From Candidatus Woesearchaeota archaeon (GTDB lineage Archaea > Nanobdellota > Nanobdellia > SCGC-AAA011-G17 > UBA489): a DNA stretch of 64,000 nt. Shown here one piece after another: positions 1 to 64,000 of this stretch (the first letter of the stretch is position 1; each line of letters begins with the position of its first letter). The notes beneath the pieces are model-generated. The model was not told the DNA's origin, ran no database searches, and saw only the letters and a list, made by a program, of their open reading frames with translations. The translations under genes and the position numbers were made by a program. The stretch spans positions 27,311 through 91,310 of the forward strand of contig CAYMIM010000013.1 of the NCBI GenBank assembly GCA_964390715.1. Reading direction: 5' to 3'.

Positions 1-891
1 TGCGTGCACTTCTTTGACTGATTGTAATTTTCCGCCACTGCCACGCTCTTGTTCAAACAAGGCTTTCACTTTCGTGACTAAAGGTTTATCTAAGGTTCCC
101 AAGACGATAGTATCGTTCGTTTTCAAGCTACCATCATAAAGAACAACATCAAGCACAACACCAAGTCCAGCTTCTTCTTTCACTTCAAGAATAGTTCCCT
201 TGCCAGGACCGCTCACAACAATCTGCAAGCTCTTTTCTAGATATTTTTGCGCTAATCCAATAAGAACCATCAAGAGTTCAGGCAATCCTTCTTGTGTCTT
301 TGCGCTGACAGGAATAATCGCTATCTGATTAGTATAATCGCTGACTCGATCAAACCGTTCTGAGGGAAATCCTAGTTCGGAAAATTTAGCTACTAAAGTA
401 TAAAGGAGATTATCCAGTTCTTGTTGCGCTCGTTCTGATTGTCCTTTGATATTCTGTAAGAGGGAAGTCTTGCTGGATCTCCAGCCGTCAAGAACATCAA
501 TTTTGTTTAAGGCTACAATAAACGGAGTTTTGTATTGGCGAAGAATGGCGATAGATTCAATCGTCTGTTCCTGAATGCCTTGGTTGGAATCAACAACAAG
601 AATAGCTAAGTCCGCGAGATTGCCTCCACGTTTACGCATATGGTTAAAGGCGGCGTGCCCAGGAGTGTCTAGAAACAACAGCCCAGGAATGTTTATTTTC
701 GTAGAGGCTTGTTTCAGTAATGGTCCACAGAATTTTTCTACTGCGCTAAAAGGAATAGGATAGGACTTCAGTGATTGAGTGATGCCTCCAGCTTCTCCTT
801 TGGTGATAGAAATCCCTTTAATCCGTTCTAAGATGCTCGATTTGCCGTGGTCAATATGACCTACAAGCACTACTATGGGTTGTCTGATCAT
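1..891 (-). CDS. infB: Translation initiation factor aIF-2/eIF5B (InfB homolog), N-terminal part; the gene runs off the window start
   Basis: Reverse-strand translation from ATG (complement 889..891) gives MIRQPIVVLVGHIDHGKSSILERIKGISITKGEAGGITQ...LDTPGHAAF...NKID. This is a GTPase G domain typical of aIF2/eIF5B. No stop codon within the window, so not in the ORF track. Confidence 0.8.
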   Translation of the reverse strand, partial: MIRQPIVVLVGHIDHGKSSILERIKGISITKGEAGGITQSLKSYPIPFSAVEKFCGPLLKQASTKINIPGLLFLDTPGHAAFNHMRKRGGNLADLAILVVDSNQGIQEQTIESIAILRQYKTPFIVALNKIDVLDGWRSSKTSLLQNIKGQSERAQQELDNLLYTLVAKFSELGFPSERFDRVSDYTNQIAIIPVSAKTQEGLPELLMVLIGLAQKYLEKSLQIVVSGPGKGTILEVKEEAGLGVVLDVVLYDGSLKTNDTIVLGTLDKPLVTKVKALFEQERGSGGKLQSVKEVHA

Positions 892-951
892 GGGATCCTC
901 TGCCTCTTTTCCTAGCGGAAAAAGGGTGAAAATCGTTTAAAAAGATTGGGG

Positions 952-1617
952 TTATAAGAGGTACTTAAAAGAAGGAGCTATAGCGACGGTCCCGCGATAA
1001 TCACCATAATGTATTTCATCGTCCGCTGTACCTCTTGCAATTTCTTCTCTAGTAAGAAGATGAACGAAGGGGTCTCTTTTTCTAATTCCTCCTTCAACAA
1101 GTCTGCGAGAAACACGTGTGAGGTTTGCTTGAAATATTTCCCAAAAATATTCTGTGAGTTCTCCTTTTTGTTCACCTCGTGAGGTAGATAATTGTATACG
1201 AACTGTGCTAATAAGATTTAATTTTGGAAATCCGTTACGTACCAAAGCAAGAACTTGTTGATCGTGAATAAGTTCTTCATAGAGTTCTCGAGAAGGAGTA
1301 CGCTCTCTACGTCTGCGACTGGCAAACCAAGAAGCGAAAGCTTCTAAAGCAGTTTTTCGATCATCAAGAGACTCTGGTAATAATAAACGCAAATCTTTTC
1401 CTTCCTCCTGAAAAGTAAGGCCGAGTTCTCGTTCTAAGTATTTTCTGGTAGTCTTTTTAGTATAATGAAAACTACCTCCTGGTGGACTATAAACAAATTT
1501 TCCCTGGCGCAAGCTATTTTCATTAAGAGTACCAAGAAATTTATCATGGAGAACAATTTTAATAAGACCTGCACAACTTATTCGACGTGGAATAGTTGAA
1601 GATATCATAAGGATCAT
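952..1617 (-). CDS. Hypothetical protein (221 aa), start overlaps the stop of the upstream kinase-like gene (ATGA), suggesting co-translation
   Basis: ORF track. 4-nt overlap with the 1614..3068 gene. No recognizable motif. Confidence 0.45.
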   Translation of the reverse strand: MILMISSTIPRRISCAGLIKIVLHDKFLGTLNENSLRQGKFVYSPPGGSFHYTKKTTRKYLERELGLTFQEEGKDLRLLLPESLDDRKTALEAFASWFASRRRRERTPSRELYEELIHDQQVLALVRNGFPKLNLISTVRIQLSTSRGEQKGELTEYFWEIFQANLTRVSRRLVEGGIRKRDPFVHLLTREEIARGTADDEIHYGDYRGTVAIAPSFKYLL

Positions 1618-3068
1618 TTCCTATCAGAATAGTTTTGAGATAATAATTTCCCTCGTTTATAAGAATGCACGAAAGATTTAAAGAGAGAATCTTGTTGTGT
1701 AGGATCATCAAGAGAACTTAAAAATTGAGATTTAAGGTCCCCAGGAATCAAAGAAAGCACACCACCATATAAAGAAGGAAATAAGTCTCTATTTTTGTTC
1801 AAAATCTGAAGTAAAGAAAGAGATTGTGCGACAAAATAATGTTCTGGTTTTTTAAGGGGGAGATTAGAGATACCAGACGGAGATTCTTGACGACGTTTGT
1901 CATTTCTTGAAGTTAGTTGAAGAGAGTCAGATTGTCTAAGGCTAAGATAAGTAAAAACGGTTCCTATATTATGTAAAAGCACCTCTACAGCCCCTATAGC
2001 AAACCTATGTTTATTATCATCTGTAGAAGATAATTGGAGCTGGTGTCGCTTAATAAGGTCTTCTAGTTGTTGATCGTGAATCTGAGAAAGTTGATCCAAA
2101 GAAAACATGGCTCTCAAGCGAGGATCCATTAGCAAAGAGATCATATCTAAGTCTACAGGACCTTTGCGCATATCAGTAAGATCACAAAGAGCAAACTTTA
2201 GAGAAGAACCATCTCCAGAACAACGATAAAGAATATTATCCGGTCGAAAATCGCCATGAATAATAGTCTCAGGAGCTTCCAAATATTCTATTAAAGACAT
2301 GCGTTCACGATAATGACCATATCTTTGATTCCAATCTAACAACCTATTTTCAGAAGCGTCCTCATTTAGAAGATGTGGAATTTTAGCTTTAGATTGGCTA
2401 GATATATAAAAGTTTCCTAAAGTCTTAAACAAAGCACGTAAATTACGATTTAAAAATTTATGAATATCAGAGCGTTCATTGTATCGAAGAGAGACTTTCT
2501 CTGGATGTTCTCCAGAAGATAAATTTACTCGAGCTAAAGAATCATGACTTTCTGTGAGAATGGTAGTTAAATCCTTTTGTACATCTTGACGAAGGTCAGA
2601 TCTTCTCTGTTCCTTTCTACTCCTCTTAAATGCCCAGTATTGTTCATCAAGTCGTTTATAGTATGATCCATCAAGAGCAGTCATAACTACAAAATGATTT
2701 GTAGGATCATGAAGCACAGGCTGTGGTTGATTATCATTAATTTCGTGCAGTAAAGAAAGGTTAATATATTCGGCTTGATCTAACTGCATTTCTGTTGGCT
2801 CAGCTAAGCCTGGTCGCATATGTATACTTTCTTCAGGAGGTAGAAATCGTTTGATAATAAAATTTTTAGGTCCTGCTTTTAAGTCAGAAGAAGTAATGGT
2901 GATTTTGTAAACTTCTGAACGAGTACCTCGATAGATTAATGCTACGTTATGTTCGATTTGAAGATCGGAAGAAATACTTAAAGATTGAGAAAGATGACTA
3001 TGAAAGGGCTTAGAAGTAGTTATAGCTTTAATCCATCTCAAGTCCGGTGTAGCTTCGACAGGTACCAT
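1614..3068 (-). CDS. Protein-kinase-like fold protein (APH/choline-kinase/RIO-like phosphotransferase family)
   Basis: Motif IIHGDFRPDNILY (HGDxxxxN catalytic loop) followed by ALCDLTD (DFG-equivalent Asp) in a 484-aa ORF. Confidence 0.5.
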   Translation of the reverse strand: MVPVEATPDLRWIKAITTSKPFHSHLSQSLSISSDLQIEHNVALIYRGTRSEVYKITITSSDLKAGPKNFIIKRFLPPEESIHMRPGLAEPTEMQLDQAEYINLSLLHEINDNQPQPVLHDPTNHFVVMTALDGSYYKRLDEQYWAFKRSRKEQRRSDLRQDVQKDLTTILTESHDSLARVNLSSGEHPEKVSLRYNERSDIHKFLNRNLRALFKTLGNFYISSQSKAKIPHLLNEDASENRLLDWNQRYGHYRERMSLIEYLEAPETIIHGDFRPDNILYRCSGDGSSLKFALCDLTDMRKGPVDLDMISLLMDPRLRAMFSLDQLSQIHDQQLEDLIKRHQLQLSSTDDNKHRFAIGAVEVLLHNIGTVFTYLSLRQSDSLQLTSRNDKRRQESPSGISNLPLKKPEHYFVAQSLSLLQILNKNRDLFPSLYGGVLSLIPGDLKSQFLSSLDDPTQQDSLFKSFVHSYKRGKLLSQNYSDRK

Positions 3069-3167
3069 GTTTCATTGTTTCACCCCATTTGATTTAAGCG
3101 TTGATATTATTATATTAGTTTCTTTTCTTACTTGAAAATCCCTTTATAAAACTTTTTAAGAGTAGAG

Positions 3168-4133
3168 CTAGGAGTATCTTCCCTCCTCTCGATAGACTAA
3201 TCGCGCTAAATTACGAGTAAAAACTATAATAGTCTTGAGGCGTTCAAAAGAGGAAAATAAGTGAGGATCCTTGCATTTTTTAATAGAAGTATTGCAGATA
3301 TCTAGAAGCTTCTCGCGTTCTTTAGCAATATCATAGGCCAAATTCTCATCATGGTTATAAATAGCTTTCATAACATCAAGATAGAGTTTATGGGTTTTTT
3401 CATAAATAGAAAAGAAATCAGGTACTTTTTTAGGGGAATTGCCTGATTGTGTTAGTGTTCGCCCTATACGCTTAATCTCGTCTGCTATTAATTCTAGTTG
3501 TTCAACAATCTCATTAGAGAATAAAAGCTGAGGAATATTGGTATCGAGCCTCTTGATAAGTGGTGGATGGCGAAGACATTTTTTAACTATACGGTCAGAA
3601 AGATAGGCTAATCGATTAATATCTTTATCGCGACGAAGAAGGTCAGAAGAGTCATCTTCCAAAGAAATTGTCTGTAAATCTTCAAACATGGAGCGCAGAA
3701 TAGTATCGATTCTCCTAATAATAACTTTAAAGGATATTTCAGAAGGATTAAGGAAGTCCTTAGCAACTAGCTTAGTTTTAGTTTGTTCTATAATTTCCAG
3801 AGCCATGAGGTTATTGAGCAGATTACGAATATAAGTCTGTTTTTCACGAAGCGTTTTCTCGCCTTGCAAAATAAAAGTATCATAACCAGCAAGATATTTA
3901 GAAATGATGCGTCGTTCAATATCAGATTCATCTAAAGAGTCAATATCAAGGGTAAGTGTAAGAGATTCAGGCTCAGTTTCTTCCATTCTCGGAGAAACAA
4001 CAAGCTCATTATTCCCGTTCTCATTCATGTAAACCATATCACCTTTCTGTAAATTATTTTTCCTCAACCAGTCCTTCGGAACAGAAACTACAAAAGAGCT
4101 ATTGCCAAACTTGATCAGTCGTCTATAATCCAT
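3168..4133 (-). CDS. Archaeal PhoU-family phosphate uptake regulator homolog (N-terminal AbrB/SpoVT swapped-hairpin plus PhoU repeats)
   Basis: N-terminus MDYRRLIKFGNSSFVVSVPKDWLRKNNLQKGDMVYM matches the AbrB-like domain of archaeal PhoU homologs. About 320 aa with helical PhoU-like repeats. Confidence 0.6.
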   Translation of the reverse strand: MDYRRLIKFGNSSFVVSVPKDWLRKNNLQKGDMVYMNENGNNELVVSPRMEETEPESLTLTLDIDSLDESDIERRIISKYLAGYDTFILQGEKTLREKQTYIRNLLNNLMALEIIEQTKTKLVAKDFLNPSEISFKVIIRRIDTILRSMFEDLQTISLEDDSSDLLRRDKDINRLAYLSDRIVKKCLRHPPLIKRLDTNIPQLLFSNEIVEQLELIADEIKRIGRTLTQSGNSPKKVPDFFSIYEKTHKLYLDVMKAIYNHDENLAYDIAKEREKLLDICNTSIKKCKDPHLFSSFERLKTIIVFTRNLARLVYREEGRYS

Positions 4134-4249
4134 GTTTCATCCCCCATAATATGTATTGGAAATACTACCGTAATCTTTTCGGTAAAATATATCCCTAATA
4201 TATAGAATATCGGACACCTATATATAAATCTATCCCTCTATATGCTTCT

Positions 4250-4459
4250 ATGAGTAGCCACCAACACTGGGGGGTGAAATCGATGGCAGCGCACAAAGAT
4301 CGAACAAAAAAAGAGATGTACGAGTTGTTTGATGAGCTGGAAGAGAACGATGATTTCTACAGTGAGAACGAGATAGGGTCGTTGTTGGAAGACGATGAAA
4401 TCTCTGACGAAGAAGAAGCCTTCATGATGGGCTATATGGACCTTGATGAAGCGCGGTGA
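4250..4459 (+). CDS. Small highly acidic protein (69 aa) ending in an FMMGY motif; paralog of the N-terminal half of the 19018..19299 gene
   Basis: TATA-like CTATATATAAAT about 25 nt upstream of the ATG (leaderless arrangement). Acidic run plus E-A-F-M-M-G-Y resembles DEGFMKGY in the 93-aa paralog. Confidence 0.5.
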   Translation: MSSHQHWGVKSMAAHKDRTKKEMYELFDELEENDDFYSENEIGSLLEDDEISDEEEAFMMGYMDLDEAR

Positions 4460-4469
4460 GGACAAACCC

Positions 4470-4613
4470 ATGACTAAGTACCGAATGTGCATAGCCTGCG
4501 CGACACTCATCACCAAGAGTGCGCGCTCTGATCCCTATATTTGTAGGGAATGTGAGCGAGAAATGCGGGCGATGGAGCTCCTAACGCCAGTCTATCATCA
4601 ACGTTTCGAGTAA
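4470..4613 (+). CDS. Small zinc-ribbon protein (CxxC...CxxC), possibly the frameshifted C-terminal half of the upstream acidic gene
   Basis: Translation MTKYRMCIACATLITKSARSDPYICRECEREMRAMELLTPVYHQRFE. The frame overlaps the end of the 4250..4459 ORF. Paralog 19018..19299 has acidic region, FMKGY, then CAQC...CSQEC in one frame. Confidence 0.4.
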   Translation: MTKYRMCIACATLITKSARSDPYICRECEREMRAMELLTPVYHQRFE

Positions 4614-4706
4614 ACACCATGCGACAAGACCAGATAAACAGCAAGCAGCGGCCAAAGAAGAAAAGAGGTATCAGGGAAAAGCCGTTGTATCCTATTGATA
4701 TCGAGA

Positions 4707-5087
4707 TTATTCACGAATAAATGACTGGGGTACGCTGATATAAAGAGTGTCACCAATATATTTTGCGGACGCCTTCAGCATGTTCGCGGTTGAAGGTAAA
4801 TCAATCGAGCGATAATAAGTTTTGACATGCTTTCCAAATGCTTTGTGTTCTGCTAGAACTTCTACAGTTCGTCCAGCCATTTTCAAAGTCAAATAACGTC
4901 GATCTACATCGGGTAAAGTGACCTTAATGAGAATCTCTTTGAAGTTTTGGGACATTTCGCTGTACGGTTCTTCAAATTGACCCATCGCTTTCTTCACAGC
5001 GTTGACATTCTTCTTGAGAATCTTGACAAATTTATTGAGATCTGCTTGTTCTAAGAAAGACATCTCTTTTTTTGTTCTTTTTCCCAC
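4707..5087 (-). CDS. Small heat shock protein, Hsp20/alpha-crystallin family
   Basis: 126 aa. FKEILIKVTLPDVDRRYLTLKMAGRTVEVLAEHK resembles the alpha-crystallin domain core. Confidence 0.6.
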   Translation of the reverse strand: MGKRTKKEMSFLEQADLNKFVKILKKNVNAVKKAMGQFEEPYSEMSQNFKEILIKVTLPDVDRRYLTLKMAGRTVEVLAEHKAFGKHVKTYYRSIDLPSTANMLKASAKYIGDTLYISVPQSFIRE

Positions 5088-5109
5088 CTATACACCCCTA
5101 GTTTAGGGA

Positions 5110-5673
5110 TTAATAAAGATGATGGTCATGTACGCCTTTATAGGAATATAATTCTTGCGCAGTAAACCATAAGGAAATTTCTCTATCCGCTTCTGCTTTA
5201 GTTCCTGACGCGTGCACTAAGTTTCTTACGGATCGTCCTTTGTTGTCGCTTAAAGCGTAGCTGTCTAAAGCAAAGTCTCCGCGAATAGTGCCAGGCGATG
5301 CTTGTCTGGGTTCTGTCGATCCAACAATCTTTCTGCCAAGATCAATAGCGTGTGGTCCCTCAAGCGCAATCGCGACAACAGGTCCTTCTTGCAAGAAAAT
5401 TTTGTTCATTTTTTGGACACGTTCAGCGATTTGCTTTGGCGTTTCTTTCAAGGTCATGCCTTTTTCCGCGTAGCTTTTTTTTGTTTTTTCCGCTAACGCG
5501 TTAGCCCATTCTTCCGTAACAACATAATGGTTGCTTGCCATCATATCGCTTGCTTTAACAAGTTTCAATCCGACAATCTTCAGACCAATTTGTTCAAAAC
5601 GTTTGAGAATTTCTCCCACTAATCCTTTCAAGACACCATCGTGTTTGACCAGAATTAGGGTGCGTTCCATCAT
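5110..5673 (-). CDS. ndk: Nucleoside diphosphate kinase
   Basis: [12 protein letters not shown]...[20 protein letters not shown] matches NDK conserved segments, including the active-site His region. Confidence 0.85.
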
Positions 5674-5882
5674 AGTTTATTGAGTTTTTCTTTTGACTTT
5701 TGAGAAGCTGAAAGTTTTTCTTCATGTCTAGCCCATTTGACTCGTAAAGCTTTTCTGCCAAGGACTAAAGAGTTTTTTCTGCATTTAGAGCCGCAAAAAT
5801 AAAGAATTTTAGCGTCATTGCGCACATACATGATGCCTGTTCCAGGGTTCATGGTCTTTCCGCAGAAGCTGCAGAGAGTCAT
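5670..5882 (-). CDS. rpl24e: 50S ribosomal protein L24e
   Basis: [37 protein letters not shown] is the L24e zinc-binding signature. Confidence 0.9.
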
Positions 5883-6223
5883 GTTTTTCTACCGCCCTTG
5901 GAATTTTGTGTTAGGCTGCGAGCTTCAATTTCTGTTTCTCGCAAGAGTAAAACATCTTGTTCGCGAATAGCTCCTTTGACATTGCGTCGCAAAACTTTGC
6001 CCTTATCTATGCCATCCATAATACGGCAGCGAACTTGAGTAATGCCTCCACGAGTGCCAGTTCTGCCAACAATCTCTTCAACGATAGCGGGTACAGCGGG
6101 AGTAAAATTAACAGTCGTTCCTTTTTGTTGTTGAGGTTGTTCTGGAACAGCGGCTTGCTGTTTGTCAGGTCTCTTGCCTGGAGGAGCAGGCGCTTGTTTT
6201 GGAACAGGAGGTTGATCAGCCAT
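5879..6223 (-). CDS. rps28e: 30S ribosomal protein S28e with a Pro/Gln-rich N-terminal extension of about 45 aa
   Basis: [59 protein letters not shown] matches the S28e core. Start overlaps L24e. Confidence 0.85.
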
Positions 6224-6234
6224 AGTCTACCTGG

Positions 6235-6564
6235 TTATTTGGATTTAGCCGCGATGTCCTTAATCAGATCAGCGGCGTCCCCTTCTTGAACAATGGCTAC
6301 ACTCACAGTAGGAACACTTAAACCAGCGGCGGCGCCTAATTCTTCTTTGCTTGCCTTGGCGACAAAAAGAACTTTCTTTTCCGTGCATAAGGGAGCTAAG
6401 TGCAGAGTGATTTCTGGTGGATTAGCGTCTCCAGCGATAACAACGAGTTTAGCGATGCCACGTTCAATAGCTTTCGTGGTTTCATTAGTGCCTTTTTTAA
6501 TTTTGCCTGTTTTTCTGGCGATTTCAACAGCTTCGTAAGCTTTTTTTAAGAGTTCATCTGACAT
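6235..6564 (-). CDS. rpl7ae: 50S ribosomal protein L7Ae (kink-turn binding)
   Basis: [46 protein letters not shown] is typical L7Ae/L30e fold. Conserved L7Ae-S28e-L24e-ndk order. Confidence 0.9.
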
Positions 6565-6643
6565 GGTGTACCTCCCTCAAACCCATAAGGTCATTGGTAC
6601 AAAAAGAACCAGCTCAACGCTTTAAAAAGGTTTCTATCAACGT

Positions 6644-7690
6644 TTAGTTATTTTGCGCGGCAGATCGAAAATGAGTAGAAATATAAAAGAGAAGAAACAA
6701 GACTGCTACGGCGATCGTAATAAAAATAATATTCTTCAAGATAATGATAAGAGTCCAGAGCAAGGCGAAATGGAGAAGTGCGAGCAACAGACTGACAAAG
6801 AAAATAACAAAGCCAACCGCGCCATCAATCCATCTACCGATAAGAGGTATTTTTCGAACGTAGTTGGACATAACGGAAAGAGGTCCAAAAAGTAACATAT
6901 AACCAGCAAACAAGATAAGAAGAGTCATAAGTCGTAAAAACATAGCCCAGAATTTATCTTGTTCTTTAAGTGCTGCATAAGTTTGCTGATAATTTTTTGT
7001 AGACACCAGTAAATATTTTTTGTTGCCACTGTCACTAATAACTTGGCCATCAGAATTTCCAGCTACTAACAAGGAAGTAGTATCTCTGATATAATGCATG
7101 CTTTCTCGGTGAGTGGTATCAATGTCTTTTTTATATTCTTCAGCTCCAATAATTTTAGCGTTTTCTGATGTTAGAACTTTAAAATTTCCTAAAGAAAAAG
7201 GTGGAAATTTAGTCTCTTTGGAGAGAATATTCCAATTGCTTTCATTGACGCTATAACATTGCTCACATTTTTCTTCATCATTATTGTCACGACGACATTG
7301 TTGTCCTTTTTTTTCAAGTACCTGTTGATTTTGTTGCAACGCGCCACAATAATCTTTAACCATATATTGTAGTTCTTCTTGTTGGTAGTCATAGTAGAGA
7401 CAATTTCCTGTTACTCTGTTATTATAGCAAGGAATAGGATCAGTGGTAGTTGCAACGCCCGTTGTTCTAATATACCCTGTTGCTCCGCTCATGGGTGTTA
7501 CTTCTTTCGTTAAAGAGAATATCTTCGCGCTATTTTGGCTTTCCGCAAACCACAACACCATTGGGGCAAAAAGAATAAGAAACAAAAGACCTACAAAAAT
7601 GCCTACGACACTTTTGAACAATAAAGAAATAGGATTTGACGATGGAGCTCGCTGTACCGTTCCAGGAGCTGGAGTTTGGAAGTCAACCAT
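6644..7690 (-). CDS. Membrane protein, N-terminal TM, Cys-rich extracytoplasmic domain, C-terminal multi-TM region; function unknown
   Basis: 348-aa ORF. Hydrophobic segments at the N-terminus and over the last ~120 aa. Multiple Cys pairs in the central domain. Confidence 0.5.
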   Translation of the reverse strand: MVDFQTPAPGTVQRAPSSNPISLLFKSVVGIFVGLLFLILFAPMVLWFAESQNSAKIFSLTKEVTPMSGATGYIRTTGVATTTDPIPCYNNRVTGNCLYYDYQQEELQYMVKDYCGALQQNQQVLEKKGQQCRRDNNDEEKCEQCYSVNESNWNILSKETKFPPFSLGNFKVLTSENAKIIGAEEYKKDIDTTHRESMHYIRDTTSLLVAGNSDGQVISDSGNKKYLLVSTKNYQQTYAALKEQDKFWAMFLRLMTLLILFAGYMLLFGPLSVMSNYVRKIPLIGRWIDGAVGFVIFFVSLLLALLHFALLWTLIIILKNIIFITIAVAVLFLLFYISTHFRSAAQNN

Positions 7691-7775
7691 AGTAATTTGT
7701 GATTTCTGTTGCTTTAAATAGATTCTCTTTTTTACGTAGAATCCTAATAAAAGGAAGATTTATATAGAAAAGAAA

Positions 7776-8243
7776 ATGAATAAATATATGCAGATAAAAA
7801 AAGCAATGGGTGTGTTAATTCTCTGTATATTTATTTCAGCCTGTTCAACAGGGCAAACAAAAACTAATGAGAATAAAAAAGTTGTCGTTGAAGATAACTC
7901 TTATTTTGTAGGTAAGTGGAAAGCAGAAAAAATATATGGTGTTGATCCAAGCGCTCAACAACTCGTCGAGGGTCAGTTAAGTGCATATCCTGATGGATTA
8001 TATATGGAATTTACAAAAGATGGAAAGGCATGTTCAATGTGGGACGGCGCTACCTGTACCGCCTATGGACAATCCTATCAAACAGAAGGAAACTTGTTGC
8101 TAATGAAACAAGAAGGTTTGACTGGACCTGAATTTAGATATATGTGGAAAAAAACAGGAGAAGCAAAATTAGAGTTAACTGCAGAATTTTTGATGGATAA
8201 CAAATGGACTACAGCAATAAAATATATGCTCGTTAAGGCATAA
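7776..8243 (+). CDS. Putative secreted lipoprotein (lipobox-like ISACS), function unknown
   Basis: N-terminal MNKYMQIKKAMGVLILCIFISACSTGQ signal/lipobox-like sequence. AT-rich gene. Confidence 0.45.
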   Translation: MNKYMQIKKAMGVLILCIFISACSTGQTKTNENKKVVVEDNSYFVGKWKAEKIYGVDPSAQQLVEGQLSAYPDGLYMEFTKDGKACSMWDGATCTAYGQSYQTEGNLLLMKQEGLTGPEFRYMWKKTGEAKLELTAEFLMDNKWTTAIKYMLVKA

Positions 8244-8262
8244 AATCAAAAGAGATTTATTC

Positions 8263-8638
8263 AAAGTTTTTTAACTAAAAACCCATTCTTAGTCAAAGGC
8301 AAGATTTTCACAGCGGTCCCCTTTTTAAGATGAAGATGCTCTGCGAGTTCTGAGGGAATTCCTAAAGCTAGACTTCTGCCGCTGATGGTTATTTTTCGTT
8401 GAAAAGCGAAAGCGTGTTTTCTAAGTTAATTAGTTCTCTGTTCCATTCTTTTTGCTTGCTGTTCGGTAAAAAAGAATTCATGACACTTTCCACATTGATA
8501 AGCGGGAACCTTGGTTAAAGGAAACCCCTCATCAAATTCGTAGTTTTTAAGCAGAACAAGCTTCATCTCTTTGTTGCATGTGGCGCAATAAATTATCCCT
8601 TCTTTTAAGTGTGTAAGCTTATCTAAATAGTTGATAGA
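8263..8638 (-). pseudogene. Degraded zinc-ribbon plus AbrB-like swapped-hairpin ORF, with an in-frame TAA and no canonical start covering the first CxxC
   Basis: Minus-strand frame reads ...YCATCNKEMKLVLLKNYEFDEGFPLTKVPAYQCGKCHEFFFTEQQAKRMEQRTN*LRKHAFAFQRKITISGRSLALGIPSELAEHLHLKKGTAVKILPLTKNGFLVKKL*. Only one ATG (8564..8566), after the first CxxC. Confidence 0.35.
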
Positions 8639-8694
8639 CTAATGGGAGAATTCAAATATAAAAGCTTTTATATCTAGACTAAATGAGATAAATC

Positions 8695-10335
8695 ATGAGT
8701 TCCATACAAGAGACAGCCTACAAATATGCCTTACAGAACGCTATTCGTTACAATGGTAAAGCTAATCCTGGCGCGGTCATAGGAAAACTCTTTCTCGAGC
8801 ATAAAGACATCAAAAAAGAAGAAGTCATCAAGACAGTCAATGAGATAGTCAAAAAAGTAAATAAATTATCCGTAGAAGAGCAGACAAAAGAACTAGACAA
8901 GTTAGCTCCAGAATTATTGCACATAGAGGCTAAAAAAACTGACTTCAAAGAGTTGCCGAATGCGGTCATGGGTAAAGTAAAAACTCGTATTGCTCCAGAA
9001 CCATCAAAATACATGCATCTTGGACACGCTCTCGTATTCATCATCAACAAAGCATATGCGGACAAGTACAAGGGAAAATGTTTATTCCGTCTAGAGGATA
9101 CTAATCCAGAAAAAGCGACACAGGAATTTGTAGACAGTATGGATGAAGATATGAAGTGGCTGCGTTTAACTTACGATCAGAAGATTATTTGCTCTGAAAG
9201 AATGGATAGCTATTACAAATATGCTGAAACATTAATTAAAAATGGTAATGCTTACGTGTGTACTTGTAGTCAAGAAAAAGTAAAAGAGGGAAGAGAGAAA
9301 AAAGTGCGTTGTGCTTGTCTAAAGAAACTAAAACACAAAGAAGAGTGGGGAAAAATACTGGAAGGCGAATATGAGGAAGGAAAAGCGAATCTAAGGCTTG
9401 TTGGTGATATGGAATCAGACAACGGAGTTCTTCGTGACCCTATAATCATGCGAATTTCAAAGAAAAAACATTATGCGCAAGGAAATAAGTATTATGCGTG
9501 GCCTATGTATGATTTCGAAAACGCAATTGAAGATTCTATTGAGAATATTACGCATATCGTGAGAAGTAAAGAGTTTGAACTACGTTTATTTTTACAAGAT
9601 CTTATCAAAAAAATGCTCAAGTTACCCAAGCAAGAAGTAATTGAAATTGGTAGATTCAACATTATCGGTAAAACAACACAAGGAAGAGAGATTCGTGCGT
9701 TAATTGAGTCTGGAAAAGTAAAAAGCTGGGATGATCCACAATTAGTCACTCTCAAAGCTCTACGTCGTCGTGGCTTCGATCCAGAGACATTTTGGGATTT
9801 AGCTAAAGAAGTCGGTTTGTCCAAATCAGAAACCAATATCAGTGAGGAAATGCTCGAGACATTGAACAGAAAACGTATTGACAAAAAAGCAAAAAGATAT
9901 TTCATGGTAGAAAATCCTAAGAAGATAGTGATTGGAGATCACAAGCTCAAAGAGACAACAGTTCCTCTCCACCCAGAAGTCAAGGAGCATGGTCATCGAG
10001 TCATTAAGATCAATAATGAGTTCTACGTCGAAGATGAGATCAAGAAAGGAAAAGTCTACAGGTTCATGCACTTGTTCAATTTCAAAGACAATAAATTCGT
10101 CTCAGAGCCCTATGATCAGAAGTTAAATGCGCGGTTGATCCAATGGTTGCCTGTCGCTAAAGACGTAGTCAAGGTAGAAGTATTGATGAAAGATGGAACG
10201 ATAAAAGAAGGACTAGCGGAGCCAGCAATCAAAGATCTTAAAGTTGGAGAAGTCATTCAATTCGAAAGAAAGTTTTTCACACGATTAGATAAAAAAGAAA
10301 AAGATAAATTATATTTTGTCTACACGCACAAGTAG
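8695..10335 (+). CDS. gltX: Glutamyl-tRNA synthetase, archaeal/eukaryotic-type class I (GluRS)
   Basis: PEPSKYMHLGHALVFIINKAYADKYKGKCLFRLEDTNPEK (HIGH-type motif region) and IIMRISKKK (KMSKS-like). TATA TTTTATAT about 22 nt upstream of the ATG. Confidence 0.85.
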   Translation: MSSIQETAYKYALQNAIRYNGKANPGAVIGKLFLEHKDIKKEEVIKTVNEIVKKVNKLSVEEQTKELDKLAPELLHIEAKKTDFKELPNAVMGKVKTRIAPEPSKYMHLGHALVFIINKAYADKYKGKCLFRLEDTNPEKATQEFVDSMDEDMKWLRLTYDQKIICSERMDSYYKYAETLIKNGNAYVCTCSQEKVKEGREKKVRCACLKKLKHKEEWGKILEGEYEEGKANLRLVGDMESDNGVLRDPIIMRISKKKHYAQGNKYYAWPMYDFENAIEDSIENITHIVRSKEFELRLFLQDLIKKMLKLPKQEVIEIGRFNIIGKTTQGREIRALIESGKVKSWDDPQLVTLKALRRRGFDPETFWDLAKEVGLSKSETNISEEMLETLNRKRIDKKAKRYFMVENPKKIVIGDHKLKETTVPLHPEVKEHGHRVIKINNEFYVEDEIKKGKVYRFMHLFNFKDNKFVSEPYDQKLNARLIQWLPVAKDVVKVEVLMKDGTIKEGLAEPAIKDLKVGEVIQFERKFFTRLDKKEKDKLYFVYTHK

Positions 10336-10365
10336 ATTAATAAGGGGACAAAAGGAAACAAAAAA

Positions 10366-10698
10366 ATGACACTAGGATTAGAAGAGATTACCCGAGAAGA
10401 GGCGCAGATATTACGAGATGAAGGAAAAAAACTGAGAATAGAATTACCTCTAGTAGACGAAAACTCATGGGTTGATAGATTAAGCAACCGAACTACATGG
10501 ATTCCAAGTCTTCTCTATTTTGGACTCATAGATAAGATGGGTAAATGGGTAAAAACCAGAAGATTAAAGCAGTTTGAGAAAAAAGTAAGAGAAATTGCGG
10601 ATGAGTATGGGGCTACTGCAATATATAGAGTTAAAGAAAACACAAATGCTGGAGAAACCCAAGCAGTTCCAAGAAGAGTCGAATTTTATAGAGAATAA
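10366..10698 (+). CDS. Hypothetical protein (110 aa)
   Basis: ORF track only. No motif recognized. Confidence 0.35.
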   Translation: MTLGLEEITREEAQILRDEGKKLRIELPLVDENSWVDRLSNRTTWIPSLLYFGLIDKMGKWVKTRRLKQFEKKVREIADEYGATAIYRVKENTNAGETQAVPRRVEFYRE

Positions 10699-11409
10699 TT
10701 ATTTCCCATATCTTCGTTGTCGTTTCTGGAATTCATTAATGCAAGCGACAAAGTCTTTCTTTTCAAATTCAGGCCATAATGTATCGGGTAAGAAAATAAT
10801 TTCACTATAGATAGATTGCCAAGGCAAAAAGCCGCTTAAACGTGATTCAGATGTTCTAATGATTAAGTCTGGTTCATCTTGCATGTAGAGGTTTTCAGAG
10901 AACACTTGTTCATTAATGTCTTCAATTTTAAGTTTATTATCTTTAACTTGTTCGGCTATTTTCTTTGCTGCGTCAACAACTTCCGCTCGTCCACCATAGG
11001 CCATAGCGAAATTGACAACATATTGAGTGTGACTCTTAGTCAAATCCATTATTTTTTGCATGCGTTCCTGAATATCTTTGGGAAACATCCAAAGTCTTCC
11101 TATAAAATGGAAGCGAAGATTGCTCTCATGAATTTTAGGATCCGCGAGGACAGTGTCAAATTCCTTTCTGAAAAGATCCATTAAGTAGTTAAATTCATTT
11201 TTAGGTCTATCAAAATTTTCAACAGAAAACGCGTATAAAGTTAATTCTTTGATATCGTATTCCTTGCACCACTCAAAAAGATGTCTTAGTTTTTTTGCCC
11301 CCCACTCATGTCCTTTCCACGGTTTTAACATTAAGCGTTTAGCGAATCGTCTATTACCGTCAAGAATAATTCCTATATGGTGAGGCACGTTGTTGAGTGT
11401 TGGTTTCAT
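10699..11409 (-). CDS. uppS: Undecaprenyl/tritrans,polycis-polyprenyl diphosphate synthase (cis-prenyltransferase)
   Basis: HIGIILDGNRRFAKR...GHEWGAKKL...ELTLYAFSVENFDRPKNEFNYLMDLF matches UPPS conserved regions. Confidence 0.85.
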   Translation of the reverse strand: MKPTLNNVPHHIGIILDGNRRFAKRLMLKPWKGHEWGAKKLRHLFEWCKEYDIKELTLYAFSVENFDRPKNEFNYLMDLFRKEFDTVLADPKIHESNLRFHFIGRLWMFPKDIQERMQKIMDLTKSHTQYVVNFAMAYGGRAEVVDAAKKIAEQVKDNKLKIEDINEQVFSENLYMQDEPDLIIRTSESRLSGFLPWQSIYSEIIFLPDTLWPEFEKKDFVACINEFQKRQRRYGK

Positions 11410-11472
11410 TGCTAAGACCTCTAAAGAACTGCGGAAAATTGATTTAAATACCTTTCGTTGGTTACCGGAGAA

Positions 11473-12444
11473 TTACACAGCGCCTGCGAAAAAGAACAAG
11501 CCAAGCAAGAAAAGTCCATAGCACAAAAAGAGCAGGAAGCCAGTAAAAAATTGTGAAGAACGGGAAGAGAGAAGGAAGTGTGTTAAGAGAAGAGTCATCA
11601 CTAGCATCATCGGTAAAGCGAAAAAGAGATCAAACGTGGTGAAGGAAAAAGAAGTGATCAGCGAGGCCGTTCCTAAAATAAGCAGGATGTTAGCTATGTT
11701 CGAGCCAATAATATTGCCAAGGAAAACATCTGCCATGCCCTTGCGTGTTGCGCTGATAGTCACAAACAGTTCGGGAAGCGCTGTGCCAAAGGCGACAAGA
11801 GTAAGAGCGATCACTTGCTCGGAAAAACCAAGTTCAGCGCTAAGAAGAATGACAGAAGAGATAAGATAATGCGCGCCAAAAATCAGAGCGACAAACCCCA
11901 AAGTCAAATAAGTCAAGCTCAGGAAAAAAGACAGGCTCGCGAAAGGTGTTCTGCGTTCTTTTGCGTAAGTCTGAAGCTCACGAGTAACTAGTCGTGGAGA
12001 GGTCTTCATAAGATACAAAAAATAGCAGAGAAAAACAAAGAGGAACGCGAGACCTTCAAAGAAAGTAAGGCTGCCATCCAGAGAAAGAATCAATAACAGA
12101 GAAGTCACCACAAGAAGAAAAACAGCGTCATTCTGGAAAAAGCGTTTTTGAAAAGGAGCCGCGAGAAGAAAAAGTCCAAGTGCCATATTAAACCCAAGAT
12201 TGTAAAGGTTGCTGCCAAGAACATTACCTAAGCCAATAGCGGGAGTCCCGCGAAGCGCGGCGAAGATATTGGTGGCTAGCTCAGGGAACGACGTCCCAAC
12301 AGCGATCACAGTCAAGCCGATAATAAAAGGAGAGATGCGTAAATATGCCGCCAAAGAAGCTATCTCATCCACAACAACATCAGAACCTTTGACCAGAAGT
12401 CCGAGAGAAGCGATAAGGATAAAAAGAGTCAGGAGCATGTCCAA
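11473..12444 (-). CDS. Na+/Ca2+ exchanger family (CaCA, YrbG-like) membrane transporter
   Basis: Two alpha-repeat signatures, GNVLGSNLYNLG and GNIIGSNIANILLILG, in a polytopic 323-aa protein. Confidence 0.75.
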   Translation of the reverse strand: MDMLLTLFILIASLGLLVKGSDVVVDEIASLAAYLRISPFIIGLTVIAVGTSFPELATNIFAALRGTPAIGLGNVLGSNLYNLGFNMALGLFLLAAPFQKRFFQNDAVFLLVVTSLLLILSLDGSLTFFEGLAFLFVFLCYFLYLMKTSPRLVTRELQTYAKERRTPFASLSFFLSLTYLTLGFVALIFGAHYLISSVILLSAELGFSEQVIALTLVAFGTALPELFVTISATRKGMADVFLGNIIGSNIANILLILGTASLITSFSFTTFDLFFALPMMLVMTLLLTHFLLSSRSSQFFTGFLLFLCYGLFLLGLFFFAGAV

Positions 12445-12541
12445 GCCTTCGCCAAGAATCTTTTTAATGCTTTCGCGGAACCAGAAAATTTATATACTCT
12501 ATAATGATAACAAAAAGCTACTATAGGTAAGTGATAATAAA

Positions 12542-13951
12542 ATGGCCTTTGAAATCTTTACTGCAATCCAAGAGTACTTAACAGTTATTCTGCTATTACT
12601 TGCCGCGGTAATCTGGTACAAAGTCAGAAAAGAACGTGATGTTACTGGAATCAGATCTTATCGTATTTTCAATGTCATCTTGTTGCTCGCGTTGCCATTT
12701 TTGCTCCGCGTCATAAAATTCATACCTGAAGATATCAACCGTATCTTGCAGGCGGCGTTATTTTTCTTGATTTTCTTTGCTTTGTTCATTATTGCGACTC
12801 GTGAAAACAAGCGGATGCAGAGAGAAAGAACAAAAGAGCTCAAGGAATTGTTGTCTGAATCACAAAAGCATCCTATTCGTTATGAGTTCGCCCGTCGTAT
12901 TGTCCTTCCTGAATTGCAAAAGCTGCGCAAAAAGGAAGAGGAAGCGAAAAAGCAGCAAACGTTATTTGATGTAAGATTGAAAGAAGTTGAGAAGCGTGAG
13001 GCAAAAATCAAGGAAGAGTTCGAAACAATAAAGAAAGAAAGAGAAAGCGTGAAGCAAGAAGAAGTGCGAAAGACACAATTGCAAAAGGAAAATGAGCAGA
13101 AAGAAAAAGAAATGAGGAAGAAAGAGGAAGAAATAGCTAAGCTCTTGGAAAAAACAAAAGATCGTGAGTCTCAATTAAAAGCTGCACAAGAAAAAATAGC
13201 CCAGCGTGAAGTGGAGTTGGAAAAGAAATATGAGGAAACAGGTAATAAGTTCAGAGCGAAGAAAACACAGGAATTAAACCAATTGCGCGCTGAATACAAG
13301 ACTATAAAGAATCAAATGTATGATCGCATCAAGCGGCGCGAAGAGGAATTTAACCGCTTGGAAACAGATTTAGAACGCAGAGAACAAGAGCTTCGCGACA
13401 AGATCAAGCTGTATCAGAATATCGACAAGATAACTGAACAGAAGAACGCGGAGATGGATCGACGCCGTCAGGCGTTGCGCAAGATAGAAGAAAAAACTCT
13501 CCGTGAGGCGCAGCAAGTGCGTGAGGCGCAGCAGCAGCATGCTGAAGAGCGTCGCAAGTTACAGCAGGAAACAGAAGCGTTCAAAGATCATGAAGATGAA
13601 GTCAATGAAGAAAAAGAAAAGAGTGACAAGAAAGTCGCGCGCGTAGAAAAAACGCTAACAGATGCGCAGCAAATTCGTGAAGAGGCTCGCCAGAAGGAGC
13701 AAGAAGTTGCTACTTGGAGGCAAGAGTTAGATGCTCGTCAGAAAGATATGGATCGTGAAGAGACACGTATTGCCAAAGAGCGTTCAGATCTCGGAAAACA
13801 GGAAATGGAGATAAGCAAGAAAGAAGGCGATTTGCTTATGGAAAAATCCGCGTTTGATGAGTTGAGAATAAGCGAAAAGAAGATGCGGCGCGAAGCCATG
13901 AAGGAAAAAATGCCAGAGAAGAAAGAGAATGGCATGGTGAAGAGGAAGTAA
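12542..13951 (+). CDS. Membrane-anchored long coiled-coil protein (K/E/R-rich), function unknown
   Basis: N-terminal hydrophobic helices, then about 380 aa of heptad-like E/K/R/Q-rich sequence. Confidence 0.5.
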   Translation: MAFEIFTAIQEYLTVILLLLAAVIWYKVRKERDVTGIRSYRIFNVILLLALPFLLRVIKFIPEDINRILQAALFFLIFFALFIIATRENKRMQRERTKELKELLSESQKHPIRYEFARRIVLPELQKLRKKEEEAKKQQTLFDVRLKEVEKREAKIKEEFETIKKERESVKQEEVRKTQLQKENEQKEKEMRKKEEEIAKLLEKTKDRESQLKAAQEKIAQREVELEKKYEETGNKFRAKKTQELNQLRAEYKTIKNQMYDRIKRREEEFNRLETDLERREQELRDKIKLYQNIDKITEQKNAEMDRRRQALRKIEEKTLREAQQVREAQQQHAEERRKLQQETEAFKDHEDEVNEEKEKSDKKVARVEKTLTDAQQIREEARQKEQEVATWRQELDARQKDMDREETRIAKERSDLGKQEMEISKKEGDLLMEKSAFDELRISEKKMRREAMKEKMPEKKENGMVKRK

Positions 13952-13952
13952 A

Positions 13953-14294
13953 ATGGTCTACGAAAATATTGCGACGATATTGAATGGAGCTGCTCTCCTG
14001 TTTACAATACTAACACTAGTTCTTACAGTAAAAAATCGTGAGTTTGAGCGCGGTGAGGTAGAGAATACAGTCAACGCGTTGTTATTCGGATTTTTTATCA
14101 TGATGATCATCATGGTCATTAGAGTCATAGAAAGTCTCAACGCGTGGAAGCCAGAGCTCTTGTCTGGAGTCACTGCTGAAGCCACAACGTATGTAGGGTA
14201 TTTGACACAGATTGAAACGCTCGCGCTTGCTCCATTATTGGCGGTATGTTGTCTAGTAGCGATGTTTTTAGCCAAAGATCTGCTCGAAAAATAA
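13953..14294 (+). CDS. Small integral membrane protein (113 aa)
   Basis: Three hydrophobic segments. Adjacent to the coiled-coil gene (1-nt spacing). Confidence 0.45.
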   Translation: MVYENIATILNGAALLFTILTLVLTVKNREFERGEVENTVNALLFGFFIMMIIMVIRVIESLNAWKPELLSGVTAEATTYVGYLTQIETLALAPLLAVCCLVAMFLAKDLLEK

Positions 14295-14297
14295 GCA

Positions 14298-14861
14298 ATG
14301 AAGCAGTCAACAGGAGATGTTCTTAATAGAATTGATATATGGCATTACAATCTCTTTAGAAAACATTATAATAAAGAAGTAGAAAAAGAGGCAATAAAGG
14401 TTGCTAGAGATGCTTTAATAGAGAAAGGTTTAGAAAAAAAAGTAGTAGACCAACATATGAGTATTCTCTCACGAGTGACTATAACAAAACTTGCAGAAAC
14501 TTATTTTTTAAATAGATATTACCAATTAGAGGGGTTCGCCAATAGAGACAATCAAGATCAAGAAATAACAACAAGAGCTCAATCAGCATTTAAAAAACTA
14601 GAGGGGTTTGTTGATGCGGTAGAAAAGAGAGGAGGTAAAAAATCTGTAGAAAAGCTAACTGAAGAGGAAATAAAAGAAGCTTTTCAAAAAACATTTAGGA
14701 CTTGGAAAGGATTTGTTAAATTTAGGGAGAAAGTTATAGAGATAGAAAGTAGAGAATTGTATGACCATATGTCAGTTTTAGCATTTGGAGAAAGATTTCT
14801 AATAAGTCTATATGTTGTAAAAAAAACACTTCACTGTATTTATAAAAAGTTCCCAGACTAG
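14298..14861 (+). CDS. Hypothetical protein (187 aa), markedly AT-richer than neighbours
   Basis: ORF track. Visibly lower GC with abundant AGA/ATA/TTA codons compared with flanking core genes. Confidence 0.4.
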   Translation: MKQSTGDVLNRIDIWHYNLFRKHYNKEVEKEAIKVARDALIEKGLEKKVVDQHMSILSRVTITKLAETYFLNRYYQLEGFANRDNQDQEITTRAQSAFKKLEGFVDAVEKRGGKKSVEKLTEEEIKEAFQKTFRTWKGFVKFREKVIEIESRELYDHMSVLAFGERFLISLYVVKKTLHCIYKKFPD

Positions 14862-14932
14862 CAGAGTAAAAACAAGCGGAAGGTTTATAAATCACCATAA
14901 GTTAGAAAAGGTATATTTCTGGTGACAATTTC

Positions 14933-15577
14933 ATGACACAAATGGAAGATATGGTAAAGAAAGGGACGACAACAGTCGGTATAGTATGCAAAGATGGCAT
15001 TGTTCTAGCCGCGGATAAGCGGGCGACTGGCGGAAATATCATTATGGATAAGCATGTGGAAAAAGTAATTCCTATTACAGACAATGTCGCGATAACAACA
15101 GCGGGCCTTGTTTCTGATATCCAGCTCATCACAAAAGTCATTAAAGCGGAATTAAATCTCAAAAAAATGAGAACAGGTAAGGAGCCTTTAGTGAAAGAGG
15201 TTGCAAGTTTACTTGGTGTCATTGTCTACAATAACATTCGTAAGTTCAGCACTATTCCAGGAATTGTAGGATTCAACTTGGGTGGTGTGGATAAAGAAGG
15301 ATTCCACTTGTATAATATTGGAGTCGACGGCTCATTGATGAAATATGAGGATTATAGTGTAAATGGATCAGGAATGGTTTTCGCTTATGGTGTCTTAGAC
15401 ACGCTCTACAAAAAAGATATGATGATAGGTGACGGAGTGAAGCTGGCGATAAAAACTATTAATGCTGCCATTCAGCGTGACACTGCTAGCGGCGATGGTA
15501 TTGACATCATTGCTATCACAAAAGCTGGTGTAAAAAAAGTATTTAGTCAGAAAATAAATACCGTTATAGATGCGTAG
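14933..15577 (+). CDS. psmB: Proteasome subunit beta
   Basis: Short propeptide, then TTTVGIVCKDGIVLAADKRATGG (N-terminal Thr nucleophile region). Confidence 0.85.
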   Translation: MTQMEDMVKKGTTTVGIVCKDGIVLAADKRATGGNIIMDKHVEKVIPITDNVAITTAGLVSDIQLITKVIKAELNLKKMRTGKEPLVKEVASLLGVIVYNNIRKFSTIPGIVGFNLGGVDKEGFHLYNIGVDGSLMKYEDYSVNGSGMVFAYGVLDTLYKKDMMIGDGVKLAIKTINAAIQRDTASGDGIDIIAITKAGVKKVFSQKINTVIDA

Positions 15578-15645
15578 AGAGATACAAGCTTCTCAAAAGA
15601 ATTAGTTGATTGAAAGAGAGTGTAAAAAGAATTTAGAGTTATACT

Positions 15646-17550
15646 ATGGCCTCAATTATTGATGAAATCTTAAAGCACCTTCCAGAAAACGCGCAGATTA
15701 GTGAAACGATTTTCGAGGGAGCTAATATTATCTTGTACACCAAGAGTAGAGACTTCTTCATTAATCATCATGACGCGATCAGGAATATTGTCAGCATCAT
15801 CAAGAAGCGTGTTGAGCTCCGTCCAGATGCTTCTATCACTGTCGATCCAGAGAAAGCTGAGGCGATCATCAAGAAGATTATTCCAGAAGACGCGGGCATT
15901 GTGAAGATCATTTTCGACATTCCACGATCCATTGTTATCATCGACGCTGAGCGTCCGGGCGTAGTCATAGGCAAGCAAGGAGAGTTGTTACGGGAGATCA
16001 AGCAGCAAGTCTATTGGGTTCCTTTGATTCGCAGAACACCCGCTTTGCGATCACAGATCATTGAGAACATTCATCAGGTCTTGTATGAGAACAATGACTA
16101 TAGAAAGAAATTCCTCGACAAGGTAGGCCATCGTATTTATGACGGTTGGCTAAGAGGAGAGAAAAAACAGGAATGGATCCGTATAACAGTTTTAGGCGCT
16201 GGTCGTCATGTCGGTCGCTCCTGTATGTTTCTCCAAACTCCAGAATCAAGAATTTTATTAGACTGTGGAGTCAATGTCGCGGCTTCAGAGCAGGACGCCT
16301 ATCCGCAATTAGACACGCCAGAATTCCGTATGGAAGAATTAGACGCTGTCATTCTCGCGCATTCACACATTGATCATGGCGGTTTCATTCCTTACTTGTA
16401 TAAGATGGGGTATCGTGGTCCAGTCTATGCTACTGCTCCAACAAGAGATGTCATCGCTTTACTCACGTTAGATTACATTGGTGTCGCGTTCAAGCAGGCG
16501 AAAAAAGCGCTCTACGCGGCGACAGACATTCGTGAGATGGTCAAGCATACTATTTGTTTAGACTATGGTGAAGTGACTGATATTACGCCGGATATTCGTC
16601 TCACCTTTTACAACGCGGGTCACATTTTGGGAAGTTCCATGGTCCACTTGCACATCGGCAATGGGCTGCATAATTTATTGTACACAAGTGATTTCAAGTA
16701 CACGCGCACAGCGTTATTGGAAGCCGCTGAATCAAGATTCCCTCGTTTGGAAACCGTCATTATGGAAAGTACCTATGGCGCGAAAACTGATGTGTTGAAT
16801 CCAAGAAAAGAAGCGGAAGACGCGTTGCTCGAGGCGGCAAGACAAACCATCGATCGTGGCGGAAAAGTGCTCATTCCTGTCTTGGGAGTTGGTCGCGCGC
16901 AGGAGATTATGCTCATCCTCGAAGAAGCTGTGCGTACGGGAAAATTAATGAAAGTGCCTATTTATGTGCACGGTATGGTATGGGACGTGACTGCTATTCA
17001 CACTGCCTATCCAGATTTCCTCAATCGCAATATCAGAAAAGCGATCTTCCATAAAGATGAGAATCCATTCTTGTCAGACATCTTCAAGCGTGTTGGTTCA
17101 AGAAAAGAGCAGGATCAAGTAGTCAATGAAGAAGGTCCATGTATTATTTTAGCTACTGCGGGTTTCCTCAACGCGGGAGCGTCTCTAGAATACTTCAAGT
17201 TGCTCGCGAATAATCCAAAAAATACTCTCATTTTCGTTTCCTATCAATATGAAGGAAGTGTGGGTCGCAAAGTACAGGCGGGAGATCGCGAAGTGCAATT
17301 GCCCAATACAGGGGAACGTCCAGAAACAGTCAAAGTCAACATGGTTGTCAAGTCCATTAGCTCTTTAACCGGTCACGCTGGTCGTAATGAATTGATGCGT
17401 TTCGTCCATGATCTGTCACCTCGTCCAAAAAAGATCATTATCAACCACGGAGAAGCGAGCAAATGCTTGGATTTGGCTTCATCCCTCTACAAGCTATCGC
17501 ACATCGAAACCATTGCTCCAAGAAATCTCGATTCTATTAGATTGTTGTAA
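15646..17550 (+). CDS. aCPSF1/FttA-type KH-KH-metallo-beta-lactamase-beta-CASP ribonuclease
   Basis: N-terminal KH-like repeats, HSHIDHGG (HxHxDH) motif, beta-CASP region, 634 aa. Confidence 0.85.
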   Translation: MASIIDEILKHLPENAQISETIFEGANIILYTKSRDFFINHHDAIRNIVSIIKKRVELRPDASITVDPEKAEAIIKKIIPEDAGIVKIIFDIPRSIVIIDAERPGVVIGKQGELLREIKQQVYWVPLIRRTPALRSQIIENIHQVLYENNDYRKKFLDKVGHRIYDGWLRGEKKQEWIRITVLGAGRHVGRSCMFLQTPESRILLDCGVNVAASEQDAYPQLDTPEFRMEELDAVILAHSHIDHGGFIPYLYKMGYRGPVYATAPTRDVIALLTLDYIGVAFKQAKKALYAATDIREMVKHTICLDYGEVTDITPDIRLTFYNAGHILGSSMVHLHIGNGLHNLLYTSDFKYTRTALLEAAESRFPRLETVIMESTYGAKTDVLNPRKEAEDALLEAARQTIDRGGKVLIPVLGVGRAQEIMLILEEAVRTGKLMKVPIYVHGMVWDVTAIHTAYPDFLNRNIRKAIFHKDENPFLSDIFKRVGSRKEQDQVVNEEGPCIILATAGFLNAGASLEYFKLLANNPKNTLIFVSYQYEGSVGRKVQAGDREVQLPNTGERPETVKVNMVVKSISSLTGHAGRNELMRFVHDLSPRPKKIIINHGEASKCLDLASSLYKLSHIETIAPRNLDSIRLL

Positions 17551-17553
17551 GAA

Positions 17554-17609
17554 TTCCGAAAAAAGAGTAAATTTTCCGAAATTCAGTGTTTTTCCGAAAA
17601 GTTTATAAA
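17554..17609 (+). promoter_or_regulatory. Three direct TTCCGAAA(A) repeats at about 20-nt spacing plus a TTTATAAA TATA box about 26 nt upstream of the vapB ATG; putative operator/promoter of vapBC
   Basis: Repeats at 17554..17562, 17574..17581 and 17593..17600. TATA at 17602..17609. ATG at 17632. Confidence 0.5.
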
Positions 17610-17628
17610 ACTTAAAAAACTAAGAATA

Positions 17629-17904
17629 GTGATGGAACAAGTATACACATTCATGACTGATAAGGTAAAGCTAGGAAATAAAGGGCAACTAACCATACCT
17701 AAAAAGATTCGTGATGAAAGTAATTATAAGAAGAATGATACATTTATTCTAAAGCGTATGCCGAGTGGTACAATGACGCTAGAGAAACAACAAAAGAGCG
17801 ATCCTTACGATATGATGTTCAAGGCGATCGCGATGGCTCCTAAATTTAATGCGGACAAGGCGTGGGAAGAAGTAAGAGCGGAACGAAAGCGTGAAAGGTC
17901 ATGA
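17629..17904 (+). CDS. vapB: AbrB/MazE/SpoVT-type antitoxin (VapB-like); ATG at 17632, the track used the GTG at 17629
   Basis: KVKLGNKGQLTIPKKIRDE is a swapped-hairpin DNA-binding motif. Overlaps the downstream PIN gene by 4 nt. Confidence 0.65.
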   Translation: MMEQVYTFMTDKVKLGNKGQLTIPKKIRDESNYKKNDTFILKRMPSGTMTLEKQQKSDPYDMMFKAIAMAPKFNADKAWEEVRAERKRERS

Positions 17905-18302
17905 AATATTGCGCGGATACGTGGTTTATTCTAAAAGTATTTGAAAAAGACCAGCAAGGAGCGCAGATTATAGAGGATACAAAATTAGGAAAAGCGAGGA
18001 TAATAATACCTATCAGCACATTCGCGGAAGCGACAAAAAAACTAATGCAAGGGGGCGTTCCATACAGTGTAATCGAATTATTTTTTCAAGGAGTTGAAAG
18101 CTCAGAAAAAGTAACATTAATTAGTCTAGAAAAAGATATCGCTCTCGAAGCGGCGAAAATTGCGTTAAGCTATAATATAGCGATGCTGGACGCGTTTGTA
18201 GCCGCGACAGCGAAAACAATGGGCTGTGAGTACGTTCTCACTAAAGATACGGATTTTAAGCCATTGATAAAAGGAAATTATCTAAAAGTAAAATCTTGGT
18301 AA
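17901..18302 (+). CDS. vapC: PIN-domain ribonuclease toxin (VapC-like)
   Basis: N-terminal DTWFIL (Asp1), central E, LDAFVAATA and TKDTDF acidic motifs. 133 aa. Translationally coupled to vapB. Confidence 0.65.
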   Translation: MKYCADTWFILKVFEKDQQGAQIIEDTKLGKARIIIPISTFAEATKKLMQGGVPYSVIELFFQGVESSEKVTLISLEKDIALEAAKIALSYNIAMLDAFVAATAKTMGCEYVLTKDTDFKPLIKGNYLKVKSW

Positions 18303-18319
18303 GAGTTGATTACAAGAAC

Positions 18320-18454
18320 ATGATGATGCGAGAAAAACAAAAAATAAAGACGCCTGAAGACAGACTGATAGAGATAGTAAAAAAAGTCCCTCACTTTGGT
18401 TGGAAACAGGCGTGGAAAGAAGTGAAAGCGGAAAGGAAATGTGAAATATCTTGA
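18320..18454 (+). pseudogene. Remnant second vapB-like ORF (44 aa), similar to the C-terminal tail of VapB
   Basis: Translation MMMREKQKIKTPEDRLIEIVKKVPHFGWKQAWKEVKAERKCEIS. The tail KQAWKEVKAERK parallels VapB's DKAWEEVRAERKRERS. Confidence 0.4.
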
Positions 18455-18526
18455 AGTTTTATTGATATTACTATTAAGTAGGAACAAAAAGAAAGATTTA
18501 TATAGGACCTTTTTCCCAGAGAAGAT

Positions 18527-19021
18527 ATGAAAACCTATGGCTTTATGATGGTCTTCTTGCTGGGTATGATAATAGGAGTTCTTTTCCTTGCGTATGTGCC
18601 TCAAGATAAGCTCGAAATTCCTCTGTCAAAAGAAGTTCGAGAAACACCTATTCAAGCGCCTAAAGATCGTATCCAAGATGAGAGTATCCAGGTCTTCAAC
18701 GACAAGGTCGTTATTGATCTCAAAGATTTGAACGGGAGAAAAGTATCTTGGTCATCTTATGCGGACACAGAATCCATGGTGCCAACTTTAGATCAGGGAT
18801 GTAATGGGTTGGAATTTGTTCCTGCTTCACAAAAAGATCTCCATGAGGGTGACATGGTCGCTTTCGAGAAAAACAAAAGGATGATTATCCATCGAATTCA
18901 AAAAATGGGTCAAGATCAAGAAGGATGGTTCGCCATTACGAAAGGAGACAACAACCAGTATAATGATGGCAAGGTCCGCTGGTCAGAAATAAAATATGTG
19001 ACCTTCGGCATTATCTGTTAA
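18527..19021 (+). CDS. Archaeal signal peptidase I (Sec11/S26 family)
   Basis: N-terminal TM, SMVPTL (catalytic Ser box), GDNN box. 164 aa. Confidence 0.7.
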   Translation: MKTYGFMMVFLLGMIIGVLFLAYVPQDKLEIPLSKEVRETPIQAPKDRIQDESIQVFNDKVVIDLKDLNGRKVSWSSYADTESMVPTLDQGCNGLEFVPASQKDLHEGDMVAFEKNKRMIIHRIQKMGQDQEGWFAITKGDNNQYNDGKVRWSEIKYVTFGIIC

Positions 19022-19299
19022 AGCTTGGATAATTTTTTCTCTTGATATTCATGCAGGCATTCTTGTGAGCAGAACTTTAAAGTTTCATCATCAAATTCTT
19101 CCTCTACAGCGGAGTCTTCAATCATCTTTTTGCATTGAGCGCATTTGATAACAACTTCACTTTCATTATAGCCTTTCATGAAGCCTTCATCTACATCATC
19201 TAATTCATCTTCATCTTCTAGAAGTTCTTCTGGATCAGAATAGACATCATCATCTTTCTCATCTACTCCAATAGTATCATCGTCCTCTCCCATAAGCAA
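19018..19299 (-). CDS. Acidic N-terminus plus C-terminal zinc-ribbon small protein (93 aa); intact paralog of the split 4250..4613 locus
   Basis: DDDTIGVDEKDDDVYSDPEELLEDEDELDDVDEGFMKGY, then CAQC...FCSQEC. Confidence 0.55.
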   Translation of the reverse strand: MLMGEDDDTIGVDEKDDDVYSDPEELLEDEDELDDVDEGFMKGYNESEVVIKCAQCKKMIEDSAVEEEFDDETLKFCSQECLHEYQEKKLSKL

Positions 19300-19371
19300 A
19301 TCGCCAGAAAAATCCTATTTAAGCTTATCGTTGCTGTAAGCGTTGTTTCTGAAAAGAGACATTAAGGGACA

Positions 19372-19830
19372 TTAACACGTCATGGTGTCAAAGGAAGTCT
19401 GGATAGTGTCACGATGACTCTTATAAGTGGAAGAAATGCAGGAAAAATCAGCTAAATAAGTATAGCCAGAAGGGCAGCTCAAGATACGCGCGTCTCCCAC
19501 TCGCTCATCAAGAATAGTGTAGTGCGCAGTCACAAATGATTCTAAGACTGTGTAGTCTCCAAGTGCCATGGGATCGCTAGAGCGAAGAGAAGCGAAGAAG
19601 GATTGCGCGGCTTGCAAATAAGTTTGTGTGGAAATAGTCAGGTTGAAGGCGCAAGATTTATCCGCAAAAAAAATTCCAGTTGGTTTTCCAGCGACATTGG
19701 TAGTCATCTGCTCTTCACCCATATCAGGGACATCTAGGGAAAAAGTGTAGTGACGAAGATGAACAGAAGGAGTGCATCCGCTTAAAAAAAGAGTGAAGAA
19801 GAGAATAAGAAAGAAATAATAGTTAGGCAT
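19372..19830 (-). CDS. Putative secreted lipoprotein (lipobox-like LSGC), unknown function
   Basis: MPNYYFFLILFFTLFLSGCTP signal/lipobox-like N-terminus. Confidence 0.45.
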   Translation of the reverse strand: MPNYYFFLILFFTLFLSGCTPSVHLRHYTFSLDVPDMGEEQMTTNVAGKPTGIFFADKSCAFNLTISTQTYLQAAQSFFASLRSSDPMALGDYTVLESFVTAHYTILDERVGDARILSCPSGYTYLADFSCISSTYKSHRDTIQTSFDTMTC

Positions 19831-19837
19831 GGCGCGA

Positions 19838-21841
19838 TTAGTCTATTTTTCCACTACCAGTAATGGGGTAGCAACAGTTATTGACGTCGCATCCATATTT
19901 TTCTGGATCTCCACAATCGCTAGGCTGAGAACAGCTTTGCCCGCCAGTTTTACAAATAGGAGGTTTAGGATCTGGCTGACAGGAGCAACCGCTTGGACCA
20001 TTAGGTTTGCAAGTGTAGTTGGGTGAGCAAGCGCCGCCACAAACAAGCCCTGAACAATAAGGCAATGCTCTGCAACCGCTCGGAGTGATTGGTCCTGTTG
20101 TAGATCCTCCTGGGCCCCATCCTGGGAGAGCGGGTGGTAATGGCGGCACTACAGGTGCTGGATCGCCTGGTCCGCCGGGATAAGGTCCAACTGCTCTGCG
20201 AGCACTTCCACTACAAGTACAGTCTGCTAAACAGGTAGTTCCTGCGGGACAATAACCTACAGTACCAGGCTCACATTCTTCGAAAAAATCAACCCGACCA
20301 TTGCCACAGCTACTGCCACCTAAAGGTCGACAGTCACAGAAAGCGGTGCATTCTTTTCCAACAGGACAACCTGAAGGACTTTTTCCAGTATCACATTGCT
20401 CCCATCCTGTAGATGAAATTTTACCATCGCCACAATAATCAGTAAAAGTATAGCAGGTGCATCCTTTAGTGCATACTTTGCCAGTACCACAGCCACTAGA
20501 AAGAATAGGATCACCATTATTCGCGCCATCATCGCAAAATTCTGGACCCTCGATGTTACCATTGCCACAAAATGCGGGAGGAATACTGGGTGATGTGCAT
20601 TGACAAGTGAGATGACTACAGCGTTGTGGTGAAGTGCAAGCTCCAGGAGGAATAACTTGACCGTTTGCATCAAATTCACAATTTTCTGAACCTTCAATAC
20701 GACCATCGCCACAAGTACTGCCGATGCTAGGAGGTTCACAAACACCACCTTTAAGAAGATTACAAATATCGCCTAAATTGCATTCACTGTTTTTAGTGCA
20801 GGGTCTGCAGGCGCCAAAAATAGGGCTAACAATTTCTTTGTCGCAGATTTCATTGCCATAGTTGCATTCATTATTGCCACCACAAGGGCGACATTGTTTA
20901 ATGAGAGTATCACAGATGGGTTTTTTTGGATCTTGCGATTTGCATTCTGCATTGTTAATACAAAGACCAATACCTTCTCTACCACAACGGGAAGGTTGTG
21001 TAGAATCAATACACCATTCAGTAGGGTTGCAATCCTTAACGATCCTACCGTTACTATAATAGGGTGTTTTAGTTCCTGCTGGAGAGTCACAAGGTTCACA
21101 ATAATGAGAGAGTGTATTGCAAACCATGGCGGGATAATTACAATCTTTATTTGTTAGACATGATTTAAAAGGATCACTACACCGTCCGCCTAAGCATATT
21201 TGTCCACTAGTAGTACATTGATTATCTCTGGCGCAAGGAATACAGACACCATTGGCAATATCACAAAGACCCGTAGTTTTCTCGCAGTCTTCATTTTTAC
21301 TGCAGGAGCATTTGCATGCTTGTGGATGCTCGCGGGGGAAGCAGCCTAAAGAAGTTACAGAGCTGCCACAGGCAGATTTATCTTTGCCGTCGCATTGCTC
21401 AAAAGCTTCTCGTTGATTATTGCCACATTCATAAAGCAAAACATTGGTATCATTATTATAGAGTTGGACATAATGTAATCCTTCATTCAAAGGAAGAACA
21501 CCAACAACATCTGCGGGTACGTTCAGTGTCATGTCATTGCCAGCTAATTTGTAGCACAGCATGCCTTTATTACACCATCTTGTTGATCCGCCACTGCTTG
21601 GACCAACTTGTTGTTGAGTAACTCCGCTAGGGACGCGCATGACAACAACACTGGAAGTGCCAGAACCTAAATTATTGACTTGGGTAATCCCGACATTTAA
21701 CGCTTGTAAAGCGTCTTGTAATTCTGCCAAGCGATTGCTGTCAATGCGTTCTGTGGAGAAGAAAAGTAAGGGAATAATGACAACTAAGATAACACAAGTT
21801 AAGATCAAATAATCAAACGTAGATTGTGCTTGCTTCTGCAT
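19838..21841 (-). CDS. Large Cys-rich repeat surface protein with archaeal class III (type IV pilin-like) signal peptide; candidate pilus-associated adhesin
   Basis: Start placed at MQKQAQ/STFDYLILTCVILVVIIPLLFF (Q+1 and D+5, pilin-like, then a hydrophobic helix). About 600 aa of CxxC-rich repeats (CEPCDSP, CRPCGGNNEC, CRPCTKNSEC). Pro/Gly-rich linker GGPGDPAPVVPPLPPALPGWGPGG. The track's longer 686-aa ORF has an unlikely N-terminal extension. Confidence 0.6.
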   Translation of the reverse strand: MQKQAQSTFDYLILTCVILVVIIPLLFFSTERIDSNRLAELQDALQALNVGITQVNNLGSGTSSVVVMRVPSGVTQQQVGPSSGGSTRWCNKGMLCYKLAGNDMTLNVPADVVGVLPLNEGLHYVQLYNNDTNVLLYECGNNQREAFEQCDGKDKSACGSSVTSLGCFPREHPQACKCSCSKNEDCEKTTGLCDIANGVCIPCARDNQCTTSGQICLGGRCSDPFKSCLTNKDCNYPAMVCNTLSHYCEPCDSPAGTKTPYYSNGRIVKDCNPTEWCIDSTQPSRCGREGIGLCINNAECKSQDPKKPICDTLIKQCRPCGGNNECNYGNEICDKEIVSPIFGACRPCTKNSECNLGDICNLLKGGVCEPPSIGSTCGDGRIEGSENCEFDANGQVIPPGACTSPQRCSHLTCQCTSPSIPPAFCGNGNIEGPEFCDDGANNGDPILSSGCGTGKVCTKGCTCYTFTDYCGDGKISSTGWEQCDTGKSPSGCPVGKECTAFCDCRPLGGSSCGNGRVDFFEECEPGTVGYCPAGTTCLADCTCSGSARRAVGPYPGGPGDPAPVVPPLPPALPGWGPGGSTTGPITPSGCRALPYCSGLVCGGACSPNYTCKPNGPSGCSCQPDPKPPICKTGGQSCSQPSDCGDPEKYGCDVNNCCYPITGSGKID

Positions 21842-21924
21842 GATACTCTTTTCCTTAAGGCTTATTTTTTCAGGATGGTATAAATACTTTATGAACAACT
21901 CTCAAGGAATAACAAAAAGAAGCA

Positions 21925-21940
21925 AAGTTTATATACTACT
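21925..21940 (+). promoter_or_regulatory. TATA-like element (GTTTATATACTA) in the divergent intergenic region upstream of pilin gene 1; a second TATA (TATTTATACC, minus strand) serves the Cys-rich gene
   Basis: AT-rich box about 60 to 70 nt upstream of the ATG at 22001. Divergent arrangement with the 19838..21841 gene. Confidence 0.3.
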
Positions 21941-22000
21941 GCAACGTCAAAAATTGTATCCATGTTCAAACAAAGTAAACGAATAAGAGGTGGTAAGAGA

Positions 22001-22486
22001 ATGGTGCAAAAAAGAGGACAAGCGGCCATGGAGTTCTTGATGACTTATGGCTGGGCGTTGTTAGTAGTTTTAATCGCGATTGGCGCTTTAGCGTTCTTCG
22101 GAGTATTGAATCCAAGTAGATTCTTGCCGAACTCCTGTACTTTAGCTCCAGGATTTAGTTGCAATGACTTCAGAGCAAGTGATGGCGATGATAATATCCT
22201 TGTTGTGATTCAAAATGGATTAGGTGACAATCTCAACTCAGTTACTTTAAAGTTATCTGGTAGTAACCCTGATTGTGGCGGTTCATCATCAACAACAGGA
22301 AGAGCATTTACACCAGGATCAACGACACTCAATGATGGTGCATCAACTCAATTTACCATGGCCTGTACTGCAGGTAACTTGGTTAAAGGAAATAAGTTGA
22401 AAGGAGACCTTCAAATTGATTATACTATCGGAACAGGTCTTGCACATAAAAAAATTGGTCAACTAGTTGTTGGAATTGAAGCGTAG
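22001..22486 (+). CDS. Archaeal type IV pilin-like protein (class III signal peptide)
   Basis: MVQKRG/QAAMEFLMTYGWALLVVLIAIGALAFFGVL: basic leader, Q+1, E+5, hydrophobic helix. The track's start at 21962 adds an unlikely 13-aa extension. Confidence 0.7.
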   Translation: MVQKRGQAAMEFLMTYGWALLVVLIAIGALAFFGVLNPSRFLPNSCTLAPGFSCNDFRASDGDDNILVVIQNGLGDNLNSVTLKLSGSNPDCGGSSSTTGRAFTPGSTTLNDGASTQFTMACTAGNLVKGNKLKGDLQIDYTIGTGLAHKKIGQLVVGIEA

Positions 22487-22525
22487 TCCTTCTTTTCTTT
22501 CTTTTTCTTTATTTTAATAAACTAT
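22487..22525 (+). terminator. T-rich tract after pilin gene 1 (archaeal oligo-T terminator candidate)
   Basis: GTCCTTCTTTTCTTTCTTTTTCTTTATTTT immediately after the stop codon. Confidence 0.3.
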
Positions 22526-22554
22526 AAAAAGAGTGTTCTTTATAAAAATTTCAC

Positions 22555-24396
22555 ATGAAAAAGAAAACAGAGATAATCCTTGTTATTCTATTATTGTTGC
22601 TTGCTACAGCATGGAGATTTATTTTTTGGCATAATGGCATTTTTGGTTCAGATGCTCTTTATCACTATAGTGTTGTAGAACAAGCACTTAAAGAAGGAAA
22701 ACTATCTAATGATAACCTATTGTCAGTGTGCTACGAAGGAATAACTACTGGACATCCTCAGGGGTATTATGTTGTGCCTTATTTTCTAGGAAAAATCGTG
22801 GGAGTTGATAATGCATTCATAATAGCTCCGATAATTCTAGGATTAATAACGCTTTTTTGTGCATACTTGCTCATTAAGTCAATATGGAATACTAAAGTTG
22901 CGCTGCTCACGCTTTTTTTTCTCGCGATTTCATTAGGACATATCTCTAAGTCATTTGCTTTTTCATGGAGGGGAGAAAATATAGTCTATCCGTTCATTCT
23001 TTTATCCTTATTCTGGATGCTAAAATCCTTTTCAAAAAAGGAAAAAAGCTCTGCCATCCTTGCTGGAATCATATCTGGTCTTACAGCATGGTTCTGGAAT
23101 GGATACCCCTTAGTGATGATTGTTTTCTTTTGCGCACTTTTTTTCTACATTAGTTGCCAGTACTTCAAAGCAGACATATTGAGGTTTAAAGAAGAGATAA
23201 ATTTAGCAACAATAAGTGTAGGAAGCCAAGCAGTCGTATTAATGTCAATTATCTACCTAACTGAGCAGTCAGGAAAAGCAGTCTTGTTTGGAAAAGAATA
23301 TTATCTTTGGGGTGTACTAATGAGTATACTTGCTCTTTGGGTTTTAAGAATAAGCAAGGTAAAAAAAACGAAAAAACCATTTATTGGTGTTGTAATCATA
23401 GGAGCAGGTATAGTTTTCCTTTTATGGAATAAAATAAGGACAATCGCACAAGGTTTTGGTTCAATAAAGCCAGAAATGCCCATTCTTGAGCTACAACAAA
23501 CATTGCCTCATCAATATTTTTTCGCATTTTACATACTATGCGTCACAAGTATTTTAGGTTTGTATTTTTTCTGTAAAGAATTCAATAATAAAAAAGCAAT
23601 TTTCGCAGGCTTATTAATGCCTAGTCTCTATTTAATAATCACTGCTAGTAGATATATTTATTTTGCGAGCATCCCCATAATCACATTGACAGCTATATTC
23701 TTAAACAATAAAAAAATTATAAGAAAGAAATTTGATATCTTTATTGTAATAACTTTTGCCTTAATGGCTATAATGATGATCTACTCGTTGTATGCGGTAC
23801 CAAGATATTTTTCAGAAAGTTTATTTATTGATACTCAAGAGCCTTATTTGTTTATAAAAGAGAATAGTGAGACGGATGCGTGCGTTGTTGAAATCTCTGG
23901 GCGTGGAGCAACTATTGAGGGATTGTCAAAACGATATTCGTATTTTGAACCAATAGGATTTTCTGAAGAAAGACATAGAAAAGTAGGATCCTTCCTTTTG
24001 GCGAATACTTCTGAGAATACGCTAGGGATCGATAATCTCTACATACTCCTTAATTATCGCGATTTTTCAAAATTAAGAGGGATGGCAAAAGCTGCTGAAA
24101 AGAATAATATTACTTTTTTCAGAATAAATGAAGGCATGAATGAAAAAGTGAATGAAACTAAAGTAAAAGAAGATTCTAATTTCATGAAATATATCTATGT
24201 AAATGAAAAAATGTTCATAAATGAAAGTGGCAAAGGATGTGTATATGTCTATTTAAGTGATTATTTTTATCTAAGTGATGAAATCTGTGAATCAAACATG
24301 TTTAAAATGATTACCAACCAAACTATGAAAAATTTCAAGAATGTTTATTTCAAAGATGGTTATGCTATCTACAAGTACGAAGTTAGTGCTTCTTAA
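22555..24396 (+). CDS. Polytopic GT-C-fold-like membrane glycosyltransferase (ArnT/PMT/oligosaccharyltransferase-like), about 400-aa TM domain plus about 200-aa soluble C-terminal domain
   Basis: More than 10 hydrophobic helices. Early loop FGSDALYHYSV is an acidic D-containing motif reminiscent of GT-C first-loop motifs. No WWDYG motif, so not a canonical AglB. Confidence 0.4.
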   Translation: MKKKTEIILVILLLLLATAWRFIFWHNGIFGSDALYHYSVVEQALKEGKLSNDNLLSVCYEGITTGHPQGYYVVPYFLGKIVGVDNAFIIAPIILGLITLFCAYLLIKSIWNTKVALLTLFFLAISLGHISKSFAFSWRGENIVYPFILLSLFWMLKSFSKKEKSSAILAGIISGLTAWFWNGYPLVMIVFFCALFFYISCQYFKADILRFKEEINLATISVGSQAVVLMSIIYLTEQSGKAVLFGKEYYLWGVLMSILALWVLRISKVKKTKKPFIGVVIIGAGIVFLLWNKIRTIAQGFGSIKPEMPILELQQTLPHQYFFAFYILCVTSILGLYFFCKEFNNKKAIFAGLLMPSLYLIITASRYIYFASIPIITLTAIFLNNKKIIRKKFDIFIVITFALMAIMMIYSLYAVPRYFSESLFIDTQEPYLFIKENSETDACVVEISGRGATIEGLSKRYSYFEPIGFSEERHRKVGSFLLANTSENTLGIDNLYILLNYRDFSKLRGMAKAAEKNNITFFRINEGMNEKVNETKVKEDSNFMKYIYVNEKMFINESGKGCVYVYLSDYFYLSDEICESNMFKMITNQTMKNFKNVYFKDGYAIYKYEVSAS

Positions 24397-25723
24397 AGAA
24401 GATAAGTTTAATGGTTAACAAAAGAATCTTGATATCAAAGAACAAAGACCAGTTCTCAATATAAAAAACATCGTGTTTAATACGTTCATCTAGAGAAGTG
24501 TTACCGTAATAGCCATTGACTTGCGCCCAGCCAGTCATGCCTCCTTTGACAGCATGTCGTTCAAGATAGTGAGGTATTTTATCTTTAAACTGGTTGATAA
24601 AGAAAGGTCGTTCTGGTCTAGGTCCTACAAGAGACATATGCCCTAAAAAGACGTTGAAAAGTTGCGGTAGTTCATCTAAATTAGTTCTTCGTAAAAATCC
24701 GCCAAGAGGAATAATTCTAGAATCATGATTGTCCGCCCACTTTGGACCAGTTTGGTGTTCAGCGTCCGGCATCATAGTACGAAATTTATAAAGAATAAAA
24801 GGCTTAGAATTATAAGAAACTCTTTCCTGTTTGTAGAAAACGAATCCTTTCGAAGTTAATTTGATAAGAAAAGCAATCACAATAAATAAAGGTAAAGAAA
24901 GTAAGATAAAAAATAAAGAAAAAAAGATATCTACTAGCCGTTTCAAAACAGGATTAAATCCTTTCAAGTTTGTTTCTTTAATATGTAAAACTGAAAGAGG
25001 GCCTATTTGCTCAGGAAGTGATCTCTTGGTGACAATATCAACAATACTGGGCACTACCTTATAAGAAATATCATGTCCTCCTTTCTCCATAATATAAAGT
25101 ATCTTGGATTGATCTTCTTTAGGCAAATGCATAATAATTTCATCGACTACATGAGTAGATAAGAGTTGACTTAATTGTTTCAGAGAAGAAGGATTGAGAA
25201 AATGAGCTAATCGATAACCATGTTCTCTGGTAATTTTTTCTTGGAAAAACTTTCTATACATAGGATCACAAATAAGCAAAGCAGTAGTTAAAAGATAGCC
25301 CCGACGGTTAAGATATGATCTCAAAGAGTTCAAAAGAAGTCTTCCAAAGCTAATAAAAAGAAAGCTGAAAATAAAACTTACAGCTATAAAGATCCTTGAA
25401 TAAGAAACTTCACGTTGAAGAAAAGTAAAAGTGACAAAAATAAAGAAAACAAAGAGTGTAGACTTGAAAATAGTATAATATTCCTCAAATATTTTTTCCT
25501 TTTTATACAGATGGAGTAAATTAAAAATAATAATATAGATAACTACAATAAAAACTAAGCTAAAAAGATAAGTAATAAGCGAAGGAATTCCTTTAGTCAC
25601 ATCTAAAATACCAGAATAGAATCTAAACCAGAAAGAAAAGAGATAAGCGGTTGCAATAAAGAAAATATCTATCAATACAGTAAGAAAGATGATAAACGAT
25701 GAATTTTTTTTAAACATGCTCAT
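24383..25723 (-). CDS. Polyprenyl-phosphate sugar phosphotransferase, WbaP/bacterial sugar transferase family (initiating phosphoglycosyltransferase)
   Basis: C-terminal domain KPFILYKFRTM...LDELPQLFNVFLGHMSLVGPRPERPFF...GMTGWAQVNG matches the family signature. N-terminal TM helices. Confidence 0.8.
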   Translation of the reverse strand: MSMFKKNSSFIIFLTVLIDIFFIATAYLFSFWFRFYSGILDVTKGIPSLITYLFSLVFIVVIYIIIFNLLHLYKKEKIFEEYYTIFKSTLFVFFIFVTFTFLQREVSYSRIFIAVSFIFSFLFISFGRLLLNSLRSYLNRRGYLLTTALLICDPMYRKFFQEKITREHGYRLAHFLNPSSLKQLSQLLSTHVVDEIIMHLPKEDQSKILYIMEKGGHDISYKVVPSIVDIVTKRSLPEQIGPLSVLHIKETNLKGFNPVLKRLVDIFFSLFFILLSLPLFIVIAFLIKLTSKGFVFYKQERVSYNSKPFILYKFRTMMPDAEHQTGPKWADNHDSRIIPLGGFLRRTNLDELPQLFNVFLGHMSLVGPRPERPFFINQFKDKIPHYLERHAVKGGMTGWAQVNGYYGNTSLDERIKHDVFYIENWSLFFDIKILLLTIKLIFFKKH

Positions 25724-26487
25724 AGTAATCTAAACCCATATTTCTTATAATAAATAAACATGCTCTTTAGGTGGTAAAAAAAGGTTTTGCTAAAGAGATT
25801 ATAGCTTGCTCGTTGATAAACATGGGTAGCTATAGCGGAAGGATAGTATACTATTCTCCAGCCAGCTTTTTTCGCTCTTTGGCATAAGTCTATATCTTCA
25901 AAATAAAGGAAAAAATGATGATCTAAAAGCCCTATCTGATCAAACGCTGTGCGACGAATAAAAAGAAATGCGCCAATAGACCAATCGACGTCTTGAGTTT
26001 TATCATGATCAATATCCAACATAAGATAATTTCTTACTATTCTAGATCTAGGGAAAAAAGGTTGAATAAAATGTGCTAAAAAAACTGGATATCGTCTACA
26101 AGAAGGCTGTAAAAGATTATTAGGATAGAGGAGTTTGCAAGAAAGAACACCAACAGAGGTCTGCTTCTGCATATAAGTAAACACTTTTTGCAGGGTATCT
26201 TTTTGTACATATACATCAGGGTTTAAAAGTAAAATATAATCTCCTCGAGATTGTCGTATAGCTATATTGCATGCAGAAGAAAAACCAACATTTTTTATAG
26301 TTCTAATCAGAGTAACAGGATAACGTTGAAGAATAGCTAAAGTAGTATCTTTGGAGTTATTATCCACAACAATAATTTCTAGATCTTTGAAAGATTGTTG
26401 TTGAAGAGCCTCAAGACAAGAACCAATATACTTTTCAGAGTTATAAGTAACAATAACAACTGAAATAGTTAGTTTAGGTTTTGGCAT
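25720..26487 (-). CDS. Glycosyltransferase family 2
   Basis: ISVVIVTYNSEKYIGSCLEAL...IIVVDNNSKD...DxD-type region. Confidence 0.7.
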   Translation of the reverse strand: MPKPKLTISVVIVTYNSEKYIGSCLEALQQQSFKDLEIIVVDNNSKDTTLAILQRYPVTLIRTIKNVGFSSACNIAIRQSRGDYILLLNPDVYVQKDTLQKVFTYMQKQTSVGVLSCKLLYPNNLLQPSCRRYPVFLAHFIQPFFPRSRIVRNYLMLDIDHDKTQDVDWSIGAFLFIRRTAFDQIGLLDHHFFLYFEDIDLCQRAKKAGWRIVYYPSAIATHVYQRASYNLFSKTFFYHLKSMFIYYKKYGFRLL

Positions 26488-26490
26488 AGT

Positions 26491-27294
26491 TTAGGAAAGC
26501 TTGTTAGCGGCAAATTTCTTCATCTGTGCTCTAAATCGTTTTGTTATAAAGGGTCGTAACAATAATCTATAACTTTTATACAAAGGATAAAGCAAAATAT
26601 AGGACGGTCTAGTAAAGAGATGTGGATGATTCTTTTTAATTCTAGAATAGAGATAAGCATGCTTCTGAAGAGCGTTATGAATCATAGTTTTGCCATGTTT
26701 TCGATAGAAAAATAAAGGTTCTGGAATGACAAAGGATTGCCAATTGCGCTCTAAAAGAGAGATGTAAAAGTCCCAATCCTCATAGCCATAAATCATGTTC
26801 TGATTATACCCTATAGTTTGGTTATATGCTTTTCTTCTAATAACAGAAGACACAACTGCTGAATTGTAGAAACGCATGCTACTCAAAGTTGCAGTTCCAG
26901 TGACTCCAATCCCCTGTACATCACCAAAATACTGAATATAGGGGTAAACAAAACCAATAGTAGCAGAAGATTCCAAAATGTTGACAGCTTTTTCAATATA
27001 CGTAGAATCTATGCAATCATCAGCATCTAAAGGAAGGAAATATTTTCCACGAGAGCGTCGAATGCCATTGTTTCGTGCTGAAGCTAGTCCTTGATTATCT
27101 TGATGAATCACAGTAATGTTCTTGTGGCGAATACTGCCAAGCACTTTTTTCGTATTTGTGTCAATTGATCCATCATTGACAACAATAATTTCAATAGGCT
27201 TGTAAGTAGAAGATAAAACACTCTGAAGAGTTTCCTGAATATAGTTACCATAATTATAACAAGGAACAATAACACTCACTAAAGGTAAAGTCAT
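26491..27294 (-). CDS. Glycosyltransferase family 2
   Basis: VSVIVPCYNYGNYIQETLQSVLSST...IIVVNDGSID...LDADD. Confidence 0.7.
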   Translation of the reverse strand: MTLPLVSVIVPCYNYGNYIQETLQSVLSSTYKPIEIIVVNDGSIDTNTKKVLGSIRHKNITVIHQDNQGLASARNNGIRRSRGKYFLPLDADDCIDSTYIEKAVNILESSATIGFVYPYIQYFGDVQGIGVTGTATLSSMRFYNSAVVSSVIRRKAYNQTIGYNQNMIYGYEDWDFYISLLERNWQSFVIPEPLFFYRKHGKTMIHNALQKHAYLYSRIKKNHPHLFTRPSYILLYPLYKSYRLLLRPFITKRFRAQMKKFAANKLS

Positions 27295-28328
27295 AATTTC
27301 ATCCTCCGGAAAAGTGCATTAAATCGTTTTTCATAAGTATGATCTCGTAAAGTTCTGGTATAAGCTGCTTTCGCTATAGCTATTCTTTCATCATCATGGT
27401 TAAGATAATAGTTTATTTTTTCTAAAAGATCTGGGATAGTAGTAAAAACAACAATTTCTTTATTAGGAATATAATAATCTTCTAAATTATCAGCAGAATT
27501 AGTTAATAAAAAACTACGAGTTCCTGGAATCTCAAAATTACGACCTTTTATCTGGTCCTGTGACAGAAAGAAAGTTCTGAAGGTATTAAGTATTTCTCTA
27601 GGAGGTTTAATATAAGGCTTATTTCTTTTAAAAAAAAGACGAAGAAAGTTTTTATTGGTTGATACATTAGTTAAATTAAGATTGATTTTGCTTTGAGAAA
27701 AACAATCTAGCATAGCTTCTTGTGTCAATCTACCTTGTGGCCAGCCAGTTCCCCAGCAAGTAATGTCCACGCCTTTATTTTTTAGTGTTTGAATAATCTG
27801 TTTTCGATCTCCATGAGATTGTCCTACAAAAGAAACAGGGTATTTTTTCTTTGCTGAAGAAGGTTTATAAAAAAAATGATTGCATGCCCACTGTGTAGCA
27901 AGTACTTGGTTGTAACCAATGCGATGATAAAGAGGTAAAGCTTGTGAGTAAGTTGTTGATACCCAGTGAAAATCTGGTGCATAATATTGAGAATAAGTAT
28001 AAAAACGCCAATGATCATCCGCAAACCAATTAAAAGTAATTGCACCGCTATGTGCGGTGATATATTGAATAGTAGCGTGTGTAATTTCATCTGTGAATAA
28101 AAAAAAGAAGCAAAGATCAGGTTGTATTTCAGAAACTTTCTTGAGTAATAAAGCATTCATAGCTTCCTTGCCAATTTTATGCATTATTTCATCAAACGGA
28201 AAATAGATAATTTCATGTTTTTTATTATTCATATGAACTAAAGAATGATAAAAATTGTAATGTTCAAAACTGTATCCCCTGCCCATCTTTCCATAATCGT
28301 ATTTCATCGCTATGTAAAGAATTTTCAT
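27291..28328 (-). CDS. Glycosyltransferase, GT-B (GT1/GT4, CgeB-like) C-terminal domain
   Basis: C-terminal NFEIPGTRSFLLTNSADNLEDYY...EIVVF...LLEKINYYLNHDDERIAIAKAAYTRTLRDHTYEKR resembles GT4/CgeB donor-binding domains. Confidence 0.5.
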   Translation of the reverse strand: MKILYIAMKYDYGKMGRGYSFEHYNFYHSLVHMNNKKHEIIYFPFDEIMHKIGKEAMNALLLKKVSEIQPDLCFFFLFTDEITHATIQYITAHSGAITFNWFADDHWRFYTYSQYYAPDFHWVSTTYSQALPLYHRIGYNQVLATQWACNHFFYKPSSAKKKYPVSFVGQSHGDRKQIIQTLKNKGVDITCWGTGWPQGRLTQEAMLDCFSQSKINLNLTNVSTNKNFLRLFFKRNKPYIKPPREILNTFRTFFLSQDQIKGRNFEIPGTRSFLLTNSADNLEDYYIPNKEIVVFTTIPDLLEKINYYLNHDDERIAIAKAAYTRTLRDHTYEKRFNALFRRMKL

Positions 28329-28586
28329 AGGATAATATGTTTAGGCGTCCTTTTTATTTTTATGGGCTGGGCTATTTATAAGGAACGCTAGCCTTTTATA
28401 GACTTATTATAAGTTTATGGGATGCTATCCAGAGTAAAGAATAAAATAATTTCTCAGATAGACAGAGTAAAGCAAAGGCAAACTAACAAAAAAAGATTGG
28501 CCTTCTTTAAAAAAATTAAAAAATATAATAAATAAGAAAAGAAAAGATCTAGCTTTCACAGTTAAAGATGATATTATCCGAATACA

Positions 28587-29285
28587 TCAAATATGGGCTC
28601 GCCAGATAAAGAAAGTATCATGAAGATTTAGTTGAACATTCTTAAAACCAGATTGCAATAAAAGTTCCTTAAAGTAAGTTGGTTGATATTCTCGTATATG
28701 AAAGGGAGAATCGCTGAATTTTTCAAGAGAAGTATTATTGGTTGGTGTACAACCAATAAAAAATCCTTCTTTTTTCAAATGTTTTTTTATGTAATGCAAT
28801 AAAGTAACAAAATTCTGTTCACTAATATGTTCAACAAATTCAGTGCTAGAAATAACATCAAAAAGACCAAAATTATCTGATAAAATGGTAATATTCTTTT
28901 GGTGATAGGTTATTTTTTTGTTGTGAGAAAATCGAAATTCAGCTGGAGATATCTTATCTACAGAAATAACACTCTGGACAGTATTTTGGTTGGCAATCTG
29001 ATGAGTAAGATAGCCGAATCCACAGCCAATATCAAGAACTCTTCCATGAACAAGAGAAAGAATAGGTTGTGAATAAGCTTCAAAATACTCTTTTTCTGCA
29101 TCTGTAGTAGTCGGATCATATCGTTCAGTTGGTGGAATAAAAAAAGCATGGATTCGAATATAAAGAGGAGAAATAACAGGTAGACGAGTCATCTTTTTAG
29201 TAAAAGAAAATAAAAAAGGAAGTTTAACCTTCACATAATTTTTTGTAGAGGAGAAAAGGTTCATAAGTTTTGTTCCTTTAGCCAC
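28587..29285 (-). CDS. Class I SAM-dependent methyltransferase
   Basis: VLDIGCGFGYLT (motif I GxGxG). Confidence 0.65.
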   Translation of the reverse strand: MAKGTKLMNLFSSTKNYVKVKLPFLFSFTKKMTRLPVISPLYIRIHAFFIPPTERYDPTTTDAEKEYFEAYSQPILSLVHGRVLDIGCGFGYLTHQIANQNTVQSVISVDKISPAEFRFSHNKKITYHQKNITILSDNFGLFDVISSTEFVEHISEQNFVTLLHYIKKHLKKEGFFIGCTPTNNTSLEKFSDSPFHIREYQPTYFKELLLQSGFKNVQLNLHDTFFIWRAHI

Positions 29286-29929
29286 ACGTCTAGGATTTCT
29301 TTTTCCTTACCTATTAAAGAAAGGGATAAAATTTCTTTGGCAACAGCTTTTTCATTGATAGGTTTAAAGGATTTCTTAGCTGTCACAAGAATATTATCTA
29401 AAAAGTCTACAGCACTAGGAAGAACTTTATTTGCATGTTTAGAAATTCTGCTTGGAATATATTTGCTAGTATAATTGGTAAATAATTTAACTTGAATATC
29501 TTCAAACCCGAGTTTATCAAGAATATATCTAAATTTTTTTTCTCCCCAATAATCTAAATGAAATGCCCAAGGAGACTCTTGTGAACCAAAAATATGTCGT
29601 GCTATTTTAAATTGTGTTTTGAGGTCTGCTGTAGCAAATTTCTTGACAGTAGTTTCAAAATCTGGAGTTTCAAGCACTAACTTTCCACCAGGTTTTAACC
29701 ATCTACGCCAGCGAAATAAGTGTTTTAAGATCTCTTGTCGTGAAAAATGTTCAAGAAGGTGATGTGTTCGCACTTCATCAACGCTATTGTCTGCATATGC
29801 AAGCTCTCGAATGTCTTTATACACATCGGCTTTTGCCTTCATAACTGTTTGACCTTCTGTAGGGAGATCAATATTGACATAGCCAGCTAAATAACTCTCT
29901 CCACAACCTAAATGTAATTTTACTTCCAT
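29261..29929 (-). CDS. Class I SAM-dependent methyltransferase
   Basis: HLGCGESYLAGYVNIDL (motif I-like), LKPGGKLVLETPD (post-motif II). Confidence 0.55.
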   Translation of the reverse strand: MEVKLHLGCGESYLAGYVNIDLPTEGQTVMKAKADVYKDIRELAYADNSVDEVRTHHLLEHFSRQEILKHLFRWRRWLKPGGKLVLETPDFETTVKKFATADLKTQFKIARHIFGSQESPWAFHLDYWGEKKFRYILDKLGFEDIQVKLFTNYTSKYIPSRISKHANKVLPSAVDFLDNILVTAKKSFKPINEKAVAKEILSLSLIGKEKEILDVWLKEQNL

Positions 29930-30609
29930 GTTTTTATTTCACCTTTTTCCAAATACAAAATTCTATCGCTGAATTTTTTAACAGTAGCAATATCATGACT
30001 TACAAAAAGAATAGTCTTCTGTTGTTTTTTGAAATTTCTAAAGACTTCATAACATTTTTTCTGGAACACTTCATCTCCAACTGCTAAAACTTCATCCACT
30101 AAGAGAATGTCAGCATCAACTTGACTAGCTATCGAAAAGCCAAGACGAGCAACCATGCCTGAACTGAGATTTTTAAGTTTGGTATCAACAAATTTTCTAA
30201 GGTCAGAAAAGGAAATAATAGTGTCATATCGTCTCTCTATCTCTTGATGAGATAAGCCTAGCAAAGAACCATAGAGAAATATATTCTCTTTGACTGTTAA
30301 TTCTCCTTGAAATCCAACTCCTAATTCTAAAAAAGGACTTAAAGTGCCATGAACATGCACATAGCCTTGAGTAGGTTGTAATACTTTAGCAATAATTTTG
30401 AGAAAAGTGCTCTTGCCTGCTCCATTTGGACCAACAATACCAATAAATTCTCCCTTCTTGATGGATAAACTAACATCTTTCAAAGCATAAAAACGTTCAT
30501 AAGAATGGCTGAGATTAAAGAGACCTAGAATATAAGATTTAACCCCATACTTTTTATCGTGAGGAATGTTAAAAATTTTCGTAACATGCTCTAAAGAAAT
30601 AATATTCAT
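29920..30609 (-). CDS. ABC transporter ATP-binding protein, polysaccharide/O-antigen-type exporter (Wzt/KpsT/TagH-like)
   Basis: Walker A GIVGPNGAGKST, signature LSSGM, Walker B ILLVDE. Start overlaps the upstream methyltransferase. Confidence 0.8.
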   Translation of the reverse strand: MNIISLEHVTKIFNIPHDKKYGVKSYILGLFNLSHSYERFYALKDVSLSIKKGEFIGIVGPNGAGKSTFLKIIAKVLQPTQGYVHVHGTLSPFLELGVGFQGELTVKENIFLYGSLLGLSHQEIERRYDTIISFSDLRKFVDTKLKNLSSGMVARLGFSIASQVDADILLVDEVLAVGDEVFQKKCYEVFRNFKKQQKTILFVSHDIATVKKFSDRILYLEKGEIKTWK

Positions 30610-31364
30610 TAGACTAACTCCGCAAAATAGACTGCCATTTTTTTATAGATAAAGAGTCCTATGAAAAAAACTAGTAAAGAATAACCAAGTGATAACACAT
30701 AGAAAGAAAAATTAAAGTGGTTGGAAAGAAGAAGGTCTCTCAGTCCTTCAATAATCAATGCAAACGGATTAAGATACATAAAAGAAAGGAATCGCAGAGG
30801 AATAATATTGACAGGATAGACAATAGGAGTCAGCCAGAAAAATGATTGAAGAAGTATCCTCCAAATATGCTGTACATCTGGAAAGCGAATTGTTAACGCG
30901 CCAACAATATAGGAAATACCCAAAGTAAGTAAAAATAAATTAAAAAGGAAAAAGATCATCAAGAAAGAATGGAAAGAAAAAGTAAAGCCAGTAAAGAAAT
31001 AAAAGATAAAGAATACCAAAAAATTAAGAACCAATCCTAAAAAAGTTGTTATGTTAGATGCAAAAACTATAACTGTTCTGGGAAAATAGATTTTTTTCAT
31101 AATGCTAGATTTAACGGAGAGTGAAGTAATAGCATTTAAGGTAGCTTCATTAAAAAATCCCCAGAGAATAATGCCTAAAAATAAGAATAATGGATAATGT
31201 TCTACCTTGAACTTGACAAAGTAGCTAAAAACAACATATAACACCGTAAAAGTCAATAAAGGATTTAACAAAGACCATAAGTATCCTAGGGCAGATCCCT
31301 GATATTTAAGTTTAAAGTCGGTCCATGCGAAAATCTTTACAAGATTTAAGTAATATCTATCCAT
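30609..31364 (-). CDS. ABC-2 type transporter permease (Wzm/KpsM-like)
   Basis: 6-TM 251-aa protein immediately upstream of, and overlapping, the ATPase gene. Confidence 0.7.
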   Translation of the reverse strand: MDRYYLNLVKIFAWTDFKLKYQGSALGYLWSLLNPLLTFTVLYVVFSYFVKFKVEHYPLFLFLGIILWGFFNEATLNAITSLSVKSSIMKKIYFPRTVIVFASNITTFLGLVLNFLVFFIFYFFTGFTFSFHSFLMIFFLFNLFLLTLGISYIVGALTIRFPDVQHIWRILLQSFFWLTPIVYPVNIIPLRFLSFMYLNPFALIIEGLRDLLLSNHFNFSFYVLSLGYSLLVFFIGLFIYKKMAVYFAELV

Positions 31365-31463
31365 AAAATGGTTTTAAATCTGAAGGTTATATAACTTTTG
31401 TCATTCTCGAGTGGAAGAATATCTTTAAAAAGACAGAATTACTCCTAATCCGAGGTGAAAAGA

Positions 31464-32075
31464 GTGCAAAAAAGAGGACAAGCGGCCATGGAGTTCTTGA
31501 TGACTTATGGTTGGGCGTTGTTAGTAGTCTTAATCGCGATTGGCGCGTTAGCGTTCTTCGGAGTATTGAATCCAAGTAGATTCTTGCCACAACAATGTGT
31601 TCTAGGTCCAGGTCTTGCTTGCGCAGACTTCAAAGTAACATCTGTAGACCAAAAAGTACAAATCACTGTACAAAACGGCTTAGGTGAAGATTTAAAACAA
31701 TTCCAAATCTATGTTGATAATGTAGGCGGTAAGCACAAATGTGGAGGCTATTATGGCTACGTTGCATTTTATGTTAATTCTGCAAGTAGAAGTCCGCCTC
31801 TCCGAGACGGCAGTGCAGAGAAACTAATAAATTTATTTAATGGAAATGGTATTCAATGTGGAGGCGGTGTTAACAATTGTTGTACAGATTTCAAAAAACC
31901 TCCTTTGGGATTATATCCTTATGATCTATGCCCTTCAATAACGTCCTGCTATGCGGGAGAGCCACAATGGAAGGTAGGAGAAAAATTCAGTGAAGATATT
32001 GTAATCACTTATCAAACAGAAGGATCACAAATTCTCCATCAGCGAGTAGGTAGATTGACCACGCAAATTGAATAG
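31464..32075 (+). CDS. Archaeal type IV pilin-like protein, paralog of 22001..22486 with near-identical signal peptide/N-terminal helix; alternative GTG start at 31455
   Basis: (MKR)VQKRG/QAAMEFLMTYGWALLVVLIAIGALAFFGVLNPSRFLP, then a divergent Cys-containing C-terminal domain. TATA-like TCTTTAAAAAG about 30 nt upstream. Confidence 0.7.
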   Translation: MQKRGQAAMEFLMTYGWALLVVLIAIGALAFFGVLNPSRFLPQQCVLGPGLACADFKVTSVDQKVQITVQNGLGEDLKQFQIYVDNVGGKHKCGGYYGYVAFYVNSASRSPPLRDGSAEKLINLFNGNGIQCGGGVNNCCTDFKKPPLGLYPYDLCPSITSCYAGEPQWKVGEKFSEDIVITYQTEGSQILHQRVGRLTTQIE

Positions 32076-32077
32076 AG

Positions 32078-32440
32078 ATGACTGCTCGTATTTCTATAAG
32101 ACATAAAGAAAAAACCATTTTGAACGCGAAGGTCTATAGTTCTCTCTTGCTGCTCGCCAAAGGTCTTCGTTTCTCCAAGTCTCTTAAAAGAAATCAAGCC
32201 TTACTCCTAGCTTCGTCAAAAGAGAATCTCCAGACCATAGACATGCTCTTCGTCTTCTTTCCCATAGACGCGCTCTGGCTCGACAAGAACAAAAGAGTAG
32301 TCTATATCGCTCGTAACATCAAACCCTTCACATGCGCAGTCACTGCTCCAAAAAAAGCGCGGTATATCTTAGAATGCCAAGCAAATACAACACATGCGAT
32401 AAAGCGTAACGACAAGATCTCCTTCAAGATTCACCAGTAG
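32078..32440 (+). CDS. DUF192-family small protein (COG1430-like)
   Basis: IDMLFVFFPIDALWLDKNKRVVYIARNIKPF...A.YILECQAN pattern resembles DUF192. Confidence 0.4.
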   Translation: MTARISIRHKEKTILNAKVYSSLLLLAKGLRFSKSLKRNQALLLASSKENLQTIDMLFVFFPIDALWLDKNKRVVYIARNIKPFTCAVTAPKKARYILECQANTTHAIKRNDKISFKIHQ

Positions 32441-32450
32441 CTTTAAAAAT

Positions 32451-33389
32451 GTGCTCCACTTCTGCTCAGCCATGGGAATAATAGAGGTGAAAAATATATC
32501 GAAGCGCTTTAAAGGCCACGTAGTGCTCGATAACGTCAATCTCGATATCCCTGAAAATAAAATTCTAGGCATTATAGGTATTAATGGTTCTGGAAAAACA
32601 ACACTCCTCAAGACAATTATAGGTTTTTACAAAGCTAATAGCGGAGACATCTTCTACAAGGGGAAAAAAATGTCTCATGTTTCCAGGAGAATGAAAAGAG
32701 AATTTGGTTATACCAGCCAAGAAAGTTCTTTTTACTCCAAGTTGACCGTCAAGGAAAATATGAAGTACTTCGGAATCTTGTATGGTTTATCACATAAAGA
32801 AGTTCGTGAGAATAGCAAGGAGATTCTGCAGTTTGTAGAGTTGGAAGACGCCAAAAATGTGCTCGCGCAAAATCTCTCTGGAGGCATGCAGCGTCGTTTG
32901 GATTTAGCCTGCTCCATGATTCACAAGCCAAAAATTCTTATTCTAGACGAGCCAACAGAAGACCTCGATCCTTCTCTGCGAAGAGACATAATCAACGTTA
33001 TCAAGAAGATCAACAAGCAAGGAACAACCATAATTATCACGTCTCATCTGTTGGAAGATGTTGAAAATCTCTGTGACATCATCGCGGTCCTCCACGAGCA
33101 TAAAGTCATGCATATCGGTTCAGTAGATGACTTGAGAAAATTATATGGCAAGCAGGAAGAGATCCATGTGGAGATCGCTTCAGGAAATTATGATCGCGTC
33201 GTTCAGTTCGCTAGCTTGAAAGACTATGAAAAAGAGGACAACAAGCTTATAGTCTACACCGCGGAGGCGGAAAAAACATTGCACATGATCCTCCATATTA
33301 TTGAAAACGACCAGGAGCGGTTGATCTACGCTGACATCAGAAAGCCAGGCTTATCAGAAGTCTTCAAGGCGCTGACCAAGAAAAAATGA
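32451..33389 (+). CDS. ABC transporter ATP-binding protein (ABC-2 exporter type)
   Basis: Walker A GIIGINGSGKTT, signature LSGGMQRRL, Walker B ILILDEPT. Confidence 0.85.
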   Translation: MLHFCSAMGIIEVKNISKRFKGHVVLDNVNLDIPENKILGIIGINGSGKTTLLKTIIGFYKANSGDIFYKGKKMSHVSRRMKREFGYTSQESSFYSKLTVKENMKYFGILYGLSHKEVRENSKEILQFVELEDAKNVLAQNLSGGMQRRLDLACSMIHKPKILILDEPTEDLDPSLRRDIINVIKKINKQGTTIIITSHLLEDVENLCDIIAVLHEHKVMHIGSVDDLRKLYGKQEEIHVEIASGNYDRVVQFASLKDYEKEDNKLIVYTAEAEKTLHMILHIIENDQERLIYADIRKPGLSEVFKALTKKK

Positions 33390-34906
33390 GAAAAACACTA
33401 GCCATTATTGGAAAGAATTTCAAGCTCCTGACAAGGACAAAAAGCTCGGCGTTAATTATTATCCTAGGTCCCTTGCTTCTGATCATGCTCATTGGCGCGG
33501 CGTTCAATACTGCGAATGTATATGGTGTTCGTATTGGTACCTATACCTCTTCTTACAGTGCCTTAAGTAACTCATTGGTTGATGAGCTCAGTAAAAAGAA
33601 ATTCACAGTCCAGAAGATAGAGTCAGAGCGGGCCTGTATCGACAGCGTCAAGCGAAGCATCATTCATGTCTGCACTATTTTTCCAGCGGATCTCTCATTG
33701 AAAAATGGGGGGGATATTATTTTCTATGTGGATAATTCCAGAATGAATTTGGTCTATATGGTGTTGGACGCGTTGAACAGCGTCATAGGAACGAAAACAA
33801 AGGAAATCAGCACGCAATTGACAAAAAATATTCTGGATACTGTTGATGGTATTGATAAGGAAGTGACTGATAAGAGTACATTGATAGGTTCCTTGGCCAC
33901 GGATAACGAAGACGTGAGCAATAGGATTGATACTATACTAAAAAATGTTCAAGATCTTGATTTGGAATTCACTCCTACGCTGCGAGGATTAGACACGTTA
34001 GAGACAATGGCCGCGTCAAATGAATCAGGCACAGAAGATGTCAAGACAGCGGTGGATTTAATAAAGAAAAATTTGGAAACCATAGATTTGCAGTTCAAGG
34101 ACATGGTTAGCGCGCGTGATCAAACCGTGCTTGCTTCAAACAATATTAAGACTACTTTAAGCAGTGACATCAAATATATTCAAGCTCTGGACAACAGCGT
34201 CGACAAGATTGTCTCCGACATCAGAAAAGTGAAAGCGACAAGCGTTGGTAAGATTGTTTCTCCTCTGTCAACAAAAATCGAGCCGATCACAGCGGAGAAG
34301 AGTCAGCTCAACTATATCTTCCCGACGTTAATGATTCTCATAGTCATGTTCGTCAGTATGATGCTGTCTTCAACTTTGGAGATCAAGGAAAAAACCAGTC
34401 GTGTTTATCTCAAGAACTTCATCACACCCACATCTTACCTCACCTTCTTGGTAAGTAATTTTATCACAAATATCTTGGTAGTGATCATCCAATTGGGAGT
34501 AATATTTGGCGTTGCTTTCTATTTCTTCAGAGAGCAGTTGATAACCACTATTGGCGGGATGGCTGCGGTGCTGGTGTTGATAACGACCGTCTTCATCTTG
34601 TTGGGCATGATCATCGGCAGTATTTTCAAATCAGAAGAAACTAGCGCCATCGCGACCATTTCCATAGGTTTCATTTTCTTGTTTTTCTCTTCAAGTATTC
34701 TTCCCATAGAAACGCTTCCCGCCCTCATCAGGAAAATAGCTTCATTCAATCCGTTCTTCATGGGTGAAACGCTCTTAAACAAGATTTTATTATTCCAATT
34801 GCCCTTGACTTTGTTTACGCAAACGTTATATATCCTTGCTGGGTACATCGGAGGACTCATGCTTATCCTTATTATCGTCAAGCGCTTAACAAAGAGGAGT
34901 TTCTGA
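33386..34906 (+). CDS. ABC-2 family permease with large extracytoplasmic domain (YhgE/Pip-like topology)
   Basis: N-terminal TM, about 280-aa soluble domain, then 5 to 6 TM helices. Overlaps the ATPase gene. Confidence 0.65.
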   Translation: MRKTLAIIGKNFKLLTRTKSSALIIILGPLLLIMLIGAAFNTANVYGVRIGTYTSSYSALSNSLVDELSKKKFTVQKIESERACIDSVKRSIIHVCTIFPADLSLKNGGDIIFYVDNSRMNLVYMVLDALNSVIGTKTKEISTQLTKNILDTVDGIDKEVTDKSTLIGSLATDNEDVSNRIDTILKNVQDLDLEFTPTLRGLDTLETMAASNESGTEDVKTAVDLIKKNLETIDLQFKDMVSARDQTVLASNNIKTTLSSDIKYIQALDNSVDKIVSDIRKVKATSVGKIVSPLSTKIEPITAEKSQLNYIFPTLMILIVMFVSMMLSSTLEIKEKTSRVYLKNFITPTSYLTFLVSNFITNILVVIIQLGVIFGVAFYFFREQLITTIGGMAAVLVLITTVFILLGMIIGSIFKSEETSAIATISIGFIFLFFSSSILPIETLPALIRKIASFNPFFMGETLLNKILLFQLPLTLFTQTLYILAGYIGGLMLILIIVKRLTKRSF

Positions 34907-36246
34907 TGGATTTCAAGATTGCCGCTGTTGGTGGCTATAGTGAAGTAGGCAAAAATATGTCTGCGGTGAAAATAGGTGATGAGGCGGTCATCATGGACAT
35001 GGGATTCTATTTGCCAGTCATTGTGGATTTTGAGGAGGAAGGTCATGATCGCTCTTCATTGTCAAATGACCAGATGCGTCGCATGGGGGCTATCCCTGAT
35101 GATACTATGATCAGCTCTTGGAAAAAGAATATCAAGGGAATAATCTGCAGTCACGCGCATCTCGATCACACGGGCGCTGTTCCTTATTTGGCTCCTCACT
35201 ATAACGCTCCAGTCATTGGAACGCCATTCACTTTGGAAGTTTTAAAAAATATGGCTTATAGCGAAGGACTTCCTTTAAAAAATAAATATCTGCCACTCAA
35301 TACTGGTTCAATGTACAAAGTGTCTAAAAATATTAAAATCGAGCTCATCAACGTCACGCACTCCACGCCGCAAACAGCGATCATAGCGGTGCACACGCCA
35401 CAAGGAGTAGTCGTCTACACGAATGATTTCAAGTTGGACAATGATCCTATTGTCGGAAAAAAGCCAGATTATGATAGGCTCAAGCAATTAGGAAAAGAAA
35501 ACAACGTGCGCGCGGTCATTGTGGATTCTTTATATTCAGGCGCCGCGCAAAAAACACCAAGTGAGAAAGTAGCTCGTGAGATGTTAAAAGATGTCATGCT
35601 CGGAACAGAAAATCACAACAACCCCATGATTATTAGTTGTTTCGCTTCGCACATTGCTCGCTTGAGAAGTATCATTGACTTTGGTCATAAATTGAATAGA
35701 AAAGTAGTCTTGCTCGGTCGCAGTATGGAAAAATACGCTAAAGCCGCTGAAAAAACAAACATTGTCAAGTATTCTAAAGAAGCGGAAATCATCGCAGGCG
35801 CGGACAAGATCAAGAAAAAATTAGTCAGGATGGAAAAAGAGGGACTGAATAACTATTTGATTGTATGCACAGGTGGTCAGGGCGAGCCTAATTCAGTCTT
35901 GAGTAAGATGCTCAATAATGTCTATCCCTTTTATTTTAATCAGGAGGACACCATGATCTTCTCCAATAGGACCATCCCTGTCGAGCCAAATATCACCAAC
36001 AGAGCGAGGATGGAGGATAAGCTGAAAAAATTCGGCGTTCGTATCTACAAAGACATTCATGTTTCTGGTCACGGCTCTCGTGAAGACATCCGCGATCTAA
36101 TCAATATGCTCAACCCAGAGCACGTTATTCCTTCGCATGGTCATCACAAGATCACCGCTCCTACCGCGGAATTAGCCGCTGAAATGGGCTTCCAAAAAAA
36201 GGAAATCCACCATATGAAAAACGGTGAAACCCTTACGTTAGAGTAA
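34906..36246 (+). CDS. Archaeal RNase J-like metallo-beta-lactamase/beta-CASP ribonuclease
   Basis: ICSHAHLDHTGAVPYL (HxHxDH), beta-CASP motifs, C-terminal IPSHGH. 446 aa without KH domains. Confidence 0.7.
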   Translation: MDFKIAAVGGYSEVGKNMSAVKIGDEAVIMDMGFYLPVIVDFEEEGHDRSSLSNDQMRRMGAIPDDTMISSWKKNIKGIICSHAHLDHTGAVPYLAPHYNAPVIGTPFTLEVLKNMAYSEGLPLKNKYLPLNTGSMYKVSKNIKIELINVTHSTPQTAIIAVHTPQGVVVYTNDFKLDNDPIVGKKPDYDRLKQLGKENNVRAVIVDSLYSGAAQKTPSEKVAREMLKDVMLGTENHNNPMIISCFASHIARLRSIIDFGHKLNRKVVLLGRSMEKYAKAAEKTNIVKYSKEAEIIAGADKIKKKLVRMEKEGLNNYLIVCTGGQGEPNSVLSKMLNNVYPFYFNQEDTMIFSNRTIPVEPNITNRARMEDKLKKFGVRIYKDIHVSGHGSREDIRDLINMLNPEHVIPSHGHHKITAPTAELAAEMGFQKKEIHHMKNGETLTLE

Positions 36247-36338
36247 ATAAATCCTTTTAAAGATAGATAAGTGCGAACTAGAGGGAAGAGTAGAAGAAAA
36301 AAGAGTTGCACCAAAAGATTTAGAGAGGTAAGCAACAA

Positions 36339-37565
36339 ATGAAATTCGCGCATACGTCAGATTGTCACGTCGGTGGTTGGCGTGAAGAAGAGATGAAGCA
36401 GTTGAGTTTGCTCTCGTTTCAGAAAATGATTGACCACTGTATAGAAGAACATGTCGGTTTTCTCTTGATTGCTGGTGACTTGTTCAACACATCAATACCG
36501 CAGATTGATCTCATCAAGGAAGTGGCGCATCAATTGAATCGTCTCAAAGAAGAAAACATTGAAGTCTATATCATCCCTGGAAGTCACGATTATTCTCCTT
36601 CGGGAAAAACCATGATCGACGTCTTGGAAAAAGCTGGCCTCTGTCATAACGTCTTCAAGTTCAAGAACAACAAGCTGGAGTTTACTGTCGACAAAACAAA
36701 TACGAAAATCACAGGAGTCATTGGTCTGGCGGGTGGTCTGGAAAAAAAACATTATCATGTACTTGACAAAACCAATTTGGAAGCGGAACAAGGGTTCAAG
36801 ATATTCATGTTTCACACATTGCTAAATGAGTTTCGTCCAAAAGATTTGGAGAAAGTAGATGGAGAGTCTTACACATTATTGCCCAAGGGGTTCAACTACT
36901 ATGCTGGCGGTCATCCGCACTTTGTTATGGAAAAGCGCGTCCCAGAATATGGCGTCATCACTTATCCAGGTCCATTAATGCCTAATAATTTCAAGGAAAT
37001 TGAGGAGCTCAAGCATGGCGGTTTCTACATTTGTGATGAAAAAATGATCCTTCGTCACATCCCGATCAAAATCAAAGACGTGCTCTCCTTAGTGATCAAT
37101 GCTGATAAGAAAACACCTTTAGAAGTGGAGCGAGAAATAGAAGAGCATATCAAAAAAAATGATCTCAAGGATAAAATTGTCACTTTACGAGTAGAGGGAA
37201 CGCTCAAGACAGGCAAGCCTGCGGATATTAATTTTTCAGAGTTAATAGACAGTATGAAGGAAGCATACTGCACGCTCAAAAACACATATAGTTTGACAAC
37301 GCAGGAATTCGAAGAGGTCAAAGCGGACACAGGTTCTGTAGAAGAGATTGAGGAAAAAATAATCCAAGAACATTTGGGGCAAATTCCTCTGGAGCAGATA
37401 AAAATAAAAGAGGGAGAGCTCACAAAAATAATGGTGTCGTTATTGAACAAAGAAAAGCATGAGGGGGAAAGGAAAGCGGACTTCGAAAGTCGCTTGATGA
37501 AAGAGGTGATAGAGATGCTGCAAATGAAAGAAGTTTGGGGTAACCATGCTGCTGAAGAAGATTAG
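36339..37565 (+). CDS. mre11: DNA double-strand break repair nuclease Mre11
   Basis: MKFAHTSDCHVGG (motif I), IAGDLFN (motif II), PGSHD (motif III), calcineurin-like phosphoesterase. Overlaps rad50. Confidence 0.8.
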   Translation: MKFAHTSDCHVGGWREEEMKQLSLLSFQKMIDHCIEEHVGFLLIAGDLFNTSIPQIDLIKEVAHQLNRLKEENIEVYIIPGSHDYSPSGKTMIDVLEKAGLCHNVFKFKNNKLEFTVDKTNTKITGVIGLAGGLEKKHYHVLDKTNLEAEQGFKIFMFHTLLNEFRPKDLEKVDGESYTLLPKGFNYYAGGHPHFVMEKRVPEYGVITYPGPLMPNNFKEIEELKHGGFYICDEKMILRHIPIKIKDVLSLVINADKKTPLEVEREIEEHIKKNDLKDKIVTLRVEGTLKTGKPADINFSELIDSMKEAYCTLKNTYSLTTQEFEEVKADTGSVEEIEEKIIQEHLGQIPLEQIKIKEGELTKIMVSLLNKEKHEGERKADFESRLMKEVIEMLQMKEVWGNHAAEED

Positions 37566-39600
37566 ATTGGAAAATATTCGCAGTTACATCGATGAGGAAA
37601 TCGAGTTTCCAACGGGAAGTATCTTGTTGTCGGGAAATATTGGGTGTGGTAAGTCTACAATTCTGCAAGCGATTGATTTTGCTCTGTTCGGTATCACGCA
37701 GGAATTAACTGGTAGTTCATTGTTGCGCAATGGAGAAGATCGTGGTGGTGTTGAATTGCATTTCGAGGTCGATAATAAAAATGTTGTCATCAAGCGAAGT
37801 TTAAAGCGTGGCACATCAGTCGTGCAGGATGCTGGCTATATCATAGTCAATAATGCCCGTCGTGAAGCGACTGCTACCGAGTTGAAGCAAAGCATTCTGA
37901 CATTGTTAAATTATCCAGAAGAGTTGCTCACCAAATCAAAATCACTCATCTACAGATACACCGTCTACACTCCTCAAGAGGAGATGAAGAGCATTCTCCA
38001 TGGTGACAAGGAACATCGTCTCGACACGTTAAGAAGAGTCTTTGGCATCGACAAATACAAGCGGTTAAAAGAAAACGCTGAGCTCGTTGTGGTCAGCATC
38101 AAGTCAAAAAATAAGGAAAACGCGATCATGATCGCGGATCTCGAGCAGAAAAAAACAGAACAGAATCAATTAAAGATGCAGTTAAAAAGTGTCAGGATAG
38201 TTATAGAAAGTATTTTGCCAAAATTAAGTGAGTACCATCTCTTGCTGGAAGACAAGAAGAAAAAAGTGGAGCTCATCAACAAGGAAATAAAAGAGCAGCA
38301 GGAAATAAAGAAAAAATTAGAAGTGTGTGAACTCTCCATAAGGCACAAGACAGAAGAAGCGGCGAGAAATCTGGCGCGAATTGGGGAGATAGTCGCAATC
38401 GTGAAGGACGCTGAGGTAGCGCTTGAGAAAGAAAAACCTCCTGCGGTAAGCAGAGAAAAAATCATGGTGAAAGAGAAAGAAATAATCACCAAGGAAGCGG
38501 AGATCAGGATACTGCTCAACAATATCCAGGAGAAAAAAACGCATAAGGCGCACGCGGAAAAAATAATGGGAGACATCACTAAGTTAGAAAATTGTCCTAT
38601 TTGTAAGCGAAAAGTAACCAAAGAGCATCAAGAGACAGTTACTAGAGAAGAGCGTCAGAAAATTATGCGGCACGAAGAAGAGATGCGGAAGATACAAAAG
38701 CAGGTCCTTGAGAAAGAAGAATTCATCAAGGCGGATAAGTTGCTGCTGGAACAAGATAAAAAAGCGGAACAGTTTATTGCGCTCTACGAACTCAAGAAAA
38801 GAAATATAGAAGAAAAGAAAAAAGAAACACTTCGTCTGCAGGAAATAAATACTATGCTCGCGAAAGAGAAAGAAATGCTAGAACTGCAAAGACAGCAGGT
38901 GCTCCAGCAGATAAAGAAAGATGGAGCAGAAGACGTGCACGAGCAACTACGGTTAGAAGTCGACGAGCTTCAAGAGCGCAAGAAGAAAGTTGAAATTGAG
39001 AAAGCGACCAATGAGCGTGAGGTAGAACATCTGGAGAAACAAATAAGCGCGCTCGAGACAGACATCAAAAAGAAAGAGAAAATACGTGATAACATAGGAT
39101 ACTTGAAAGAAGTGCAGTTCTGGCTGGAAAATATGTTCATGAACTTGATGAATACCATGGAGAAAAAAATCATGCTCAAGGTGCACTCAGACTTCTCCAC
39201 ATTCTTCAAGAAGTGGTTCGAGACTTTGGTGGATACTGAAGCGATCAAAGTGACTTTAGATGATGAATTCTCTCCTATCATCGAGCAGAACGGTCATGAA
39301 ATTAATTATAGCTATCTCAGTGGTGGTGAAAAAACTGCGGCTGCCCTGGCTTATCGTCTTGCGTTAAACCAAGTCATTAACTCCATCATGAGTATTATCA
39401 GGACCAAGGAGCTCATCATTCTTGACGAGCCGACCGATGGCTTCTCTTCAGAGCAAATCGACCGTCTCAGGCTCATTTTAGAGGAGTTAAAAACAAAGCA
39501 AATCATCATTGTTTCCCACGAGAACAAAATTGAGAGCTTCGTTCAGCATGTCATTAAAATAGAGAAGAATGACCACATCAGTGCCGTTGCTAGCCAGTAG
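37546..39600 (+). CDS. rad50: DNA double-strand break repair ATPase Rad50
   Basis: Walker A GNIGCGKST, long coiled coil with CPICKRKV zinc hook, LSGGEKT signature, IILDEPTDG D-loop. Confidence 0.85.
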   Translation: MLLKKIRLENIRSYIDEEIEFPTGSILLSGNIGCGKSTILQAIDFALFGITQELTGSSLLRNGEDRGGVELHFEVDNKNVVIKRSLKRGTSVVQDAGYIIVNNARREATATELKQSILTLLNYPEELLTKSKSLIYRYTVYTPQEEMKSILHGDKEHRLDTLRRVFGIDKYKRLKENAELVVVSIKSKNKENAIMIADLEQKKTEQNQLKMQLKSVRIVIESILPKLSEYHLLLEDKKKKVELINKEIKEQQEIKKKLEVCELSIRHKTEEAARNLARIGEIVAIVKDAEVALEKEKPPAVSREKIMVKEKEIITKEAEIRILLNNIQEKKTHKAHAEKIMGDITKLENCPICKRKVTKEHQETVTREERQKIMRHEEEMRKIQKQVLEKEEFIKADKLLLEQDKKAEQFIALYELKKRNIEEKKKETLRLQEINTMLAKEKEMLELQRQQVLQQIKKDGAEDVHEQLRLEVDELQERKKKVEIEKATNEREVEHLEKQISALETDIKKKEKIRDNIGYLKEVQFWLENMFMNLMNTMEKKIMLKVHSDFSTFFKKWFETLVDTEAIKVTLDDEFSPIIEQNGHEINYSYLSGGEKTAAALAYRLALNQVINSIMSIIRTKELIILDEPTDGFSSEQIDRLRLILEELKTKQIIIVSHENKIESFVQHVIKIEKNDHISAVASQ

Positions 39601-39657
39601 CGAGAATTTCGCCACAAGACTTATAAAGAAAAACGTGAGTCCTGACCAAGGATAACA

Positions 39658-41067
39658 ATGAATGGAAAAAATGCGTCGTTCATCGTACTTATTGCCCTTC
39701 TGGTTATACCTCTCGTTTTTGCGAACCCTATTACTATTGTAGTAATGGAATCGCAAGACGAAGTGGAAGCGGGCAGCGTCGCGGAATTTACAGTAAAGAT
39801 AACCAATGATGGGTTAGATCGTGACGTCTTTAGCATCGAGCCGGACGAGTTTAATGTTTATCCCTTCTCTGACTTCGCTCAAAGAATTGAGGCTAAGCCG
39901 TCACAGGTAAAATTAGATGCTGGAGAAAGTGCTATCGTAAAAATTCTCATTAAAACCATTGATGTCACGCTACCAAATAAATATTATGATTCTAAAATCA
40001 TTGTCTCTTCAGTCATCCATCCAGAAAGTAAAGAGTCCATAATGCTCAAGACATATGTCGCGTCAGCGAAAAATATTATCGAGATTGTACCGCGGCTGGT
40101 GCAGCAAATCACGCCAGGAAAAGAAATTAATGTGCCCATCAAATTGAAGAATCGTTCTAGGTTAGTTATGGATCTTGAAGTTACTCTGGGTACTGACATT
40201 CCAAATATTGCCGAGCCTCTGCGCGTGAGCTTGCGGTCGCAAGAAGAAAAGCAAGTGGAAATGAAAATAAATGTTGATCCAACAGCGCTTCCAGGAGAGA
40301 GAAAGATAACTATTGCCGCTTATGAGAAAGATCAGCTTCGTGGCTCATTCATAACTGAGGTGTCCATCCTTCCAAAAGATCGTGTTGAAGAAGACAGAGA
40401 CGTAAAAAGAGGTTTCTTGTCATCCACGACAACTATCATTCGTGAAAATAAAGGAAATGTCGCTAGTGAGCAGCGAGTTGAGGCGAAATATAATATAATC
40501 CAGCGTATCTTTTCATCCATGACGCCAAAGCCAGAGACAGAGATAGGAAAAGTCATCTGGAAATTCACGTTACAGCCAGGAAGCAAGAAAACTATTGAGA
40601 TTTACAGCAATTACCGTCCTTTGCTCTATGGTATAATCGCGGTGATAATCTTTACAGCCATAGTGCTGTTCTCTATCGAGCGCAGCGTCGTCATCAAGAA
40701 GCGTACCTTCCGTGGAAAAGAAATGGTTGAGGGAGTAAAAGAATACAAGATTTTCATCTTGGTGCGTAATGGAAAGAAATATACTCTAAGCGATGTTAAA
40801 GTCATGGATCTCGTGCCCAACATATTGAATCTAACTTCTGATTTTGGATCATTGAGGCCTGACAGAGTGCAGCATAGTGATCGCGCGACGCGCTTGTTGT
40901 GGAATGTCATCAAGCTGGAGCCTCGTGAAGAGCGTGTCTTTTCCTACAAGATCCGCTTGAAGGACTCTATTGTCGGTGAAGTTGTTCTGCCTGTGGCTAT
41001 CATTCAGTTCGTAGACGCTAAGGACAAATTTGAGCAAGTCCAGTCCATGCGTGTTATTCTCGGATAA
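39658..41067 (+). CDS. Signal-peptide surface protein with beta-sandwich-like ectodomain, single C-terminal-proximal TM and about 130-aa cytoplasmic tail; function unknown
   Basis: MNGKNASFIVLIALLVIPLVFANP signal. TM YGIIAVIIFTAIVLFSI near residue 340. Confidence 0.5.
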   Translation: MNGKNASFIVLIALLVIPLVFANPITIVVMESQDEVEAGSVAEFTVKITNDGLDRDVFSIEPDEFNVYPFSDFAQRIEAKPSQVKLDAGESAIVKILIKTIDVTLPNKYYDSKIIVSSVIHPESKESIMLKTYVASAKNIIEIVPRLVQQITPGKEINVPIKLKNRSRLVMDLEVTLGTDIPNIAEPLRVSLRSQEEKQVEMKINVDPTALPGERKITIAAYEKDQLRGSFITEVSILPKDRVEEDRDVKRGFLSSTTTIIRENKGNVASEQRVEAKYNIIQRIFSSMTPKPETEIGKVIWKFTLQPGSKKTIEIYSNYRPLLYGIIAVIIFTAIVLFSIERSVVIKKRTFRGKEMVEGVKEYKIFILVRNGKKYTLSDVKVMDLVPNILNLTSDFGSLRPDRVQHSDRATRLLWNVIKLEPREERVFSYKIRLKDSIVGEVVLPVAIIQFVDAKDKFEQVQSMRVILG

Positions 41068-41084
41068 ACAGAGATAAACAATAT

Positions 41085-41094
41085 CTTTAAAAAC
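41085..41094 (+). promoter_or_regulatory. TATA-like box (CTTTAAAAAC) about 28 nt upstream of tRNA-Tyr
   Basis: Position consistent with an archaeal tRNA promoter. Confidence 0.3.
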
Positions 41095-41119
41095 GATAAA
41101 CAGGACTTAGAAAGAGCTT

Positions 41120-41242
41120 CTCCACGTAGCTCAATGGTAGAGCGGTCGGCTGTAGATGTCGTGAATCGAGATTCCACACGGAAACTGTGAAAATTCACTA
41201 GCCGATCCCGACAGGTTCCTGGTTCGAGTCCGGGCGTGGAGA
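41120..41242 (+). tRNA. tRNA-Tyr (anticodon GTA) with an approximately 51-nt intron 3' of the anticodon (about 41156..41206)
   Basis: Acceptor CTCCACG/CGTGGAG plus discriminator A. D-arm GCTC-AATGGTA-GAGC. Anticodon stem GTCGG/CCGAC interrupted after CTGTAG. T-arm CCTGG-TTCGAGT-CCGGG. Confidence 0.65.
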
Positions 41243-41243
41243 T

Positions 41244-43331
41244 TTATTTTTCTTTTAGAGGTGAATGTATTCGTCGTCGTGATCTAAGATAGAGAAATAG
41301 AATAAGGAAGAGAATCAGAATTATAAGCAAAAATACAAAGAGGAAACGAGGCTGCGAGTTATCTTGACGAACGGGTGGTGAAAATATGGGAGTTTTTGTT
41401 GTGTTCACTTTAGGGACAATTTTCTTAATACTAGTTTTACATTCAGTATCGCCATAAGGCGCGGCTTGGTTATCGGTGCCTCCATCGCAGTCATTATCTA
41501 ATCCATCATTGCACATATTTAATTCACTCGTACTATAGGAAGGATGATTGTTGCTGTAAGTCTCAATGGTACATCCAGGCCATTGTTCACGCGTGCAAGT
41601 TTCTTGTGATCCTGCGCACACGCCTCGTTGTTCTAGACACAGACGTTTTTCTCCATTTTCACAACTTTGCACAACAGTAATCTTAAGAGGTACAGAAGAA
41701 TCGCCAAAATGTTCCACGCCTTCATGAACCATTCTCCATTGGAAAGTATAAGTGCCTGAAGTTGCTGGCGCTGTGATCATAAAGGTGAAATTTTTCTCTC
41801 CATTTGTATTAACAACCTCACGAGAAGAGAAAGGAACGCGGTTTATTCCCCAAAGAAGAGTATCTTGTGGAGATTGAGAGCTGAGAAAATACTGTCGTGA
41901 TGCTTCCCAGGAAGTTGATCCCGTGTCTTTAAAGATCAATGAGACAGTGTATTGCTGACGAGCCTGCATGACAGAAGGCGCAGATTGTGAGATAAAGGTT
42001 GCGTCTTGGTCATAGAGAAGTGCTAGTCCGTCAGTGAGTAAACGAGTCATGCTATAAACATTGGAGTCATCTTCTGGAAGATTGATAGGGATTCTCTGAT
42101 TTCCTTGTGGATCAGTGTGCCAGCTCTGGAAAATGTGGTGATCCGCAATCAGGTCACGGTCTTTAAGGTAAGTAACCCATTGTAAGACGTTGTTGTAAAA
42201 TGATGCGTCCGTGCTTTCAAGAGTATCTCCCCAATAGATAATGCCAAAGGGAATATTTTTATTTGCGAAAAAAGTTTTTAGCTGCTGGATGTCAGGCGCG
42301 ACATCAACATTCCATGCTTTTGCGGTATTTCTGCTGACATCTAAATGATAAAAATCTAAAGTAATGCCTTGTCGCTCAAGTTCTAGTACCCAATCTATGT
42401 GTTGTTGTGCGCGAAAATAGGGTAGTGGCTCTACATCGCCTATTTTGATCGATGGATGAAGTGATTTTATAGTTGTGATATATTCCGCGACTTCCTGAGC
42501 TGATCTTTGTATGGTGTATTTACATGGTATTGCGGGACCGCCTGTCTGTACGCCTCTAAGGTATGAGGAGTCTAGAGCGATATAAGCGACTTCTCCTCCG
42601 CCTTGATAGATGTTATTCATCGCGTGTAGTGTTTGAGGTATGCCTGCTTCTGCTTCACATCCTAAGTTTCCATCAATAGCAATAGATTCCATGGCAATGT
42701 CAATATTCCATTGTTTAAGTTTTGAAAATGCTCCTGCTGCGAGAAGATTGATATAAGAAACATCTCCGCACGGCTTGCAATAGATAGAATCGGTATTTAG
42801 TATACTTTGTTGATAAAATGAAAAAACATCAATATTAGCTCTGGCATGTGGCCATTGGTCTTCTTTGGTAAAAAGATCCATATAGTCTTCAGTTCCAAAG
42901 TTGGGAGTAAACCAGATGTCTCTGCTCCGGCTGCGAGATGGCTTGCCTACACCGAAAGGATATGCGGGGGGGTAAGGAGAAGTTGCTAACAGTATGGTTA
43001 GGGGTAGCGCCAGGGTCTCATGGTTCTGATTAACTACGGCGATCATGTAAGTATGCTCTGGTATATTGGGGGGAAGGGTAAGAATGATAACGTTTGCAGA
43101 AATAGAAGGTTGAAACATGGATAAATCTGTGCTGAGAGCTCCATTGATTTTCAAGCCAATTAAAGTATCTAGATTTTCCCCTTGTAAAGTAATTTTTGTT
43201 CCAGGAACATTATAAGCCAGGGAAGGAGTAATGCTAGTTAGGGAAATTTCTTGTGCGTCTATAAGAGAAGGAAATATACAGACAAGGAGGAAAAGAAAAA
43301 AGAAGGAAAGTATAAATTGCTGGCGTCGCAT
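41244..43331 (-). CDS. Large secreted/surface protein with signal peptide, NBR1/CARDB-like beta-sandwich region, C-terminal TM and basic tail (possible sorting signal)
   Basis: Start placed at MRRQQFILSFFFLFLLVCIFPSLIDA (signal peptide). The track ORF begins 49 codons earlier and would overlap the desaturase gene. C-terminus ...PRFLFVFLLIILILFLILFLYLRSRRRI. Internal TYTFQWRMVHEGVEHFGD motif. Confidence 0.5.
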   Translation of the reverse strand: MRRQQFILSFFFLFLLVCIFPSLIDAQEISLTSITPSLAYNVPGTKITLQGENLDTLIGLKINGALSTDLSMFQPSISANVIILTLPPNIPEHTYMIAVVNQNHETLALPLTILLATSPYPPAYPFGVGKPSRSRSRDIWFTPNFGTEDYMDLFTKEDQWPHARANIDVFSFYQQSILNTDSIYCKPCGDVSYINLLAAGAFSKLKQWNIDIAMESIAIDGNLGCEAEAGIPQTLHAMNNIYQGGGEVAYIALDSSYLRGVQTGGPAIPCKYTIQRSAQEVAEYITTIKSLHPSIKIGDVEPLPYFRAQQHIDWVLELERQGITLDFYHLDVSRNTAKAWNVDVAPDIQQLKTFFANKNIPFGIIYWGDTLESTDASFYNNVLQWVTYLKDRDLIADHHIFQSWHTDPQGNQRIPINLPEDDSNVYSMTRLLTDGLALLYDQDATFISQSAPSVMQARQQYTVSLIFKDTGSTSWEASRQYFLSSQSPQDTLLWGINRVPFSSREVVNTNGEKNFTFMITAPATSGTYTFQWRMVHEGVEHFGDSSVPLKITVVQSCENGEKRLCLEQRGVCAGSQETCTREQWPGCTIETYSNNHPSYSTSELNMCNDGLDNDCDGGTDNQAAPYGDTECKTSIKKIVPKVNTTKTPIFSPPVRQDNSQPRFLFVFLLIILILFLILFLYLRSRRRIHSPLKEK

Positions 43332-43421
43332 AAAGAAATAGAGAAATCCAACATATAAAAACCCACCGATGAAGAGAAAAGAAATAGAAACAATTTTATA
43401 GAAGAACAAAGTATCAAAAAT

Positions 43422-44546
43422 ATGATAAAAATGAGGAATATTGATTGGGTGAACACAAGTTTCATTGTTTCTTATCACTTACTATTATTGAGTTTATTGC
43501 CGATATATCTTGTCTTTAACACACCAAGTCTAGGTTTAATAGTAGGAACAGTTATACTCAGCATACTTATCAGTTTCAGCGTTACTGCGGGGTACCATCG
43601 ATTATATGCGCATCGAGCTTACGATATCAACAAACTAGGAGAATTTTTTATTCTAGCGTTTGGCACATTAGCTATAGAGAATAGTGTTCTGCAATGGTCG
43701 CGTGATCATCGCATGCATCATCGGTATGTCGACACAGAAAAAGATCCTTATTCAATCAAGGAAGGATTTTGGCACGCGCATATGCTCTGGGTTTTAAAGA
43801 AAAATGATGAAAGAACAAGTGATTATAGTGTAGTTCCAGATCTACTTTCCGATAAAGCGGTTATGTTTCAGCACAAGTATTATGCTATATTGGTAATCCT
43901 CGGAAACTTGGCAGTCATTGGTTTATTCAGTTGGCTCTTCAAAGACTTGTTCGGAGTGATAGTAATAGCTTGTTTAGCTAGAGTGTTCCTAATCCATCAT
44001 ATGACATGGTTCATTAATTCCCTCGCGCACACGTTTGGTAGCAAGCCTTATTCAAACGAGCATTCTGCCGTAAACAATGCTGTAATCGCTTTTTTAACAT
44101 TTGGAGAAGGATATCACAATTATCACCACACATTCCCGTCTGATTATAGAAACGGAGTTCGATGGTATCAATTTGATCCAACAAAAATAGTTATCTGGTC
44201 TTTAGCAAAAATAGGAATCGCGAAAAATCTAAAGAAAATTGAATTGCCTTTGATCAAAAAGAGAATGATCGTGGAAGATGAAAGAAAAATTTTAGAAAAA
44301 ATAAGAGCTGGCAGTCAGAAAAAATGGAAAGAGATGGAAGCAAGAGTAAAAAATACCGCGGAAAGTCTCACAACAAAACTTTCACAAGCATATACATTAT
44401 GGTTACAATATAAAACAGGAAAAACAAAGCAAGAAAAAATGGAAAGAAAACTACAGCTCAAAGTATTGAAAAAAAGCATTAGACAAGAGTATAAAATGTG
44501 GTTGCTCTTATGTAATCAAGTGATCATAGGAAAATCATCTCGATAA
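43422..44546 (+). CDS. Membrane fatty acid desaturase, stearoyl-CoA (delta-9 acyl-CoA/acyl-lipid) desaturase family
   Basis: Three His boxes: HRLYAHRAY, HRMHHRYVDTEKDPYS, HNYHHTFP, with four TM segments. Textbook SCD-family arrangement. Confidence 0.8.
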   Translation: MIKMRNIDWVNTSFIVSYHLLLLSLLPIYLVFNTPSLGLIVGTVILSILISFSVTAGYHRLYAHRAYDINKLGEFFILAFGTLAIENSVLQWSRDHRMHHRYVDTEKDPYSIKEGFWHAHMLWVLKKNDERTSDYSVVPDLLSDKAVMFQHKYYAILVILGNLAVIGLFSWLFKDLFGVIVIACLARVFLIHHMTWFINSLAHTFGSKPYSNEHSAVNNAVIAFLTFGEGYHNYHHTFPSDYRNGVRWYQFDPTKIVIWSLAKIGIAKNLKKIELPLIKKRMIVEDERKILEKIRAGSQKKWKEMEARVKNTAESLTTKLSQAYTLWLQYKTGKTKQEKMERKLQLKVLKKSIRQEYKMWLLLCNQVIIGKSSR

Positions 44547-44814
44547 TACCAATTCGAAAATATACTTTTTCTCTACAGTAATATTTAAAAGCAAGTTCAT
44601 ACATCAAAAAGAGGTGTTGAGTAAGAGAAAAGAGGTTGAATAGAGTTCTCACTAGACCCGAAAGTTTTATATACCCCCCTTTGACCCAATTTTCTAGATG
44701 GAGCAATCGTTCTGTGCTGAGGCCTACAAAGATGACGGTAAAAGAGTTGTAATCCACTGTTTTCCACTATCTAGATAGTACTAGCAAGAACACATCACCA
44801 TCCCAAAAAGACGT

Positions 44815-44919
44815 GCCCTAGTAGTCTAGTGGCTATGATACGGCCCTGTCGTGGGCGCTCAAGATCAAAATCTGGCCCAGAGAAAGGCCGTGGCGCGGGT
44901 TCGATTCCCGCCTGGGGCG
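44815..44919 (+). tRNA. tRNA, probably Asp (anticodon GTC), with an approximately 33-nt intron or non-canonical insertion
   Basis: Acceptor GCCCTAG/CTGGGGC (one G-U) plus discriminator G. T-arm GCGGG-TTCGATT-CCCGC. Anticodon stem CGGCC(44841..44845)/GGCCG(44886..44890) with loop CTGTCG then intron. D-arm imperfect. Confidence 0.5.
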
Positions 44920-44923
44920 TTTT

Positions 44924-45017
44924 GGGCCGGTAGCTCAGCCTGGCTAGAGCACTTGGCTTTTAAACAAGCCAAAGCAAAGACACCAAGGGGTCGGGGGTTC
45001 AAATCCCCTCCGGTCCG
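44924..45017 (+). tRNA. tRNA-Lys (anticodon TTT) with an approximately 19-nt intron at 37/38 (about 44963..44981)
   Basis: Acceptor GGGCCGG/CCGGTCC plus G. D-arm GCTC-AGCCTGGCTA-GAGC. Anticodon stem CTTGG/CCAAG with loop CTTTTA[intron]A. T-arm GGGGG-TTCAAAT-CCCCT. Confidence 0.6.
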
Positions 45018-45033
45018 TTATACTCAACACAAA

Positions 45034-45276
45034 ATGCCGAAAACCATCAAAATCCAAGACCATATCTTGGTGCCAAAACATGTGCTCCTCACTAAGGAAG
45101 AGGCTCAAGTTTTATGGCAGAAATATAACATTACACCTTCTCAAATGCCTATGATTTCAGGAAAAGATCCTGCTATAAAAAATCTGAACGCGGAAACCGG
45201 TGATGTCATCAAGATTATTCGCAATTCTCCTACAGAAAAAGAAGCTTTATTTTACCGTGTAGTAAAGGCGGACTAA
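45034..45276 (+). CDS. rpoH: DNA-directed RNA polymerase subunit H (Rpb5 homolog)
   Basis: MPKTIKIQDHILVPKHVLLTKEEAQVLWQKYNITPSQMPMISGKDPAIKNL...GDVIKIIRNSPT matches RpoH. The track's longer ORF (44851) reads through the tRNA genes and is spurious upstream of this ATG. Confidence 0.85.
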   Translation: MPKTIKIQDHILVPKHVLLTKEEAQVLWQKYNITPSQMPMISGKDPAIKNLNAETGDVIKIIRNSPTEKEALFYRVVKAD

Positions 45277-45279
45277 AGT

Positions 45280-46761
45280 ATGAACAAAAAGCTCATCATC
45301 AAAAAATATTTTGAGGAGAATTCATTCGTAGAGTCTAACATCCGTTCCTTCAACAACTTCATCGAGAAGGACATTCATAAAATCATCCAAGAAATCGGCG
45401 ATGTTGTCCCAACCATCATACCGCAAGATATGCAGGATTTCCGCATCAAGCTCGACAAAATTAATATCACCAAGCCACAGCTCATAGAGGCGGATGGTAG
45501 CAGACGAGATATTTATCCCATGGAAGCTCGTCTCAGAAAAATTTCCTATGCCGCTCCTATCAATATGGAAATTTCAGCGCATATCGATGGGGTCCAAAGA
45601 GAATCATTCACTACACAAATTGGATTGTTGCCAGTCATGCTCAAAAGTAAATACTGTCATCTCCATGGCATGAAAGAAGAAGAATTAATCAAGCATGGTG
45701 AAGATCCTAATGATCACGGTGGATATTTCATTCTCAACGGTAATGAGCGAGTGTTAATGACGGTTGAAGATCTAGCCGCGAACATGATGTTCGTCGAGGA
45801 AAATAAAATAGGTACTAGTAGGTACACCGCCAAAATATTCTCCGAGCGTGGCTCCTATCGTGTTCCTCATGTCATCGAGCAAGCCAAAGACGGATTGATT
45901 TACTTGTCCTTCACGAGATTCAAGAAAATACCTGTTGTTGCGGTAATCAAGGCTTTAGGCTTAATGAAGGATAGTGAAATCGTGCAAGCTATCTCCCAAG
46001 ACCGTGAATTCGATGATATTTTCATTAATTTGTTCAACTCCGCGGACTTGAAGAATGAGGCTGATGCTCTAGATTTCATCTCAAAAAAAATAGGTATGTC
46101 TCCCTTGCAAGAGCAGCGTCTGGAAAAAACACAGGATAATCTCGACAAGTATTTATTGCCACATTTAGGTATTGAGCCAAAGGATCGTAAGTACAAAGCC
46201 ATCAATCTCTGTAAGTTATTGCGCAGATTCCTCATTGTTTCCAAAGAAGAGATCAAGAACCAAGACAAAGATCATTACATGAACAAGCGTCTCAAATTAA
46301 GTGGTGACTTGTTGTCTGATTTATTCCGTGTACAACTTCGTGCTTTGGTCAATGACATTATGTACAACTTCCAGCGTTTAGTCAAGCGGGGAAAATTCCA
46401 CTCTATCAAGATTATCATTCGTGATAAATTATTGACATCCAGAATCAACAGCGCTATGGCGACTGGTGTCTGGGTCGGTGGTCGTAAAGGACTAAGCCAG
46501 AATATGGACCGAACAAATTTCCTGGCGGCGACATCGCATTTGCAAAGAGTAGTTTCCTTACTGTCAGCGACGCAGGAAAACTTCGCTGCTCGTGCGCTGC
46601 ACGCGACTCATTGGGGTCGTCTCTGCGCGATCGAAACGCCAGAAGGTACATCCATTGGATTGAGAAAGAATTTGGCGTTATTGGCGGAAATCACACAAGA
46701 AGAAGTTCCTGATGCAAAGCTCAAGAAATCATTAGAAGAACTAGGAATGAAAGCGGTATGA
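45280..46761 (+). CDS. rpoB2: DNA-directed RNA polymerase subunit B'' (N-terminal half of split RpoB)
   Basis: 493 aa, conserved Rpb2 N-terminal regions. Follows rpoH and overlaps rpoB' by 4 nt. Confidence 0.85.
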   Translation: MNKKLIIKKYFEENSFVESNIRSFNNFIEKDIHKIIQEIGDVVPTIIPQDMQDFRIKLDKINITKPQLIEADGSRRDIYPMEARLRKISYAAPINMEISAHIDGVQRESFTTQIGLLPVMLKSKYCHLHGMKEEELIKHGEDPNDHGGYFILNGNERVLMTVEDLAANMMFVEENKIGTSRYTAKIFSERGSYRVPHVIEQAKDGLIYLSFTRFKKIPVVAVIKALGLMKDSEIVQAISQDREFDDIFINLFNSADLKNEADALDFISKKIGMSPLQEQRLEKTQDNLDKYLLPHLGIEPKDRKYKAINLCKLLRRFLIVSKEEIKNQDKDHYMNKRLKLSGDLLSDLFRVQLRALVNDIMYNFQRLVKRGKFHSIKIIIRDKLLTSRINSAMATGVWVGGRKGLSQNMDRTNFLAATSHLQRVVSLLSATQENFAARALHATHWGRLCAIETPEGTSIGLRKNLALLAEITQEEVPDAKLKKSLEELGMKAV

Positions 46762-48560
46762 CTGACATATTCATAGACCAAAAGTATGCGGGCACAGCGG
46801 ATCATCCAGAGAGTTTTATCAAGAAAGCTCGCGATGAGCGTCAGAAAGGTAAGATCTCAGGAACTATGAATATATCCTATAAAAAAGAGCTCAATGAAAT
46901 TCATGTAGAGACTTCCAAGGGTCGTGTACGAAGACCATTGCTTATTGTTGAAAACGGCAAGAGCAGACTCACGCTAGAGCATATGAAAAAAATAGAAAAG
47001 GGAGAAATGGCATGGAAAGATTTGATCAAGGAAGGAATTATTGAGTATCTTGACGCGGCTGAAGAAGAAGGCGCGTATGTCGCGTTAGCGGAAACTGAAA
47101 TTACTCCAGATCATACGCATGTAGAAATTTCTCCTAGCACTATTCTCGGTTTAACAACATCTTTAGTGCCATTCTCAAACTATGGTCAGTCTTCACGTTT
47201 AAACAGAGGATCCAAAGCGCAGAAACAAGCCTTAGGTTTTTACTCCGCGAACTATTTGCAACGCATGGACACTGATGTCAATATGCTCCATTATCCGCAA
47301 AATCCTATAGTTCGTTCCTTCACCTATGAAATCTCAGAACAGCATAAGCATCCTGCTGGTCAAAACATAGTCATTGCCTTGATGAGTTACGAAGGCTATA
47401 ATATGCAGGACTCCATTGTACTTAATCAGGGATCTATTCAACGCAGTCTCGCCCGTTCCACTTATTTCCGTCCATACAAAGCGGAAGAATTACGATACTC
47501 TGGTGGTCTAGTCGATGAAATCGGTATTCCTAATAAGGAAGTCAAGGCTTACCGCGCGGAACATGATTATCGATTGCTAGAAGAAGACGGTATTGTCTAT
47601 CCAGAAGCGACCATCGGTGAAGATGATGTTATCATTGGAAAAACCTCTCCTCCACGTTTCTTGGGTGAATTAGATGAGTTCAGCATCGCGGCAAACAAGA
47701 GAAGAGAAAGTTCAGTCACAACAAAGAATAATGAAGAGGGAAAAATAGATGCTATTGTTATCACAGACAACGAAGAAGGAAATAAATTAATCCAAGTGCG
47801 TGTGCGTCACCTGCGTATTCCAGAAATCGGAGATAAGTTCGCTTCTCGTCATGGTCAAAAGGGAGTTGTAGGTCTTATTGTTCCAGAAGCGGACATGCCT
47901 TTCACAACATCAGGTATTGTGCCGGATTTAATTTTCTCTCCGCACTCCATCCCATCGCGTATGACGATCTCTCACTTGATCGAGATTGTCGCCGGAAAAG
48001 TTGGTGCTTTATTAGGCAGAACAATTGATGGTACAGCGTTCGCGTCAGAATCAGAAAAAGACTTGCGTAAAAGTTTGTTAGAAATGGGCTTCAGAGAAAA
48101 TGGAACAGAGACCATGTACTCTGGAATTAGTGGAGAACGCCTCAAGGCAAAAATCTATATTGGTAATATGTACTACTTAAGATTAAAGCACATGGTTGCG
48201 AATAAGTTGCATGCGCGCGCATCCGGTCGTATCCAGCTCTTAACTCGCCAGCCAATTGAGGGTCGCGCTAAAGGCGGAGGTCTCAGATTGGGAGAGATGG
48301 AGAAAGATTGTTTGGTTGCTCACGGAGCGTCGCTCTTATTGAAGGAACGCTTCGATTCAGACAAGACAACCATCTATGTCTGTGAAGAATGTGGTATGCT
48401 CGCGGTCTACGATGATTTCCGCAATAACAGGTTCTGTCACCGATGTGGCAGCAATGTCACGATCAATGTCGTAGAAATTTCCTACGCGTTCAAATTACTT
48501 TTGGATGAATTAAAGGCGCTGGGCATCGCTCCACGCTTAAAATTGAGGAACAAGTACTAA
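46758..48560 (+). CDS. rpoB1: DNA-directed RNA polymerase subunit B' (C-terminal half of RpoB)
   Basis: GDKFASRHGQKGVVG (Rpb2 catalytic region), C-terminal zinc ribbon CEECGMLAVYDD...CHRCGSN. Confidence 0.9.
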   Translation: MTDIFIDQKYAGTADHPESFIKKARDERQKGKISGTMNISYKKELNEIHVETSKGRVRRPLLIVENGKSRLTLEHMKKIEKGEMAWKDLIKEGIIEYLDAAEEEGAYVALAETEITPDHTHVEISPSTILGLTTSLVPFSNYGQSSRLNRGSKAQKQALGFYSANYLQRMDTDVNMLHYPQNPIVRSFTYEISEQHKHPAGQNIVIALMSYEGYNMQDSIVLNQGSIQRSLARSTYFRPYKAEELRYSGGLVDEIGIPNKEVKAYRAEHDYRLLEEDGIVYPEATIGEDDVIIGKTSPPRFLGELDEFSIAANKRRESSVTTKNNEEGKIDAIVITDNEEGNKLIQVRVRHLRIPEIGDKFASRHGQKGVVGLIVPEADMPFTTSGIVPDLIFSPHSIPSRMTISHLIEIVAGKVGALLGRTIDGTAFASESEKDLRKSLLEMGFRENGTETMYSGISGERLKAKIYIGNMYYLRLKHMVANKLHARASGRIQLLTRQPIEGRAKGGGLRLGEMEKDCLVAHGASLLLKERFDSDKTTIYVCEECGMLAVYDDFRNNRFCHRCGSNVTINVVEISYAFKLLLDELKALGIAPRLKLRNKY

Positions 48561-48561
48561 C

Positions 48562-51150
48562 ATGGCGGCAAACGACTACAAATTCAAGGAAATAGACAAA
48601 ATAGTCTTCGGGATGATTAGTCCGCAGGAGATAGAAAAAAGCTCTGCTGTAAAAGTAGTGACTGCTGAATTGTATGACAAGGAAGGATATCCTGTTGATG
48701 GTGGCCTTATGGACATTCGCCTCGGTGTTATTGATCCTGGTCTCCGCTGTAAAACATGTGGTTCTAAATTAAAAGAGTGTATTGGTCACTTTGGTAATAT
48801 TGAATTGGCTCGCCCAGTAGTCCATGTCTCTTACGCTGGAAAAGTCTACGAGCTATTGAAAGCCATTTGCCGTGAATGCAATCGTTTATTGCTTGAAGAG
48901 GAAACAGCAACAAAGTACAGGACGCTTTATCAAAAGTTTAGGAAAGAAAAAAACTTTGAATACTTAAGAAAATTAGCGAAGTTAGCCATCGGAAAAGCGA
49001 AGCTCGCGAAGAAATGTCCTCACTGTAACGCGAAGCAGACAGCCATCAAGGTAGAAAAGCCAACAACCTTCATCGAAGGAGACAAGCGCTTATCACCTAT
49101 TGAAGTTCGTGCGCGTTTGGGAAAGATACAGGAAAAAGACTTGGAATTAATGGGAATGGATCCTTCGCAAGCTCGCCCAGAATGGATGATCTTGACCTTA
49201 TTACCTATTCCTCCAGTAACCATGCGTCCTTCTATCACATTAGAGACAGGAGAACGTTCAGAAGATGATTTAACACACAAGTTAGGAGATATCGTTCGCA
49301 TTAATCAGAGATTATTTGAGAACATTAACGCTGGTGCGCCAGAAATTATTGTTGAAGATCTCTGGGACTTATTGCAGTACCACGTCACAACTTATTTCGA
49401 CAACACCATCACGCAAATTCCTCCTGCTCGTCACAGATCAGGTCAGGCGTTGAAGACATTGACAGAGCGTATCAAGAGTAAAGAAGGTCGCTTCCGTCAC
49501 AACTTGGCTGGTAAAAGAGTCAACTTCGCCGCTCGTACAGTCATCTCTCCAGATCCAATGATCGAATTCAATGAAGTAGGTATTCCAAAATCTGTCGCCA
49601 TGGAATTAACTATTCCAGAGCGGGTGACTGAATGGAACAAGGAGTGGCTGCTCTCTTTAGTGAAAAATGGTCCAAAAGAATATCCTGGCGCTAATTATGT
49701 AATCGCTCCCGACGGCAAAAAACGTAAGATCACCAAAGAAACGCAAGAGCAATTGATTGTAGAAATAAAAGAGGGTTATATTGTAGAAAGACACTTGTTA
49801 GATGGAGAAATCGCGCTCTTTAATCGTCAGCCTTCATTGCACAGAATGAGTATCATGTGTCACAAAGTAAAAGTGTTGCCTGGACGCTCATTTAGATTAA
49901 ATCCAAGTGTATGTAATCCTTACAACGCTGACTTCGATGGTGATGAAATGAACTTGCATATTCCACAAACCGAAGAAGCTCGCGCTGAAGCGGAAATCTT
50001 GATGCAGGTGCAGACACAAATCATGTCACCAAAGAATGGATACAACGTCATCGGATGTGTTGAGGACTCTGTTACAGGAAACTATTTGCTCACCAAGAAG
50101 CTCATCATCTCAAGAGAAGATGCGATAGACTTAATGACTTCTATTGGTATTTTCGACGTTAAGTTCGACAAGGAAATGGTAAGGGGAGTTGAGCTAATTA
50201 GTAAATTATTCCCTGAAGACTTCTATTTCTACGGAACAGCGAAGCAGAAAGATGAAAGTGGTGCTGAAGCCTTCCTTACTATCAAGAAAGGAAAGATTAT
50301 CTCAGGATACATTGACGACAACAGTATTGGAGAAAACAATGGTGAGCTCGTCAGAGAGTTCTATAGAAAATATGGACAGGACAGAACACTTGTCTTGCTC
50401 GGTAGCTTGTTCAAATTAGGTATTAAAGTATTGGCAAAATATGGATTTAGTACAACCATTGGAGATACAGACATTCCAGAAGAAGCGATCGAGAAAATCG
50501 ATGAATTGATCGCGATCGCGTACAAAGGAGTAGAAGAGTTAATCAAAGAATATGATTCTGGTAAGTTGGAAGAATTACCGGGAAAGACACGAAGAGAAAC
50601 TTTGGAAGTGAAAAGCTTGGAAATCTTAAACAAGGTGCGTAACAAAGTGGGTAATCTCGCTTCACAGTATGCTGATGAAAGTAATCCTACAATTATCATG
50701 GCTCGCTCTGGCGCTAAAGGAAATATTCTGAACTTCACGCAGATGTCTGCTTGTGTCGGTCAGCAAGCCTTAGGTGGTCAGAGAATCCAGCGTGGTTACA
50801 GAAATCGCACATTATCTTTATTCAAGCAGGGAGACTTAGGTCCTATCGCGCATGGTTTCGTCAAGAGTTCCTTCAAGAAAGGATTGACTCCTATGGAATT
50901 TTTCTTCCACGCTATGACTGGTCGTGACGCTCTGATGGACACTGCTCTCCGTACGCCAAAATCTGGTTACTTGTACAGGCGTCTCGCTAATGCATTACAA
51001 GATTTAAAGATTGAATATGATGGTACAGTCAGAAACGCTCGTAAAGGCATCGTCCAGTACAAGTATGGTGACGATGGTGTTGATGTCTCAAAAAGTGAGG
51101 GAGGAAAGATCAGCGTCAAGAAAGCTATCGCTGACGTCTTAGGACAATAA
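48562..51150 (+). CDS. rpoA1: DNA-directed RNA polymerase subunit A'
   Basis: N-terminal zinc motifs, NADFDGDEMNLH catalytic Asp triad. 862 aa. Confidence 0.9.
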   Translation: MAANDYKFKEIDKIVFGMISPQEIEKSSAVKVVTAELYDKEGYPVDGGLMDIRLGVIDPGLRCKTCGSKLKECIGHFGNIELARPVVHVSYAGKVYELLKAICRECNRLLLEEETATKYRTLYQKFRKEKNFEYLRKLAKLAIGKAKLAKKCPHCNAKQTAIKVEKPTTFIEGDKRLSPIEVRARLGKIQEKDLELMGMDPSQARPEWMILTLLPIPPVTMRPSITLETGERSEDDLTHKLGDIVRINQRLFENINAGAPEIIVEDLWDLLQYHVTTYFDNTITQIPPARHRSGQALKTLTERIKSKEGRFRHNLAGKRVNFAARTVISPDPMIEFNEVGIPKSVAMELTIPERVTEWNKEWLLSLVKNGPKEYPGANYVIAPDGKKRKITKETQEQLIVEIKEGYIVERHLLDGEIALFNRQPSLHRMSIMCHKVKVLPGRSFRLNPSVCNPYNADFDGDEMNLHIPQTEEARAEAEILMQVQTQIMSPKNGYNVIGCVEDSVTGNYLLTKKLIISREDAIDLMTSIGIFDVKFDKEMVRGVELISKLFPEDFYFYGTAKQKDESGAEAFLTIKKGKIISGYIDDNSIGENNGELVREFYRKYGQDRTLVLLGSLFKLGIKVLAKYGFSTTIGDTDIPEEAIEKIDELIAIAYKGVEELIKEYDSGKLEELPGKTRRETLEVKSLEILNKVRNKVGNLASQYADESNPTIIMARSGAKGNILNFTQMSACVGQQALGGQRIQRGYRNRTLSLFKQGDLGPIAHGFVKSSFKKGLTPMEFFFHAMTGRDALMDTALRTPKSGYLYRRLANALQDLKIEYDGTVRNARKGIVQYKYGDDGVDVSKSEGGKISVKKAIADVLGQ

Positions 51151-51151
51151 C

Positions 51152-53755
51152 ATGGAAGACCAAATCTACAAGGACTACGAAGGAAAGCTGCCGAAGAAAG
51201 TTATCGAAGAGATAAGGCTAGAAGCGAAAGAACGAAATCTTAGCAAAGACCAGCTCAAGAAAGTGCTCGAGTACTTGAAAGAAGAATATGACGCCGCGAA
51301 AATAAACCCTGGTGAAGCTATTGGTATTCTCACAGCGGAATCATTCGGTGAGCCAGGTACGCAGATGTCCATAGCGAAAGAAGAAAAGATTCTAGTCAAG
51401 ATAAAGAACAATATCAAAATTGTAGAAATTGGCAGTCTCATTGATCGTATTATGAGGACAAAGGGGTCGTTAAAACTCCATGAACATTCAGAAGTAACAC
51501 CTATGCACGATCTTGATATAAGTGTGATAAGTATTACTCCAGAAGAAAAAATAGAATGGAAAAAGGTAGTAGAGTGTAGTCGACATCTCTGTGAAAAAAA
51601 ATTGCTCAAGATCACAACAGCGTCAGGCAGAACCATTACTGCGACAGATAATCATTCATTTGTTACAAGAAGAAACAATACTGTCGTCCCGATTCTAGGA
51701 AGCCAGTTAATATGTGGCATGCGCATTCCTGTGATCAATCACATGCCACTAGAGCGAGAGAGAATAACAAAGATCGATCTGAAAGAATTTTTAGAAGAGG
51801 AGTACATCACAGAGAACAGTCAGGGATTGTTGGAGACAGCGTACCATGCGAAGCCAATCCCAAGGTATCTTGAGCTTACAGAGGAATTAGGATGGTTCAT
51901 AGGAGCGTACCTCGCGGAAGGCGCGGCGTCTACGGGTCAAGTCATGATTTCGAATATGAATAACAACTATATAGCGAATGCGGCTAGTTTCACAACAAGC
52001 ATAGGGTTAGATTACAAAGAAGATCTACATCACAGAGGATTTAGTAATTCTCGAGATCTTAAGATATCCTCAAGTTTGCTTGCGAGATTTATCGGAAGAT
52101 CGTGTGGTCAAGGAGCAAGCGGAAAGAAAGTGCCTGAATTTGCTTATAACGCTCCCGATGAATTTATCCATGGTCTACTGCGAGGATACTTTGACGGCGA
52201 TGGTAACTTCCAGGTGGAGAGAAAAATGATAAGAAGTTCTTCAAACTCCAAGCAGTTGTCGGATAATATAGCGTTGCTCTTAGCGCGAAAAAATATATTT
52301 TCCTATAAAACAACAGATAAAAAAGGTCAGCATTGGCTGTTGATCCCGTACAAATATGCTCCTCTTTATTTGGAGTATATTGGTTCTGACATCGACTATA
52401 AAGAAAAAGATTTACAAACGTTGGCGGAGAAAGCGAAGAGATTTTGGAATGTGCGTAGTCAGGATTATACCGACATGATAAGTGGCTTCGACGACTTATT
52501 TGTAAAGGCTGCGAAAAAAATTAATCTTCCAACACGATATGTGAATAGCTGTACCAAACGACAAAAAATAGGAAGAACAGCGCTTTTCAGATACATCAAG
52601 AAATTCGAGGAAAAGGCGAAAGAACTGCGAGTAGATCTTAGCGAAGAGCTCACGATAATGCGAAGAATGTTCCATGCGGACGTTATTTGGGACGAGATTG
52701 AAAGCATAGAACAGACAGATAGCGAAGAGTATGTGTATGACCTCTCTGTTCCGGGGCTAGAGACATTCACAACCGCGGAAGGCATAGTAGTGCATAATAC
52801 ATTAAACGTGTTCCACTTCGCTGGTGTAGCTGAAGTATCCGTTACCCAAGGATTACCTCGTCTTATTGAAATCTTAGACGCTCGCAAGGAAATCTCCACG
52901 CCATCCATGGAAATCTTCCTCAAGAAAAGTATCAACAAAGACATGCTGGAAGTAAAGCGTGTCGCTGCTCTGATCAAAGAGACAAAGCTGAATGAAATCG
53001 CGACAGAATTTTCTATTGACTTGAACAAGTTACAAGTGGAAGTCCAGTTAAACCAGCATCGCCTGAAAGATCTCAAATTGAAGCCAGATCAAGTTGCTGA
53101 AGCGCTCAACGCGAATATGAAGGGCGTAAAAGCGAGCGTCAGTGGTGAAAAAATCGTTATAAAAACAAAAGCGGAAGAAAATGAGTTGATGGAAACCTAC
53201 AAGATCAAGGAAAAGGCGAAGGAAGTCTTCATCAAAGGTGTTAAAGGAATCAAGCAGGTGTTGCCAGTAAAGAATGGTGAAGAGTATGTTATCATCACAG
53301 CGGGTTCCAACTTAAAAGATGTCATTGAAGTCGAGGAAGTAGATGAAACACGGACAACCACCAACAGCTTATTCGAAGTTCTAAAAGTGTTTGGTGTCGA
53401 AGCTGGTCGTCAAAATATCATCAAAGAAGCGCAAAAAGTCATTGAAGATCAAGGTCTTGATGTGGATGTTCGTCACATTATGTTCATCGCGGATGCCATG
53501 ACTACCTCAGGCACCATTAAAGGTATCACGCGTTCAGGTATCACTGGGGAGAAAAAATCCGTTTTGGCTCGCGCGAGCTTCGAGACTCCTTTGAAGCATT
53601 TGATCAACGCGTCAGTCATTGGTGAAGAAGATGACTTAAACTCTGTTATCGAAAATGTCATGCTCAATCAGCCAGTGCCATTAGGTACAGGTCTTCCAGA
53701 CTTGGTCACAAGAATTAAAAAAGACACAATCTCTGGAAAGGAAGGAAAGAAATGA
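51152..53755 (+). CDS. rpoA2: DNA-directed RNA polymerase subunit A'' interrupted by a 477-aa intein
   Basis: Exteins SFGEPGTQM / TLNVFHFAGVAEVSVTQGLPRLIEILDA are contiguous A'' sequence. 867 aa against about 390 aa for an intein-free A''. Confidence 0.85.
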   Translation: MEDQIYKDYEGKLPKKVIEEIRLEAKERNLSKDQLKKVLEYLKEEYDAAKINPGEAIGILTAESFGEPGTQMSIAKEEKILVKIKNNIKIVEIGSLIDRIMRTKGSLKLHEHSEVTPMHDLDISVISITPEEKIEWKKVVECSRHLCEKKLLKITTASGRTITATDNHSFVTRRNNTVVPILGSQLICGMRIPVINHMPLERERITKIDLKEFLEEEYITENSQGLLETAYHAKPIPRYLELTEELGWFIGAYLAEGAASTGQVMISNMNNNYIANAASFTTSIGLDYKEDLHHRGFSNSRDLKISSSLLARFIGRSCGQGASGKKVPEFAYNAPDEFIHGLLRGYFDGDGNFQVERKMIRSSSNSKQLSDNIALLLARKNIFSYKTTDKKGQHWLLIPYKYAPLYLEYIGSDIDYKEKDLQTLAEKAKRFWNVRSQDYTDMISGFDDLFVKAAKKINLPTRYVNSCTKRQKIGRTALFRYIKKFEEKAKELRVDLSEELTIMRRMFHADVIWDEIESIEQTDSEEYVYDLSVPGLETFTTAEGIVVHNTLNVFHFAGVAEVSVTQGLPRLIEILDARKEISTPSMEIFLKKSINKDMLEVKRVAALIKETKLNEIATEFSIDLNKLQVEVQLNQHRLKDLKLKPDQVAEALNANMKGVKASVSGEKIVIKTKAEENELMETYKIKEKAKEVFIKGVKGIKQVLPVKNGEEYVIITAGSNLKDVIEVEEVDETRTTTNSLFEVLKVFGVEAGRQNIIKEAQKVIEDQGLDVDVRHIMFIADAMTTSGTIKGITRSGITGEKKSVLARASFETPLKHLINASVIGEEDDLNSVIENVMLNQPVPLGTGLPDLVTRIKKDTISGKEGKK
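51368..52798 (+). mobile_element. Intein with LAGLIDADG homing endonuclease domain inserted in rpoA'' (Ser1 ... His-Asn, +1 Thr)
   Basis: Begins SIAKEEKIL and ends EGIVVHN, followed by T. LAGLIDADG-like motifs LGWFIGAYLAEGAAS and LRGYFDGDGNF. Confidence 0.8.
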
Positions 53756-54006
53756 GCGTCGAAGAATTAAGAAGCGTCTTGAAGAGTGAAAAAATAACTA
53801 TAGGCTCCAAAGCGGTAGTAAGAAAACTCCGACTTGGACAAGTAAAGAAAGTCTTCATGGCAAACACCTGTCCACAAGCGGTTCGTGACACCATCAAGCG
53901 CTTCGCGGCGTTGAAGAAGATTGAAATTATAGAATTGTCCGTTCCAAGCTCTGAAATCGCGTTGATCTGCAAGAAAAATTATCCCGTCAGTGTTCTTAGT
54001 TGCTAG
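53752..54006 (+). CDS. rpl30e: 50S ribosomal protein L30e
   Basis: ITIGSKAVVRKLRLGQVKKVFMANTCPQAVRDTIKRFAALKKIEIIEL is typical L30e. Canonical position after rpoA''. Confidence 0.8.
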   Translation: MSVEELRSVLKSEKITIGSKAVVRKLRLGQVKKVFMANTCPQAVRDTIKRFAALKKIEIIELSVPSSEIALICKKNYPVSVLSC

Positions 54007-54419
54007 CAATGGAAAAATACGATCTGCAGGCAATGGGTTTCATTACTGTTTTCGAGAAGATAACACATGCGCAGGTCAAAAGATTTTTTACAGACAAGCG
54101 AGGTCAGTTAGTTTTTATTGTTAATGAGGGACAGGCAGGCAAAGCCATAGGAAAATCAGGTATGCACATCAGAAAACTACAACACCTGTTTAAGAAGCGA
54201 ATTCGTGTTGTCGAGTTCAATCAAGATCCAAAAGAGTTCATCAAGAATTATATTGCTCCCTTGCGAGTGGAAAGTGTAGAGTACAAAGAGGATAAAATTA
54301 CGTTGTCCAGTCAAGACACCAAGATCAAAGGGTTGCTCATTGGTCGCGAAAGGCAGAATATCAAAGAACTCAACGCTGTCGTGCGAAAATTCTTCAAAAT
54401 TGAGGTCCTGGTCGCATAA
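54000..54419 (+). CDS. nusA: Archaeal NusA-like transcription factor (two KH domains)
   Basis: GKAIGKSGMHIRKLQHLFKKRIRVVEF...LIGRERQNIKELNAVVRKFF gives KH GxxG motifs. Canonical position. Confidence 0.75.
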   Translation: MLAMEKYDLQAMGFITVFEKITHAQVKRFFTDKRGQLVFIVNEGQAGKAIGKSGMHIRKLQHLFKKRIRVVEFNQDPKEFIKNYIAPLRVESVEYKEDKITLSSQDTKIKGLLIGRERQNIKELNAVVRKFFKIEVLVA

Positions 54420-54484
54420 AACCATCAGAAAAAACAAAAGACACGAAATCTTTATAAAGCGTCCCTGAGTCCTCCTGCTACAAA

Positions 54485-54922
54485 ATGGCCAATAAATCAA
54501 ATGGTTTAAACGCGGCGAAGAAGCTCAAAAACAAGCGAAAGCGCTTCCAATGGGCTGATGCTAATTTTACGCGTCGTGTGTTAAAATTAAAGCAGAAATC
54601 TGATCCTCTCCGTGGTTCTTCACAAGCTCGTGGTATCGTTATTGAGAAGCGTCAGTTAGAAGCTAAACAGCCTAATAGCGCTTTAAGAAAATGTGTCCTA
54701 GTCCAATTAATCAAAAAGGGAAAACAAGTCACCGCGTTCTGTCCTCGTGATGGAGCTATCAAGAAGATTGATGAGCACGATGAAGTCATTATTGAATGTA
54801 TTGGTGGTGCGCAAGGACGTTCTCCCGGAGATCTTCCTGGTGTGCGTTGGAAAGTAATCAAAGTCAACGATCAAAGCTTGGACGCGTTAGTACGCGGCAA
54901 GATCGAGAAGGGTAGACGATGA
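54485..54922 (+). CDS. rps12: 30S ribosomal protein S12
   Basis: [66 protein letters not shown]. Confidence 0.9.
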
Positions 54923-55515
54923 ACCTAAAACTATTCGACCGATGGGACTTAACGCAAATCGAAGTAAAGGATCCTGGTCTAAAAAATTATGTCAATCTCT
55001 CCCCCATATTAGTGCCTCGTTCTGGTGGTCGCAACGCGAAGCAACAATTCTACAAAAACAGATGTAATATTGTTGAGCGTTTGATGAATCACTTGATGAT
55101 TTCTGGTCACAAGGGAAAGAAACATTTTATTTCATCCGGAGCTTATGGTGGAAAAAGTCACACTGCTTTTAATATTATAGAAGGCACATTGAAGATGATC
55201 GAAGAAAGAACAAAGAAAAATCCTGTTGAAATATTAGTGCGCGCTATAGAAAACGCTGCGCCTCGTGAAGAAATTACAACTATCGAATATGGCGGCGCGA
55301 AATATCCGCAAGCGGTCGACTGTGCTCCCCAGAGACGTGTTGATTATTCACTTAGGATGATGGTCCAAGGTGCGGCGCACAAAGCTTTCGGAGAAAAAAT
55401 AAAAGTCGAAGAGGCATTGGCTGACGAGATCATGAAGGCGGCGGCTTGCACCAACGCGAGTAACGCGGTCGCGAAAAAATTAGAATTAGAACGTCAGGCT
55501 GACGCTGCTCGTTAA
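54919..55515 (+). CDS. rps7: 30S ribosomal protein S7
   Basis: 198 aa; [14 protein letters not shown]...[44 protein letters not shown] resembles archaeal S7. Confidence 0.85.
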
Positions 55516-55539
55516 TCATTCTAAAAAAGAGTTTCAACT

Positions 55540-58500
55540 ATGCCACCATCTGACGCAGCAAATGAAATCATGGAGCTTGCTAAAGTACCAGCCCACATTA
55601 GAAATATTTGTACTTCTGCGCACATTCATCACGGAAAATGCATTGATGGTAAAAGTAGACTTATTCTAGCAAATGGTGAGATTAAAACTGCCGAGCAAAT
55701 CTATCAACTAGCGGAACAAAAAGGGCAGAAGTTTGAAGAGAAAGAAGAACATACTATCTACGACATTTCAAAAGAAAACATCACTATTTTTTCCTTAAAT
55801 CAAGCTACAGGTCAATTAGAAAAGAAAAATGTAAGCTTGGCATGGAAATTGAAAGGTGGTCAGGTTATCAAAATAAAACTAAGAAATGGTTTTGATATCA
55901 CAAGCACTCCAGAACACAAGTATATAGTGTTTAAAAATATGCAGTTTGTAGAGAAAATTGCTGGAGAATTGCGATTAGGTGACAATATAGTCTGCGCAAG
56001 AAAAACGAATGTTGATGCAAATATAGATCTAAAAAAGGAAATGCTTGAGCTATTAAGAAATAAAAACTTCTATGTTTGTCTAAAAGAAGACTTTGTTGCA
56101 CAATTAAAACAAAAGATATTTGCATATGGCACAGAAAAATTAGTAAAAGAAATAAACTCGCCAATCAAGCCTAAATCATTCTACCATGGTATTTGGCAAA
56201 AAAGAATATTGTTAAACGATCTACTTAATGCATGTAAAATATTCGATATAACTGAAATTTACGATAAAATAGAAACCATCGTCTATAGAACAGGAAAACA
56301 ACGAGGCCATAACTCATTACCTATAAAATTGCCGCAGAATTTTGCAAATTTCTTCTATTTAGCTGGATTATTTACTGGTGATGGCTCTTCTAAGCGGTTT
56401 ATTGTAGGCAAAGAAGAACTAAGAAAAGAATTTATCAGTATATGTCAAGAGATAGGCTGTAATGCTACAGAAAAGAACGACAAAGGAAAAACACCTGCTC
56501 TTGAAACCAATAAAACTCTGCTTCATATGCTTAATACAATCTTTGACTATCCATTAAAACAAAAGAGTCATAATGTTAAAATTTCAACTTTTGTCTGGAA
56601 AAGTCCAAAAGAGCTTATTGGAAAATTCCTTAAAGGTTACTTTGACACTGATGGCACGGTAGAGTTATCTAGAGGTGCTATTTCAATTTATTCAGCTAGC
56701 AAACAAATGATGAAAGATCTGCCGTTACTTTTGTTACGCTTTGGGATTGTTCCTATTGTCAATAACGATAACATATACATTAGTGGATTTTCAGTAGAGC
56801 AATATAATAAACAAATTGGATTCAATGTCAAACACAAAGAACAACGAGCAAAAGCATTAGCAACAAATGCTATAGGTAGCTATGTAACTGACTGGATTAA
56901 TCTCACAACAGAAACAAGAGTAAGTAAACACAATACACAAAAATTAGTACAATTGGGTCTCAAAGAACAAGTGCAAAATAAATTCTTCAACGATGATTTA
57001 GTATACATTCAAGTCACAGGCATTGAAGAAGGGTATGAAGAAACAGTTTATGATTTCACAGTTCCAGACAATCATACCTTTATAGCCGAAGGCATTGTCA
57101 TGCATAATACGGCGCTCACAGACAACCTCCTTGCGGCTTCCGGTCACATAAGCTCTAAGGCGGCAGGCGACTTGGACAAAGGTATGGCGACTTGGCAGCA
57201 CGCTGATGAGCAAGAGCGTTTGATGACTGTCGATGCGGCTAATGTATCCATGATCCACACGTTTGAGAATACTAAATATCTTATCAACTTGATCGACACG
57301 CCAGGACACGTTGACTTCGGAGGTAACGTCACTCGTGCCATGAGAGCCATTGACGGAACTATTGTGTTAATTTGCGCGGTAGAAGGGATCATGCCGCAGA
57401 CAGAAACTGTCGTTCGTCAAGCCATTCGTGAACGCGTCAAGCCAGTCCTCTTCATCAACAAAGTCGATCGCTTGATCAACGAATTAAAATTCACGCCTGA
57501 GCAAATGCAGGAGCGTTTCTTGAAATTAATCACGGAGTTCAACACCTTAATCGAGAACACCGCTGAAGATGAGTACAAACAAAAATGGAAAGTAGACATT
57601 CTTAATGGCAGTGTCGCTTTTGGTTCTGCTCGTGAGAACTGGGCTTTATCTATTCCTTACATGAAGAATAAAAATGTTTCTTTCAAGGATATTGTCAATC
57701 TCTACAAAGAGGACGTGACTGAGGAGAATCGCCAAAAATGGATCTGGGAAAAGGCTCCCGTCTTTGAAGTCATTCTCGACATGGTCATCAAGCACTTGCC
57801 CAACCCTTTGGAAGCGCAAAAATATCGTATTCCGCACATTTGGCATGGAGATTTAGAGACGCAATTCGGTAAAGATTTATTAGTGGGAAATCCTAATGGA
57901 AAAATAGCGTTCGTCATCACGCGTATCACTATCGATCCAAGATTTGGTCGTGAATTATGCGCGGGTCGTTTATTTTCTGGCACAGTCAGAGCTGGGCAAA
58001 CAGTCTGGTTGAACAACGCGAAATCAACGCAAAGAATCGCTCAAGTCTTTATGTATAAAGGTATCAAGCCTGAATCTTTAGACTCTGTTTCCGCGGGAAA
58101 TGTCCTGGCCTTAGGCGGTATTTCTGGTATGGCTGGTGAAACTATTACTGAGGGACCAGAGCAGCCATTCGAGGAATTAAAGCACATTTTCGAGCCGGTC
58201 ATCACCAAATCTATCGAACCACTTAAGCCACAAGACTTGCCAAAGCTCGTGGAAGTTTTGAAGAAAGTATTGAAAGAAGATCCCTCTATCAAGATTGATA
58301 TCAACCAGGAAACGGGTGAAAATTTGATCCATGGTATGGGTGAATTGCACCTAGAGATTATTGAGAATCGTATCAAGACAGAAAAAGGATTGGACATTAA
58401 AACGTCTCCTCCTATTGTAGTCTATCGTGAATCAATGCAAAAGCCTGGTCAGGAAATGGAAGGAAAATCTCCCAATAAGCACAACAAATTCTATATTGTC

Positions 58501-59217
58501 TGCGAGCCTTTGGAAGAGAATGTGCATGCTGCTATCAAAAAGGGAGACATTCCTGAAGGTCGCGTCTCCAAAAAAGATACTCGTCTGTATGAAGTCCTGG
58601 AAAAATTAGGCTGGTCCGCGAAAGAAGCGAAGAAAGTGCGTGATGTTTACAATGGTAATTTGTTAATTGATGACACTCGTGGTATTGTCTACATTGGTGA
58701 AGTGCAGGAATTAATTAATGATGGATATGAGCAGGTCATGAAGCAAGGTCCAATCGCTCGTGAACCAGTTGTTAAGTTAAAGGTCATTGTCAAAGATTGT
58801 AAACTGCATGAAGACGCTATTCACCGTGGTCCTGCGCAAGTGGTTCCAGCGATCCGTGAAGCTATTCGTGGTTCTATGAACTCAGGTAACGCGATTATTT
58901 ATGAGCCATTGCAAGTATTACAGATTGACGCTCCTGCGGATTACATGGGAGAGATTAGTAAATTAGTCCAGAACAAGCGTGGTCAACTCTTAAGCGTCAA
59001 GCAAGAAGGCACCTCTATGAGCATCAGAGCGAAATTGCCAGTCGCTGAGTCTTTTGGTCTCGCTTCTGATCTTCGTTCCGCGACAGCGGGTCGTGGATCT
59101 TACTTCTTAGTGGATCAAATGTACGAAAAACTACCATCAGATTTACAGCCAAGAGTCGCTCAGAGAATTAGAGAAAGAAAAGGCTTGAAAGCTGAAGAGC
59201 CTGTAGCTACAGAATAA
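55540..59217 (+). CDS. fusA: Elongation factor 2 (aEF-2) interrupted by a 490-aa intein within the P-loop
   Basis: Exteins ...IRNICTSAHIHHGK / TALTDNLLAASGHISSKAAGDLDKGMATWQHADEQERLMTVDAANVSM...LIDTPGHVDFGG are contiguous EF-2 G-domain sequence. 1225 aa against about 730 aa typical. Confidence 0.85.
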   Translation: MPPSDAANEIMELAKVPAHIRNICTSAHIHHGKCIDGKSRLILANGEIKTAEQIYQLAEQKGQKFEEKEEHTIYDISKENITIFSLNQATGQLEKKNVSLAWKLKGGQVIKIKLRNGFDITSTPEHKYIVFKNMQFVEKIAGELRLGDNIVCARKTNVDANIDLKKEMLELLRNKNFYVCLKEDFVAQLKQKIFAYGTEKLVKEINSPIKPKSFYHGIWQKRILLNDLLNACKIFDITEIYDKIETIVYRTGKQRGHNSLPIKLPQNFANFFYLAGLFTGDGSSKRFIVGKEELRKEFISICQEIGCNATEKNDKGKTPALETNKTLLHMLNTIFDYPLKQKSHNVKISTFVWKSPKELIGKFLKGYFDTDGTVELSRGAISIYSASKQMMKDLPLLLLRFGIVPIVNNDNIYISGFSVEQYNKQIGFNVKHKEQRAKALATNAIGSYVTDWINLTTETRVSKHNTQKLVQLGLKEQVQNKFFNDDLVYIQVTGIEEGYEETVYDFTVPDNHTFIAEGIVMHNTALTDNLLAASGHISSKAAGDLDKGMATWQHADEQERLMTVDAANVSMIHTFENTKYLINLIDTPGHVDFGGNVTRAMRAIDGTIVLICAVEGIMPQTETVVRQAIRERVKPVLFINKVDRLINELKFTPEQMQERFLKLITEFNTLIENTAEDEYKQKWKVDILNGSVAFGSARENWALSIPYMKNKNVSFKDIVNLYKEDVTEENRQKWIWEKAPVFEVILDMVIKHLPNPLEAQKYRIPHIWHGDLETQFGKDLLVGNPNGKIAFVITRITIDPRFGRELCAGRLFSGTVRAGQTVWLNNAKSTQRIAQVFMYKGIKPESLDSVSAGNVLALGGISGMAGETITEGPEQPFEELKHIFEPVITKSIEPLKPQDLPKLVEVLKKVLKEDPSIKIDINQETGENLIHGMGELHLEIIENRIKTEKGLDIKTSPPIVVYRESMQKPGQEMEGKSPNKHNKFYIVCEPLEENVHAAIKKGDIPEGRVSKKDTRLYEVLEKLGWSAKEAKKVRDVYNGNLLIDDTRGIVYIGEVQELINDGYEQVMKQGPIAREPVVKLKVIVKDCKLHEDAIHRGPAQVVPAIREAIRGSMNSGNAIIYEPLQVLQIDAPADYMGEISKLVQNKRGQLLSVKQEGTSMSIRAKLPVAESFGLASDLRSATAGRGSYFLVDQMYEKLPSDLQPRVAQRIRERKGLKAEEPVATE
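55639..57108 (+). mobile_element. Intein with LAGLIDADG homing endonuclease in aEF-2 (Cys1 ... His-Asn, +1 Thr), inserted between GK and T of the Walker A motif
   Basis: Begins CIDGKSRLILANGEIK and ends GIVMHN, followed by TALTDNLL. Motifs FYLAGLFTGDGS and LKGYFDTDGTV. Confidence 0.8.
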
Positions 59218-59251
59218 GAGCCTAATCTGTAATTATTTATATGTTAAGAAG

Positions 59252-59848
59252 TTAGAGTTGTCTTTTCCATTTAGCGAAGTCTATTAAAACTGCGCCACCT
59301 TTTTCTGGAGACCAAATACAATTTGCTAATTTTAAGTCAAGACCAGAGAATCCTCTTTGTGTTGCTTTACGAATTTCTTCATCTCTTGAAGCAATAGCCT
59401 CTTGGTACTCTCTTGATTCAAAATTTAATTTATCTAGAGTAACTCCTGAAATATATTCCATTATAAAAAGTTCACAGATACATCTCCCAAATCCTTGGAT
59501 CCTTTGAATCCCTTTTCCATCATCAACTCCTTGTAATGATAATTTTTTAATTGCTATAGGTCTAGGTACTCGTATACCTTCTCTAAAAAGTTGTGTAGCT
59601 ATCCCATGGTCATTTTTTATTTTTTGATCATGTTTATGACGTTCTCTTAAGGTATAAACTTCTGGATTTTGAGCATATAATGGAAATTTTGCAACTAAAG
59701 TTTCAGAAATTCTATAGGCTAGACCATCAAATCCTTGTCCTAAAAGTCGAGATGAGTCAGAGGTACATACTTGTTCAATAAAATGTGCCATAGCAGATTC
59801 CTCTAACAACTCTAAATGAGAGAAATGAAGAGGAGTGGGGGTGTGCAT
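59252..59848 (-). CDS. Small protein-kinase-like/Kdo-kinase-like protein (about 198 aa), AT-rich, inserted on the opposite strand inside the EF2/EF1alpha operon
   Basis: MEYISGVTLDKL (hinge-like) ... VLIDFAKW (DFG-like) pattern. Weak assignment. Confidence 0.35.
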   Translation of the reverse strand: MHTPTPLHFSHLELLEESAMAHFIEQVCTSDSSRLLGQGFDGLAYRISETLVAKFPLYAQNPEVYTLRERHKHDQKIKNDHGIATQLFREGIRVPRPIAIKKLSLQGVDDGKGIQRIQGFGRCICELFIMEYISGVTLDKLNFESREYQEAIASRDEEIRKATQRGFSGLDLKLANCIWSPEKGGAVLIDFAKWKRQL

Positions 59849-59892
59849 ACATCACTATAAGGCGACTAGATTTATAATTATTTCTCATAAAA

Positions 59893-60237
59893 ATGATAAA
59901 GAAGCGTGAAAACCACAAAGTTTATAAGTATGTATCTATTAAATACAACTTGATAACTATGGAACAAGTACTCATAGCACCAAAAATAGCGCACAGTCCA
60001 ACTTTAGAAACTGTCCAGATGGTAGAGGAAACAATCAAAGAAGCCAAAGAAGTACTCAGTATCGCGGAGCTGAAAAGAAGACTCCCAAGAAAAGTAAATC
60101 ACAATACTCTAAAAATCATTCTTACCTATTTACAAAAAAGTGGCAAAATAGAATTTACACCAGACGGCGTAGTTTGGATTTTCCTACCCAAAGAAGACAT
60201 AGCGGCAATCCTCAGCAAAGGAAGAACATGGGCTTAA
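59893..60237 (+). CDS. Hypothetical small protein, possibly winged-helix-like; possible start at the internal Met (MEQVL)
   Basis: ORF track. ...SIAELKRRLPRKVNHNTLKIILTYLQKSGKIEFTPDGVVW. The stop overlaps the start of the next small ORF. Confidence 0.35.
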   Translation: MIKKRENHKVYKYVSIKYNLITMEQVLIAPKIAHSPTLETVQMVEETIKEAKEVLSIAELKRRLPRKVNHNTLKIILTYLQKSGKIEFTPDGVVWIFLPKEDIAAILSKGRTWA

Positions 60238-60603
60238 AACAGAAAGAGAAGATTGTCAAGGTTATTGGTGCTGCTGAAGCTGCTCTTACAAAGCTAGAAG
60301 AAAATATTAATAGTATAGAAGCGCAAGGAAAAACTCCCGCCAAAACAGATTAAGCAACTTCTCAAAAGTATTGGACATGCGTTAGACCTTCTCAAAGGAA
60401 ACCCCTTCACAGGCAATCCAGTTTCTCATCATCTCTGGCCTAAAGAATTTCAACAATTACCAAACCTATTCAGGATAGAGCTTTCTCAATTTTGGAGATT
60501 GTTATATTATGTAACTGGAGATGAGGTTAAAGTGATTAGTGTAGTTTTCGAAATTTGTGATCATCCGCAGTATGATAAAATTTTTGGCTACAAGAAGAAA
60601 TGA
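60228..60603 (+). pseudogene. RelE/ParE-family toxin-like gene, apparently disrupted by a frameshift: a 41-codon ORF (60228..60353) followed in the +1 frame by the toxin core with no start codon
   Basis: +1 frame (60319..60603): ...LKGNPFTGNPVSHHLWPKEFQQLPNLFRIELSQFWRLLYYVTGDEVKVISVVFEICDHPQYDKIFGYKKK*. It matches the RelE/ParE pattern (NPF.G.P ... LWR.RVGDYRIIY ... V.VL.I.H) but has no ATG/GTG/TTG in frame. Confidence 0.45.
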
Positions 60604-60704
60604 GACGTCCATATTATAGAAAAATAGCTCAATTCCTACCGTAACCTTTATAAATCGTTGATTGTGCATTTAAGCACTAATACCATAAAGGAGATACTCT
60701 AAAA

Positions 60705-61991
60705 ATGGCAAAGCAAAAACCACACATTAACGTTATTTTCGTAGGTCACGTTGACCACGGAAAGTCCACTACAGTTGGACGTCTCATGTACGATTCTGGT
60801 AACATTGATGAGCAAGCTATGAGAAAGCTCAAGGAAAAAGCGCAGCAATTAGGTAAGGCTGGTTTCGAATTCGCGTTCATTATGGATAATCTAAAAGAAG
60901 AGCAAGAACGTGGTGTAACCATTGACTTGTCCTATCAAAAGTTCTTGACAGACAAATTTGAAGTGACTATCATCGACGCTCCTGGACACAAGGACTTCGT
61001 CAAAAACATGATTACAGGCGCTTCCCAGGCGGATTGCGCGTTCTTAGTATGCGCTGCTCCTGATGGTATTATGGCCCAGACCAAAGAACACATCTGGTTG
61101 CTCAAGACCTTAGGTGTACAGCAAATTTCAGTCGTAGTTAACAAGATGGATGTAGTCAAATATGATCAGGCTAAATTCGACGCTGTTGTTACTGACTTAA
61201 AGAAATTAGCGCAGATGGTCGGATTCAAAGCTGATCAAATCCAATTTATTCCAACAAGCTCCTATAATGGAGACAATGTCGTCAAGAGATCAACCAACAT
61301 GACTTGGTACACAGGTCCAACTATCAGAGAGCAATTAGACTTGTTCAAAGAGCCTGAAAAGCCAGTTACCTTGCCATTGCGTATGCCTATTCAGGATGTC
61401 TATAACATCCCAGGTATCGGTGTAGTTCCAGTCGGTAGAATTGAAACGGGAAAAATGAAGACAAATGATAAGATCATTGTCGTTCCTGCTAGAGACGGTA
61501 AAGGTATCAAAGGTGAAGTAAAATCCATCGAGATGCACCATGAAGTCGTTCCTGAAGGTATTGCGGGTGACAACATTGGTTTCAACGTTCGTGGTATCAC
61601 CAAGAAAGATATTGCTCGCGGTGACGTTTTAGGTCATGAATCTAATCCGCCTACTATCTGTACAGAATTCACTGCGCAGATCGTGGTTTTGAATCACCCA
61701 ACCGTTATCACGAAAGGGTACACGCCAGTCTTCCACATTCACACTGCGCAAGTAGCGTGTCAGATCGTGGAAATCGTGAAGAAATTGGACCCAGCGACTG
61801 GTCAAGTATTGCAGGAGCACCCAGACTTCATCAAGAACGGTGATGCGGCCATTATCAAAGTCAGACCAACAAAACCTTTAGTCATCGAACGTCAGAAAGA
61901 TATCCCACACATGGCTCGTTTCGCGGTTCGTGACGCTGGTTCAACAGTCGCCGCGGGTATGTGCATCGACTTAGTGGCTAAAGTATTATAA
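60705..61991 (+). CDS. tuf: Elongation factor 1-alpha (aEF-1A)
   Basis: [29 protein letters not shown] GTPase motifs. 428 aa. Confidence 0.9.
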
Positions 61992-61994
61992 GAA

Positions 61995-62035
61995 GGTTTT
62001 TCCTTCTTCTTTTCTCATTTTTTTCTTTTCTTGTT
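61995..62035 (+). terminator. Pyrimidine/oligo-T tract after tuf (archaeal intrinsic terminator candidate)
   Basis: AGGTTTTTCCTTCTTCTTTTCTCATTTTTTTCTTTTCTTGTTT. Confidence 0.35.
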
Positions 62036-62077
62036 TGAGCGCCTTATCAGAAAACTACAAGTGAAAGGTGAAAACAG

Positions 62078-62476
62078 ATGGTCAACGCAAAATACAGATA
62101 TGAAATAATTATAAGATTCAATGACGAGATGGCGTTTCGTGATGCGCATGATGGAAGCGTAACAGGCAGAAGAGATGATGATTTTAGATATGCGAATGGT
62201 GTAGCACGACTGACCATAAATAATGATCCCTATAAAGGAAACATGAGCAGTTATGAGCCGCATGGAAATATAGGAAGAGCATTTTCAGAGAGAAGATTAG
62301 ATATTGCATTAGTGCAAGGATTAAGAAAAAGATTAGTAAATATCGCGCATGTGGAAGTGAAAGAGCTAAGAAGCATGGATAGAGGGCATTTGCGAATTAT
62401 AAAGAGAGCCGATCTAGAAGGTGCATTAAGTGAAATCCCTATGCAGGCGGATATGGCTGAGGAACCTGAAGAATAA
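62078..62476 (+). CDS. Hypothetical protein (132 aa) inserted between tuf and rps10; codon usage differs from neighbours
   Basis: GGTGA Shine-Dalgarno-like sequence 8 nt upstream of the ATG. Heavy AGA/AGG/ATA usage, unlike flanking translation genes. Confidence 0.45.
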   Translation: MVNAKYRYEIIIRFNDEMAFRDAHDGSVTGRRDDDFRYANGVARLTINNDPYKGNMSSYEPHGNIGRAFSERRLDIALVQGLRKRLVNIAHVEVKELRSMDRGHLRIIKRADLEGALSEIPMQADMAEEPEE

Positions 62477-62520
62477 AAGTGCAGAAACCTTTATAAACCG
62501 CCTTCTTTCTTTTCTTTTTT

Positions 62521-62829
62521 ATGGCAAAAGCGCGCATCAGTTTGTCCAGCATCGATGTGGACAAGATTAATCAGGTCTGCACCAGCATCAAGGATATCGC
62601 TGAAAAGACCAAAACAAAAATGTCTGGTCCAGTGACATTGCCAACAAAGCGATTAAAACATACTACTCGTAAAACACCTTGCGGTAATGGAAAAGCTTCT
62701 TTCGACAACTTCGAGATGCGTATTCACAAACGTTTGATTGAACTAGGTATTGATGAGCGTGCTCTGCGTTTAGTCATGAGAGTGCCTATTCCAGAAGACG
62801 TCAACATTGAAATAGAGATGTTTGAATAA
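62521..62829 (+). CDS. rps10: 30S ribosomal protein S10
   Basis: MAKARISLSSIDVDKINQVCTSIKDIAEKTKTKMSGPVTLPTKRLKHTTRKTPCGNGKASFDNFEMRIHKRLIELG. Confidence 0.9.
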   Translation: MAKARISLSSIDVDKINQVCTSIKDIAEKTKTKMSGPVTLPTKRLKHTTRKTPCGNGKASFDNFEMRIHKRLIELGIDERALRLVMRVPIPEDVNIEIEMFE

Positions 62830-62994
62830 AATAAGAGTTCTAGACATATTTAAATTAACACCAGTGCTTTTTAAAGAGTCATGGGAAAAAGGCGAAATAC
62901 TTTCGGTATAAAGCGGAAACTTTTCTCTTTGCAGACTGATATTTCCGATATTTTCTAGTAAAAATATATTAAAGCGAAAGAAATCTAATTAGGT

Positions 62995-64000
62995 ATGAAA
63001 GCAAAAAAAATCATGATAATTATGGTATGGTGCTCGCTCGCGCTTGGGGCTAGTTCAGCGGTCACATTAGATCTTTGTACTAATAGCACGCTTTTTTCTT
63101 CAGACGTAAGCATGTATGACTATAAGCCAAGTGTATTCGGTGATTATGTTCTTTGGAATGCTGATAACCAGATCGTAATTTATGACGCGATAAAAAAAGA
63201 AATAGTGAATGTTACTCTAAACGAGTATGCTGTTGCTGATGCGGTGCTTGTTGAAGAGAAAATAGTTTGGGTAGGATTTAATGAAGAGGCTCAGATATAC
63301 GGATGTAGCATAAGAAAGAATGGAAAAGACAGTGGCTGTTTAAGCGGCGACAAAAAAGTAAAAATGACAAATACTGTCTCGTTAAAGCGTAATCCAGCTA
63401 TATCTGGTTCAACTGTAGTCTGGGAAGAATTCGATGGACACGATTTTGAAATTATGCTCTGTGATCAGAGAAAAAATGAAAGAAAAGGGGGTTGCTTAGC
63501 GGACGATAAGAAAATACAAATTACAGAAAATGAGTATGAAGATAGAAATCCTCAGATCTTGCATGATCTACTAGTCTGGGAAGCTAAAACTAAACAAGAC
63601 TGGGACATTTGGATATATAATAGGGAGAGCAAGAGAAAAAAGCCACTGGTTGAAGAACAAGGAGATCAATTATCTCCAAGAATAGGGTGGAATAGTTTTG
63701 GATATAAGGTAATATTTTCAAGCAGGGAGCATGAGGAAACAAACATCATGGTAAAAAGTTTAAACACAGGAATAATTACCCCTATAACAGCGGGAAATAA
63801 TCTAAATGAATGGGCTCCAGTGATTGATGGAATGCGAAGTAAGACGTTATGGTGGCTATCCGACAAATATGGCTTGTCAAATATTGAAGGACTAAAAAAC
63901 GGCAAAATCATCGATATGCGATTGGAAAACTACAGTATACAGAAAAATATTGGAGCTTATAACGGAACAATAGTATTTGAGCAATGGAATAAAGGAGTGC
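62995..64000 (+). CDS. Secreted repeat protein (signal peptide; TolB/beta-propeller-like W-x-repeats), 3' end beyond the window
   Basis: MKAKKIMIIMVWCSLALGASSAV signal. Recurring hydrophobic-W/Y strands (VLWNADNQIVIYD, VVWEEFDGHDFEIMLCD, LVWEAKTKQDWDIWIYN). No stop before the window end. Confidence 0.45.
   Translation, partial: MKAKKIMIIMVWCSLALGASSAVTLDLCTNSTLFSSDVSMYDYKPSVFGDYVLWNADNQIVIYDAIKKEIVNVTLNEYAVADAVLVEEKIVWVGFNEEAQIYGCSIRKNGKDSGCLSGDKKVKMTNTVSLKRNPAISGSTVVWEEFDGHDFEIMLCDQRKNERKGGCLADDKKIQITENEYEDRNPQILHDLLVWEAKTKQDWDIWIYNRESKRKKPLVEEQGDQLSPRIGWNSFGYKVIFSSREHEETNIMVKSLNTGIITPITAGNNLNEWAPVIDGMRSKTLWWLSDKYGLSNIEGLKNGKIIDMRLENYSIQKNIGAYNGTIVFEQWNKGV

Follow-up and report, generated by a model that had tools for sequence, protein, structure and literature searches.

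The known archaeal Agl pathways begin with AglH, a PNPT enzyme, or with AglJ/AglK-type GT2 enzymes, and to our knowledge, neither an ABC-2 exporter nor a monotopic phosphoglycosyltransferase (PGT) has been assigned to any of them. The product of a PGT is a lipid-PP-sugar, the donor type of PglB and STT3. In Pseudomonas aeruginosa, the pilA-tfpO (PilO) and pilA-tfpW pairs consist of a pilin gene and, immediately after it, a gene for a dedicated membrane glycosyltransferase that uses lipid-linked surface-glycan precursors. In Geobacillus stearothermophilus NRS 2004/3a and Paenibacillus alvei, S-layer glycans are specified by slg clusters, which encode WsaP/WsfP, Wzm/Wzt, WsaC-F, the methyltransferase WsaE, and WsaB/WsfB (PMC2943079). 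The roles of the EL1, EL2, EL5, and WWDXG motifs of oligosaccharyltransferases (OSTs) are described in PMC8342417, and the importance of WWDXG is stated both there and in PMC11407970.

We analyzed a 64,000-nucleotide stretch, here called the window, of the genome of a Candidatus Woesearchaeota member, a small archaeon of the symbiotic type. The host is clearly archaeal: its markers include split RpoB, RpoA'/A'' and aEF2 with inteins, aEF1A, FttA, Mre11/Rad50, and intron-containing tRNAs. Judging from gene content and motifs, we lean, with somewhat better than even confidence, toward the interpretation that the window carries a cassette-like, ABC-transporter-dependent glycan locus of Woesearchaeota feeding a sequon-independent STT3-family transferase, with the adjoining pilin as the likely acceptor. 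The features of the locus are as follows.

19838-21898, minus strand: large surface protein, rich in Cys and carrying a class III signal of the pilin type, conserved as a neighbor (translation)
21962-22486, plus strand: type-IV-pilin-like protein bearing a class III signal peptide, candidate acceptor, its gene 68 nt ahead of the STT3-like gene
22555-24396, plus strand: STT3/AglB-fold GT-C protein without WWDXG (AF2 model, Foldseek, HMMER)
24383-25723, minus strand: large monotopic PGT, class A, WcaJ/EpsB type, initiating enzyme (PF02397, 222 bits)
25720-26487, minus strand: GT2 glycosyltransferase GT2a, adjoining the PGT (PF00535, 111 bits)
26491-27294, minus strand: GT2 glycosyltransferase GT2b (PF00535, 112 bits)
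27291-28328, minus strand: glycosyltransferase with a Glyco_trans_1_2 (GT1-like, CgeB-type) C-terminal domain (PF13524, 105.6 bits)
28329-28586, minus strand: AT-rich intergenic spacer, 258 nt, with TATA-like boxes (sequence read)
28587-29285, minus strand: class I SAM methyltransferase MTa (Methyltransf_23, 52 bits)
29261-29929, minus strand: class I SAM methyltransferase MTb (Methyltransf_11, 32.6 bits)
29920-30609, minus strand: Wzt, ABC ATPase, 229 aa (PF00005, ABC_tran; top NCBIfam matches TagH and galactan Wzt)
30609-31364, minus strand: Wzm, ABC-2 permease component of the glycan exporter, encoded first in the cluster (PF01061, ABC2_membrane, 67 bits)
31455-32075, plus strand: further pilin-like paralog in divergent orientation to wzm; the right-hand copy of a direct repeat forms its 5' end

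Gene organization and base composition

Eight ORFs occupy positions 24383-31364 on the minus strand, co-oriented as the initial, sequence-only reading had noted. The overlapping starts and stops that it reported were found at five of the seven junctions (1, 10, 25, 4, and 4 nt) and not at the other two, a 3-nt gap and the 258-nt spacer. This spacer, the sole large gap in the cluster, divides the block into two sub-blocks, so that a single operon cannot be taken as shown; it sits inside the window-specific variable segment and, given its TATA-like boxes, is possibly an internal promoter. The block is indeed AT-richer than its flanks, with a GC content of 0.321 against 0.403 ± 0.013 in equal-length windows outside it (z = -6.4) and a GC3 of 0.19-0.31 in its genes against 0.41-0.51 in housekeeping genes. 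The low-GC trough extends over 22555-31364, reaching 1.8 kb past the left boundary drawn previously and taking in a ninth gene. This STT3-like gene (22555-24396), the main feature of the low-GC block, lay outside the boundaries of the sequence-only reading.

An STT3-fold protein that lacks WWDXG

The top 19 Foldseek matches of the AF2 model of the STT3-like protein (pLDDT 78.8) were all STT3, PglB, or AglB (E 1e-15 to 6e-10; TM 0.61-0.68), with AfAglB structures and PglB among them and DPY19, ArnT, ALG, and Emb far behind. The Pfam STT3 score is 16.5, under the threshold of 24.5. HMMER pairs "ISGRGATIEG" of this protein with "SWWDYGYQIGG" of STT3, that is, WWDXG is replaced by SGRGA, and AF2 confidence is low precisely at the former WWD loop (residues 450-461). 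The conserved positions are D33, R139-G140-(E/D)141, and E312; the family thereby keeps the catalytic EL1 Asp, the EL2 acid, and the EL5 Glu, whereas WWDXG is lost in steps down to SGRGA. The family has kept its C-terminal extracellular domain as well, with invariant Cys and other invariant residues.

At E <= 1e-60, we delineated an inner family of about 30 clusters (50% identity), no member of which has the WWD motif; WWDXG and the DSVxGQ block that follows it are missing throughout. Beyond it, the nearest relatives do carry WWD: they are short AglBs, among them an STT3-domain protein of Thermococcus barophilus. More distant relatives that also lack WWD (26-28% identical; L099, L100, and L103 in our numbering of related loci) have neither pilin nor PGT neighbors, which counts against our preferred interpretation. 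The description of the pathway as not AglB-centered needs qualification: a gene of the STT3/AglB fold is convergent with the PGT gene, overlaps its 3' end by 14 nt, and has a PGT gene as its partner in all inner-family loci whose contigs include the flank, but it is a non-canonical member without WWDXG. Because the metal and donor residues are kept and the WWDXG Ser/Thr pocket is lost, the acceptor is probably not an N-X-S/T sequon.

Pilin-like neighbors and candidate acceptors

In every inner-family locus with that flank on the contig, a pilin-like gene is kept directly upstream of the STT3-like gene. The proteins of this family share an invariant N-terminus, 'GQAAMEFLMTYGWALLVVL...', with Glu at +5, four conserved Cys, and an S/T-rich variable middle. 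The pilin-like protein of the window (21962-22486) has no N-X-S/T, and 11 related pilin-like proteins together have 2 sequons against about 17 expected; depletion per single protein is not significant (P 0.1-0.3) and the 11 proteins are mutually related, so the shortage is weak evidence for sequon-independent transfer. The large surface protein (19838-21898) is a possible alternative acceptor; over the N-terminal ~300 aa, the proteins of L001 and L004 are 56-63% identical to it, and its counterparts in L001 and L084 bear PKD domains.

An AglB that has diverged but still links to Asn, reading an altered or looser sequon and supplied by an atypical, bacterial-type line of assembly and export, would fit the STT3/AglB fold over the whole protein, the conserved catalytic carboxylates, and the continuous grading of the sequence into WWD-bearing short AglBs; furthermore, archaeal pilins are known AglB substrates (PMC5131992). 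The loss of both WWDXG and the DSVxGQ block across the inner family, the sub-threshold Pfam score, and the virtual absence of N-X-S/T from the co-encoded pilin-like proteins argue against it, and we consider Asn-linked transfer decidedly unlikely.

The loss of WWDXG could also mean that transfer to protein was lost altogether. The STT3-like protein would then be a release or recycling enzyme that hydrolyzes the exported lipid-PP-glycan or passes it to water or a non-protein acceptor, yielding free exopolysaccharide and regenerating the carrier. OSTs intrinsically hydrolyze lipid-linked oligosaccharides, freeing glycan without a bound acceptor peptide (PMC8342417), the motif lost is that of the peptide pocket whereas the donor and metal residues persist, and an archaeon has no lipid A-core for glycan ligation. 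Such an enzyme would hardly account for the retained C-terminal domain with its invariant residues, or for the strict conservation of the pilin-like gene immediately upstream, which holds in another chromosomal context too; we regard this possibility as unlikely.

The initiating enzyme, sugar-modifying genes, and exporter

Domain matches for Wzm, Wzt, two methyltransferases, three glycosyltransferases, and the PGT bear out the assignment of a bacterial-type, PGT-primed, Wzm/Wzt-dependent glycan gene set to an archaeon. The PGT scores 404 bits against TIGR03025 (cut-off 295), 373 bits against the WcaJ model (cut-off 411), and 220 bits against the WbaP model (cut-off 403). It is of the large type, with four TM helices and a Rossmann-like domain, and its Asp-Glu dyad and PRP motif line up with those of PglC (8g1n) and WbaP (8t53), PglC being the top PDB sequence match for the catalytic domain. 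Beyond a four-member Woesearchaeota clade, the closest relatives of this class A PGT are all bacterial (33-42% identity), in agreement with the bacterial affinity proposed for the WbaP-like homolog.

Wzm also matches the NCBIfam galactan Wzm/RfbD and KpsM models, under their cut-offs, and is 54-69% identical across the window, L001, L004, L084, and L086. Wzt comprises the nucleotide-binding domain (NBD) only: its top PDB matches, the Aquifex aeolicus Wzt NBD (6amx, 7k2t) and TagH/TarH, align over residues 36-225 only, the full-length Aquifex protein has 404 aa, and the orthologs in related loci have 225-227 aa. GT2a is semi-conserved, with orthologs 51-56% identical in L001, L004, and L088; GT2b has a 58% identical ortholog in L001 and only a weak 24% GT2 match in L004. 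The PF13524 glycosyltransferase, part of the variable segment, has no relative in any compared locus. Neither rml nor other nucleotide-sugar genes are present in the cassette.

"Twin" is not an apt term for the two methyltransferases, which are just 23% identical (E 5e-7). MTb has an ortholog in none of the other archaeal loci compared, and MTa shows only partial similarity (33-34%) to the methyltransferases of L001 and L084; both are accessory members of the variable segment. These observations bear on the view, built on the methyl-cap proposal of the sequence-only reading, that the locus makes a self-contained bacterial-type polysaccharide of the O-antigen or capsule kind, with a terminal methyl cap that stops growth and licenses export, the STT3-like gene being functionally unrelated. 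All the expected components (Wzm, Wzt, PGT, glycosyltransferases, and methyltransferases) are there, a methyltransferase gene directly follows wzt in four of the five loci with that stretch on the contig, and methyl caps are used in the bacterial slg and O8/O9a precedents (PMC2943079). Nevertheless, Wzt lacks the C-terminal carbohydrate-binding domain that would read a cap, the methyltransferases are single-domain proteins numbering zero, one, or two at orthologous loci (none in L086/L087) and non-orthologous between them, the window contains neither a WbdD-like terminator nor a WaaL/Wzy_C ligase, and the STT3-like gene is physically tied to the PGT gene. Chain termination by a methyl cap is therefore not supported, and the view as a whole appears quite unlikely.

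A fixed frame with a changing interior

The trio of the pilin-like gene, the STT3-like gene, and the convergent PGT gene occurs on all inner-family contigs that extend over the flank (the window, L001-L005, L084-L092, L094-L098, L102, L104, and L106). On long contigs, the trio is accompanied by variable glycosyltransferases, 0-2 methyltransferases, and Wzt/Wzm at one fixed chromosomal site, bordered by FttA/proteasome and, at the opposite end, by DUF192/ABC/RNase J. In L002, the outer context differs, which shows that the three genes travel together. Comparison of the window with L084 gives an identity of 92% for FttA, 70% for Wzt, 65% for Wzm, 51% for the STT3-like protein, and only 28% for the PGT. 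The PF13524 glycosyltransferase and MTb are unique to the window among the compared loci, and L084 carries a WsaF_N-type glycosyltransferase. The PGT itself is swapped between lineages and occurs as class A, nearest to bacterial proteins (~40%), or as class B, which falls in a broad archaeal clade. Turnover thus affects the interior of the cassette (glycosyltransferases, methyltransferases, and PGT), whereas the pilin-like genes, the STT3-like gene, Wzm, and Wzt constitute the frame. By analogy, such exchange would resemble that of O-antigen loci. A 182-nt direct repeat flanks the cassette (21997-22178 and 31457-31638; 86% identity), and the conserved pilin 5' ends, as direct repeats around it, may help interior exchange.

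The strongly deviating GC and GC3, the overwhelmingly bacterial membership of PF02397, and the bacterial outgroup nearest to the class A PGT might suggest that the block arrived recently as a bacterial island, or that the assembly is contaminated or chimeric there. This is contradicted by synteny: several independent long contigs (groundwater, soil, and marine) carry this cassette in an identical position, flanked by archaeal core genes, and share the GC trough. In addition, the frame genes diverged roughly in step with their hosts. We deem such an origin extremely improbable. Since several related genomes have the locus in synteny at this site and with no less AT-richness, the whole cassette is old in the lineage, and low GC as a mark of recent transfer is not supported.

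Proposed pathway

Under our preferred interpretation, the PGT, recognized by its family and catalytic motifs, would put hexose-1-phosphate on polyprenyl phosphate at the cytoplasmic face, the sugar and the lipid being presumed. Two GT2 enzymes and one GT1-like enzyme, as their families indicate, would extend the chain, and two SAM methyltransferases would decorate it. The Wzm-Wzt exporter would then carry the finished lipid-PP-glycan across the membrane, probably independently of a cap because the carbohydrate-binding domain of Wzt is missing. Finally, the STT3-fold GT-C protein would receive the exported lipid-linked glycan, as the proposed terminal transferase of the pathway. The most probable acceptor would be the pilin-like protein encoded just upstream, as suggested solely by conserved adjacency and motif loss.

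Comparison with known systems

Like ABC-dependent O-antigen pathways, the locus pairs a variable low-GC cassette at a fixed site with Wzm/Wzt export that follows completion of the glycan in the cytoplasm, and the O-antigen Wzt of Aquifex is the best structural match of the window Wzt. Unlike in those pathways, a monotopic PGT rather than WecA initiates, and there is neither WaaL nor lipid A-core. Having no carbohydrate-binding domain, the Wzt of the window is of the cap-independent Klebsiella O2a kind (which lacks this domain and WbdD alike) and unlike the cap-dependent (methyl/phosphate) Escherichia coli O8/O9a type, which has both and on which the sequence-only reading drew.

With the Campylobacter jejuni Pgl system (PglC, PglK, and PglB), the locus shares a PF02397 monotopic PGT, a lipid-PP-glycan ABC exporter, and an STT3-family transferase. 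It differs in its large PGT and in its Wzm/Wzt ABC-2 channel in place of PglK; the transferase, unlike PglB, lacks WWDYG, so the D/E-X-N-X-S/T logic of Pgl cannot apply. The archaeal short AglB (AglB-S) of Thermococcales and Archaeoglobus has the same fold and size class and, in common with the protein described here, EL1 GxDxxxH, EL2 YRG(D/E), and an EL5 TIxE-type Glu, but retains WWDXG. The P. aeruginosa pilA-tfpO and pilA-tfpW pairs resemble the order of the pilin-like and STT3-like genes by analogy only: TfpO belongs to the Wzy_C family and TfpW is an unrelated GT-C arabinosyltransferase, in contrast to the STT3 fold and the archaeal host here.

The slg clusters share with the locus a WbaP-type PGT with Wzm/Wzt, in place of the expected WecA, along with central variable glycosyltransferases, O-methylation, overlapping ORFs, and GC under the genome average (PMC2943079). 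In their last step, a cluster-encoded oligosaccharyl:protein transferase moves the glycan en bloc onto a surface protein (PMC2943079), to which the end proposed here can be likened. The WsaF_N-type glycosyltransferase of L084 is a further likeness. The differences are the archaeal host, an STT3-fold (GT-C) rather than Wzy_C-family terminal transferase, Wzt without the C-terminal domain, the lack of nucleotide-sugar genes, optional methyltransferases, and a pilin-like rather than an S-layer protein as the adjoining candidate acceptor. Our preferred interpretation is that this locus, specific to a lineage of Woesearchaeota (DPANN archaea), couples bacterial-type machinery for glycan assembly and export with a degenerate oligosaccharyltransferase of archaeal type. 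The combination of such a cassette with an STT3/AglB relative devoid of the acceptor-reading motif suggests a previously undescribed way to decorate archaeal cell surfaces.

Gene content and layout of the cassette

Searches against Pfam and NCBIfam identified eight ORFs in 24383-31364, all on the minus strand, which bears out the gene set named in the sequence-only reading; the interpretation built on it, a methyl-capped ABC glycan operon, is supported in part. The genes of the block and the gene converging on it are as follows.

Genes of the block and the convergent gene (window coordinates, strand, identification)
30609-31364, minus: Wzm, ABC2_membrane (PF01061)
29920-30609, minus: Wzt, ABC_tran (PF00005); nearest models TagH and galactan Wzt
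29261-29929, minus: MTb, class I SAM methyltransferase
28587-29285, minus: MTa, class I SAM methyltransferase
27291-28328, minus: GT1-like glycosyltransferase (PF13524)
26491-27294, minus: GT2b, GT2 glycosyltransferase
25720-26487, minus: GT2a, GT2 glycosyltransferase
24383-25723, minus: phosphoglycosyltransferase (PGT), PF02397 (222 bits) and TIGR03025 (404 bits, cut-off 295)
22555-24396, plus: STT3-like gene, 613 aa, convergent with the PGT gene (14-nt 3' overlap)

The AT-richness of the block is confirmed, with a GC content of 0.321 versus 0.403 +/- 0.013 in equal-length windows elsewhere (z = -6.4) and a GC3 of 0.19-0.31 versus 0.41-0.51 for housekeeping genes. The low-GC trough begins at 22555, not at 24383, and we place the true unit at about 21962-32075. 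Overlapping starts and stops, previously described for the entire block, are present at most junctions, but the block is split at 28329-28586 by an AT-rich spacer of 258 nt that contains TATA-like boxes. A scan of the block for sigma-70 promoters and intrinsic terminators, which are bacterial signals in an archaeal host, returned 37 sites versus 41.6 expected.

Archaeal markers in the window include split RpoB, intein-containing RpoA'/A'' and aEF2, aEF1A, FttA, and Mre11/Rad50. Inteins with a LAGLIDADG homing endonuclease are present in RpoA'' (51152-53755) and aEF2 (55540-59217), and a GC dip of 0.314 at 56001-57000 falls inside the EF2 intein span. Three tRNA genes (41120-41242, 44815-44919, and 44924-45017) are 94-123 nt long and are therefore long enough for introns; ARAGORN called one, tRNA-Lys-UUU. 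A low-GC (0.35-0.365) stretch on the minus strand at 952-3068, which may be a defence-related island, encodes a SMODS-associated NUDIX domain protein (PF18167) and, after it, a protein of 484 aa that weakly matches APH-type kinases. The gene at 43422-44546 (plus strand) encodes a fatty-acid desaturase family protein (PF00487), another bacterial-type lipid gene in this archaeal genome.

A fixed site with an exchangeable interior

Contigs from groundwater, soil, and the Tara ocean samples carry the cassette at one and the same chromosomal site. The layout common to the contigs of relatives comprises a pilin-like gene, the STT3-like gene, the convergent PGT gene, glycosyltransferase genes, with or without a methyltransferase gene, and Wzt and Wzm; beyond Wzm lie a second pilin-like gene, DUF192, an ABC transporter, and RNase J, and the other flank carries FttA and a proteasome subunit. 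This synteny rules against contamination or a recent island. The same GC trough was found in two related loci, L001 and L004; in another (L002), the outer context differs and the pilin-like gene, STT3-like gene, and PGT are retained. A metagenome scan yielded 17 further loci.

When the window is compared with L001, identity is 75-92% for flanking genes and 55-69% for the framework genes (pilin-like, STT3-like, Wzm, and Wzt), and the middle segment of methyltransferases and glycosyltransferases is replaced. Identity to the related locus L084 is 92% for FttA, 70% for Wzt, 65% for Wzm, and 51% for the STT3-like protein. No counterparts of the GT1_2 glycosyltransferase and MTb were found in any comparison locus. 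A direct repeat of 182 nt (21997-22178 and 31457-31638; 86% identity, spacing 9460 nt) is formed by the 5' portions of the two pilin-like genes that flank the low-GC cassette, and these repeats could serve as recombination anchors for cassette exchange.

The phosphoglycosyltransferase

The PF02397 (Bac_transf) match of the PGT (222.5 bits, cut-off 27) extends over residues 261-442 and covers positions 1-178 of the 179-position profile. The motifs NLDELPQLFNV, with the Asp-Glu dyad, and VGPRPERP, with the PRP motif, align with PglC (8g1n) and are invariant across the archaeal clade, so that both signatures shared by PglC and WbaP are present. The protein shows the full-length architecture of large monotopic PGTs (Lg-PGTs), in which a TM bundle at the N terminus and a Rossmann-like domain precede the catalytic domain; its residues 13-442 can be aligned with WbaP (8t53), and it scores 403.8 bits against TIGR03025 (cut-off 295.55; protein 17-445, model 1-442). 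It fell below the cut-offs of both WbaP equivalogs, TIGR03022 (219.9 versus 403) and PRK15204 (NF011751; 91 versus 907), and of WcaJ (TIGR03023; 373 versus 410.75), which nevertheless scored higher than WbaP. Because these equivalog cut-offs are missed, the earlier designation of this protein as WbaP-like is valid only at the level of the PF02397 superfamily.

Only three proteins are close relatives of the window PGT (49-65% identity), one of them named Woesearchaeota. We denoted the PGTs of the window, L001, L002, and L004, which are 47-71% identical to each other, class A, and those of L084, L086, and L088 (45-50%) class B; identity between the classes is 28-33%. Beyond their own clade, class A proteins are nearest to bacterial WcaJ-type PGTs, at 33-42% identity, and these account for 78 of the 80 best loci in a set of 185,579 species genomes; class B, in contrast, grades through a wide range of archaeal proteins (named Nanoarchaeota and Woesearchaeota, from 86% down to 39%), with bacteria only at 32-36%. 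In a neighbor-joining tree built from Kimura distances, bootstrap support was 100/100 for each class and 39/100 for their union; given this value, and a bacterial sample picked for similarity to class A, one and two bacterial origins are both compatible with the tree. The simplest reading would be an old archaeal locus in which the resident PGT was later replaced by a bacterial-type PGT in the window lineage. The PGT itself is an exchangeable part of the cassette.

Three bacterial loci with WcaJ-type PGTs (L067, L040, and L073; Acidoferrum, Myxococcales, and Deltaproteobacteria) encode Wzt (45-49% identical to that of the window) nearby, as well as Wzm (24-29%), and accordingly the combination of PGT with Wzm/Wzt exists in candidate donor phyla too. 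In another related contig (L089, 4441-5791), the PGT beside the STT3-like gene appears to be broken into two parts, a Bac_transf fragment of 130 aa and an ORF of 294 aa; a pseudogene or a frameshift in the assembly could account for this.

An STT3-fold protein without WWDXG

At the sequence level, the 613-aa protein shows weak Pfam matches to STT3 and PMT_2, and its scores are below the cut-offs of PF02516 (16.5 versus 24.5) and TIGR04154 (archaeo_STT3; 20.3 versus 450). A HMMER search of the PDB retrieved STT3, with CVVEISGRGATIEG aligned to IMSWWDYGYQIGG of STT3 and ISGRGA opposite SWWDYG, so that WWDXG is missing. The AlphaFold model (pLDDT 78.8, pTM 0.78) predicts a GT-C multi-TM fold with a C-terminal extracytoplasmic domain. 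The top 19 Foldseek matches of this model are STT3A/B, yeast Stt3, PglB, and AfAglB (E 1e-15 to 6e-10, TM 0.61-0.68), and the C-terminal domain matches the soluble domains of PglB and PfAglB. DPY19, ALG9, ArnT, Emb, and PMT rank far lower; assignment to PMT/ArnT-type GT-C proteins was rejected, given the weak PMT_2 match and the distance of ArnT and PMT from STT3 in this ranking.

In the family alignment, D33 (EL1, GxDxxxHY), R139-G140-(E/D)141, and E312 (EL5) are invariant or conserved. D33, (E/D)141, and E312, the putative catalytic carboxylates, align with the same sites in WWD-bearing relatives, and a joint alignment shows EL1, the EL2 motif YRG[DE], and the Glu of the EL5 motif TIxEL to be common to both groups. 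An exhaustive profile search delineated an inner family (E <= 1e-60) that forms about 30 clusters at 50% identity, none with WWD; next come WWDxG proteins of similar size, including an STT3-domain protein of Thermococcus barophilus. Across the relatives, the motif decays stepwise, from tWWDyGS through xWDxx or WRDxx and PDWGG to SGRGA; the DSVxGQ block that follows WWD in relatives is lost in the inner family, and DK/MI was not identifiable in the sequence alignment. In STT3, DXD and TIXE form the catalytic metal-binding site, and WWDYG and DK/MI form the Ser/Thr pocket for the sequon (PMC8342417). By these roles, the residues of the donor side are retained, whereas those that read the sequon have been lost. 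A divergent N-linking oligosaccharyltransferase (N-OST) is a rival reading, for which the STT3 fold and donor-side residues speak, to be weighed against loss of the sequon pocket; a glycan-releasing hydrolase is another, for which the same pattern of kept and lost motifs speaks. A WWD-less STT3 family was not described in the literature searched, the coverage of which is incomplete and does not prove novelty.

Every inner-family locus with the flank on the contig has a pilin-like gene upstream and a PGT gene downstream of the STT3-like gene. Of the four outer relatives, three (L099, L100, and L103; 26-28% identical) are without pilin-like and PGT neighbors, and in the fourth (L101) a PGT lies at a distance of about 2 kb.

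Pilin-like proteins and the candidate acceptor

The type-IV-pilin-like proteins flanking the cassette share an invariant KRG/QAAMEFLMTYGWALLVVL..., Glu at +5, and conserved Cys residues; a variable, S/T-rich middle is a further feature of the upstream copy. Their sequences predict class III signals (positive leader, G/A cleavage site, hydrophobic helix, and Glu at +5), with KRG/QAAMEFLMTYGWALLVVLIAIGALAFFG invariant in 11 proteins, and Pfam gave no match for them. N-X-S/T is absent from nine of the 11, a weak signal suggestive of sequon depletion. Adjoining the cassette, 19838-21898 (minus strand) encodes an extremely Cys-rich protein of 686 aa that carries a pilin-type class III signal and lacks Pfam domains. 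Conservation with L001 and L004 covers the N-terminal ~300 aa, and the L001 and L084 counterparts contain PKD domains in place of the Cys-rich repeats; judging from sequence features, it may be a pilus-tip adhesin.

Export and methyltransferases

Wzm and Wzt correspond to an ABC-2 exporter (PF01061 and PF00005), with O-antigen Wzm-Wzt and TagGH/TarGH as the best structures. The only part of the 404-aa O-antigen Wzt of Aquifex, and of TagH/TarH, that the window Wzt (229 aa; 225-227 aa in orthologs) matches is the nucleotide-binding domain (NBD); the Aquifex match stops at NBD residue ~220, and the C-terminal carbohydrate-binding domain, which had been proposed as a check, is absent. No WbdD-like kinase/methyltransferase terminator with a coiled-coil ruler was found in the block. 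The methyltransferases are single-domain class I proteins (222-232 aa), non-orthologous or absent in sister loci: the window and L004 have two each, L001 and L084 have a single one, and L086 has none. MTa and MTb are only 23% identical, and recent duplication was rejected on this ground. One of the two L004 genes (7549-8181, minus strand) is oriented against the cluster that surrounds it, an arrangement that would fit insertion or replacement in the variable segment. With a Wzt that lacks the carbohydrate-binding domain, no WbdD-like terminator, and optional, non-orthologous methyltransferases, the proposal that a methyl cap terminates chain growth is unsupported. By analogy, Wzm/Wzt resembles the cap-independent class of transporters; the O8/O9a and O2a systems are the established basis for the cap-dependent and cap-independent classes.

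Proposed pathway and implications

The families, motifs, and synteny observed here would fit a pathway, with substrates, acceptor, and linkage that we infer, in which the PGT would prime polyprenyl phosphate, glycosyltransferases and methyltransferases would assemble the glycan in the cytoplasm, Wzm-Wzt would export it, and the STT3-fold enzyme would use the lipid-PP-glycan. No Wzx, Wzy_C/WaaL, or canonical AglB was found within the window. About 11 kb from the cluster, 10699-11409 (minus strand) encodes a cis-prenyltransferase of the undecaprenyl-diphosphate synthase family (PF01255, 242 bits); this class makes the polyprenyl or dolichyl carrier that such a pathway would need.

Two features, the loss of the sequon pocket and the constant presence of a sequon-free pilin-like gene 68 nt upstream, would make the pilin-like protein the most probable acceptor, via a non-canonical linkage. 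A free-standing capsule or EPS pathway is a rival reading, with which the PGT and ABC exporter agree, to be set against the constant pairing of the STT3-like and PGT genes. The full proposal, which we offer tentatively and consider rather unlikely, is that the WWD-less STT3-like protein is a sequon-independent, possibly O-linking OST dedicated to DPANN pilin-like proteins and fed by a bacterial-type PGT and Wzm/Wzt, with the glycan "serotype" swapped by cassette exchange. If true, this would be the first STT3-fold enzyme that dispenses with the N-X-S/T sequon and the first candidate for an enzyme of non-N-linked protein glycosylation in archaea; lipid-linked glycan would also have a defined exporter in Archaea.

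This compact, clonable module of nine to ten genes makes three questions of archaeal glycobiology testable. One is how archaeal lipid-linked glycans cross the membrane, for which, to our knowledge, no flippase has been firmly assigned and for which an ABC-2 exporter is here genomically tied to an STT3-family transferase. Another is the fate of the STT3/AglB scaffold after WWDXG loss, be it new acceptor chemistry, O-linkage, or glycan release; the third is surface diversification in genome-reduced, host-dependent DPANN archaea. The natural combination of bacterial-type and archaeal-type glycosylation parts is also of interest for glycoengineering.

Comparison with known systems

In the literature searched, which is incomplete in coverage and does not prove novelty, no description of a PGT, Wzm/Wzt, and STT3 module in Archaea was found. 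The closest published analogue is the slg system of Geobacillus and Paenibacillus. There, a WbaP-type PGT and Wzm/Wzt occur together with a methyl cap, the ORFs overlap, GC is low, and the OTase encoded in the cluster belongs to the Wzy_C family (PMC2943079). In the place of that OTase (WsaB/WsfB), the window has an STT3-fold protein, and no Wzy_C match was found in the block or the rest of the window. The Campylobacter Pgl system shares the superfamilies of monotopic PGT, ABC exporter, and STT3-family transferase but uses another subtype of each of the three. The STT3-like protein differs from canonical AglB in the missing WWDXG (PMC11407970). Wzm/Wzt is common to the cap-dependent E. coli O8/O9a type, whereas the Wzt carbohydrate-binding domain and the terminator are missing in the window. 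In its fixed site, low GC, and exchangeable interior, including the initiating PGT, the cassette is similar to O-antigen loci, a behavior that suggests selection by hosts, viruses, or grazers.

Follow-up and report, generated by a model that had tools for sequence, protein, structure and literature searches.

A stearoyl-CoA-desaturase-like membrane enzyme at a conserved chromosomal site in a lineage of DPANN archaea

Canonical archaeal membrane lipids are isoprenoid ethers. Their separation from the fatty-acyl esters of Bacteria and Eukarya, the "lipid divide", figures centrally in hypotheses on how cells first evolved and on eukaryogenesis. What, then, is a gene resembling stearoyl-CoA desaturases (SCD) doing on a contig of Candidatus Woesearchaeota, where did it come from and on what might it act? 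We analyzed this gene within the 64-kb stretch of DNA that carries it (hereafter, the window). The original prediction had described it as a textbook SCD-family membrane desaturase of an archaeal genome, lying with a large surface protein between tRNA genes, a typical location for an island. The features that define the locus are the following:

36339-37565, Mre11, upstream of Rad50 and of the 469-aa protein
37546-39600, Rad50, between Mre11 and the 469-aa protein
39658..41067, + strand, secreted or membrane protein of 469 aa with no function assigned, upstream syntenic anchor
41120..41242, + strand, tRNA-Tyr(GTA) with a 51-nt intron (Rfam, 54 bits; ARAGORN), conserved upstream landmark
41244..43478, - strand, surface protein, 744-aa open reading frame with a likely Met start at 43333 (ORF call, Pfam, sequence)
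43394..43400, + strand, candidate archaeal TATA box TTTTATA, about 25 nt before the first ATG (read directly off the sequence)
43422..44546, + strand, desaturase coding sequence, 374 aa, SCD-fold membrane diiron acyl desaturase (ORF call, PF00487, SCD1 matches, AF2, Foldseek)
44815..44919, + strand, intron-bearing tRNA, most likely Asp(GTC) (Rfam, 51 bits; ARAGORN sequence), conserved in relatives
44923..45018, + strand, tRNA-Lys(TTT) (Rfam, ARAGORN), conserved in relatives
45034..45276, + strand, rpoH (Pfam RNA_pol_Rpb5_C, 1e-27), first gene of the RNA polymerase operon, downstream anchor

The host is archaeal, as had been proposed: the window encodes RpoH, split RpoB and RpoA, FttA/aCPSF1, S28e, L7Ae, the proteasome and intron-bearing tRNAs, and among named genomes those closest to it are MAGs of Ca. 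Nanoarchaeia and Woesearchaeota. Rfam confirmed the tRNAs and the surface-protein reading frame is present, such that the desaturase and the surface protein do lie between tRNA-Tyr and the tRNA-Asp/Lys pair. The Asp(GTC) reading of 44815-44919 follows from an intron at the canonical position 37/38 and an anticodon loop CTGTCG read by hand; with its intron placed otherwise, ARAGORN reads Ser(AGA), but a long variable arm is absent. Pfam annotation of the 64-kb window revealed no acyl-CoA synthetase, acyltransferase, Fab or other fatty-acid gene. The lipid-related gene that it did identify is a cis-prenyltransferase (10699-11409). We also considered a methyltransferase (28587-29285) as a possible cyclopropane synthase and discarded it: its CMAS match is weak and partial, and the gene lies inside a glycosylation cluster.

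The gene at 43422..44546 is confirmed to encode an SCD-fold ("Delta9-like") integral-membrane diiron desaturase. The Pfam model FA_desaturase (PF00487) matched with an E-value of 3e-22 and 80.1 bits, which exceeds the curated gathering cut-off of 29.7. A phmmer comparison of the 374-aa protein with mouse and human SCD1 (4ymk, 4zyo) yielded E-values on the order of 1e-43 (6.5e-43 and 8.8e-43) with the His motifs aligned, and automated annotation pipelines label the gene "fatty acid desaturase". The AF2 model has a pLDDT of 90.3 and a pTM of 0.87 and, when compared with the PDB using Foldseek, it matched SCD1 chains only (target-normalized TM-scores of 0.77-0.82 and an rmsd of 2.8 Å over ~282 columns). 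Together with the invariant His ligands described below, these results all agree with the label of textbook SCD-family desaturase. The proposed delta-9-desaturase membrane layout was also recovered: hydropathy revealed two hydrophobic blocks, each of which AF2 splits into two helices, and these four transmembrane (TM) helices in two hairpins with a cytoplasmic catalytic cap correspond to the 2+2 layout of SCD. The elements of the protein are located as follows:

43455..43595, + strand, first TM hairpin, TM1-TM2, aa ~12-58 (hydropathy; AF2 helices 9-32 and 37-63)
43596..43613, + strand, His box 1, H59-RLYA-H64 (HRxxxH), from the translation, invariant in homologues
43707..43721, + strand, His box 2, H96-RM-H99-H100 (HRxHH), from the translation, with W92 just before the box
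43875..44015, + strand, second TM hairpin, TM3-TM4, aa ~152-198 (hydropathy; AF2 helices 154-173 and 176-205; conservation)
44016..44030, + strand, N199-SLA-H203, the ninth His ligand and a conserved Asn at the end of TM4
44115..44129, + strand, His box 3, H232-NY-H235-H236 (HNxHH), from the translation, invariant in homologues
44244..44528, + strand, three long helices that extend the C-terminus, aa 275-369 (AF2, pLDDT 84-98)

The diiron center of SCD1 is held by nine His ligands, five at Fe1 and four at Fe2 (PMC10359943), and a triad of human SCD1, Gln147-Trp153-Thr261, positions C9-C10 at the kink of the substrate tunnel (PMC8533217). In the archaeal protein, the residues H59, H64, H96, H99, H100, N199, H203, H232, H235 and H236 are invariant in 62 homologues and in a conservation alignment of 157 sequences (nine from the clade of the window and 148 others), and N199/H203 align with the "NSAAH" of SCD1 in the phmmer alignment. 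W92, the counterpart of human W153, is invariant (157/157), and T195, the counterpart of T261, is invariant outside the clade of the window and found in seven of its nine members; W196, equivalent to human W262 in the second TM hairpin, is kept. The third position of the triad is Glu86 in the window protein and Gln in five of the nine clade members and in 134 of the 148 other sequences. Only four clade-specific changes, all minor, were detected at columns that are at least 85% conserved in the other 148 sequences. In human SCD1, CoA is contacted by R155, D156, R188 and K189; of these, R188/K189 correspond to K126/K127 and D156 to D95 of the window protein. The position equivalent to R155 varies between F, H, S and Y across the subfamily of the desaturase, and SCD1-like CoA binding is therefore not assured.

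Relative to SCD1, the archaeal desaturase has the same fold (Foldseek) at ~29-30% identity. It shares with SCD1 the nine-His diiron site with its Asn as well as the set of four TM helices, and at the kink of the tunnel the Trp and the Thr are conserved. It differs from SCD1 by the Glu that replaces the kink Gln, by a much shorter N-terminal cytosolic region, by its prokaryotic, archaeal host with no cytochrome b5 or b5 reductase evident by the gene, and by a C-terminal three-helix extension of ~95 aa that SCD1 does not possess. This extension is Lys-rich, contains W360, which is invariant among homologues, and found no match in the PDB with Foldseek. It is shared, along with W360, by a subfamily of stand-alone bacterial desaturases (Parachlamydiaceae, Simkaniaceae, Verrucomicrobiae/Opitutales, Ca. 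Komeilibacteria and Acinetobacter) that are 38-48% identical to the archaeal protein over 97-99% of its length. The archaeal protein is set apart from these bacterial members by its host and by the distinctness of its clade (100% bootstrap).

The phylogenetic distribution of the homologues points to Bacteria as the source of the gene. We retrieved 9,677 cluster representatives at E<=1e-3, and this family is overwhelmingly bacterial or eukaryotic. Among the best 80 GTDB species-representative loci, 77 are bacterial and three archaeal, all three of the latter being DPANN. The nearest non-archaeal relatives belong to Chlamydiae, Verrucomicrobia and a CPR bacterium, and their identity of 40-48%, or 40-46% in the comparison of species-representative loci, makes an old bacterial origin likely; from these sequence comparisons, this is also the most economical reading. 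The horizontal acquisition that had been proposed is thus favored, and we found no broad archaeal clade of isoprenoid-modifying enzymes that holds the desaturase. We built a neighbor-joining tree (159 sequences, 370 columns, 100 bootstraps) in which the clade of the window is solid (100% bootstrap) and lies among bacterial and unlabelled sequences. The placement called for by the original prediction is therefore firm for the clade itself, whereas backbone bootstraps below 25% give neither the donor nor the number of transfers. A viral vector was considered and rejected, as homologues on viral contigs (IMG/VR) are at most 41% identical and no nearer than the bacterial ones. To our knowledge, none of the close bacterial homologues has been biochemically characterized.

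A bacterial gene of lipid metabolism is not without precedent in this group. Reports on Woesearchaeota describe G3P dehydrogenase (G3PDH) and fatty-acid genes (PMC8204110), FabG/FabI/FabZ and cyclopropane-fatty-acid synthase (PMC10936187) and PlsC/PlsY/GpsA (PMC6431249), and the set reported for DPANN comprises G3P dehydrogenase, PlsC/PlsY, FabG/FabI/FabZ, cyclopropane-fatty-acid synthase and the MEP pathway. The desaturase resembles these genes in being a bacterial-type lipid gene whose nearest non-DPANN matches are bacterial (PMC8204110, PMC10936187, PMC6431249). A fatty-acyl desaturase had been called unexpected in Archaea; this holds insofar as archaeal lipids are normally isoprenoid, but the reported bacterial-type lipid genes of Woesearchaeota weaken it (PMC8204110, PMC10936187, PMC6431249). 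The desaturase is unlike the reported genes in its requirement for O2, as judged from its family, and in its conserved site in the core genome beside the rpo operon. No DPANN or Woesearchaeota desaturase was named in the literature returned by our searches on the topic.

Which electron donor and which acyl carrier would such an enzyme use? No reductase, cytochrome b5, ferredoxin or flavodoxin gene adjoins the desaturase in the window or in its relatives. The desaturase has no Cyt-b5 domain, the HPGG motif is absent from the window, and a scan of the 64 kb for ferredoxin, rubredoxin, flavodoxin and b5 motifs returned false matches only (RpoA' and a Cys-rich surface protein). Long homologues are eukaryote-type fusions of a desaturase with cytochrome b5, the b5 being C-terminal of the core; we considered them as a clue to the redox partner and set them aside as uninformative for the archaeal protein. 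The Parachlamydiaceae homologue, the one bacterial context that we examined, also stands alone. In another lineage of Woesearchaeota (L010), the desaturase has as neighbors a gene for a cupredoxin-like protein and one for an ABC transporter of the MacB/FtsX type; this is suggestive, but we gave it no weight as the clade of the window does not share it. Two arrangements are known from Pseudomonas aeruginosa, where DesA is a Delta9 desaturase of the sn-2 chains of phospholipids and DesB is an acyl-CoA desaturase that requires the co-transcribed oxidoreductase DesC (PMC10634369). Both are O2-dependent membrane Delta9 desaturases of the same Pfam family, to which the archaeal enzyme belongs by sequence, and the archaeal gene stands alone as desA does (PMC10634369). 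It differs from desCB in having no desC-like or desT-like neighbor: in the five genomes, its neighbors are tRNAs, a surface protein, Mre11, Rad50 and rpo genes. The archaeal protein is nevertheless not a DesA equivalog, since it scores 85.1 bits with the NCBIfam DesA-family model NF049918 against an equivalog cut-off of 400.

Taken together, the explanation that we consider probable is that of a functional bacterial-type SCD-family enzyme, acquired long ago from Bacteria and inherited vertically since, that unsaturates fatty-acyl lipids with O2. Based on knowledge of the family, the desaturase would sit in the cytoplasmic membrane. It would receive two electrons from a soluble donor encoded elsewhere, ferredoxin being the likeliest as for Bacillus Des, and O2 would be activated at the predicted diiron center. 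Two hydrogens would then be abstracted from a C16/C18 saturated acyl chain lodged in the kinked tunnel, yielding a cis-monoene that is most probably Delta9. Its stand-alone state suggests an enzyme more like DesA, acting on phospholipid-bound chains, than like DesB, with CoA and a glycerolipid head-group both candidates for the carrier. The gene would have been taken from Bacteria by an ancestor of the archaeal lineage and then passed on vertically. Its role would be to provide more unsaturated fatty-acyl lipids, the chains being either scavenged from partners or synthesized by bacterial-type lipid genes such as those that reports describe for Woesearchaeota, and desaturation would occur only when O2 is available. 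Several observations weigh against this explanation: DPANN are mostly described as fermentative dwellers of low-oxygen habitats and an SCD-family enzyme needs O2, the 64-kb window shows no fatty-acid genes and no redox partner, Glu stands in for the kink Gln, the R155 position varies, and the desaturase evolves fast and has a low GC3. Given its need for O2, the enzyme implies that oxygen regularly reaches these fermenters, supposedly anaerobic as they are.

It is also conceivable, although we consider it unlikely, that the desaturase serves mainly as an O2-consuming or redox-balancing sink in a mostly anaerobic fermenter and that lipid unsaturation is secondary. Each turnover uses O2 and two reducing equivalents (PMC10359943), DPANN have been described as fermentative and without respiratory chains (PMC6349945, PMC9938205), and the cupredoxin-like gene that adjoins the desaturase in the other lineage of Woesearchaeota would fit such a function. 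However, a sink of this kind still needs an acyl substrate and is for this reason no real alternative to fatty-acyl desaturation. In addition, SCD1 is inactivated after about nine turnovers when no Fe2+ is added (PMC10359943), which would make it a poor sink for bulk O2.

Slightly less likely still is the possibility that the desaturase was re-purposed for archaeal isoprenoid chains (e.g., to produce unsaturated archaeol) or for another non-fatty-acyl lipid. The host is an archaeon with isoprenoid ethers as its canonical lipids, the window contains no fatty-acid genes, and the desaturase evolves fast in the clade of the window. The FA_desaturase superfamily, moreover, also includes carotenoid ketolases and hydroxylases and alkane hydroxylases. 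A change of substrate of this sort, however, finds no signature of functional shift in the protein: W92, T195, W196, N199 and all His residues are kept, and full-length identity to ordinary bacterial members reaches 45-48%. The tunnel of SCD is shaped to accept a chain without branches (PMC8533217), and Woesearchaeota are reported to possess bacterial-type fatty-acid genes, among them one for cyclopropane-fatty-acid synthase (PMC10936187, PMC8204110). These observations favor fatty-acyl desaturation over an isoprenoid substrate.

We then turn to how long the gene has resided at its site. The gene order Mre11, Rad50, 470-aa protein (469 aa in the window), tRNA-Tyr, desaturase, tRNA, tRNA-Lys, rpoH and rpoB was found in the window and in four relatives from separate assemblies (L002, L005, L006 and L007), with additional genes beside tRNA-Tyr in some of them. 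The 470-aa protein has orthologues of 462-471 aa at the same place in the four relatives, with 65-87% identity across the five genomes, and tRNA-Tyr was also found in L002, L005 and L006. RpoB of the window is 90-97% identical to that of the four syntenic relatives. By comparison, the desaturase is 57-76% identical among related genomes and evolves faster than any other gene in the syntenic block. Its pattern of identity across genomes is roughly congruent with those of Mre11, Rad50, the 470-aa protein and Rpo. The desaturase evolves under purifying selection: dN/dS is 0.16 between the window and L002, 0.14 between L005 and L007, and 0.04-0.14 for other pairs, except for one pair that is saturated at synonymous sites and yields no ratio. 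No presence/absence polymorphism of the gene was detected among L002, L005, L006 and L007.

These results bear on the idea of an island, i.e., that a mobile element recently inserted the desaturase and the surface protein together at tRNA-Tyr. The position of the desaturase between tRNA genes lends some appeal to this idea, as do its GC3 of 0.33, below the 0.41-0.51 of neighboring genes, and the variability of the stretch beside tRNA-Tyr, where L002 has a radical-SAM and an HTH gene, L006 has a HEPN and a 190-aa gene, the window has its surface protein, and L005 and L007 have nothing in addition. We nonetheless regard a recent insertion as very improbable. Each of the five related genomes has the desaturase at this position, and the island reading fails for it because the same site is found in the four relatives; this conserved synteny refutes a recent arrival. 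Its identity pattern tracks the flanking core genes, and its dN/dS values of 0.10-0.16 are consistent with purifying selection. The GC3 deficit, at a smaller scale, recurs in the relatives, which indicates a property of the gene itself rather than a sign of recent arrival. There is indeed no integrase or recombinase among the annotated genes of the 64-kb window, as the original prediction had remarked, and no att-like repeat of the 3' end of tRNA-Tyr (41200-41242) within 40900-45300; nor are the homologues on viral contigs close. The island claim is accordingly withdrawn for the desaturase, but the idea may apply to the surface protein alone. This protein has a signal-peptide-like N-terminus from Met 43333, a C-terminal hydrophobic TM anchor and weak matches to TIG, Ig-like and Cys-rich motifs, with TIG and Ig-like just under the Pfam gathering cut-offs. 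It is missing from the desaturase locus of L002, L005, L006 and L007; it is lineage-specific at this locus and plays no part in the function of the desaturase.

That a bacterial gene was misjoined to an archaeal contig during assembly or binning, as the bacterial nature of the nearest non-DPANN homologues and the metagenome-assembled source genomes of the relatives might suggest, has a negligible probability: on a single contig, archaeal tRNAs with introns and an RNA polymerase operon of archaeal type flank the desaturase, and the recurrence of the same junctions in independent ENA, JGI, NCBI and Logan assemblies refutes such an artefact.

A chromosomal desaturase that has been kept for long and under selection beside RNA polymerase genes suggests that this DPANN lineage very probably handles fatty-acyl chains. 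Because the gene is intact, selected and fixed by the RNA polymerase operon, it constitutes stronger evidence of fatty-acyl use by DPANN than scattered and possibly decaying fragments. More tentatively, and with some doubt on our part, the lineage might keep fatty-acyl chains as a regular component of its own membrane, either scavenged from bacterial or eukaryotic partners or produced with genes acquired laterally, and tune their unsaturation whenever there is O2. If true, the membrane of this natural archaeon would be mixed or in part of the bacterial type, and its homeoviscous response would depend on O2. The relatives of the desaturase in Chlamydiae and CPR belong to lipid-scavenging, host-dependent groups, which hints at a common strategy of reduced symbionts: remodel what you steal. 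The finding extends the known picture of bacterial Fab, Pls, G3PDH and cyclopropane-synthase genes in Woesearchaeota; cyclopropane-fatty-acid synthase needs unsaturated acyl chains as its substrate. The desaturase also provides a simple experimental handle, as it can be expressed in standard hosts that are auxotrophic for unsaturated fatty acids and its product, 16:1 or 18:1 on identifiable head-groups, can be sought in enrichments.

Finally, the 5' end of the gene presents two minor features. A later start at 43431 gives a 371-aa form that corresponds to the database product (P0001). With the candidate TATA box at ~25 nt from the first ATG, the desaturase mRNA would be leaderless or have almost no leader.

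The ORF at 43422-44546 is present exactly as originally predicted, and its identity as a membrane desaturase of the stearoyl-CoA desaturase (SCD) family is confirmed far beyond chance. The protein-coding genes at this locus are:

39658-41067, plus strand: protein of ~470 aa, always after Mre11-Rad50 in five genomes (the window and four relatives)
41244-43478, minus strand: surface-protein ORF, 744 aa
43422-44546, plus strand: desaturase CDS, 374 aa

A second in-frame ATG at 43431 yields the 371-aa product P0001 of public collections, which is 100% identical. The translation carries the motifs H59-RLYA-H64, H96-RM-H99-H100, N199-SLA-H203 and H232-NY-H235-H236 and two long hydrophobic blocks (aa ~12-58 and ~152-198). 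The Pfam FA_desaturase model scored 80 bits (cut-off 29.7), and the sole NCBIfam match was a DesA-family equivalog model. A sequence search of the PDB matched only mouse and human SCD1 (E = 6.5e-43 and 8.8e-43), and the four motifs fall on HRLWSH, HRAHH, NSAAH and HNYHH in the SCD1 alignment. Our AlphaFold2 model, built from an alignment of 62 homologues, was confident (mean pLDDT 90.3, pTM 0.87) and folded the hydrophobic blocks into two helical hairpins. Using Foldseek against the PDB, we retrieved SCD1 chains only (target-normalised TM-score 0.77-0.82, rmsd 2.8 Å, ~282 columns), all other matches having E>0.6. The diiron centre of SCD1 has nine histidine ligands (PMC10359943), and these histidines and the Asn are invariant in both of our alignments (62 and 157 sequences). 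The Pfam score, the SCD1 matches, the predicted fold and the invariant ligands together bear out the family assignment.

The host of the window is a DPANN archaeon. The archaeal origin that had been assumed for this DNA is supported by RpoH, split RpoB''/RpoB', RpoA'/RpoA'', FttA/aCPSF1, S28e, L7Ae, a proteasome subunit, RNase J, Mre11-Rad50, EF-2 and EF-1α, and by the introns found in all three tRNAs around the desaturase (41120-41242, 44815-44919 and 44923-45018). The anticodon that ARAGORN assigns to the middle tRNA (44815-44919) varies between loci, Ser or Tyr, with intron placement; an intron at the canonical 37/38 position makes it tRNA-Asp(GTC). In a scan of GTDB species representatives, the closest named genome was 'Candidatus Nanoarchaeia archaeon SMAG_U8152' (desaturase 76% identical), a member of the Nanobdellota (DPANN) in the NCBI taxonomy, followed by 'Candidatus Woesearchaeota archaeon' (54%) and 'Nanoarchaeota archaeon' (46%). 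The 76% orthologue (HLC72189.1) is named 'fatty acid desaturase' by the NCBI pipeline.

We then compared the locus with four desaturase homologues (57-76% identical) located on long contigs of independent ENA, JGI and NCBI/Logan assemblies (L002, L005, L006 and L007). Gene order was identical to the window in all four: (ABC transporter, RNase J), Mre11 (408 aa), Rad50 (684 aa), the ~470-aa protein, tRNA-Tyr, desaturase, two tRNAs, rpoH, rpoB'', rpoB', rpoA' and rpoA''. In L002, L005 and L006, Rfam and ARAGORN placed a tRNA-Tyr(GTA) gene, interrupted by a 51-nt intron, upstream of the desaturase; L007 has a diverged copy. All four relatives present an intron-bearing tRNA paired with tRNA-Lys(TTT) downstream. 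Since the same junctions recur across independent assemblies, an assembly artefact is ruled out.

Pairwise identity of proteins among the five genomes
RpoB'': 94-97%
RpoB' and RpoA': 90-94%
Mre11: 88-93%
Rad50: 70-85%
470-aa protein: 65-87%
Desaturase: 57-76%

The five genomes are close relatives. The desaturase is the fastest-evolving gene within the syntenic block, and its identity pattern tracks that of the flanking genes (the window and L002 are mutually closest, as are L005 and L007). Using the Nei-Gojobori method, dN/dS was 0.16 for window/L002 (dS 0.94), 0.14 for L005/L007 and 0.04-0.14 for the other pairs, synonymous sites being too saturated for a ratio in window/L005. The desaturase is under strong purifying selection.

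The position of the desaturase between tRNA genes had been interpreted as a typical island location. This reading does not hold: conserved synteny in all four relatives, identities congruent with the flanks, the lack of an integrase in the annotation of the 64-kb window (as originally reported) and the lack of a repeat of the tRNA-Tyr 3' end within 40900-45300 rule it out, and the desaturase is part of the conserved backbone. Its GC3 is low (0.33 vs 0.41-0.51 for its neighbours); a smaller deficit is seen again in every relative and we therefore ascribe it to the gene itself rather than to recent arrival. The material beside tRNA-Tyr is variable: a radical-SAM and an HTH gene in L002, a HEPN gene and a 190-aa gene in L006, nothing extra in L005 and L007, and the 744-aa surface protein, on the opposite strand, in the window. 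The island idea applies at most to this surface protein, which was correctly predicted beside the desaturase and is missing at this position in the four relatives. A 57-nt overlap of its ORF with the desaturase start arises only from use of the first GTG; if translation starts at the Met at 43333, which opens a signal-peptide-like segment (MRRQQFILSFFFLFLL...), the two divergent genes are separated by 88 nt. The protein has a C-terminal TM anchor and weak TIG, Ig-like and Cys-rich MopE-like matches, all under Pfam gathering cut-offs. The ~470-aa protein has an N-terminal signal-like segment, a TM segment and no confident Pfam domain; it occupies the site where HerA/NurA would be expected in many archaea.

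Horizontal acquisition of the gene had also been proposed, and bacterial ancestry is indeed likely. The family is large (9,677 representatives of 50%-identity clusters at E≤1e-3 and 808 at E≤1e-30). Of the 80 loci most similar to the desaturase in GTDB (one genome per species), 77 were bacterial (37-50% identity) and three DPANN. The bacterial loci belong to Parachlamydiaceae, Simkaniaceae, other Chlamydiae, Verrucomicrobiae/Opitutales, one Ca. Komeilibacteria (CPR), Acinetobacter and Burkholderiales. No relative on IMG/VR viral contigs was closer than 41%. Phylogenetic placement had been recommended as a check, and our neighbor-joining tree (159 sequences, 370 columns, 100 bootstraps) groups the window and its syntenic relatives in one clade with 100% support, other DPANN-labelled desaturases (L008, L010 and L015) falling in separate small groups amid unlabelled and bacterial sequences. 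Backbone bootstraps were <25%, and the tree gives neither the donor nor the number of transfers. The most economical reading of these comparisons is that the gene was acquired from Bacteria long ago and has since been inherited vertically in this lineage.

The near non-archaeal relatives include host-dependent, lipid-scavenging groups, namely the Ca. Komeilibacteria locus (L024) and several Chlamydiae (L011, L012, L018, L020-L022 and L034); free-living Verrucomicrobia are likewise among the closest. The host-dependent relatives are suggestive of lipid remodelling by reduced symbionts. On the 756-kb contig L010, which belongs to another Woesearchaeota lineage, the neighbours of the desaturase are a gene for a small cupredoxin-like protein, plastocyanin/azurin or multicopper-oxidase-like (5018-5542, minus strand), and a MacB/FtsX-type ABC transporter with two permeases and an ATPase (7123-11090, minus strand), with a ribonucleotide reductase large subunit nearby. 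This arrangement, which is not common to the window clade, could be related to O2/redox chemistry or to lipid/lipoprotein export.

Q147, W153 and T261 of human SCD1 are linked by hydrogen bonds, and this triad has been proposed to produce the bend of the acyl tunnel at C9-C10 (PMC8533217). The last two are conserved as W92 and T195, and the third is Glu86 in the window and Gln in five of the nine members of its clade and in 134 of 148 other sequences. Comparing this clade with those 148 sequences column by column, we found just four minor substitutions at otherwise conserved positions; nothing in the alignment points to a change of substrate. The C-terminal ~95 residues are predicted with confidence by AlphaFold2 to form three long helices, with an invariant W360. 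This region is common to the archaeal desaturase and the bacterial subfamily but missing from SCD1, and Foldseek found no PDB match for it. Longer homologues at greater distance are eukaryote-type fusions, the cytochrome b5 domain lying C-terminal to the desaturase core; our motif scan detected no haem-binding motif in the archaeal C-terminal region.

The SCD1-type reaction consumes O2 and two electrons per turnover (PMC10359943). By analogy with the family, the archaeal enzyme would use the same inputs to introduce a cis double bond, most probably at Δ9, into a C16/C18 acyl chain. The desaturase occurs as a stand-alone gene in each of the five archaeal genomes, as it does in the one bacterial context examined. 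Pseudomonas aeruginosa has a stand-alone enzyme too, DesA, whose substrate is phospholipid-bound 16:0; DesB, which desaturates acyl-CoA, requires the co-transcribed oxidoreductase DesC (PMC10634369). Although organised like DesA, the archaeal desaturase is not a DesA equivalog (85 bits, far under the 400-bit cut-off). Bacillus Des takes electrons from ferredoxin or flavodoxin, as cited in PMC9825965; our guess for the archaeal donor is ferredoxin. The sequence TTTTATA, a candidate TATA box ~25 nt before the first ATG, would be consistent with a leaderless mRNA of the archaeal kind.

Annotation and motif scans of the 64-kb window revealed no acyl-CoA synthetase, acyltransferase, Fab gene, ACP or redox carrier. 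The acyl chains may be scavenged, as originally proposed, or synthesised by the cell itself. Cyclopropane synthases require cis-unsaturated acyl chains, which a desaturase would provide when O2 is present. Bacterial-type lipid genes have already been reported from Woesearchaeota genomes: bacterial genes for G3P dehydrogenase and fatty-acid synthesis, close to a bacterial MEP pathway (PMC8204110), and FabG/FabI/FabZ with a cyclopropane-fatty-acid synthase (PMC10936187). PlsC/PlsY/GpsA are found sporadically in DPANN (PMC6431249). The desaturase, of which we found no mention for DPANN in the literature searched, adds to these genes an expected O2 requirement, strong purifying selection and a conserved core-genome position. 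A possible, if rather doubtful, reading is that members of this lineage retain fatty-acyl lipids in their own membrane and adjust them, like other lipid-scavenging symbionts.

Finally, several other features were observed in the window:

952-1617, minus strand: SMODS-associated NUDIX-domain protein, very low GC3
1614-3068, minus strand: APH-like kinase-fold protein adjoining the NUDIX protein, very low GC3
51152-53755, plus strand: RpoA'' with intein, 867 aa
55540-59217, plus strand: EF-2 with intein, 1225 aa (intein and LAGLIDADG domain at aa 66-523)

RpoA'' owes its length to an intein (Intein_splicing, aa 124-549) with a LAGLIDADG_3 homing endonuclease (aa 338-394). It is intein-free (388-396 aa) in the four syntenic relatives, which indicates a lineage-specific gain in the window. 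The relatives' EF-2 is 933 aa long and also matches Intein_splicing, indicating a smaller intein, probably at the same site. The block 22555-31364 has low GC (0.31-0.35, GC3 0.19-0.31, vs ~0.41 and 0.45 elsewhere) and encodes a bacterial sugar transferase, two GT2, a GT1-like gene, two methyltransferases and an ABC-2 exporter, making it a candidate laterally acquired surface-glycan cluster. The methyltransferase at 28587-29285 has a weak and partial CMAS match and we did not read it as a cyclopropane synthase. The NUDIX/APH-like pair (952-3068; GC3 0.20-0.22) may represent defence-type genes.

Follow-up and report, generated by a model that had tools for sequence, protein, structure and literature searches.

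Two accessory units between fusA and tuf in a woesearchaeote: a putative toxin-antitoxin cassette with a frameshifted toxin gene and a minimal kinase-like gene

The fusA–tuf spacer and its contents

In a 64,000-nucleotide stretch of a Candidatus Woesearchaeota genome (the window), the DNA between fusA (EF-2) and tuf (EF-1alpha) probably consists of two independent accessory units that occupy a permissive gap between separately transcribed genes; of the explanations considered, this is the one that accounts best for the region as a whole. One unit (59917-60603) would be a chromosomal type II toxin-antitoxin cassette, belonging to a family specific to Woesearchaeota/Nanoarchaeota, in which the toxin gene of this copy is frameshifted. 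The other, on the opposite strand, would be a kinase gene acquired separately and with no recurrent link to the cassette. Kinase gene and cassette differ in their distribution and thus do not form a single element.

Since fusA ends with its stop at 59217 and tuf begins at 60705, positions 59218-60704 (1,487 bp) are exactly the spacer between them (Table 1). The fusA product matches Pfam GTP_EFTU, EFG_III, EFG_IV and EFG_C, together with Intein_splicing and LAGLIDADG_3. The spacer contains the three elements named in the initial annotation, namely an opposite-strand kinase-like gene, a small winged-helix-like gene and a RelE/ParE-fold toxin gene disrupted by a frameshift. That the block of about 1.5 kb is AT-rich was likewise confirmed: its GC content is 34.7%, against about 44% in the flanks (43.6% in the fusA C-extein, 44.1% in tuf) and 39.1% in the whole window. 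The further statement that all three genes are AT-richer than their surroundings holds only in part. It is true of the spacer overall and of the kinase gene, whose GC3 (0.161) is the lowest among the 61 long ORFs of the window (GC 39.1 +/- 4.3%) and which is the sole compositional outlier in the spacer; the toxin and antitoxin genes, at 36-39% GC, are host-typical and ordinary among the same 61 ORFs.

Table 1. Features in and around the fusA–tuf spacer; positions are those of the window.
Feature	Position	Strand	Basis
fusA (EF-2)	55540..59217	+	ORF; left limit of spacer
LAGLIDADG intein in fusA, 490 aa	55639-57108	+	junctions located in fusA
198-aa minimal protein-kinase-like (PKL) protein gene	59252..59848	-	AF2 fold, motifs, family alignment
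Cassette promoter and putative operator	59917..59958	+	conserved block in 23 loci; function inferred
BRE/TATA of cassette, AAAGTTTATAAG	59917-59928	+	conserved block
Imperfect palindrome TGTATC-TATTAA-ATACA	59931-59947	+	conserved block
92-aa winged-helix-like gene, putative antitoxin/autorepressor, intact	59959..60237	+	family, position upstream of toxin
RelE/ParE-superfamily (YoeB-like) toxin gene, 124-aa family, +1 frameshift	60228..60603	+	family, fold, DNA alignment
tuf promoter and leader	60636..60704	+	conserved core in window, L083, L003; function inferred
tuf block CTACCGTAACCTTTATAAATCGT	60636-60658 (TATA 60647-60654)	+	BRE/TATA-like
tuf Shine-Dalgarno GGAG	60690-60693	+	sequence
tuf (EF-1alpha)	60705..61991	+	ORF and Pfam annotation of identical protein; right limit of spacer

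A predicted RelE/ParE-superfamily toxin with a single lesion

The toxin belongs to a family of 125 clusters, nearly all of 124 aa and 65-93% identical, some members of which have a precomputed PF05016 match. Matches to ParE_toxin (PF05016) were obtained for 24/28 members (best E 1.7e-6) and to YoeB_toxin (PF06769) for 23/28 (best 2.9e-5). Scores under the curated thresholds were also seen: the toxin sequence P0002 falls below the Pfam cut-offs (20.6 bits vs 23 for ParE_toxin; 18.3 vs 27 for YoeB_toxin), and the toxin stays below the cut-off of NCBIfam TIGR02116 (13.9 vs 51.8). A profile of the family compared to PDB sequences gave chance matches only, none of them significant. The AF2 model (pLDDT 77) has the topology beta-alpha-alpha-beta-beta-beta-alpha (E9-12, H15-32, H39-57, E81-84, E89-96, E99-107, H113-119), and thus predicts the arrangement characteristic of the RelE/ParE fold: a three-stranded antiparallel sheet on two N-terminal helices. 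The best 49 Foldseek matches to this model in the PDB are ParE2, YoeB, RelK, ParE, YafQ, RelE and HigB toxins plus Cami1. Alignment of the family with E. coli YoeB by hhalign (86% probability) places R90 opposite the Arg of the YoeB HRLVY segment and ends before the C-terminal His/Tyr; R90, E108, H112, Y115 and Y121 are invariant in the family. The catalytic set of E. coli YoeB is E46, R65, H83 and Y84. When intact, the toxin would probably be a ribosome-dependent mRNA endonuclease.

An addiction module with a disrupted toxin had been proposed, and a pair of RelE/ParE-like toxin and putative antitoxin genes, the former with a 1-nt insertion, is what the DNA contains. Alignment reveals an extra T at 60350/60351 (window, ACAGATTAAGCAA; L083, GCGGA-TAAACAA): codons 1-41 run to a TAA at 60351-60353, and codons 42-124 lie in the next frame (60352-60603). 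The inserted T would shift the frame past codon 41, preventing synthesis of a full-length toxin and leaving an orphan antitoxin/regulator. The word "decaying", however, does not describe this gene. The extra T is its single lesion; the rest of the toxin shares 89% of the compared residues with the intact copy of L083. Codons that differ from L083 do so synonymously in 32 cases and non-synonymously in 13, of which 24 and 6, respectively, fall in codons 42-124. Because the codons downstream still appear to be under purifying selection, the lesion is likely to be recent. Among 69 assessable copies of the toxin, 60 are intact and 9 (13%) are split or truncated, 4 of them split. Programmed +1 frameshifting at GAT-TAA-G was considered and rejected, since no shift is seen in the 60 intact homologues from metagenome loci (4 copies are split) and tRNA-Asp should be unable to re-pair in the +1 frame.

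A coupled winged-helix-like gene and a conserved putative promoter

The ATG of the toxin gene overlaps the end of the gene for the 92-aa protein by 10 nt. The ORF of the latter is open back to 59893 (59893-60237), but the ATG at 59893 sits upstream of the conserved promoter, and the real start is therefore taken to be 59959. The family comprises 208 clusters, typically of 92 aa and 65-93% identical. Its description as winged-helix-like is putative and draws on sub-threshold Pfam matches (SelB-wing_2, RPA_C, TBPIP, Penicillinase_R, TFIIE_beta); the commonest sub-threshold matches, to Mis14 and LARA_dom (16/26 members), are not to winged-helix families. Residues 28-72 match the N-terminal region of AbiEi at E=0.006, below any threshold (PADLOC), and the family profile compared to PDB sequences yielded chance matches and nothing significant.

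An ungapped promoter block stands at a fixed distance from the ATG in 23 loci of different genomic contexts (consensus cgaAAagTTTATAtATaTGTATCtATTaGaTACAtaTTGATAACtATG), and there is no conservation upstream of the block across these 23 loci. Conserved TTGATAACT lies immediately 5' of the ATG. The cassette would be made up, in order, of its own BRE/TATA promoter, a short palindrome, the 92-aa gene and the overlapping toxin gene. The palindrome is a putative operator: the 92-aa protein may bind it and repress the cassette, and would also neutralise the toxin, so that the antitoxin would be autoregulatory.

The winged-helix gene is found directly upstream of the toxin gene in every case in which the toxin is intact (60/60 metagenome loci), and the 10-nt overlap recurs in L083-L089. 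Two small, co-directional, coupled genes that always occur together are the hallmark of type II systems, and this organisation argues for such a module here. The cassette family is widespread in Woesearchaeota and, as far as sampled, confined to Woesearchaeota/Nanoarchaeota metagenomes. It lies in varied genomic settings, on some contigs as duplicated copies; in L084-L086 the cassette adjoins a tyrosine recombinase gene. None of the 80 tuf loci from species-representative genomes carries it, and neither does L003. For a toxin-antitoxin pair the conservation of both proteins (65-93% identity) is unusually high, and would be compatible as well with a housekeeping pair or with lateral spread in the recent past.

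Age of the cassette

In the relatives L083 and L092 the order is fusA, winged-helix gene, intact toxin gene, tuf. Nucleotide identity between the window and L083 is 88.2% for the winged-helix gene, 86.7% for the toxin gene, 87.9% for tuf and 82.3% for the EF-2 C-extein. Given that the cassette occupies the same site in L083/L092 and has diverged to the same extent as tuf, it should be older than the divergence of those lineages. L003, the nearest relative as judged by tuf (96% aa), lacks kinase gene, antitoxin and toxin alike, as is expected if the block is accessory. In EF-2 (85.9% nt) and S10, L083 and L003 resemble one another more than either resembles the window. For tuf the three are nearly equidistant (86.8-88.1%), which leaves EF-2 as the main basis of the tree; given this tree, the presence of the cassette in both the window and L083 indicates that it is ancestral and was lost or replaced in L003; the cassette would already have been at the fusA–tuf site in the common ancestor of the window genome and the L083 lineage. 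The initial annotation had named, as the finding that would count against it, the same arrangement in relatives with host-typical composition: this is what is seen for the toxin-antitoxin pair, and not for the kinase gene.

A minimal kinase-like gene on the opposite strand

The kinase-like protein carries a G-loop (GQGFDG at residue 37), VAK with Lys54, a hinge (MEYISG at 130), a catalytic D171xxxxN176 and a DFG-equivalent (D190-F-A), and its C-terminus falls 8 residues past the latter. A word-indexed homologue search recovered the protein itself alone; an exhaustive HMMER search yielded 98 homologues of 82-693 aa (nearly all 130-220 aa) and 25-50% identity. K54, G135 and D190 are invariant in the family alignment, and E80 and N176 nearly so. 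The AF2 model built from that alignment has a protein-kinase-like fold (pLDDT 87.4), with 530 Foldseek matches in the PDB at E<=0.001, among them WbdD kinase, Rio2 and CK2; the best 50 of the 530 are protein kinases and one aminoglycoside phosphotransferase. Judged from model and motifs, the protein has the bilobal fold, ATP Lys, Asp/Asn loop and metal Asp of the PKL superfamily. Of the two assignments offered at the outset, PKL is therefore supported by the predicted fold and Kdo kinase is not: single-sequence matches to Kdo kinase (E=0.03, 13.4 bits vs a cut-off of 142) and to APH (E=0.0024, 18.1 bits vs 23.2) are weak, and Pfam RIO1, Pkinase and Kdo give no match at threshold. With sub-threshold scores and an architecture that is not full-length, the protein does not qualify as a RIO, APH or Kdo kinase. 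The family profile compared to PDB sequences retrieves RIO2 at 1e-8, which is taken as relatedness only and not as RIO membership, followed by RIO1, OspG, NleH1/2 and SteC. The product would thus be a minimal RIO-related kinase-fold protein of an uncharacterised DPANN family.

Neither L083 nor L003 has the gene. Eight contexts of kinase homologues were examined; they differ from each other and none contains the cassette. Three candidate explanations were rejected: that the kinase is a third component of the cassette or a HipA-like toxin (nowhere else does it adjoin the cassette), that it is linked to translation genes (translation clusters occur in 2/8 contexts only), and that a 59-aa opposite-strand ORF in L083 is its remnant (no similarity).

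A loose junction and a predicted promoter for tuf

The order S12-S7-EF-2-EF-1alpha-S10 is that of the archaeal "streptomycin" operon, as in Methanococcus vannielii. The expectation that fusA and tuf are normally adjacent fails, however, in Woesearchaeota: of 66 assessable loci, only 19 have fusA and tuf separated by 250 bp or less, 29 have 0.3-7.8 kb of other genes between the two, and in 18 tuf has no fusA for at least 4 kb around it. Gaps range from 80 to 7,843 bp, and 68 of the 73 ORFs found in them are singletons, of assorted functions unrelated between genomes. Some genomes also have inserts at the S7-fusA and tuf-S10 junctions.

A 19-nt BRE/TATA core (CCGTAACCTTTATAAATCG), about 50 nt upstream of the tuf start, is shared without change by the window, L083 and L003, and the DNA 5' of it is unrelated among the three. 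A BRE/TATA-like motif plus GGAGG precedes tuf in most of 73 Woesearchaeota loci (46/73 by a strict pattern), even where fusA is 80-130 bp away. Transcription of tuf is thus probably independent, from its own predicted promoter. A conserved polycistronic S12-S7-fusA-tuf-S10 unit is thus not what these loci present, given how seldom fusA and tuf are adjacent and that tuf has a conserved BRE/TATA and Shine-Dalgarno of its own; nor, by the same token, is the spacer well described as interrupting an essential operon. Because tuf has its own predicted promoter, neither spacer unit should harm translation-factor expression, and this is probably why the junction gathers unrelated genes across Woesearchaeota.

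Absence of mobile-element signatures

Flanking repeats or target-site duplications around the spacer are limited to short AT-rich matches at chance level; one of 14 nt (59225/59870, 86% identity) has as its right-hand member the TATA region that L083 shares. No recombinase, integrase or transposase ORF occurs in the spacer, no tRNA in 52-64 kb of the window, and Rfam gave no match; viral contigs scanned with the toxin profile contained no relatives. The spacer thus lacks the features by which integrated mobile elements or genomic islands are recognised (integrase/transposase, tRNA/att, flanking repeats), and the notion of a mobile insertion finds no support in them or in the age of the cassette.

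Discussion

Other readings deserve consideration. That the cassette is fully functional and yields an intact 124-aa toxin, the extra T being either a minority variant or an error of consensus calling or assembly, is unlikely. The lesion is indeed alone in a well-preserved gene, whose codon differences from L083 are mostly synonymous (32 to 13), and 60 of the 69 family copies are intact; however, Logan contig L002, an independent assembly, has the same T, no long homopolymer runs through the site (GAT-T-AAG), and 13% of family copies elsewhere are broken as well. The agreement of the two assemblies counts for less than it might, both deriving from one sample and one read set. It is highly improbable that the whole 1.5 kb is one recent, decaying mobile element splitting an essential operon. 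The spacer is AT-richer than its flanks and absent from L003, the kinase gene is outlying in GC3 and absent from L083, and the cassette of L084-L086 has a recombinase gene for a neighbour. Yet the cassette, with host-typical GC, is at the same site in L083 and as diverged as its flanks, no integrase, tRNA, terminal repeats or viral relatives were found, kinase gene and cassette differ in distribution, and tuf has its own predicted promoter in a lineage where adjacency is not conserved. For the cassette, recent mobility is largely refuted.

The 92-aa and 124-aa genes might instead be a conserved Woesearchaeota regulator-effector pair under strong selection, for example a stress-responsive translation regulator. 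Identities of 65-93% over >100 clusters, comparable to those of EF-1alpha among these genomes (62-79%), and a strictly conserved promoter architecture would suit such a pair, but contexts vary, copies are duplicated on some contigs and broken in 13% of cases (that of the window included), the pair is missing from the 80 species-representative tuf loci and from L003, and both the fold and the arrangement of the genes are as in type II toxins: we regard the idea as very unlikely. Somewhat bolder, and doubtful, is the view that the winged-helix protein and N-terminally extended YoeB-like toxin constitute a distinct, DPANN-restricted toxin-antitoxin type, and the ~170-aa kinases a new minimal RIO-related class. 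Were this so, the unusual conservation of the pair would stem from lateral spread that is still active, or from a physiological role retained among these symbionts, and the kinases would need a partner for activity, as do OspG and NleH.

On the preferred reading of two independent units, what appeared to be a selfish element breaking an essential operon becomes a long-resident cassette between independently promoted genes, and the fusA–tuf gap a place where gene turnover recurs across Woesearchaeota. A Woesearchaeota-specific toxin-antitoxin family, with an unannotated winged-helix-like partner and a promoter and palindrome that are conserved, could offer a way into gene regulation in DPANN archaea not yet in culture; an uncharacterised family of ~170-aa minimal kinase-fold proteins is a second by-product. 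The spacer is nonetheless an ordinary accessory locus, and current understanding of toxin-antitoxin systems or kinases is unchanged.

Comparison with known systems

Like the YefM-YoeB/Axe-Txe and ParD-ParE systems of the RelE/ParE superfamily (2A6Q/2A6R, 5CZF, 3OEI; archaeal aRelE-aRelB, 1WMI), the cassette has a putative antitoxin gene followed by an overlapping toxin gene, and a toxin of predicted beta-alpha-alpha-beta-beta-beta fold. ParE2, YoeB and RelK are the best structural matches of the toxin, ParE_toxin, ParE_like and YoeB_toxin its sequence-profile matches, and hhalign aligns its FW...RLxY core with E. coli YoeB. The palindrome in the promoter recalls autoregulated toxin-antitoxin operons. 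The toxin differs from YoeB/Txe in its length (124 aa), in a conserved N-terminal extension of ~35-40 residues and in scores under the curated cut-offs; its partner, a 92-aa winged-helix-like protein without a Pfam family, is unlike Phd/YefM, RHH and Xre-HTH antitoxins; and the frameshift sets the window copy apart from known type II systems. To AbiEi the 92-aa protein bears a weak likeness, confined to residues 28-72 and the AbiEi N-terminal winged-helix region, and one homologue is labelled "predicted transcriptional regulator of viral defense system" by JGI. AbiEi is, however, ~265 aa long, and the partner here is a RelE/ParE toxin rather than the AbiEii nucleotidyltransferase.

The kinase-like protein keeps the ATP-site Lys, helix-C Glu, DxxxxN and metal-binding Asp of RIO, OspG, NleH and SteC, and like OspG and NleH it ends shortly past the DFG-equivalent, without activation segment and lower C-lobe. 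It differs from RIO kinases in lacking the RIO N-terminal domain, and from all four in belonging to an archaeal (DPANN), uncharacterised family of ~170 aa. As for the locus itself, the window retains the NusA-like KH protein, S12, S7, EF-2, EF-1alpha and S10 of the archaeal streptomycin operon on one strand, whereas the Woesearchaeota cluster is loose, with fusA and tuf adjacent in 19/66 loci and tuf preceded by a promoter motif of its own.

Composition of the fusA-tuf spacer

The source genome belongs to Woesearchaeota (DPANN/Nanoarchaeota), and the 80 closest tuf (EF-1alpha) loci from species-representative genomes are all labelled Woesearchaeota, Nanoarchaeia, Pacearchaeota or similar, save some labelled Methanosarcinales, Aenigmatarchaeota or plain 'archaeon'. 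Between 54.0 and 62.8 kb of the window a single strand carries, in order, genes for a NusA-like KH protein, S12, S7, EF-2 (fusA), EF-1alpha, a 132-aa ORFan and S10. The interval singled out in the initial annotation as AT-rich is exactly the fusA-tuf spacer. At 34.7% GC it is indeed AT-richer than the fusA C-extein (43.6%), tuf (44.1%) and the whole window (39.1%), in part because the flanking genes are GC-rich and highly expressed. Compared with the window's 61 long ORFs (39.1 +/- 4.3% GC), both toxin-antitoxin genes are ordinary (GC 36-39%, GC3 0.33-0.54); the GC3 of the kinase-like ORF (0.161) is the lowest of the 61. Elsewhere, a block of ORFs at 31-35% GC, far under the window mean, may represent a separate low-GC island.

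Coordinates of features in the window and in related loci
Feature	Sequence	Position	Strand	Details
Low-GC ORF block	window	about 22500-31400		
EF-2 (fusA)	window	55540-59217		with LAGLIDADG intein
EF-2 intein	window	55639-57108		490 aa; aa 34-523; about 32% GC
fusA-tuf spacer	window	59218-60704		1,487 bp
Kinase-like gene	window	59252-59848	-	198 aa
wHTH-toxin cassette	window	59917-60603	+	wHTH start ATG 59959
Toxin, frame 0	window	60228-60353	+	ATG 60228; 41 residues; TAA 60351-60353
Toxin, next frame	window		+	83 further residues; TGA 60601-60603
EF-1alpha (tuf)	window	60705-61991		
tuf-S10 spacer	window	61992-62520		
ORFan	window	62078-62476		132 aa
Mini-kinase homologue P0243	L172	4001-4537		between S5 and S3
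Full-length Pkinase	L018	6479-7312	-	277 aa; E=8e-33
Glycoside-hydrolase genes	L083	81-2521		NAGidase, GH1

A RelE/ParE-type cassette with a frameshifted toxin

The C-terminal part of the toxin, used as query, identifies a family of 125 protein clusters (64-89% identity), nearly all of 124 aa, a few of which are named 'RelE/ParE family toxin' or 'Txe/YoeB family toxin'; the window's frame-0 peptide matches the N-termini of its members. Among 28 members, Pfam matches are to ParE_toxin (24/28), ParE_like (23/28) and YoeB_toxin (23/28). The AF2 model (pLDDT 77) has the topology beta-alpha-alpha-beta-beta-beta-alpha, its 49 best Foldseek hits in the PDB are ParE2, YoeB, RelK, ParE, YafQ, RelE and HigB toxins plus Cami1, and hhalign against E. 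coli YoeB gives 86% probability. Together these data show that the toxin is a RelE/ParE-superfamily protein, nearest to YoeB and ParE; the specific models score it under their curated cut-offs.

The gene is disrupted, as initially annotated: alignment to the DNA of L083, the best relative, reveals a single additional T in the window (ACAGATTAAGCAA vs GCGGA-TAAACAA). A Logan contig assembled independently from the same sample has the frameshift too. Codon differences from L083 are mostly synonymous (32 vs 13 non-synonymous; 24 vs 6 downstream of the frameshift), which points to a recent lesion, or possibly to an error of assembly. Among 79 metagenome loci retrieved with the toxin profile, 69 toxin copies could be assessed, and nine of these are split or truncated: toxin loss is thus recurrent in the family.

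In the same 79 loci the partner gene lies immediately upstream of every intact toxin gene (60/60), and the two overlap by 10 nt in the window and at every other locus inspected. Since the partner family (208 clusters) is typically 92 aa long, its true start is taken as the ATG listed in the table. Pfam matches are all sub-threshold and include many winged-helix domains, the most frequent (Mis14, LARA_dom) not being winged-helix; PADLOC gives a weak match to the AbiEi N-terminal region. Upstream, the block cgaAAagTTTATAtATaTGTATCtATTaGaTACAtaTTGATAACtATG is ungapped in 23 loci of unrelated contexts, with no similarity farther upstream, and can be parsed into a BRE/TATA box followed by an imperfect palindrome and a short leader. 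The palindrome is likely an operator, a function we infer. The two genes and this promoter make up a self-contained cassette. Some contigs carry a side-by-side second cassette or an extra wHTH gene (L128, L157, L093/L094), some copies being degenerate; in one lineage (L084-L086) a tyrosine-recombinase gene (Phage_integrase), which could encode XerA or a mobile-element integrase, directly precedes the cassette.

A minimal kinase-fold gene on the opposite strand

Single-sequence matches of the kinase-like ORF are weak (APH, E=0.0024; Kdo kinase, E=0.03). Exhaustive HMMER searching recovered 98 homologues, almost all between 130 and 220 aa long, whose alignment conserves the G-loop, VAK (Lys54), Glu80, the hinge MEYIxG, DxxxxN176 and D190-F. 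The family profile finds RIO2 at 1e-8, then RIO1, OspG, NleH and SteC; the AF2 model (pLDDT 87) matches WbdD kinase, Rio2 and CK2. The protein ends 8 residues past the DFG-equivalent and is therefore a minimal kinase fold. The opposite-strand kinase-like gene originally reported is genuine.

The gene is absent from two close relatives, L083 (233 bp in its place) and L003 (a different ORF), and its homologues, from Woesearchaeota and Nanoarchaeota genomes, were found in eight different settings, the cassette being present in none. It was acquired independently, and probably later. The L172 homologue is tightly spaced and co-oriented within a ribosomal-protein operon; other homologues lie in unrelated contexts, the L173 copy being translationally coupled to a 526-aa Pkinase gene. 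The L018 Pkinase, encoded directly after fusA and likewise on the opposite strand in another Woesearchaeota genome, is unrelated to this family.

The fusA-tuf junction and the history of the cassette

In the 48 Woesearchaeota loci that carry both genes, fusA and tuf are 80 to 7,843 bp apart (<250 bp in 19); in a further 18 loci fusA is missing from at least the 4 kb upstream of tuf. Among ORFs in the larger gaps, 68/73 lack a homologue in any other gap; sampled products include a metallophosphoesterase, SIS protein, Ser/Thr kinase, EEP nuclease, PCMT methyltransferase and ORFans. In the window, L083 and L003 alike, tuf is preceded by a 19-nt block (CCGTAACCTTTATAAATCG) plus GGAG, the sequence farther upstream being different; a BRE/TATA-like motif and GGAGG stand ahead of tuf in most loci, also where the gap is 80-130 bp. 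These motifs suggest that tuf is an independent transcription unit and, together with the variable gaps and unrelated ORFs, that the junction is a permissive site, which argues against the proposed interruption of an essential operon.

In L083 and L092 (tuf 96.5% aa identity) fusA is followed by an opposite-strand ORF of 59 aa, then by the wHTH gene, an intact toxin gene and tuf; window-L083 nucleotide identity is 88.2% (wHTH gene), 86.7% (toxin), 87.9% (tuf) and 82.3% (EF-2 C-extein). L003 (tuf 95.6%) instead has a 514-bp spacer with an unrelated 136-145-aa ORF. In EF-2 (85.9% nt) and S10, L083 and L003 resemble each other more than either resembles the window, while tuf hardly resolves the three (86.8-88.1% nt). 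On the EF-2/S10-based tree the simplest history has the cassette present in the ancestor of all three, with loss or replacement in L003. Searches around the spacer block revealed no flanking integrase, tRNA, Rfam element or significant repeat, and no relative turned up in viral contigs.

Neighboring spacers also vary. The two glycoside-hydrolase genes of L083, on the opposite strand, separate S7 from fusA, unlike the window, where S7 and fusA are adjacent. The tuf-S10 distance is <125 bp in most Woesearchaeota; the window's ORFan there has no Pfam/NCBIfam match and no detectable similarity to the tuf-S10 ORFs of L003 (147 aa) and L083 (130, 103 and 131 aa). Relatives' EF-2 inteins, mini or full-length, occupy the window intein's insertion point (L083 EF-2, 931 aa; L009 and L078 short; L057 and L081 long).

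Of the initial annotation, the observation stands, and the interpretation is supported in part: there is an addiction-type module with a broken toxin beside an opposite-strand kinase-like gene, but a single mobile insertion interrupting an operon is not supported, the cassette being shared with L083. The significance of the locus is modest: it comprises a minimal kinase-fold gene and a type II cassette of RelE/ParE type whose toxin is frameshifted, both of known kinds.
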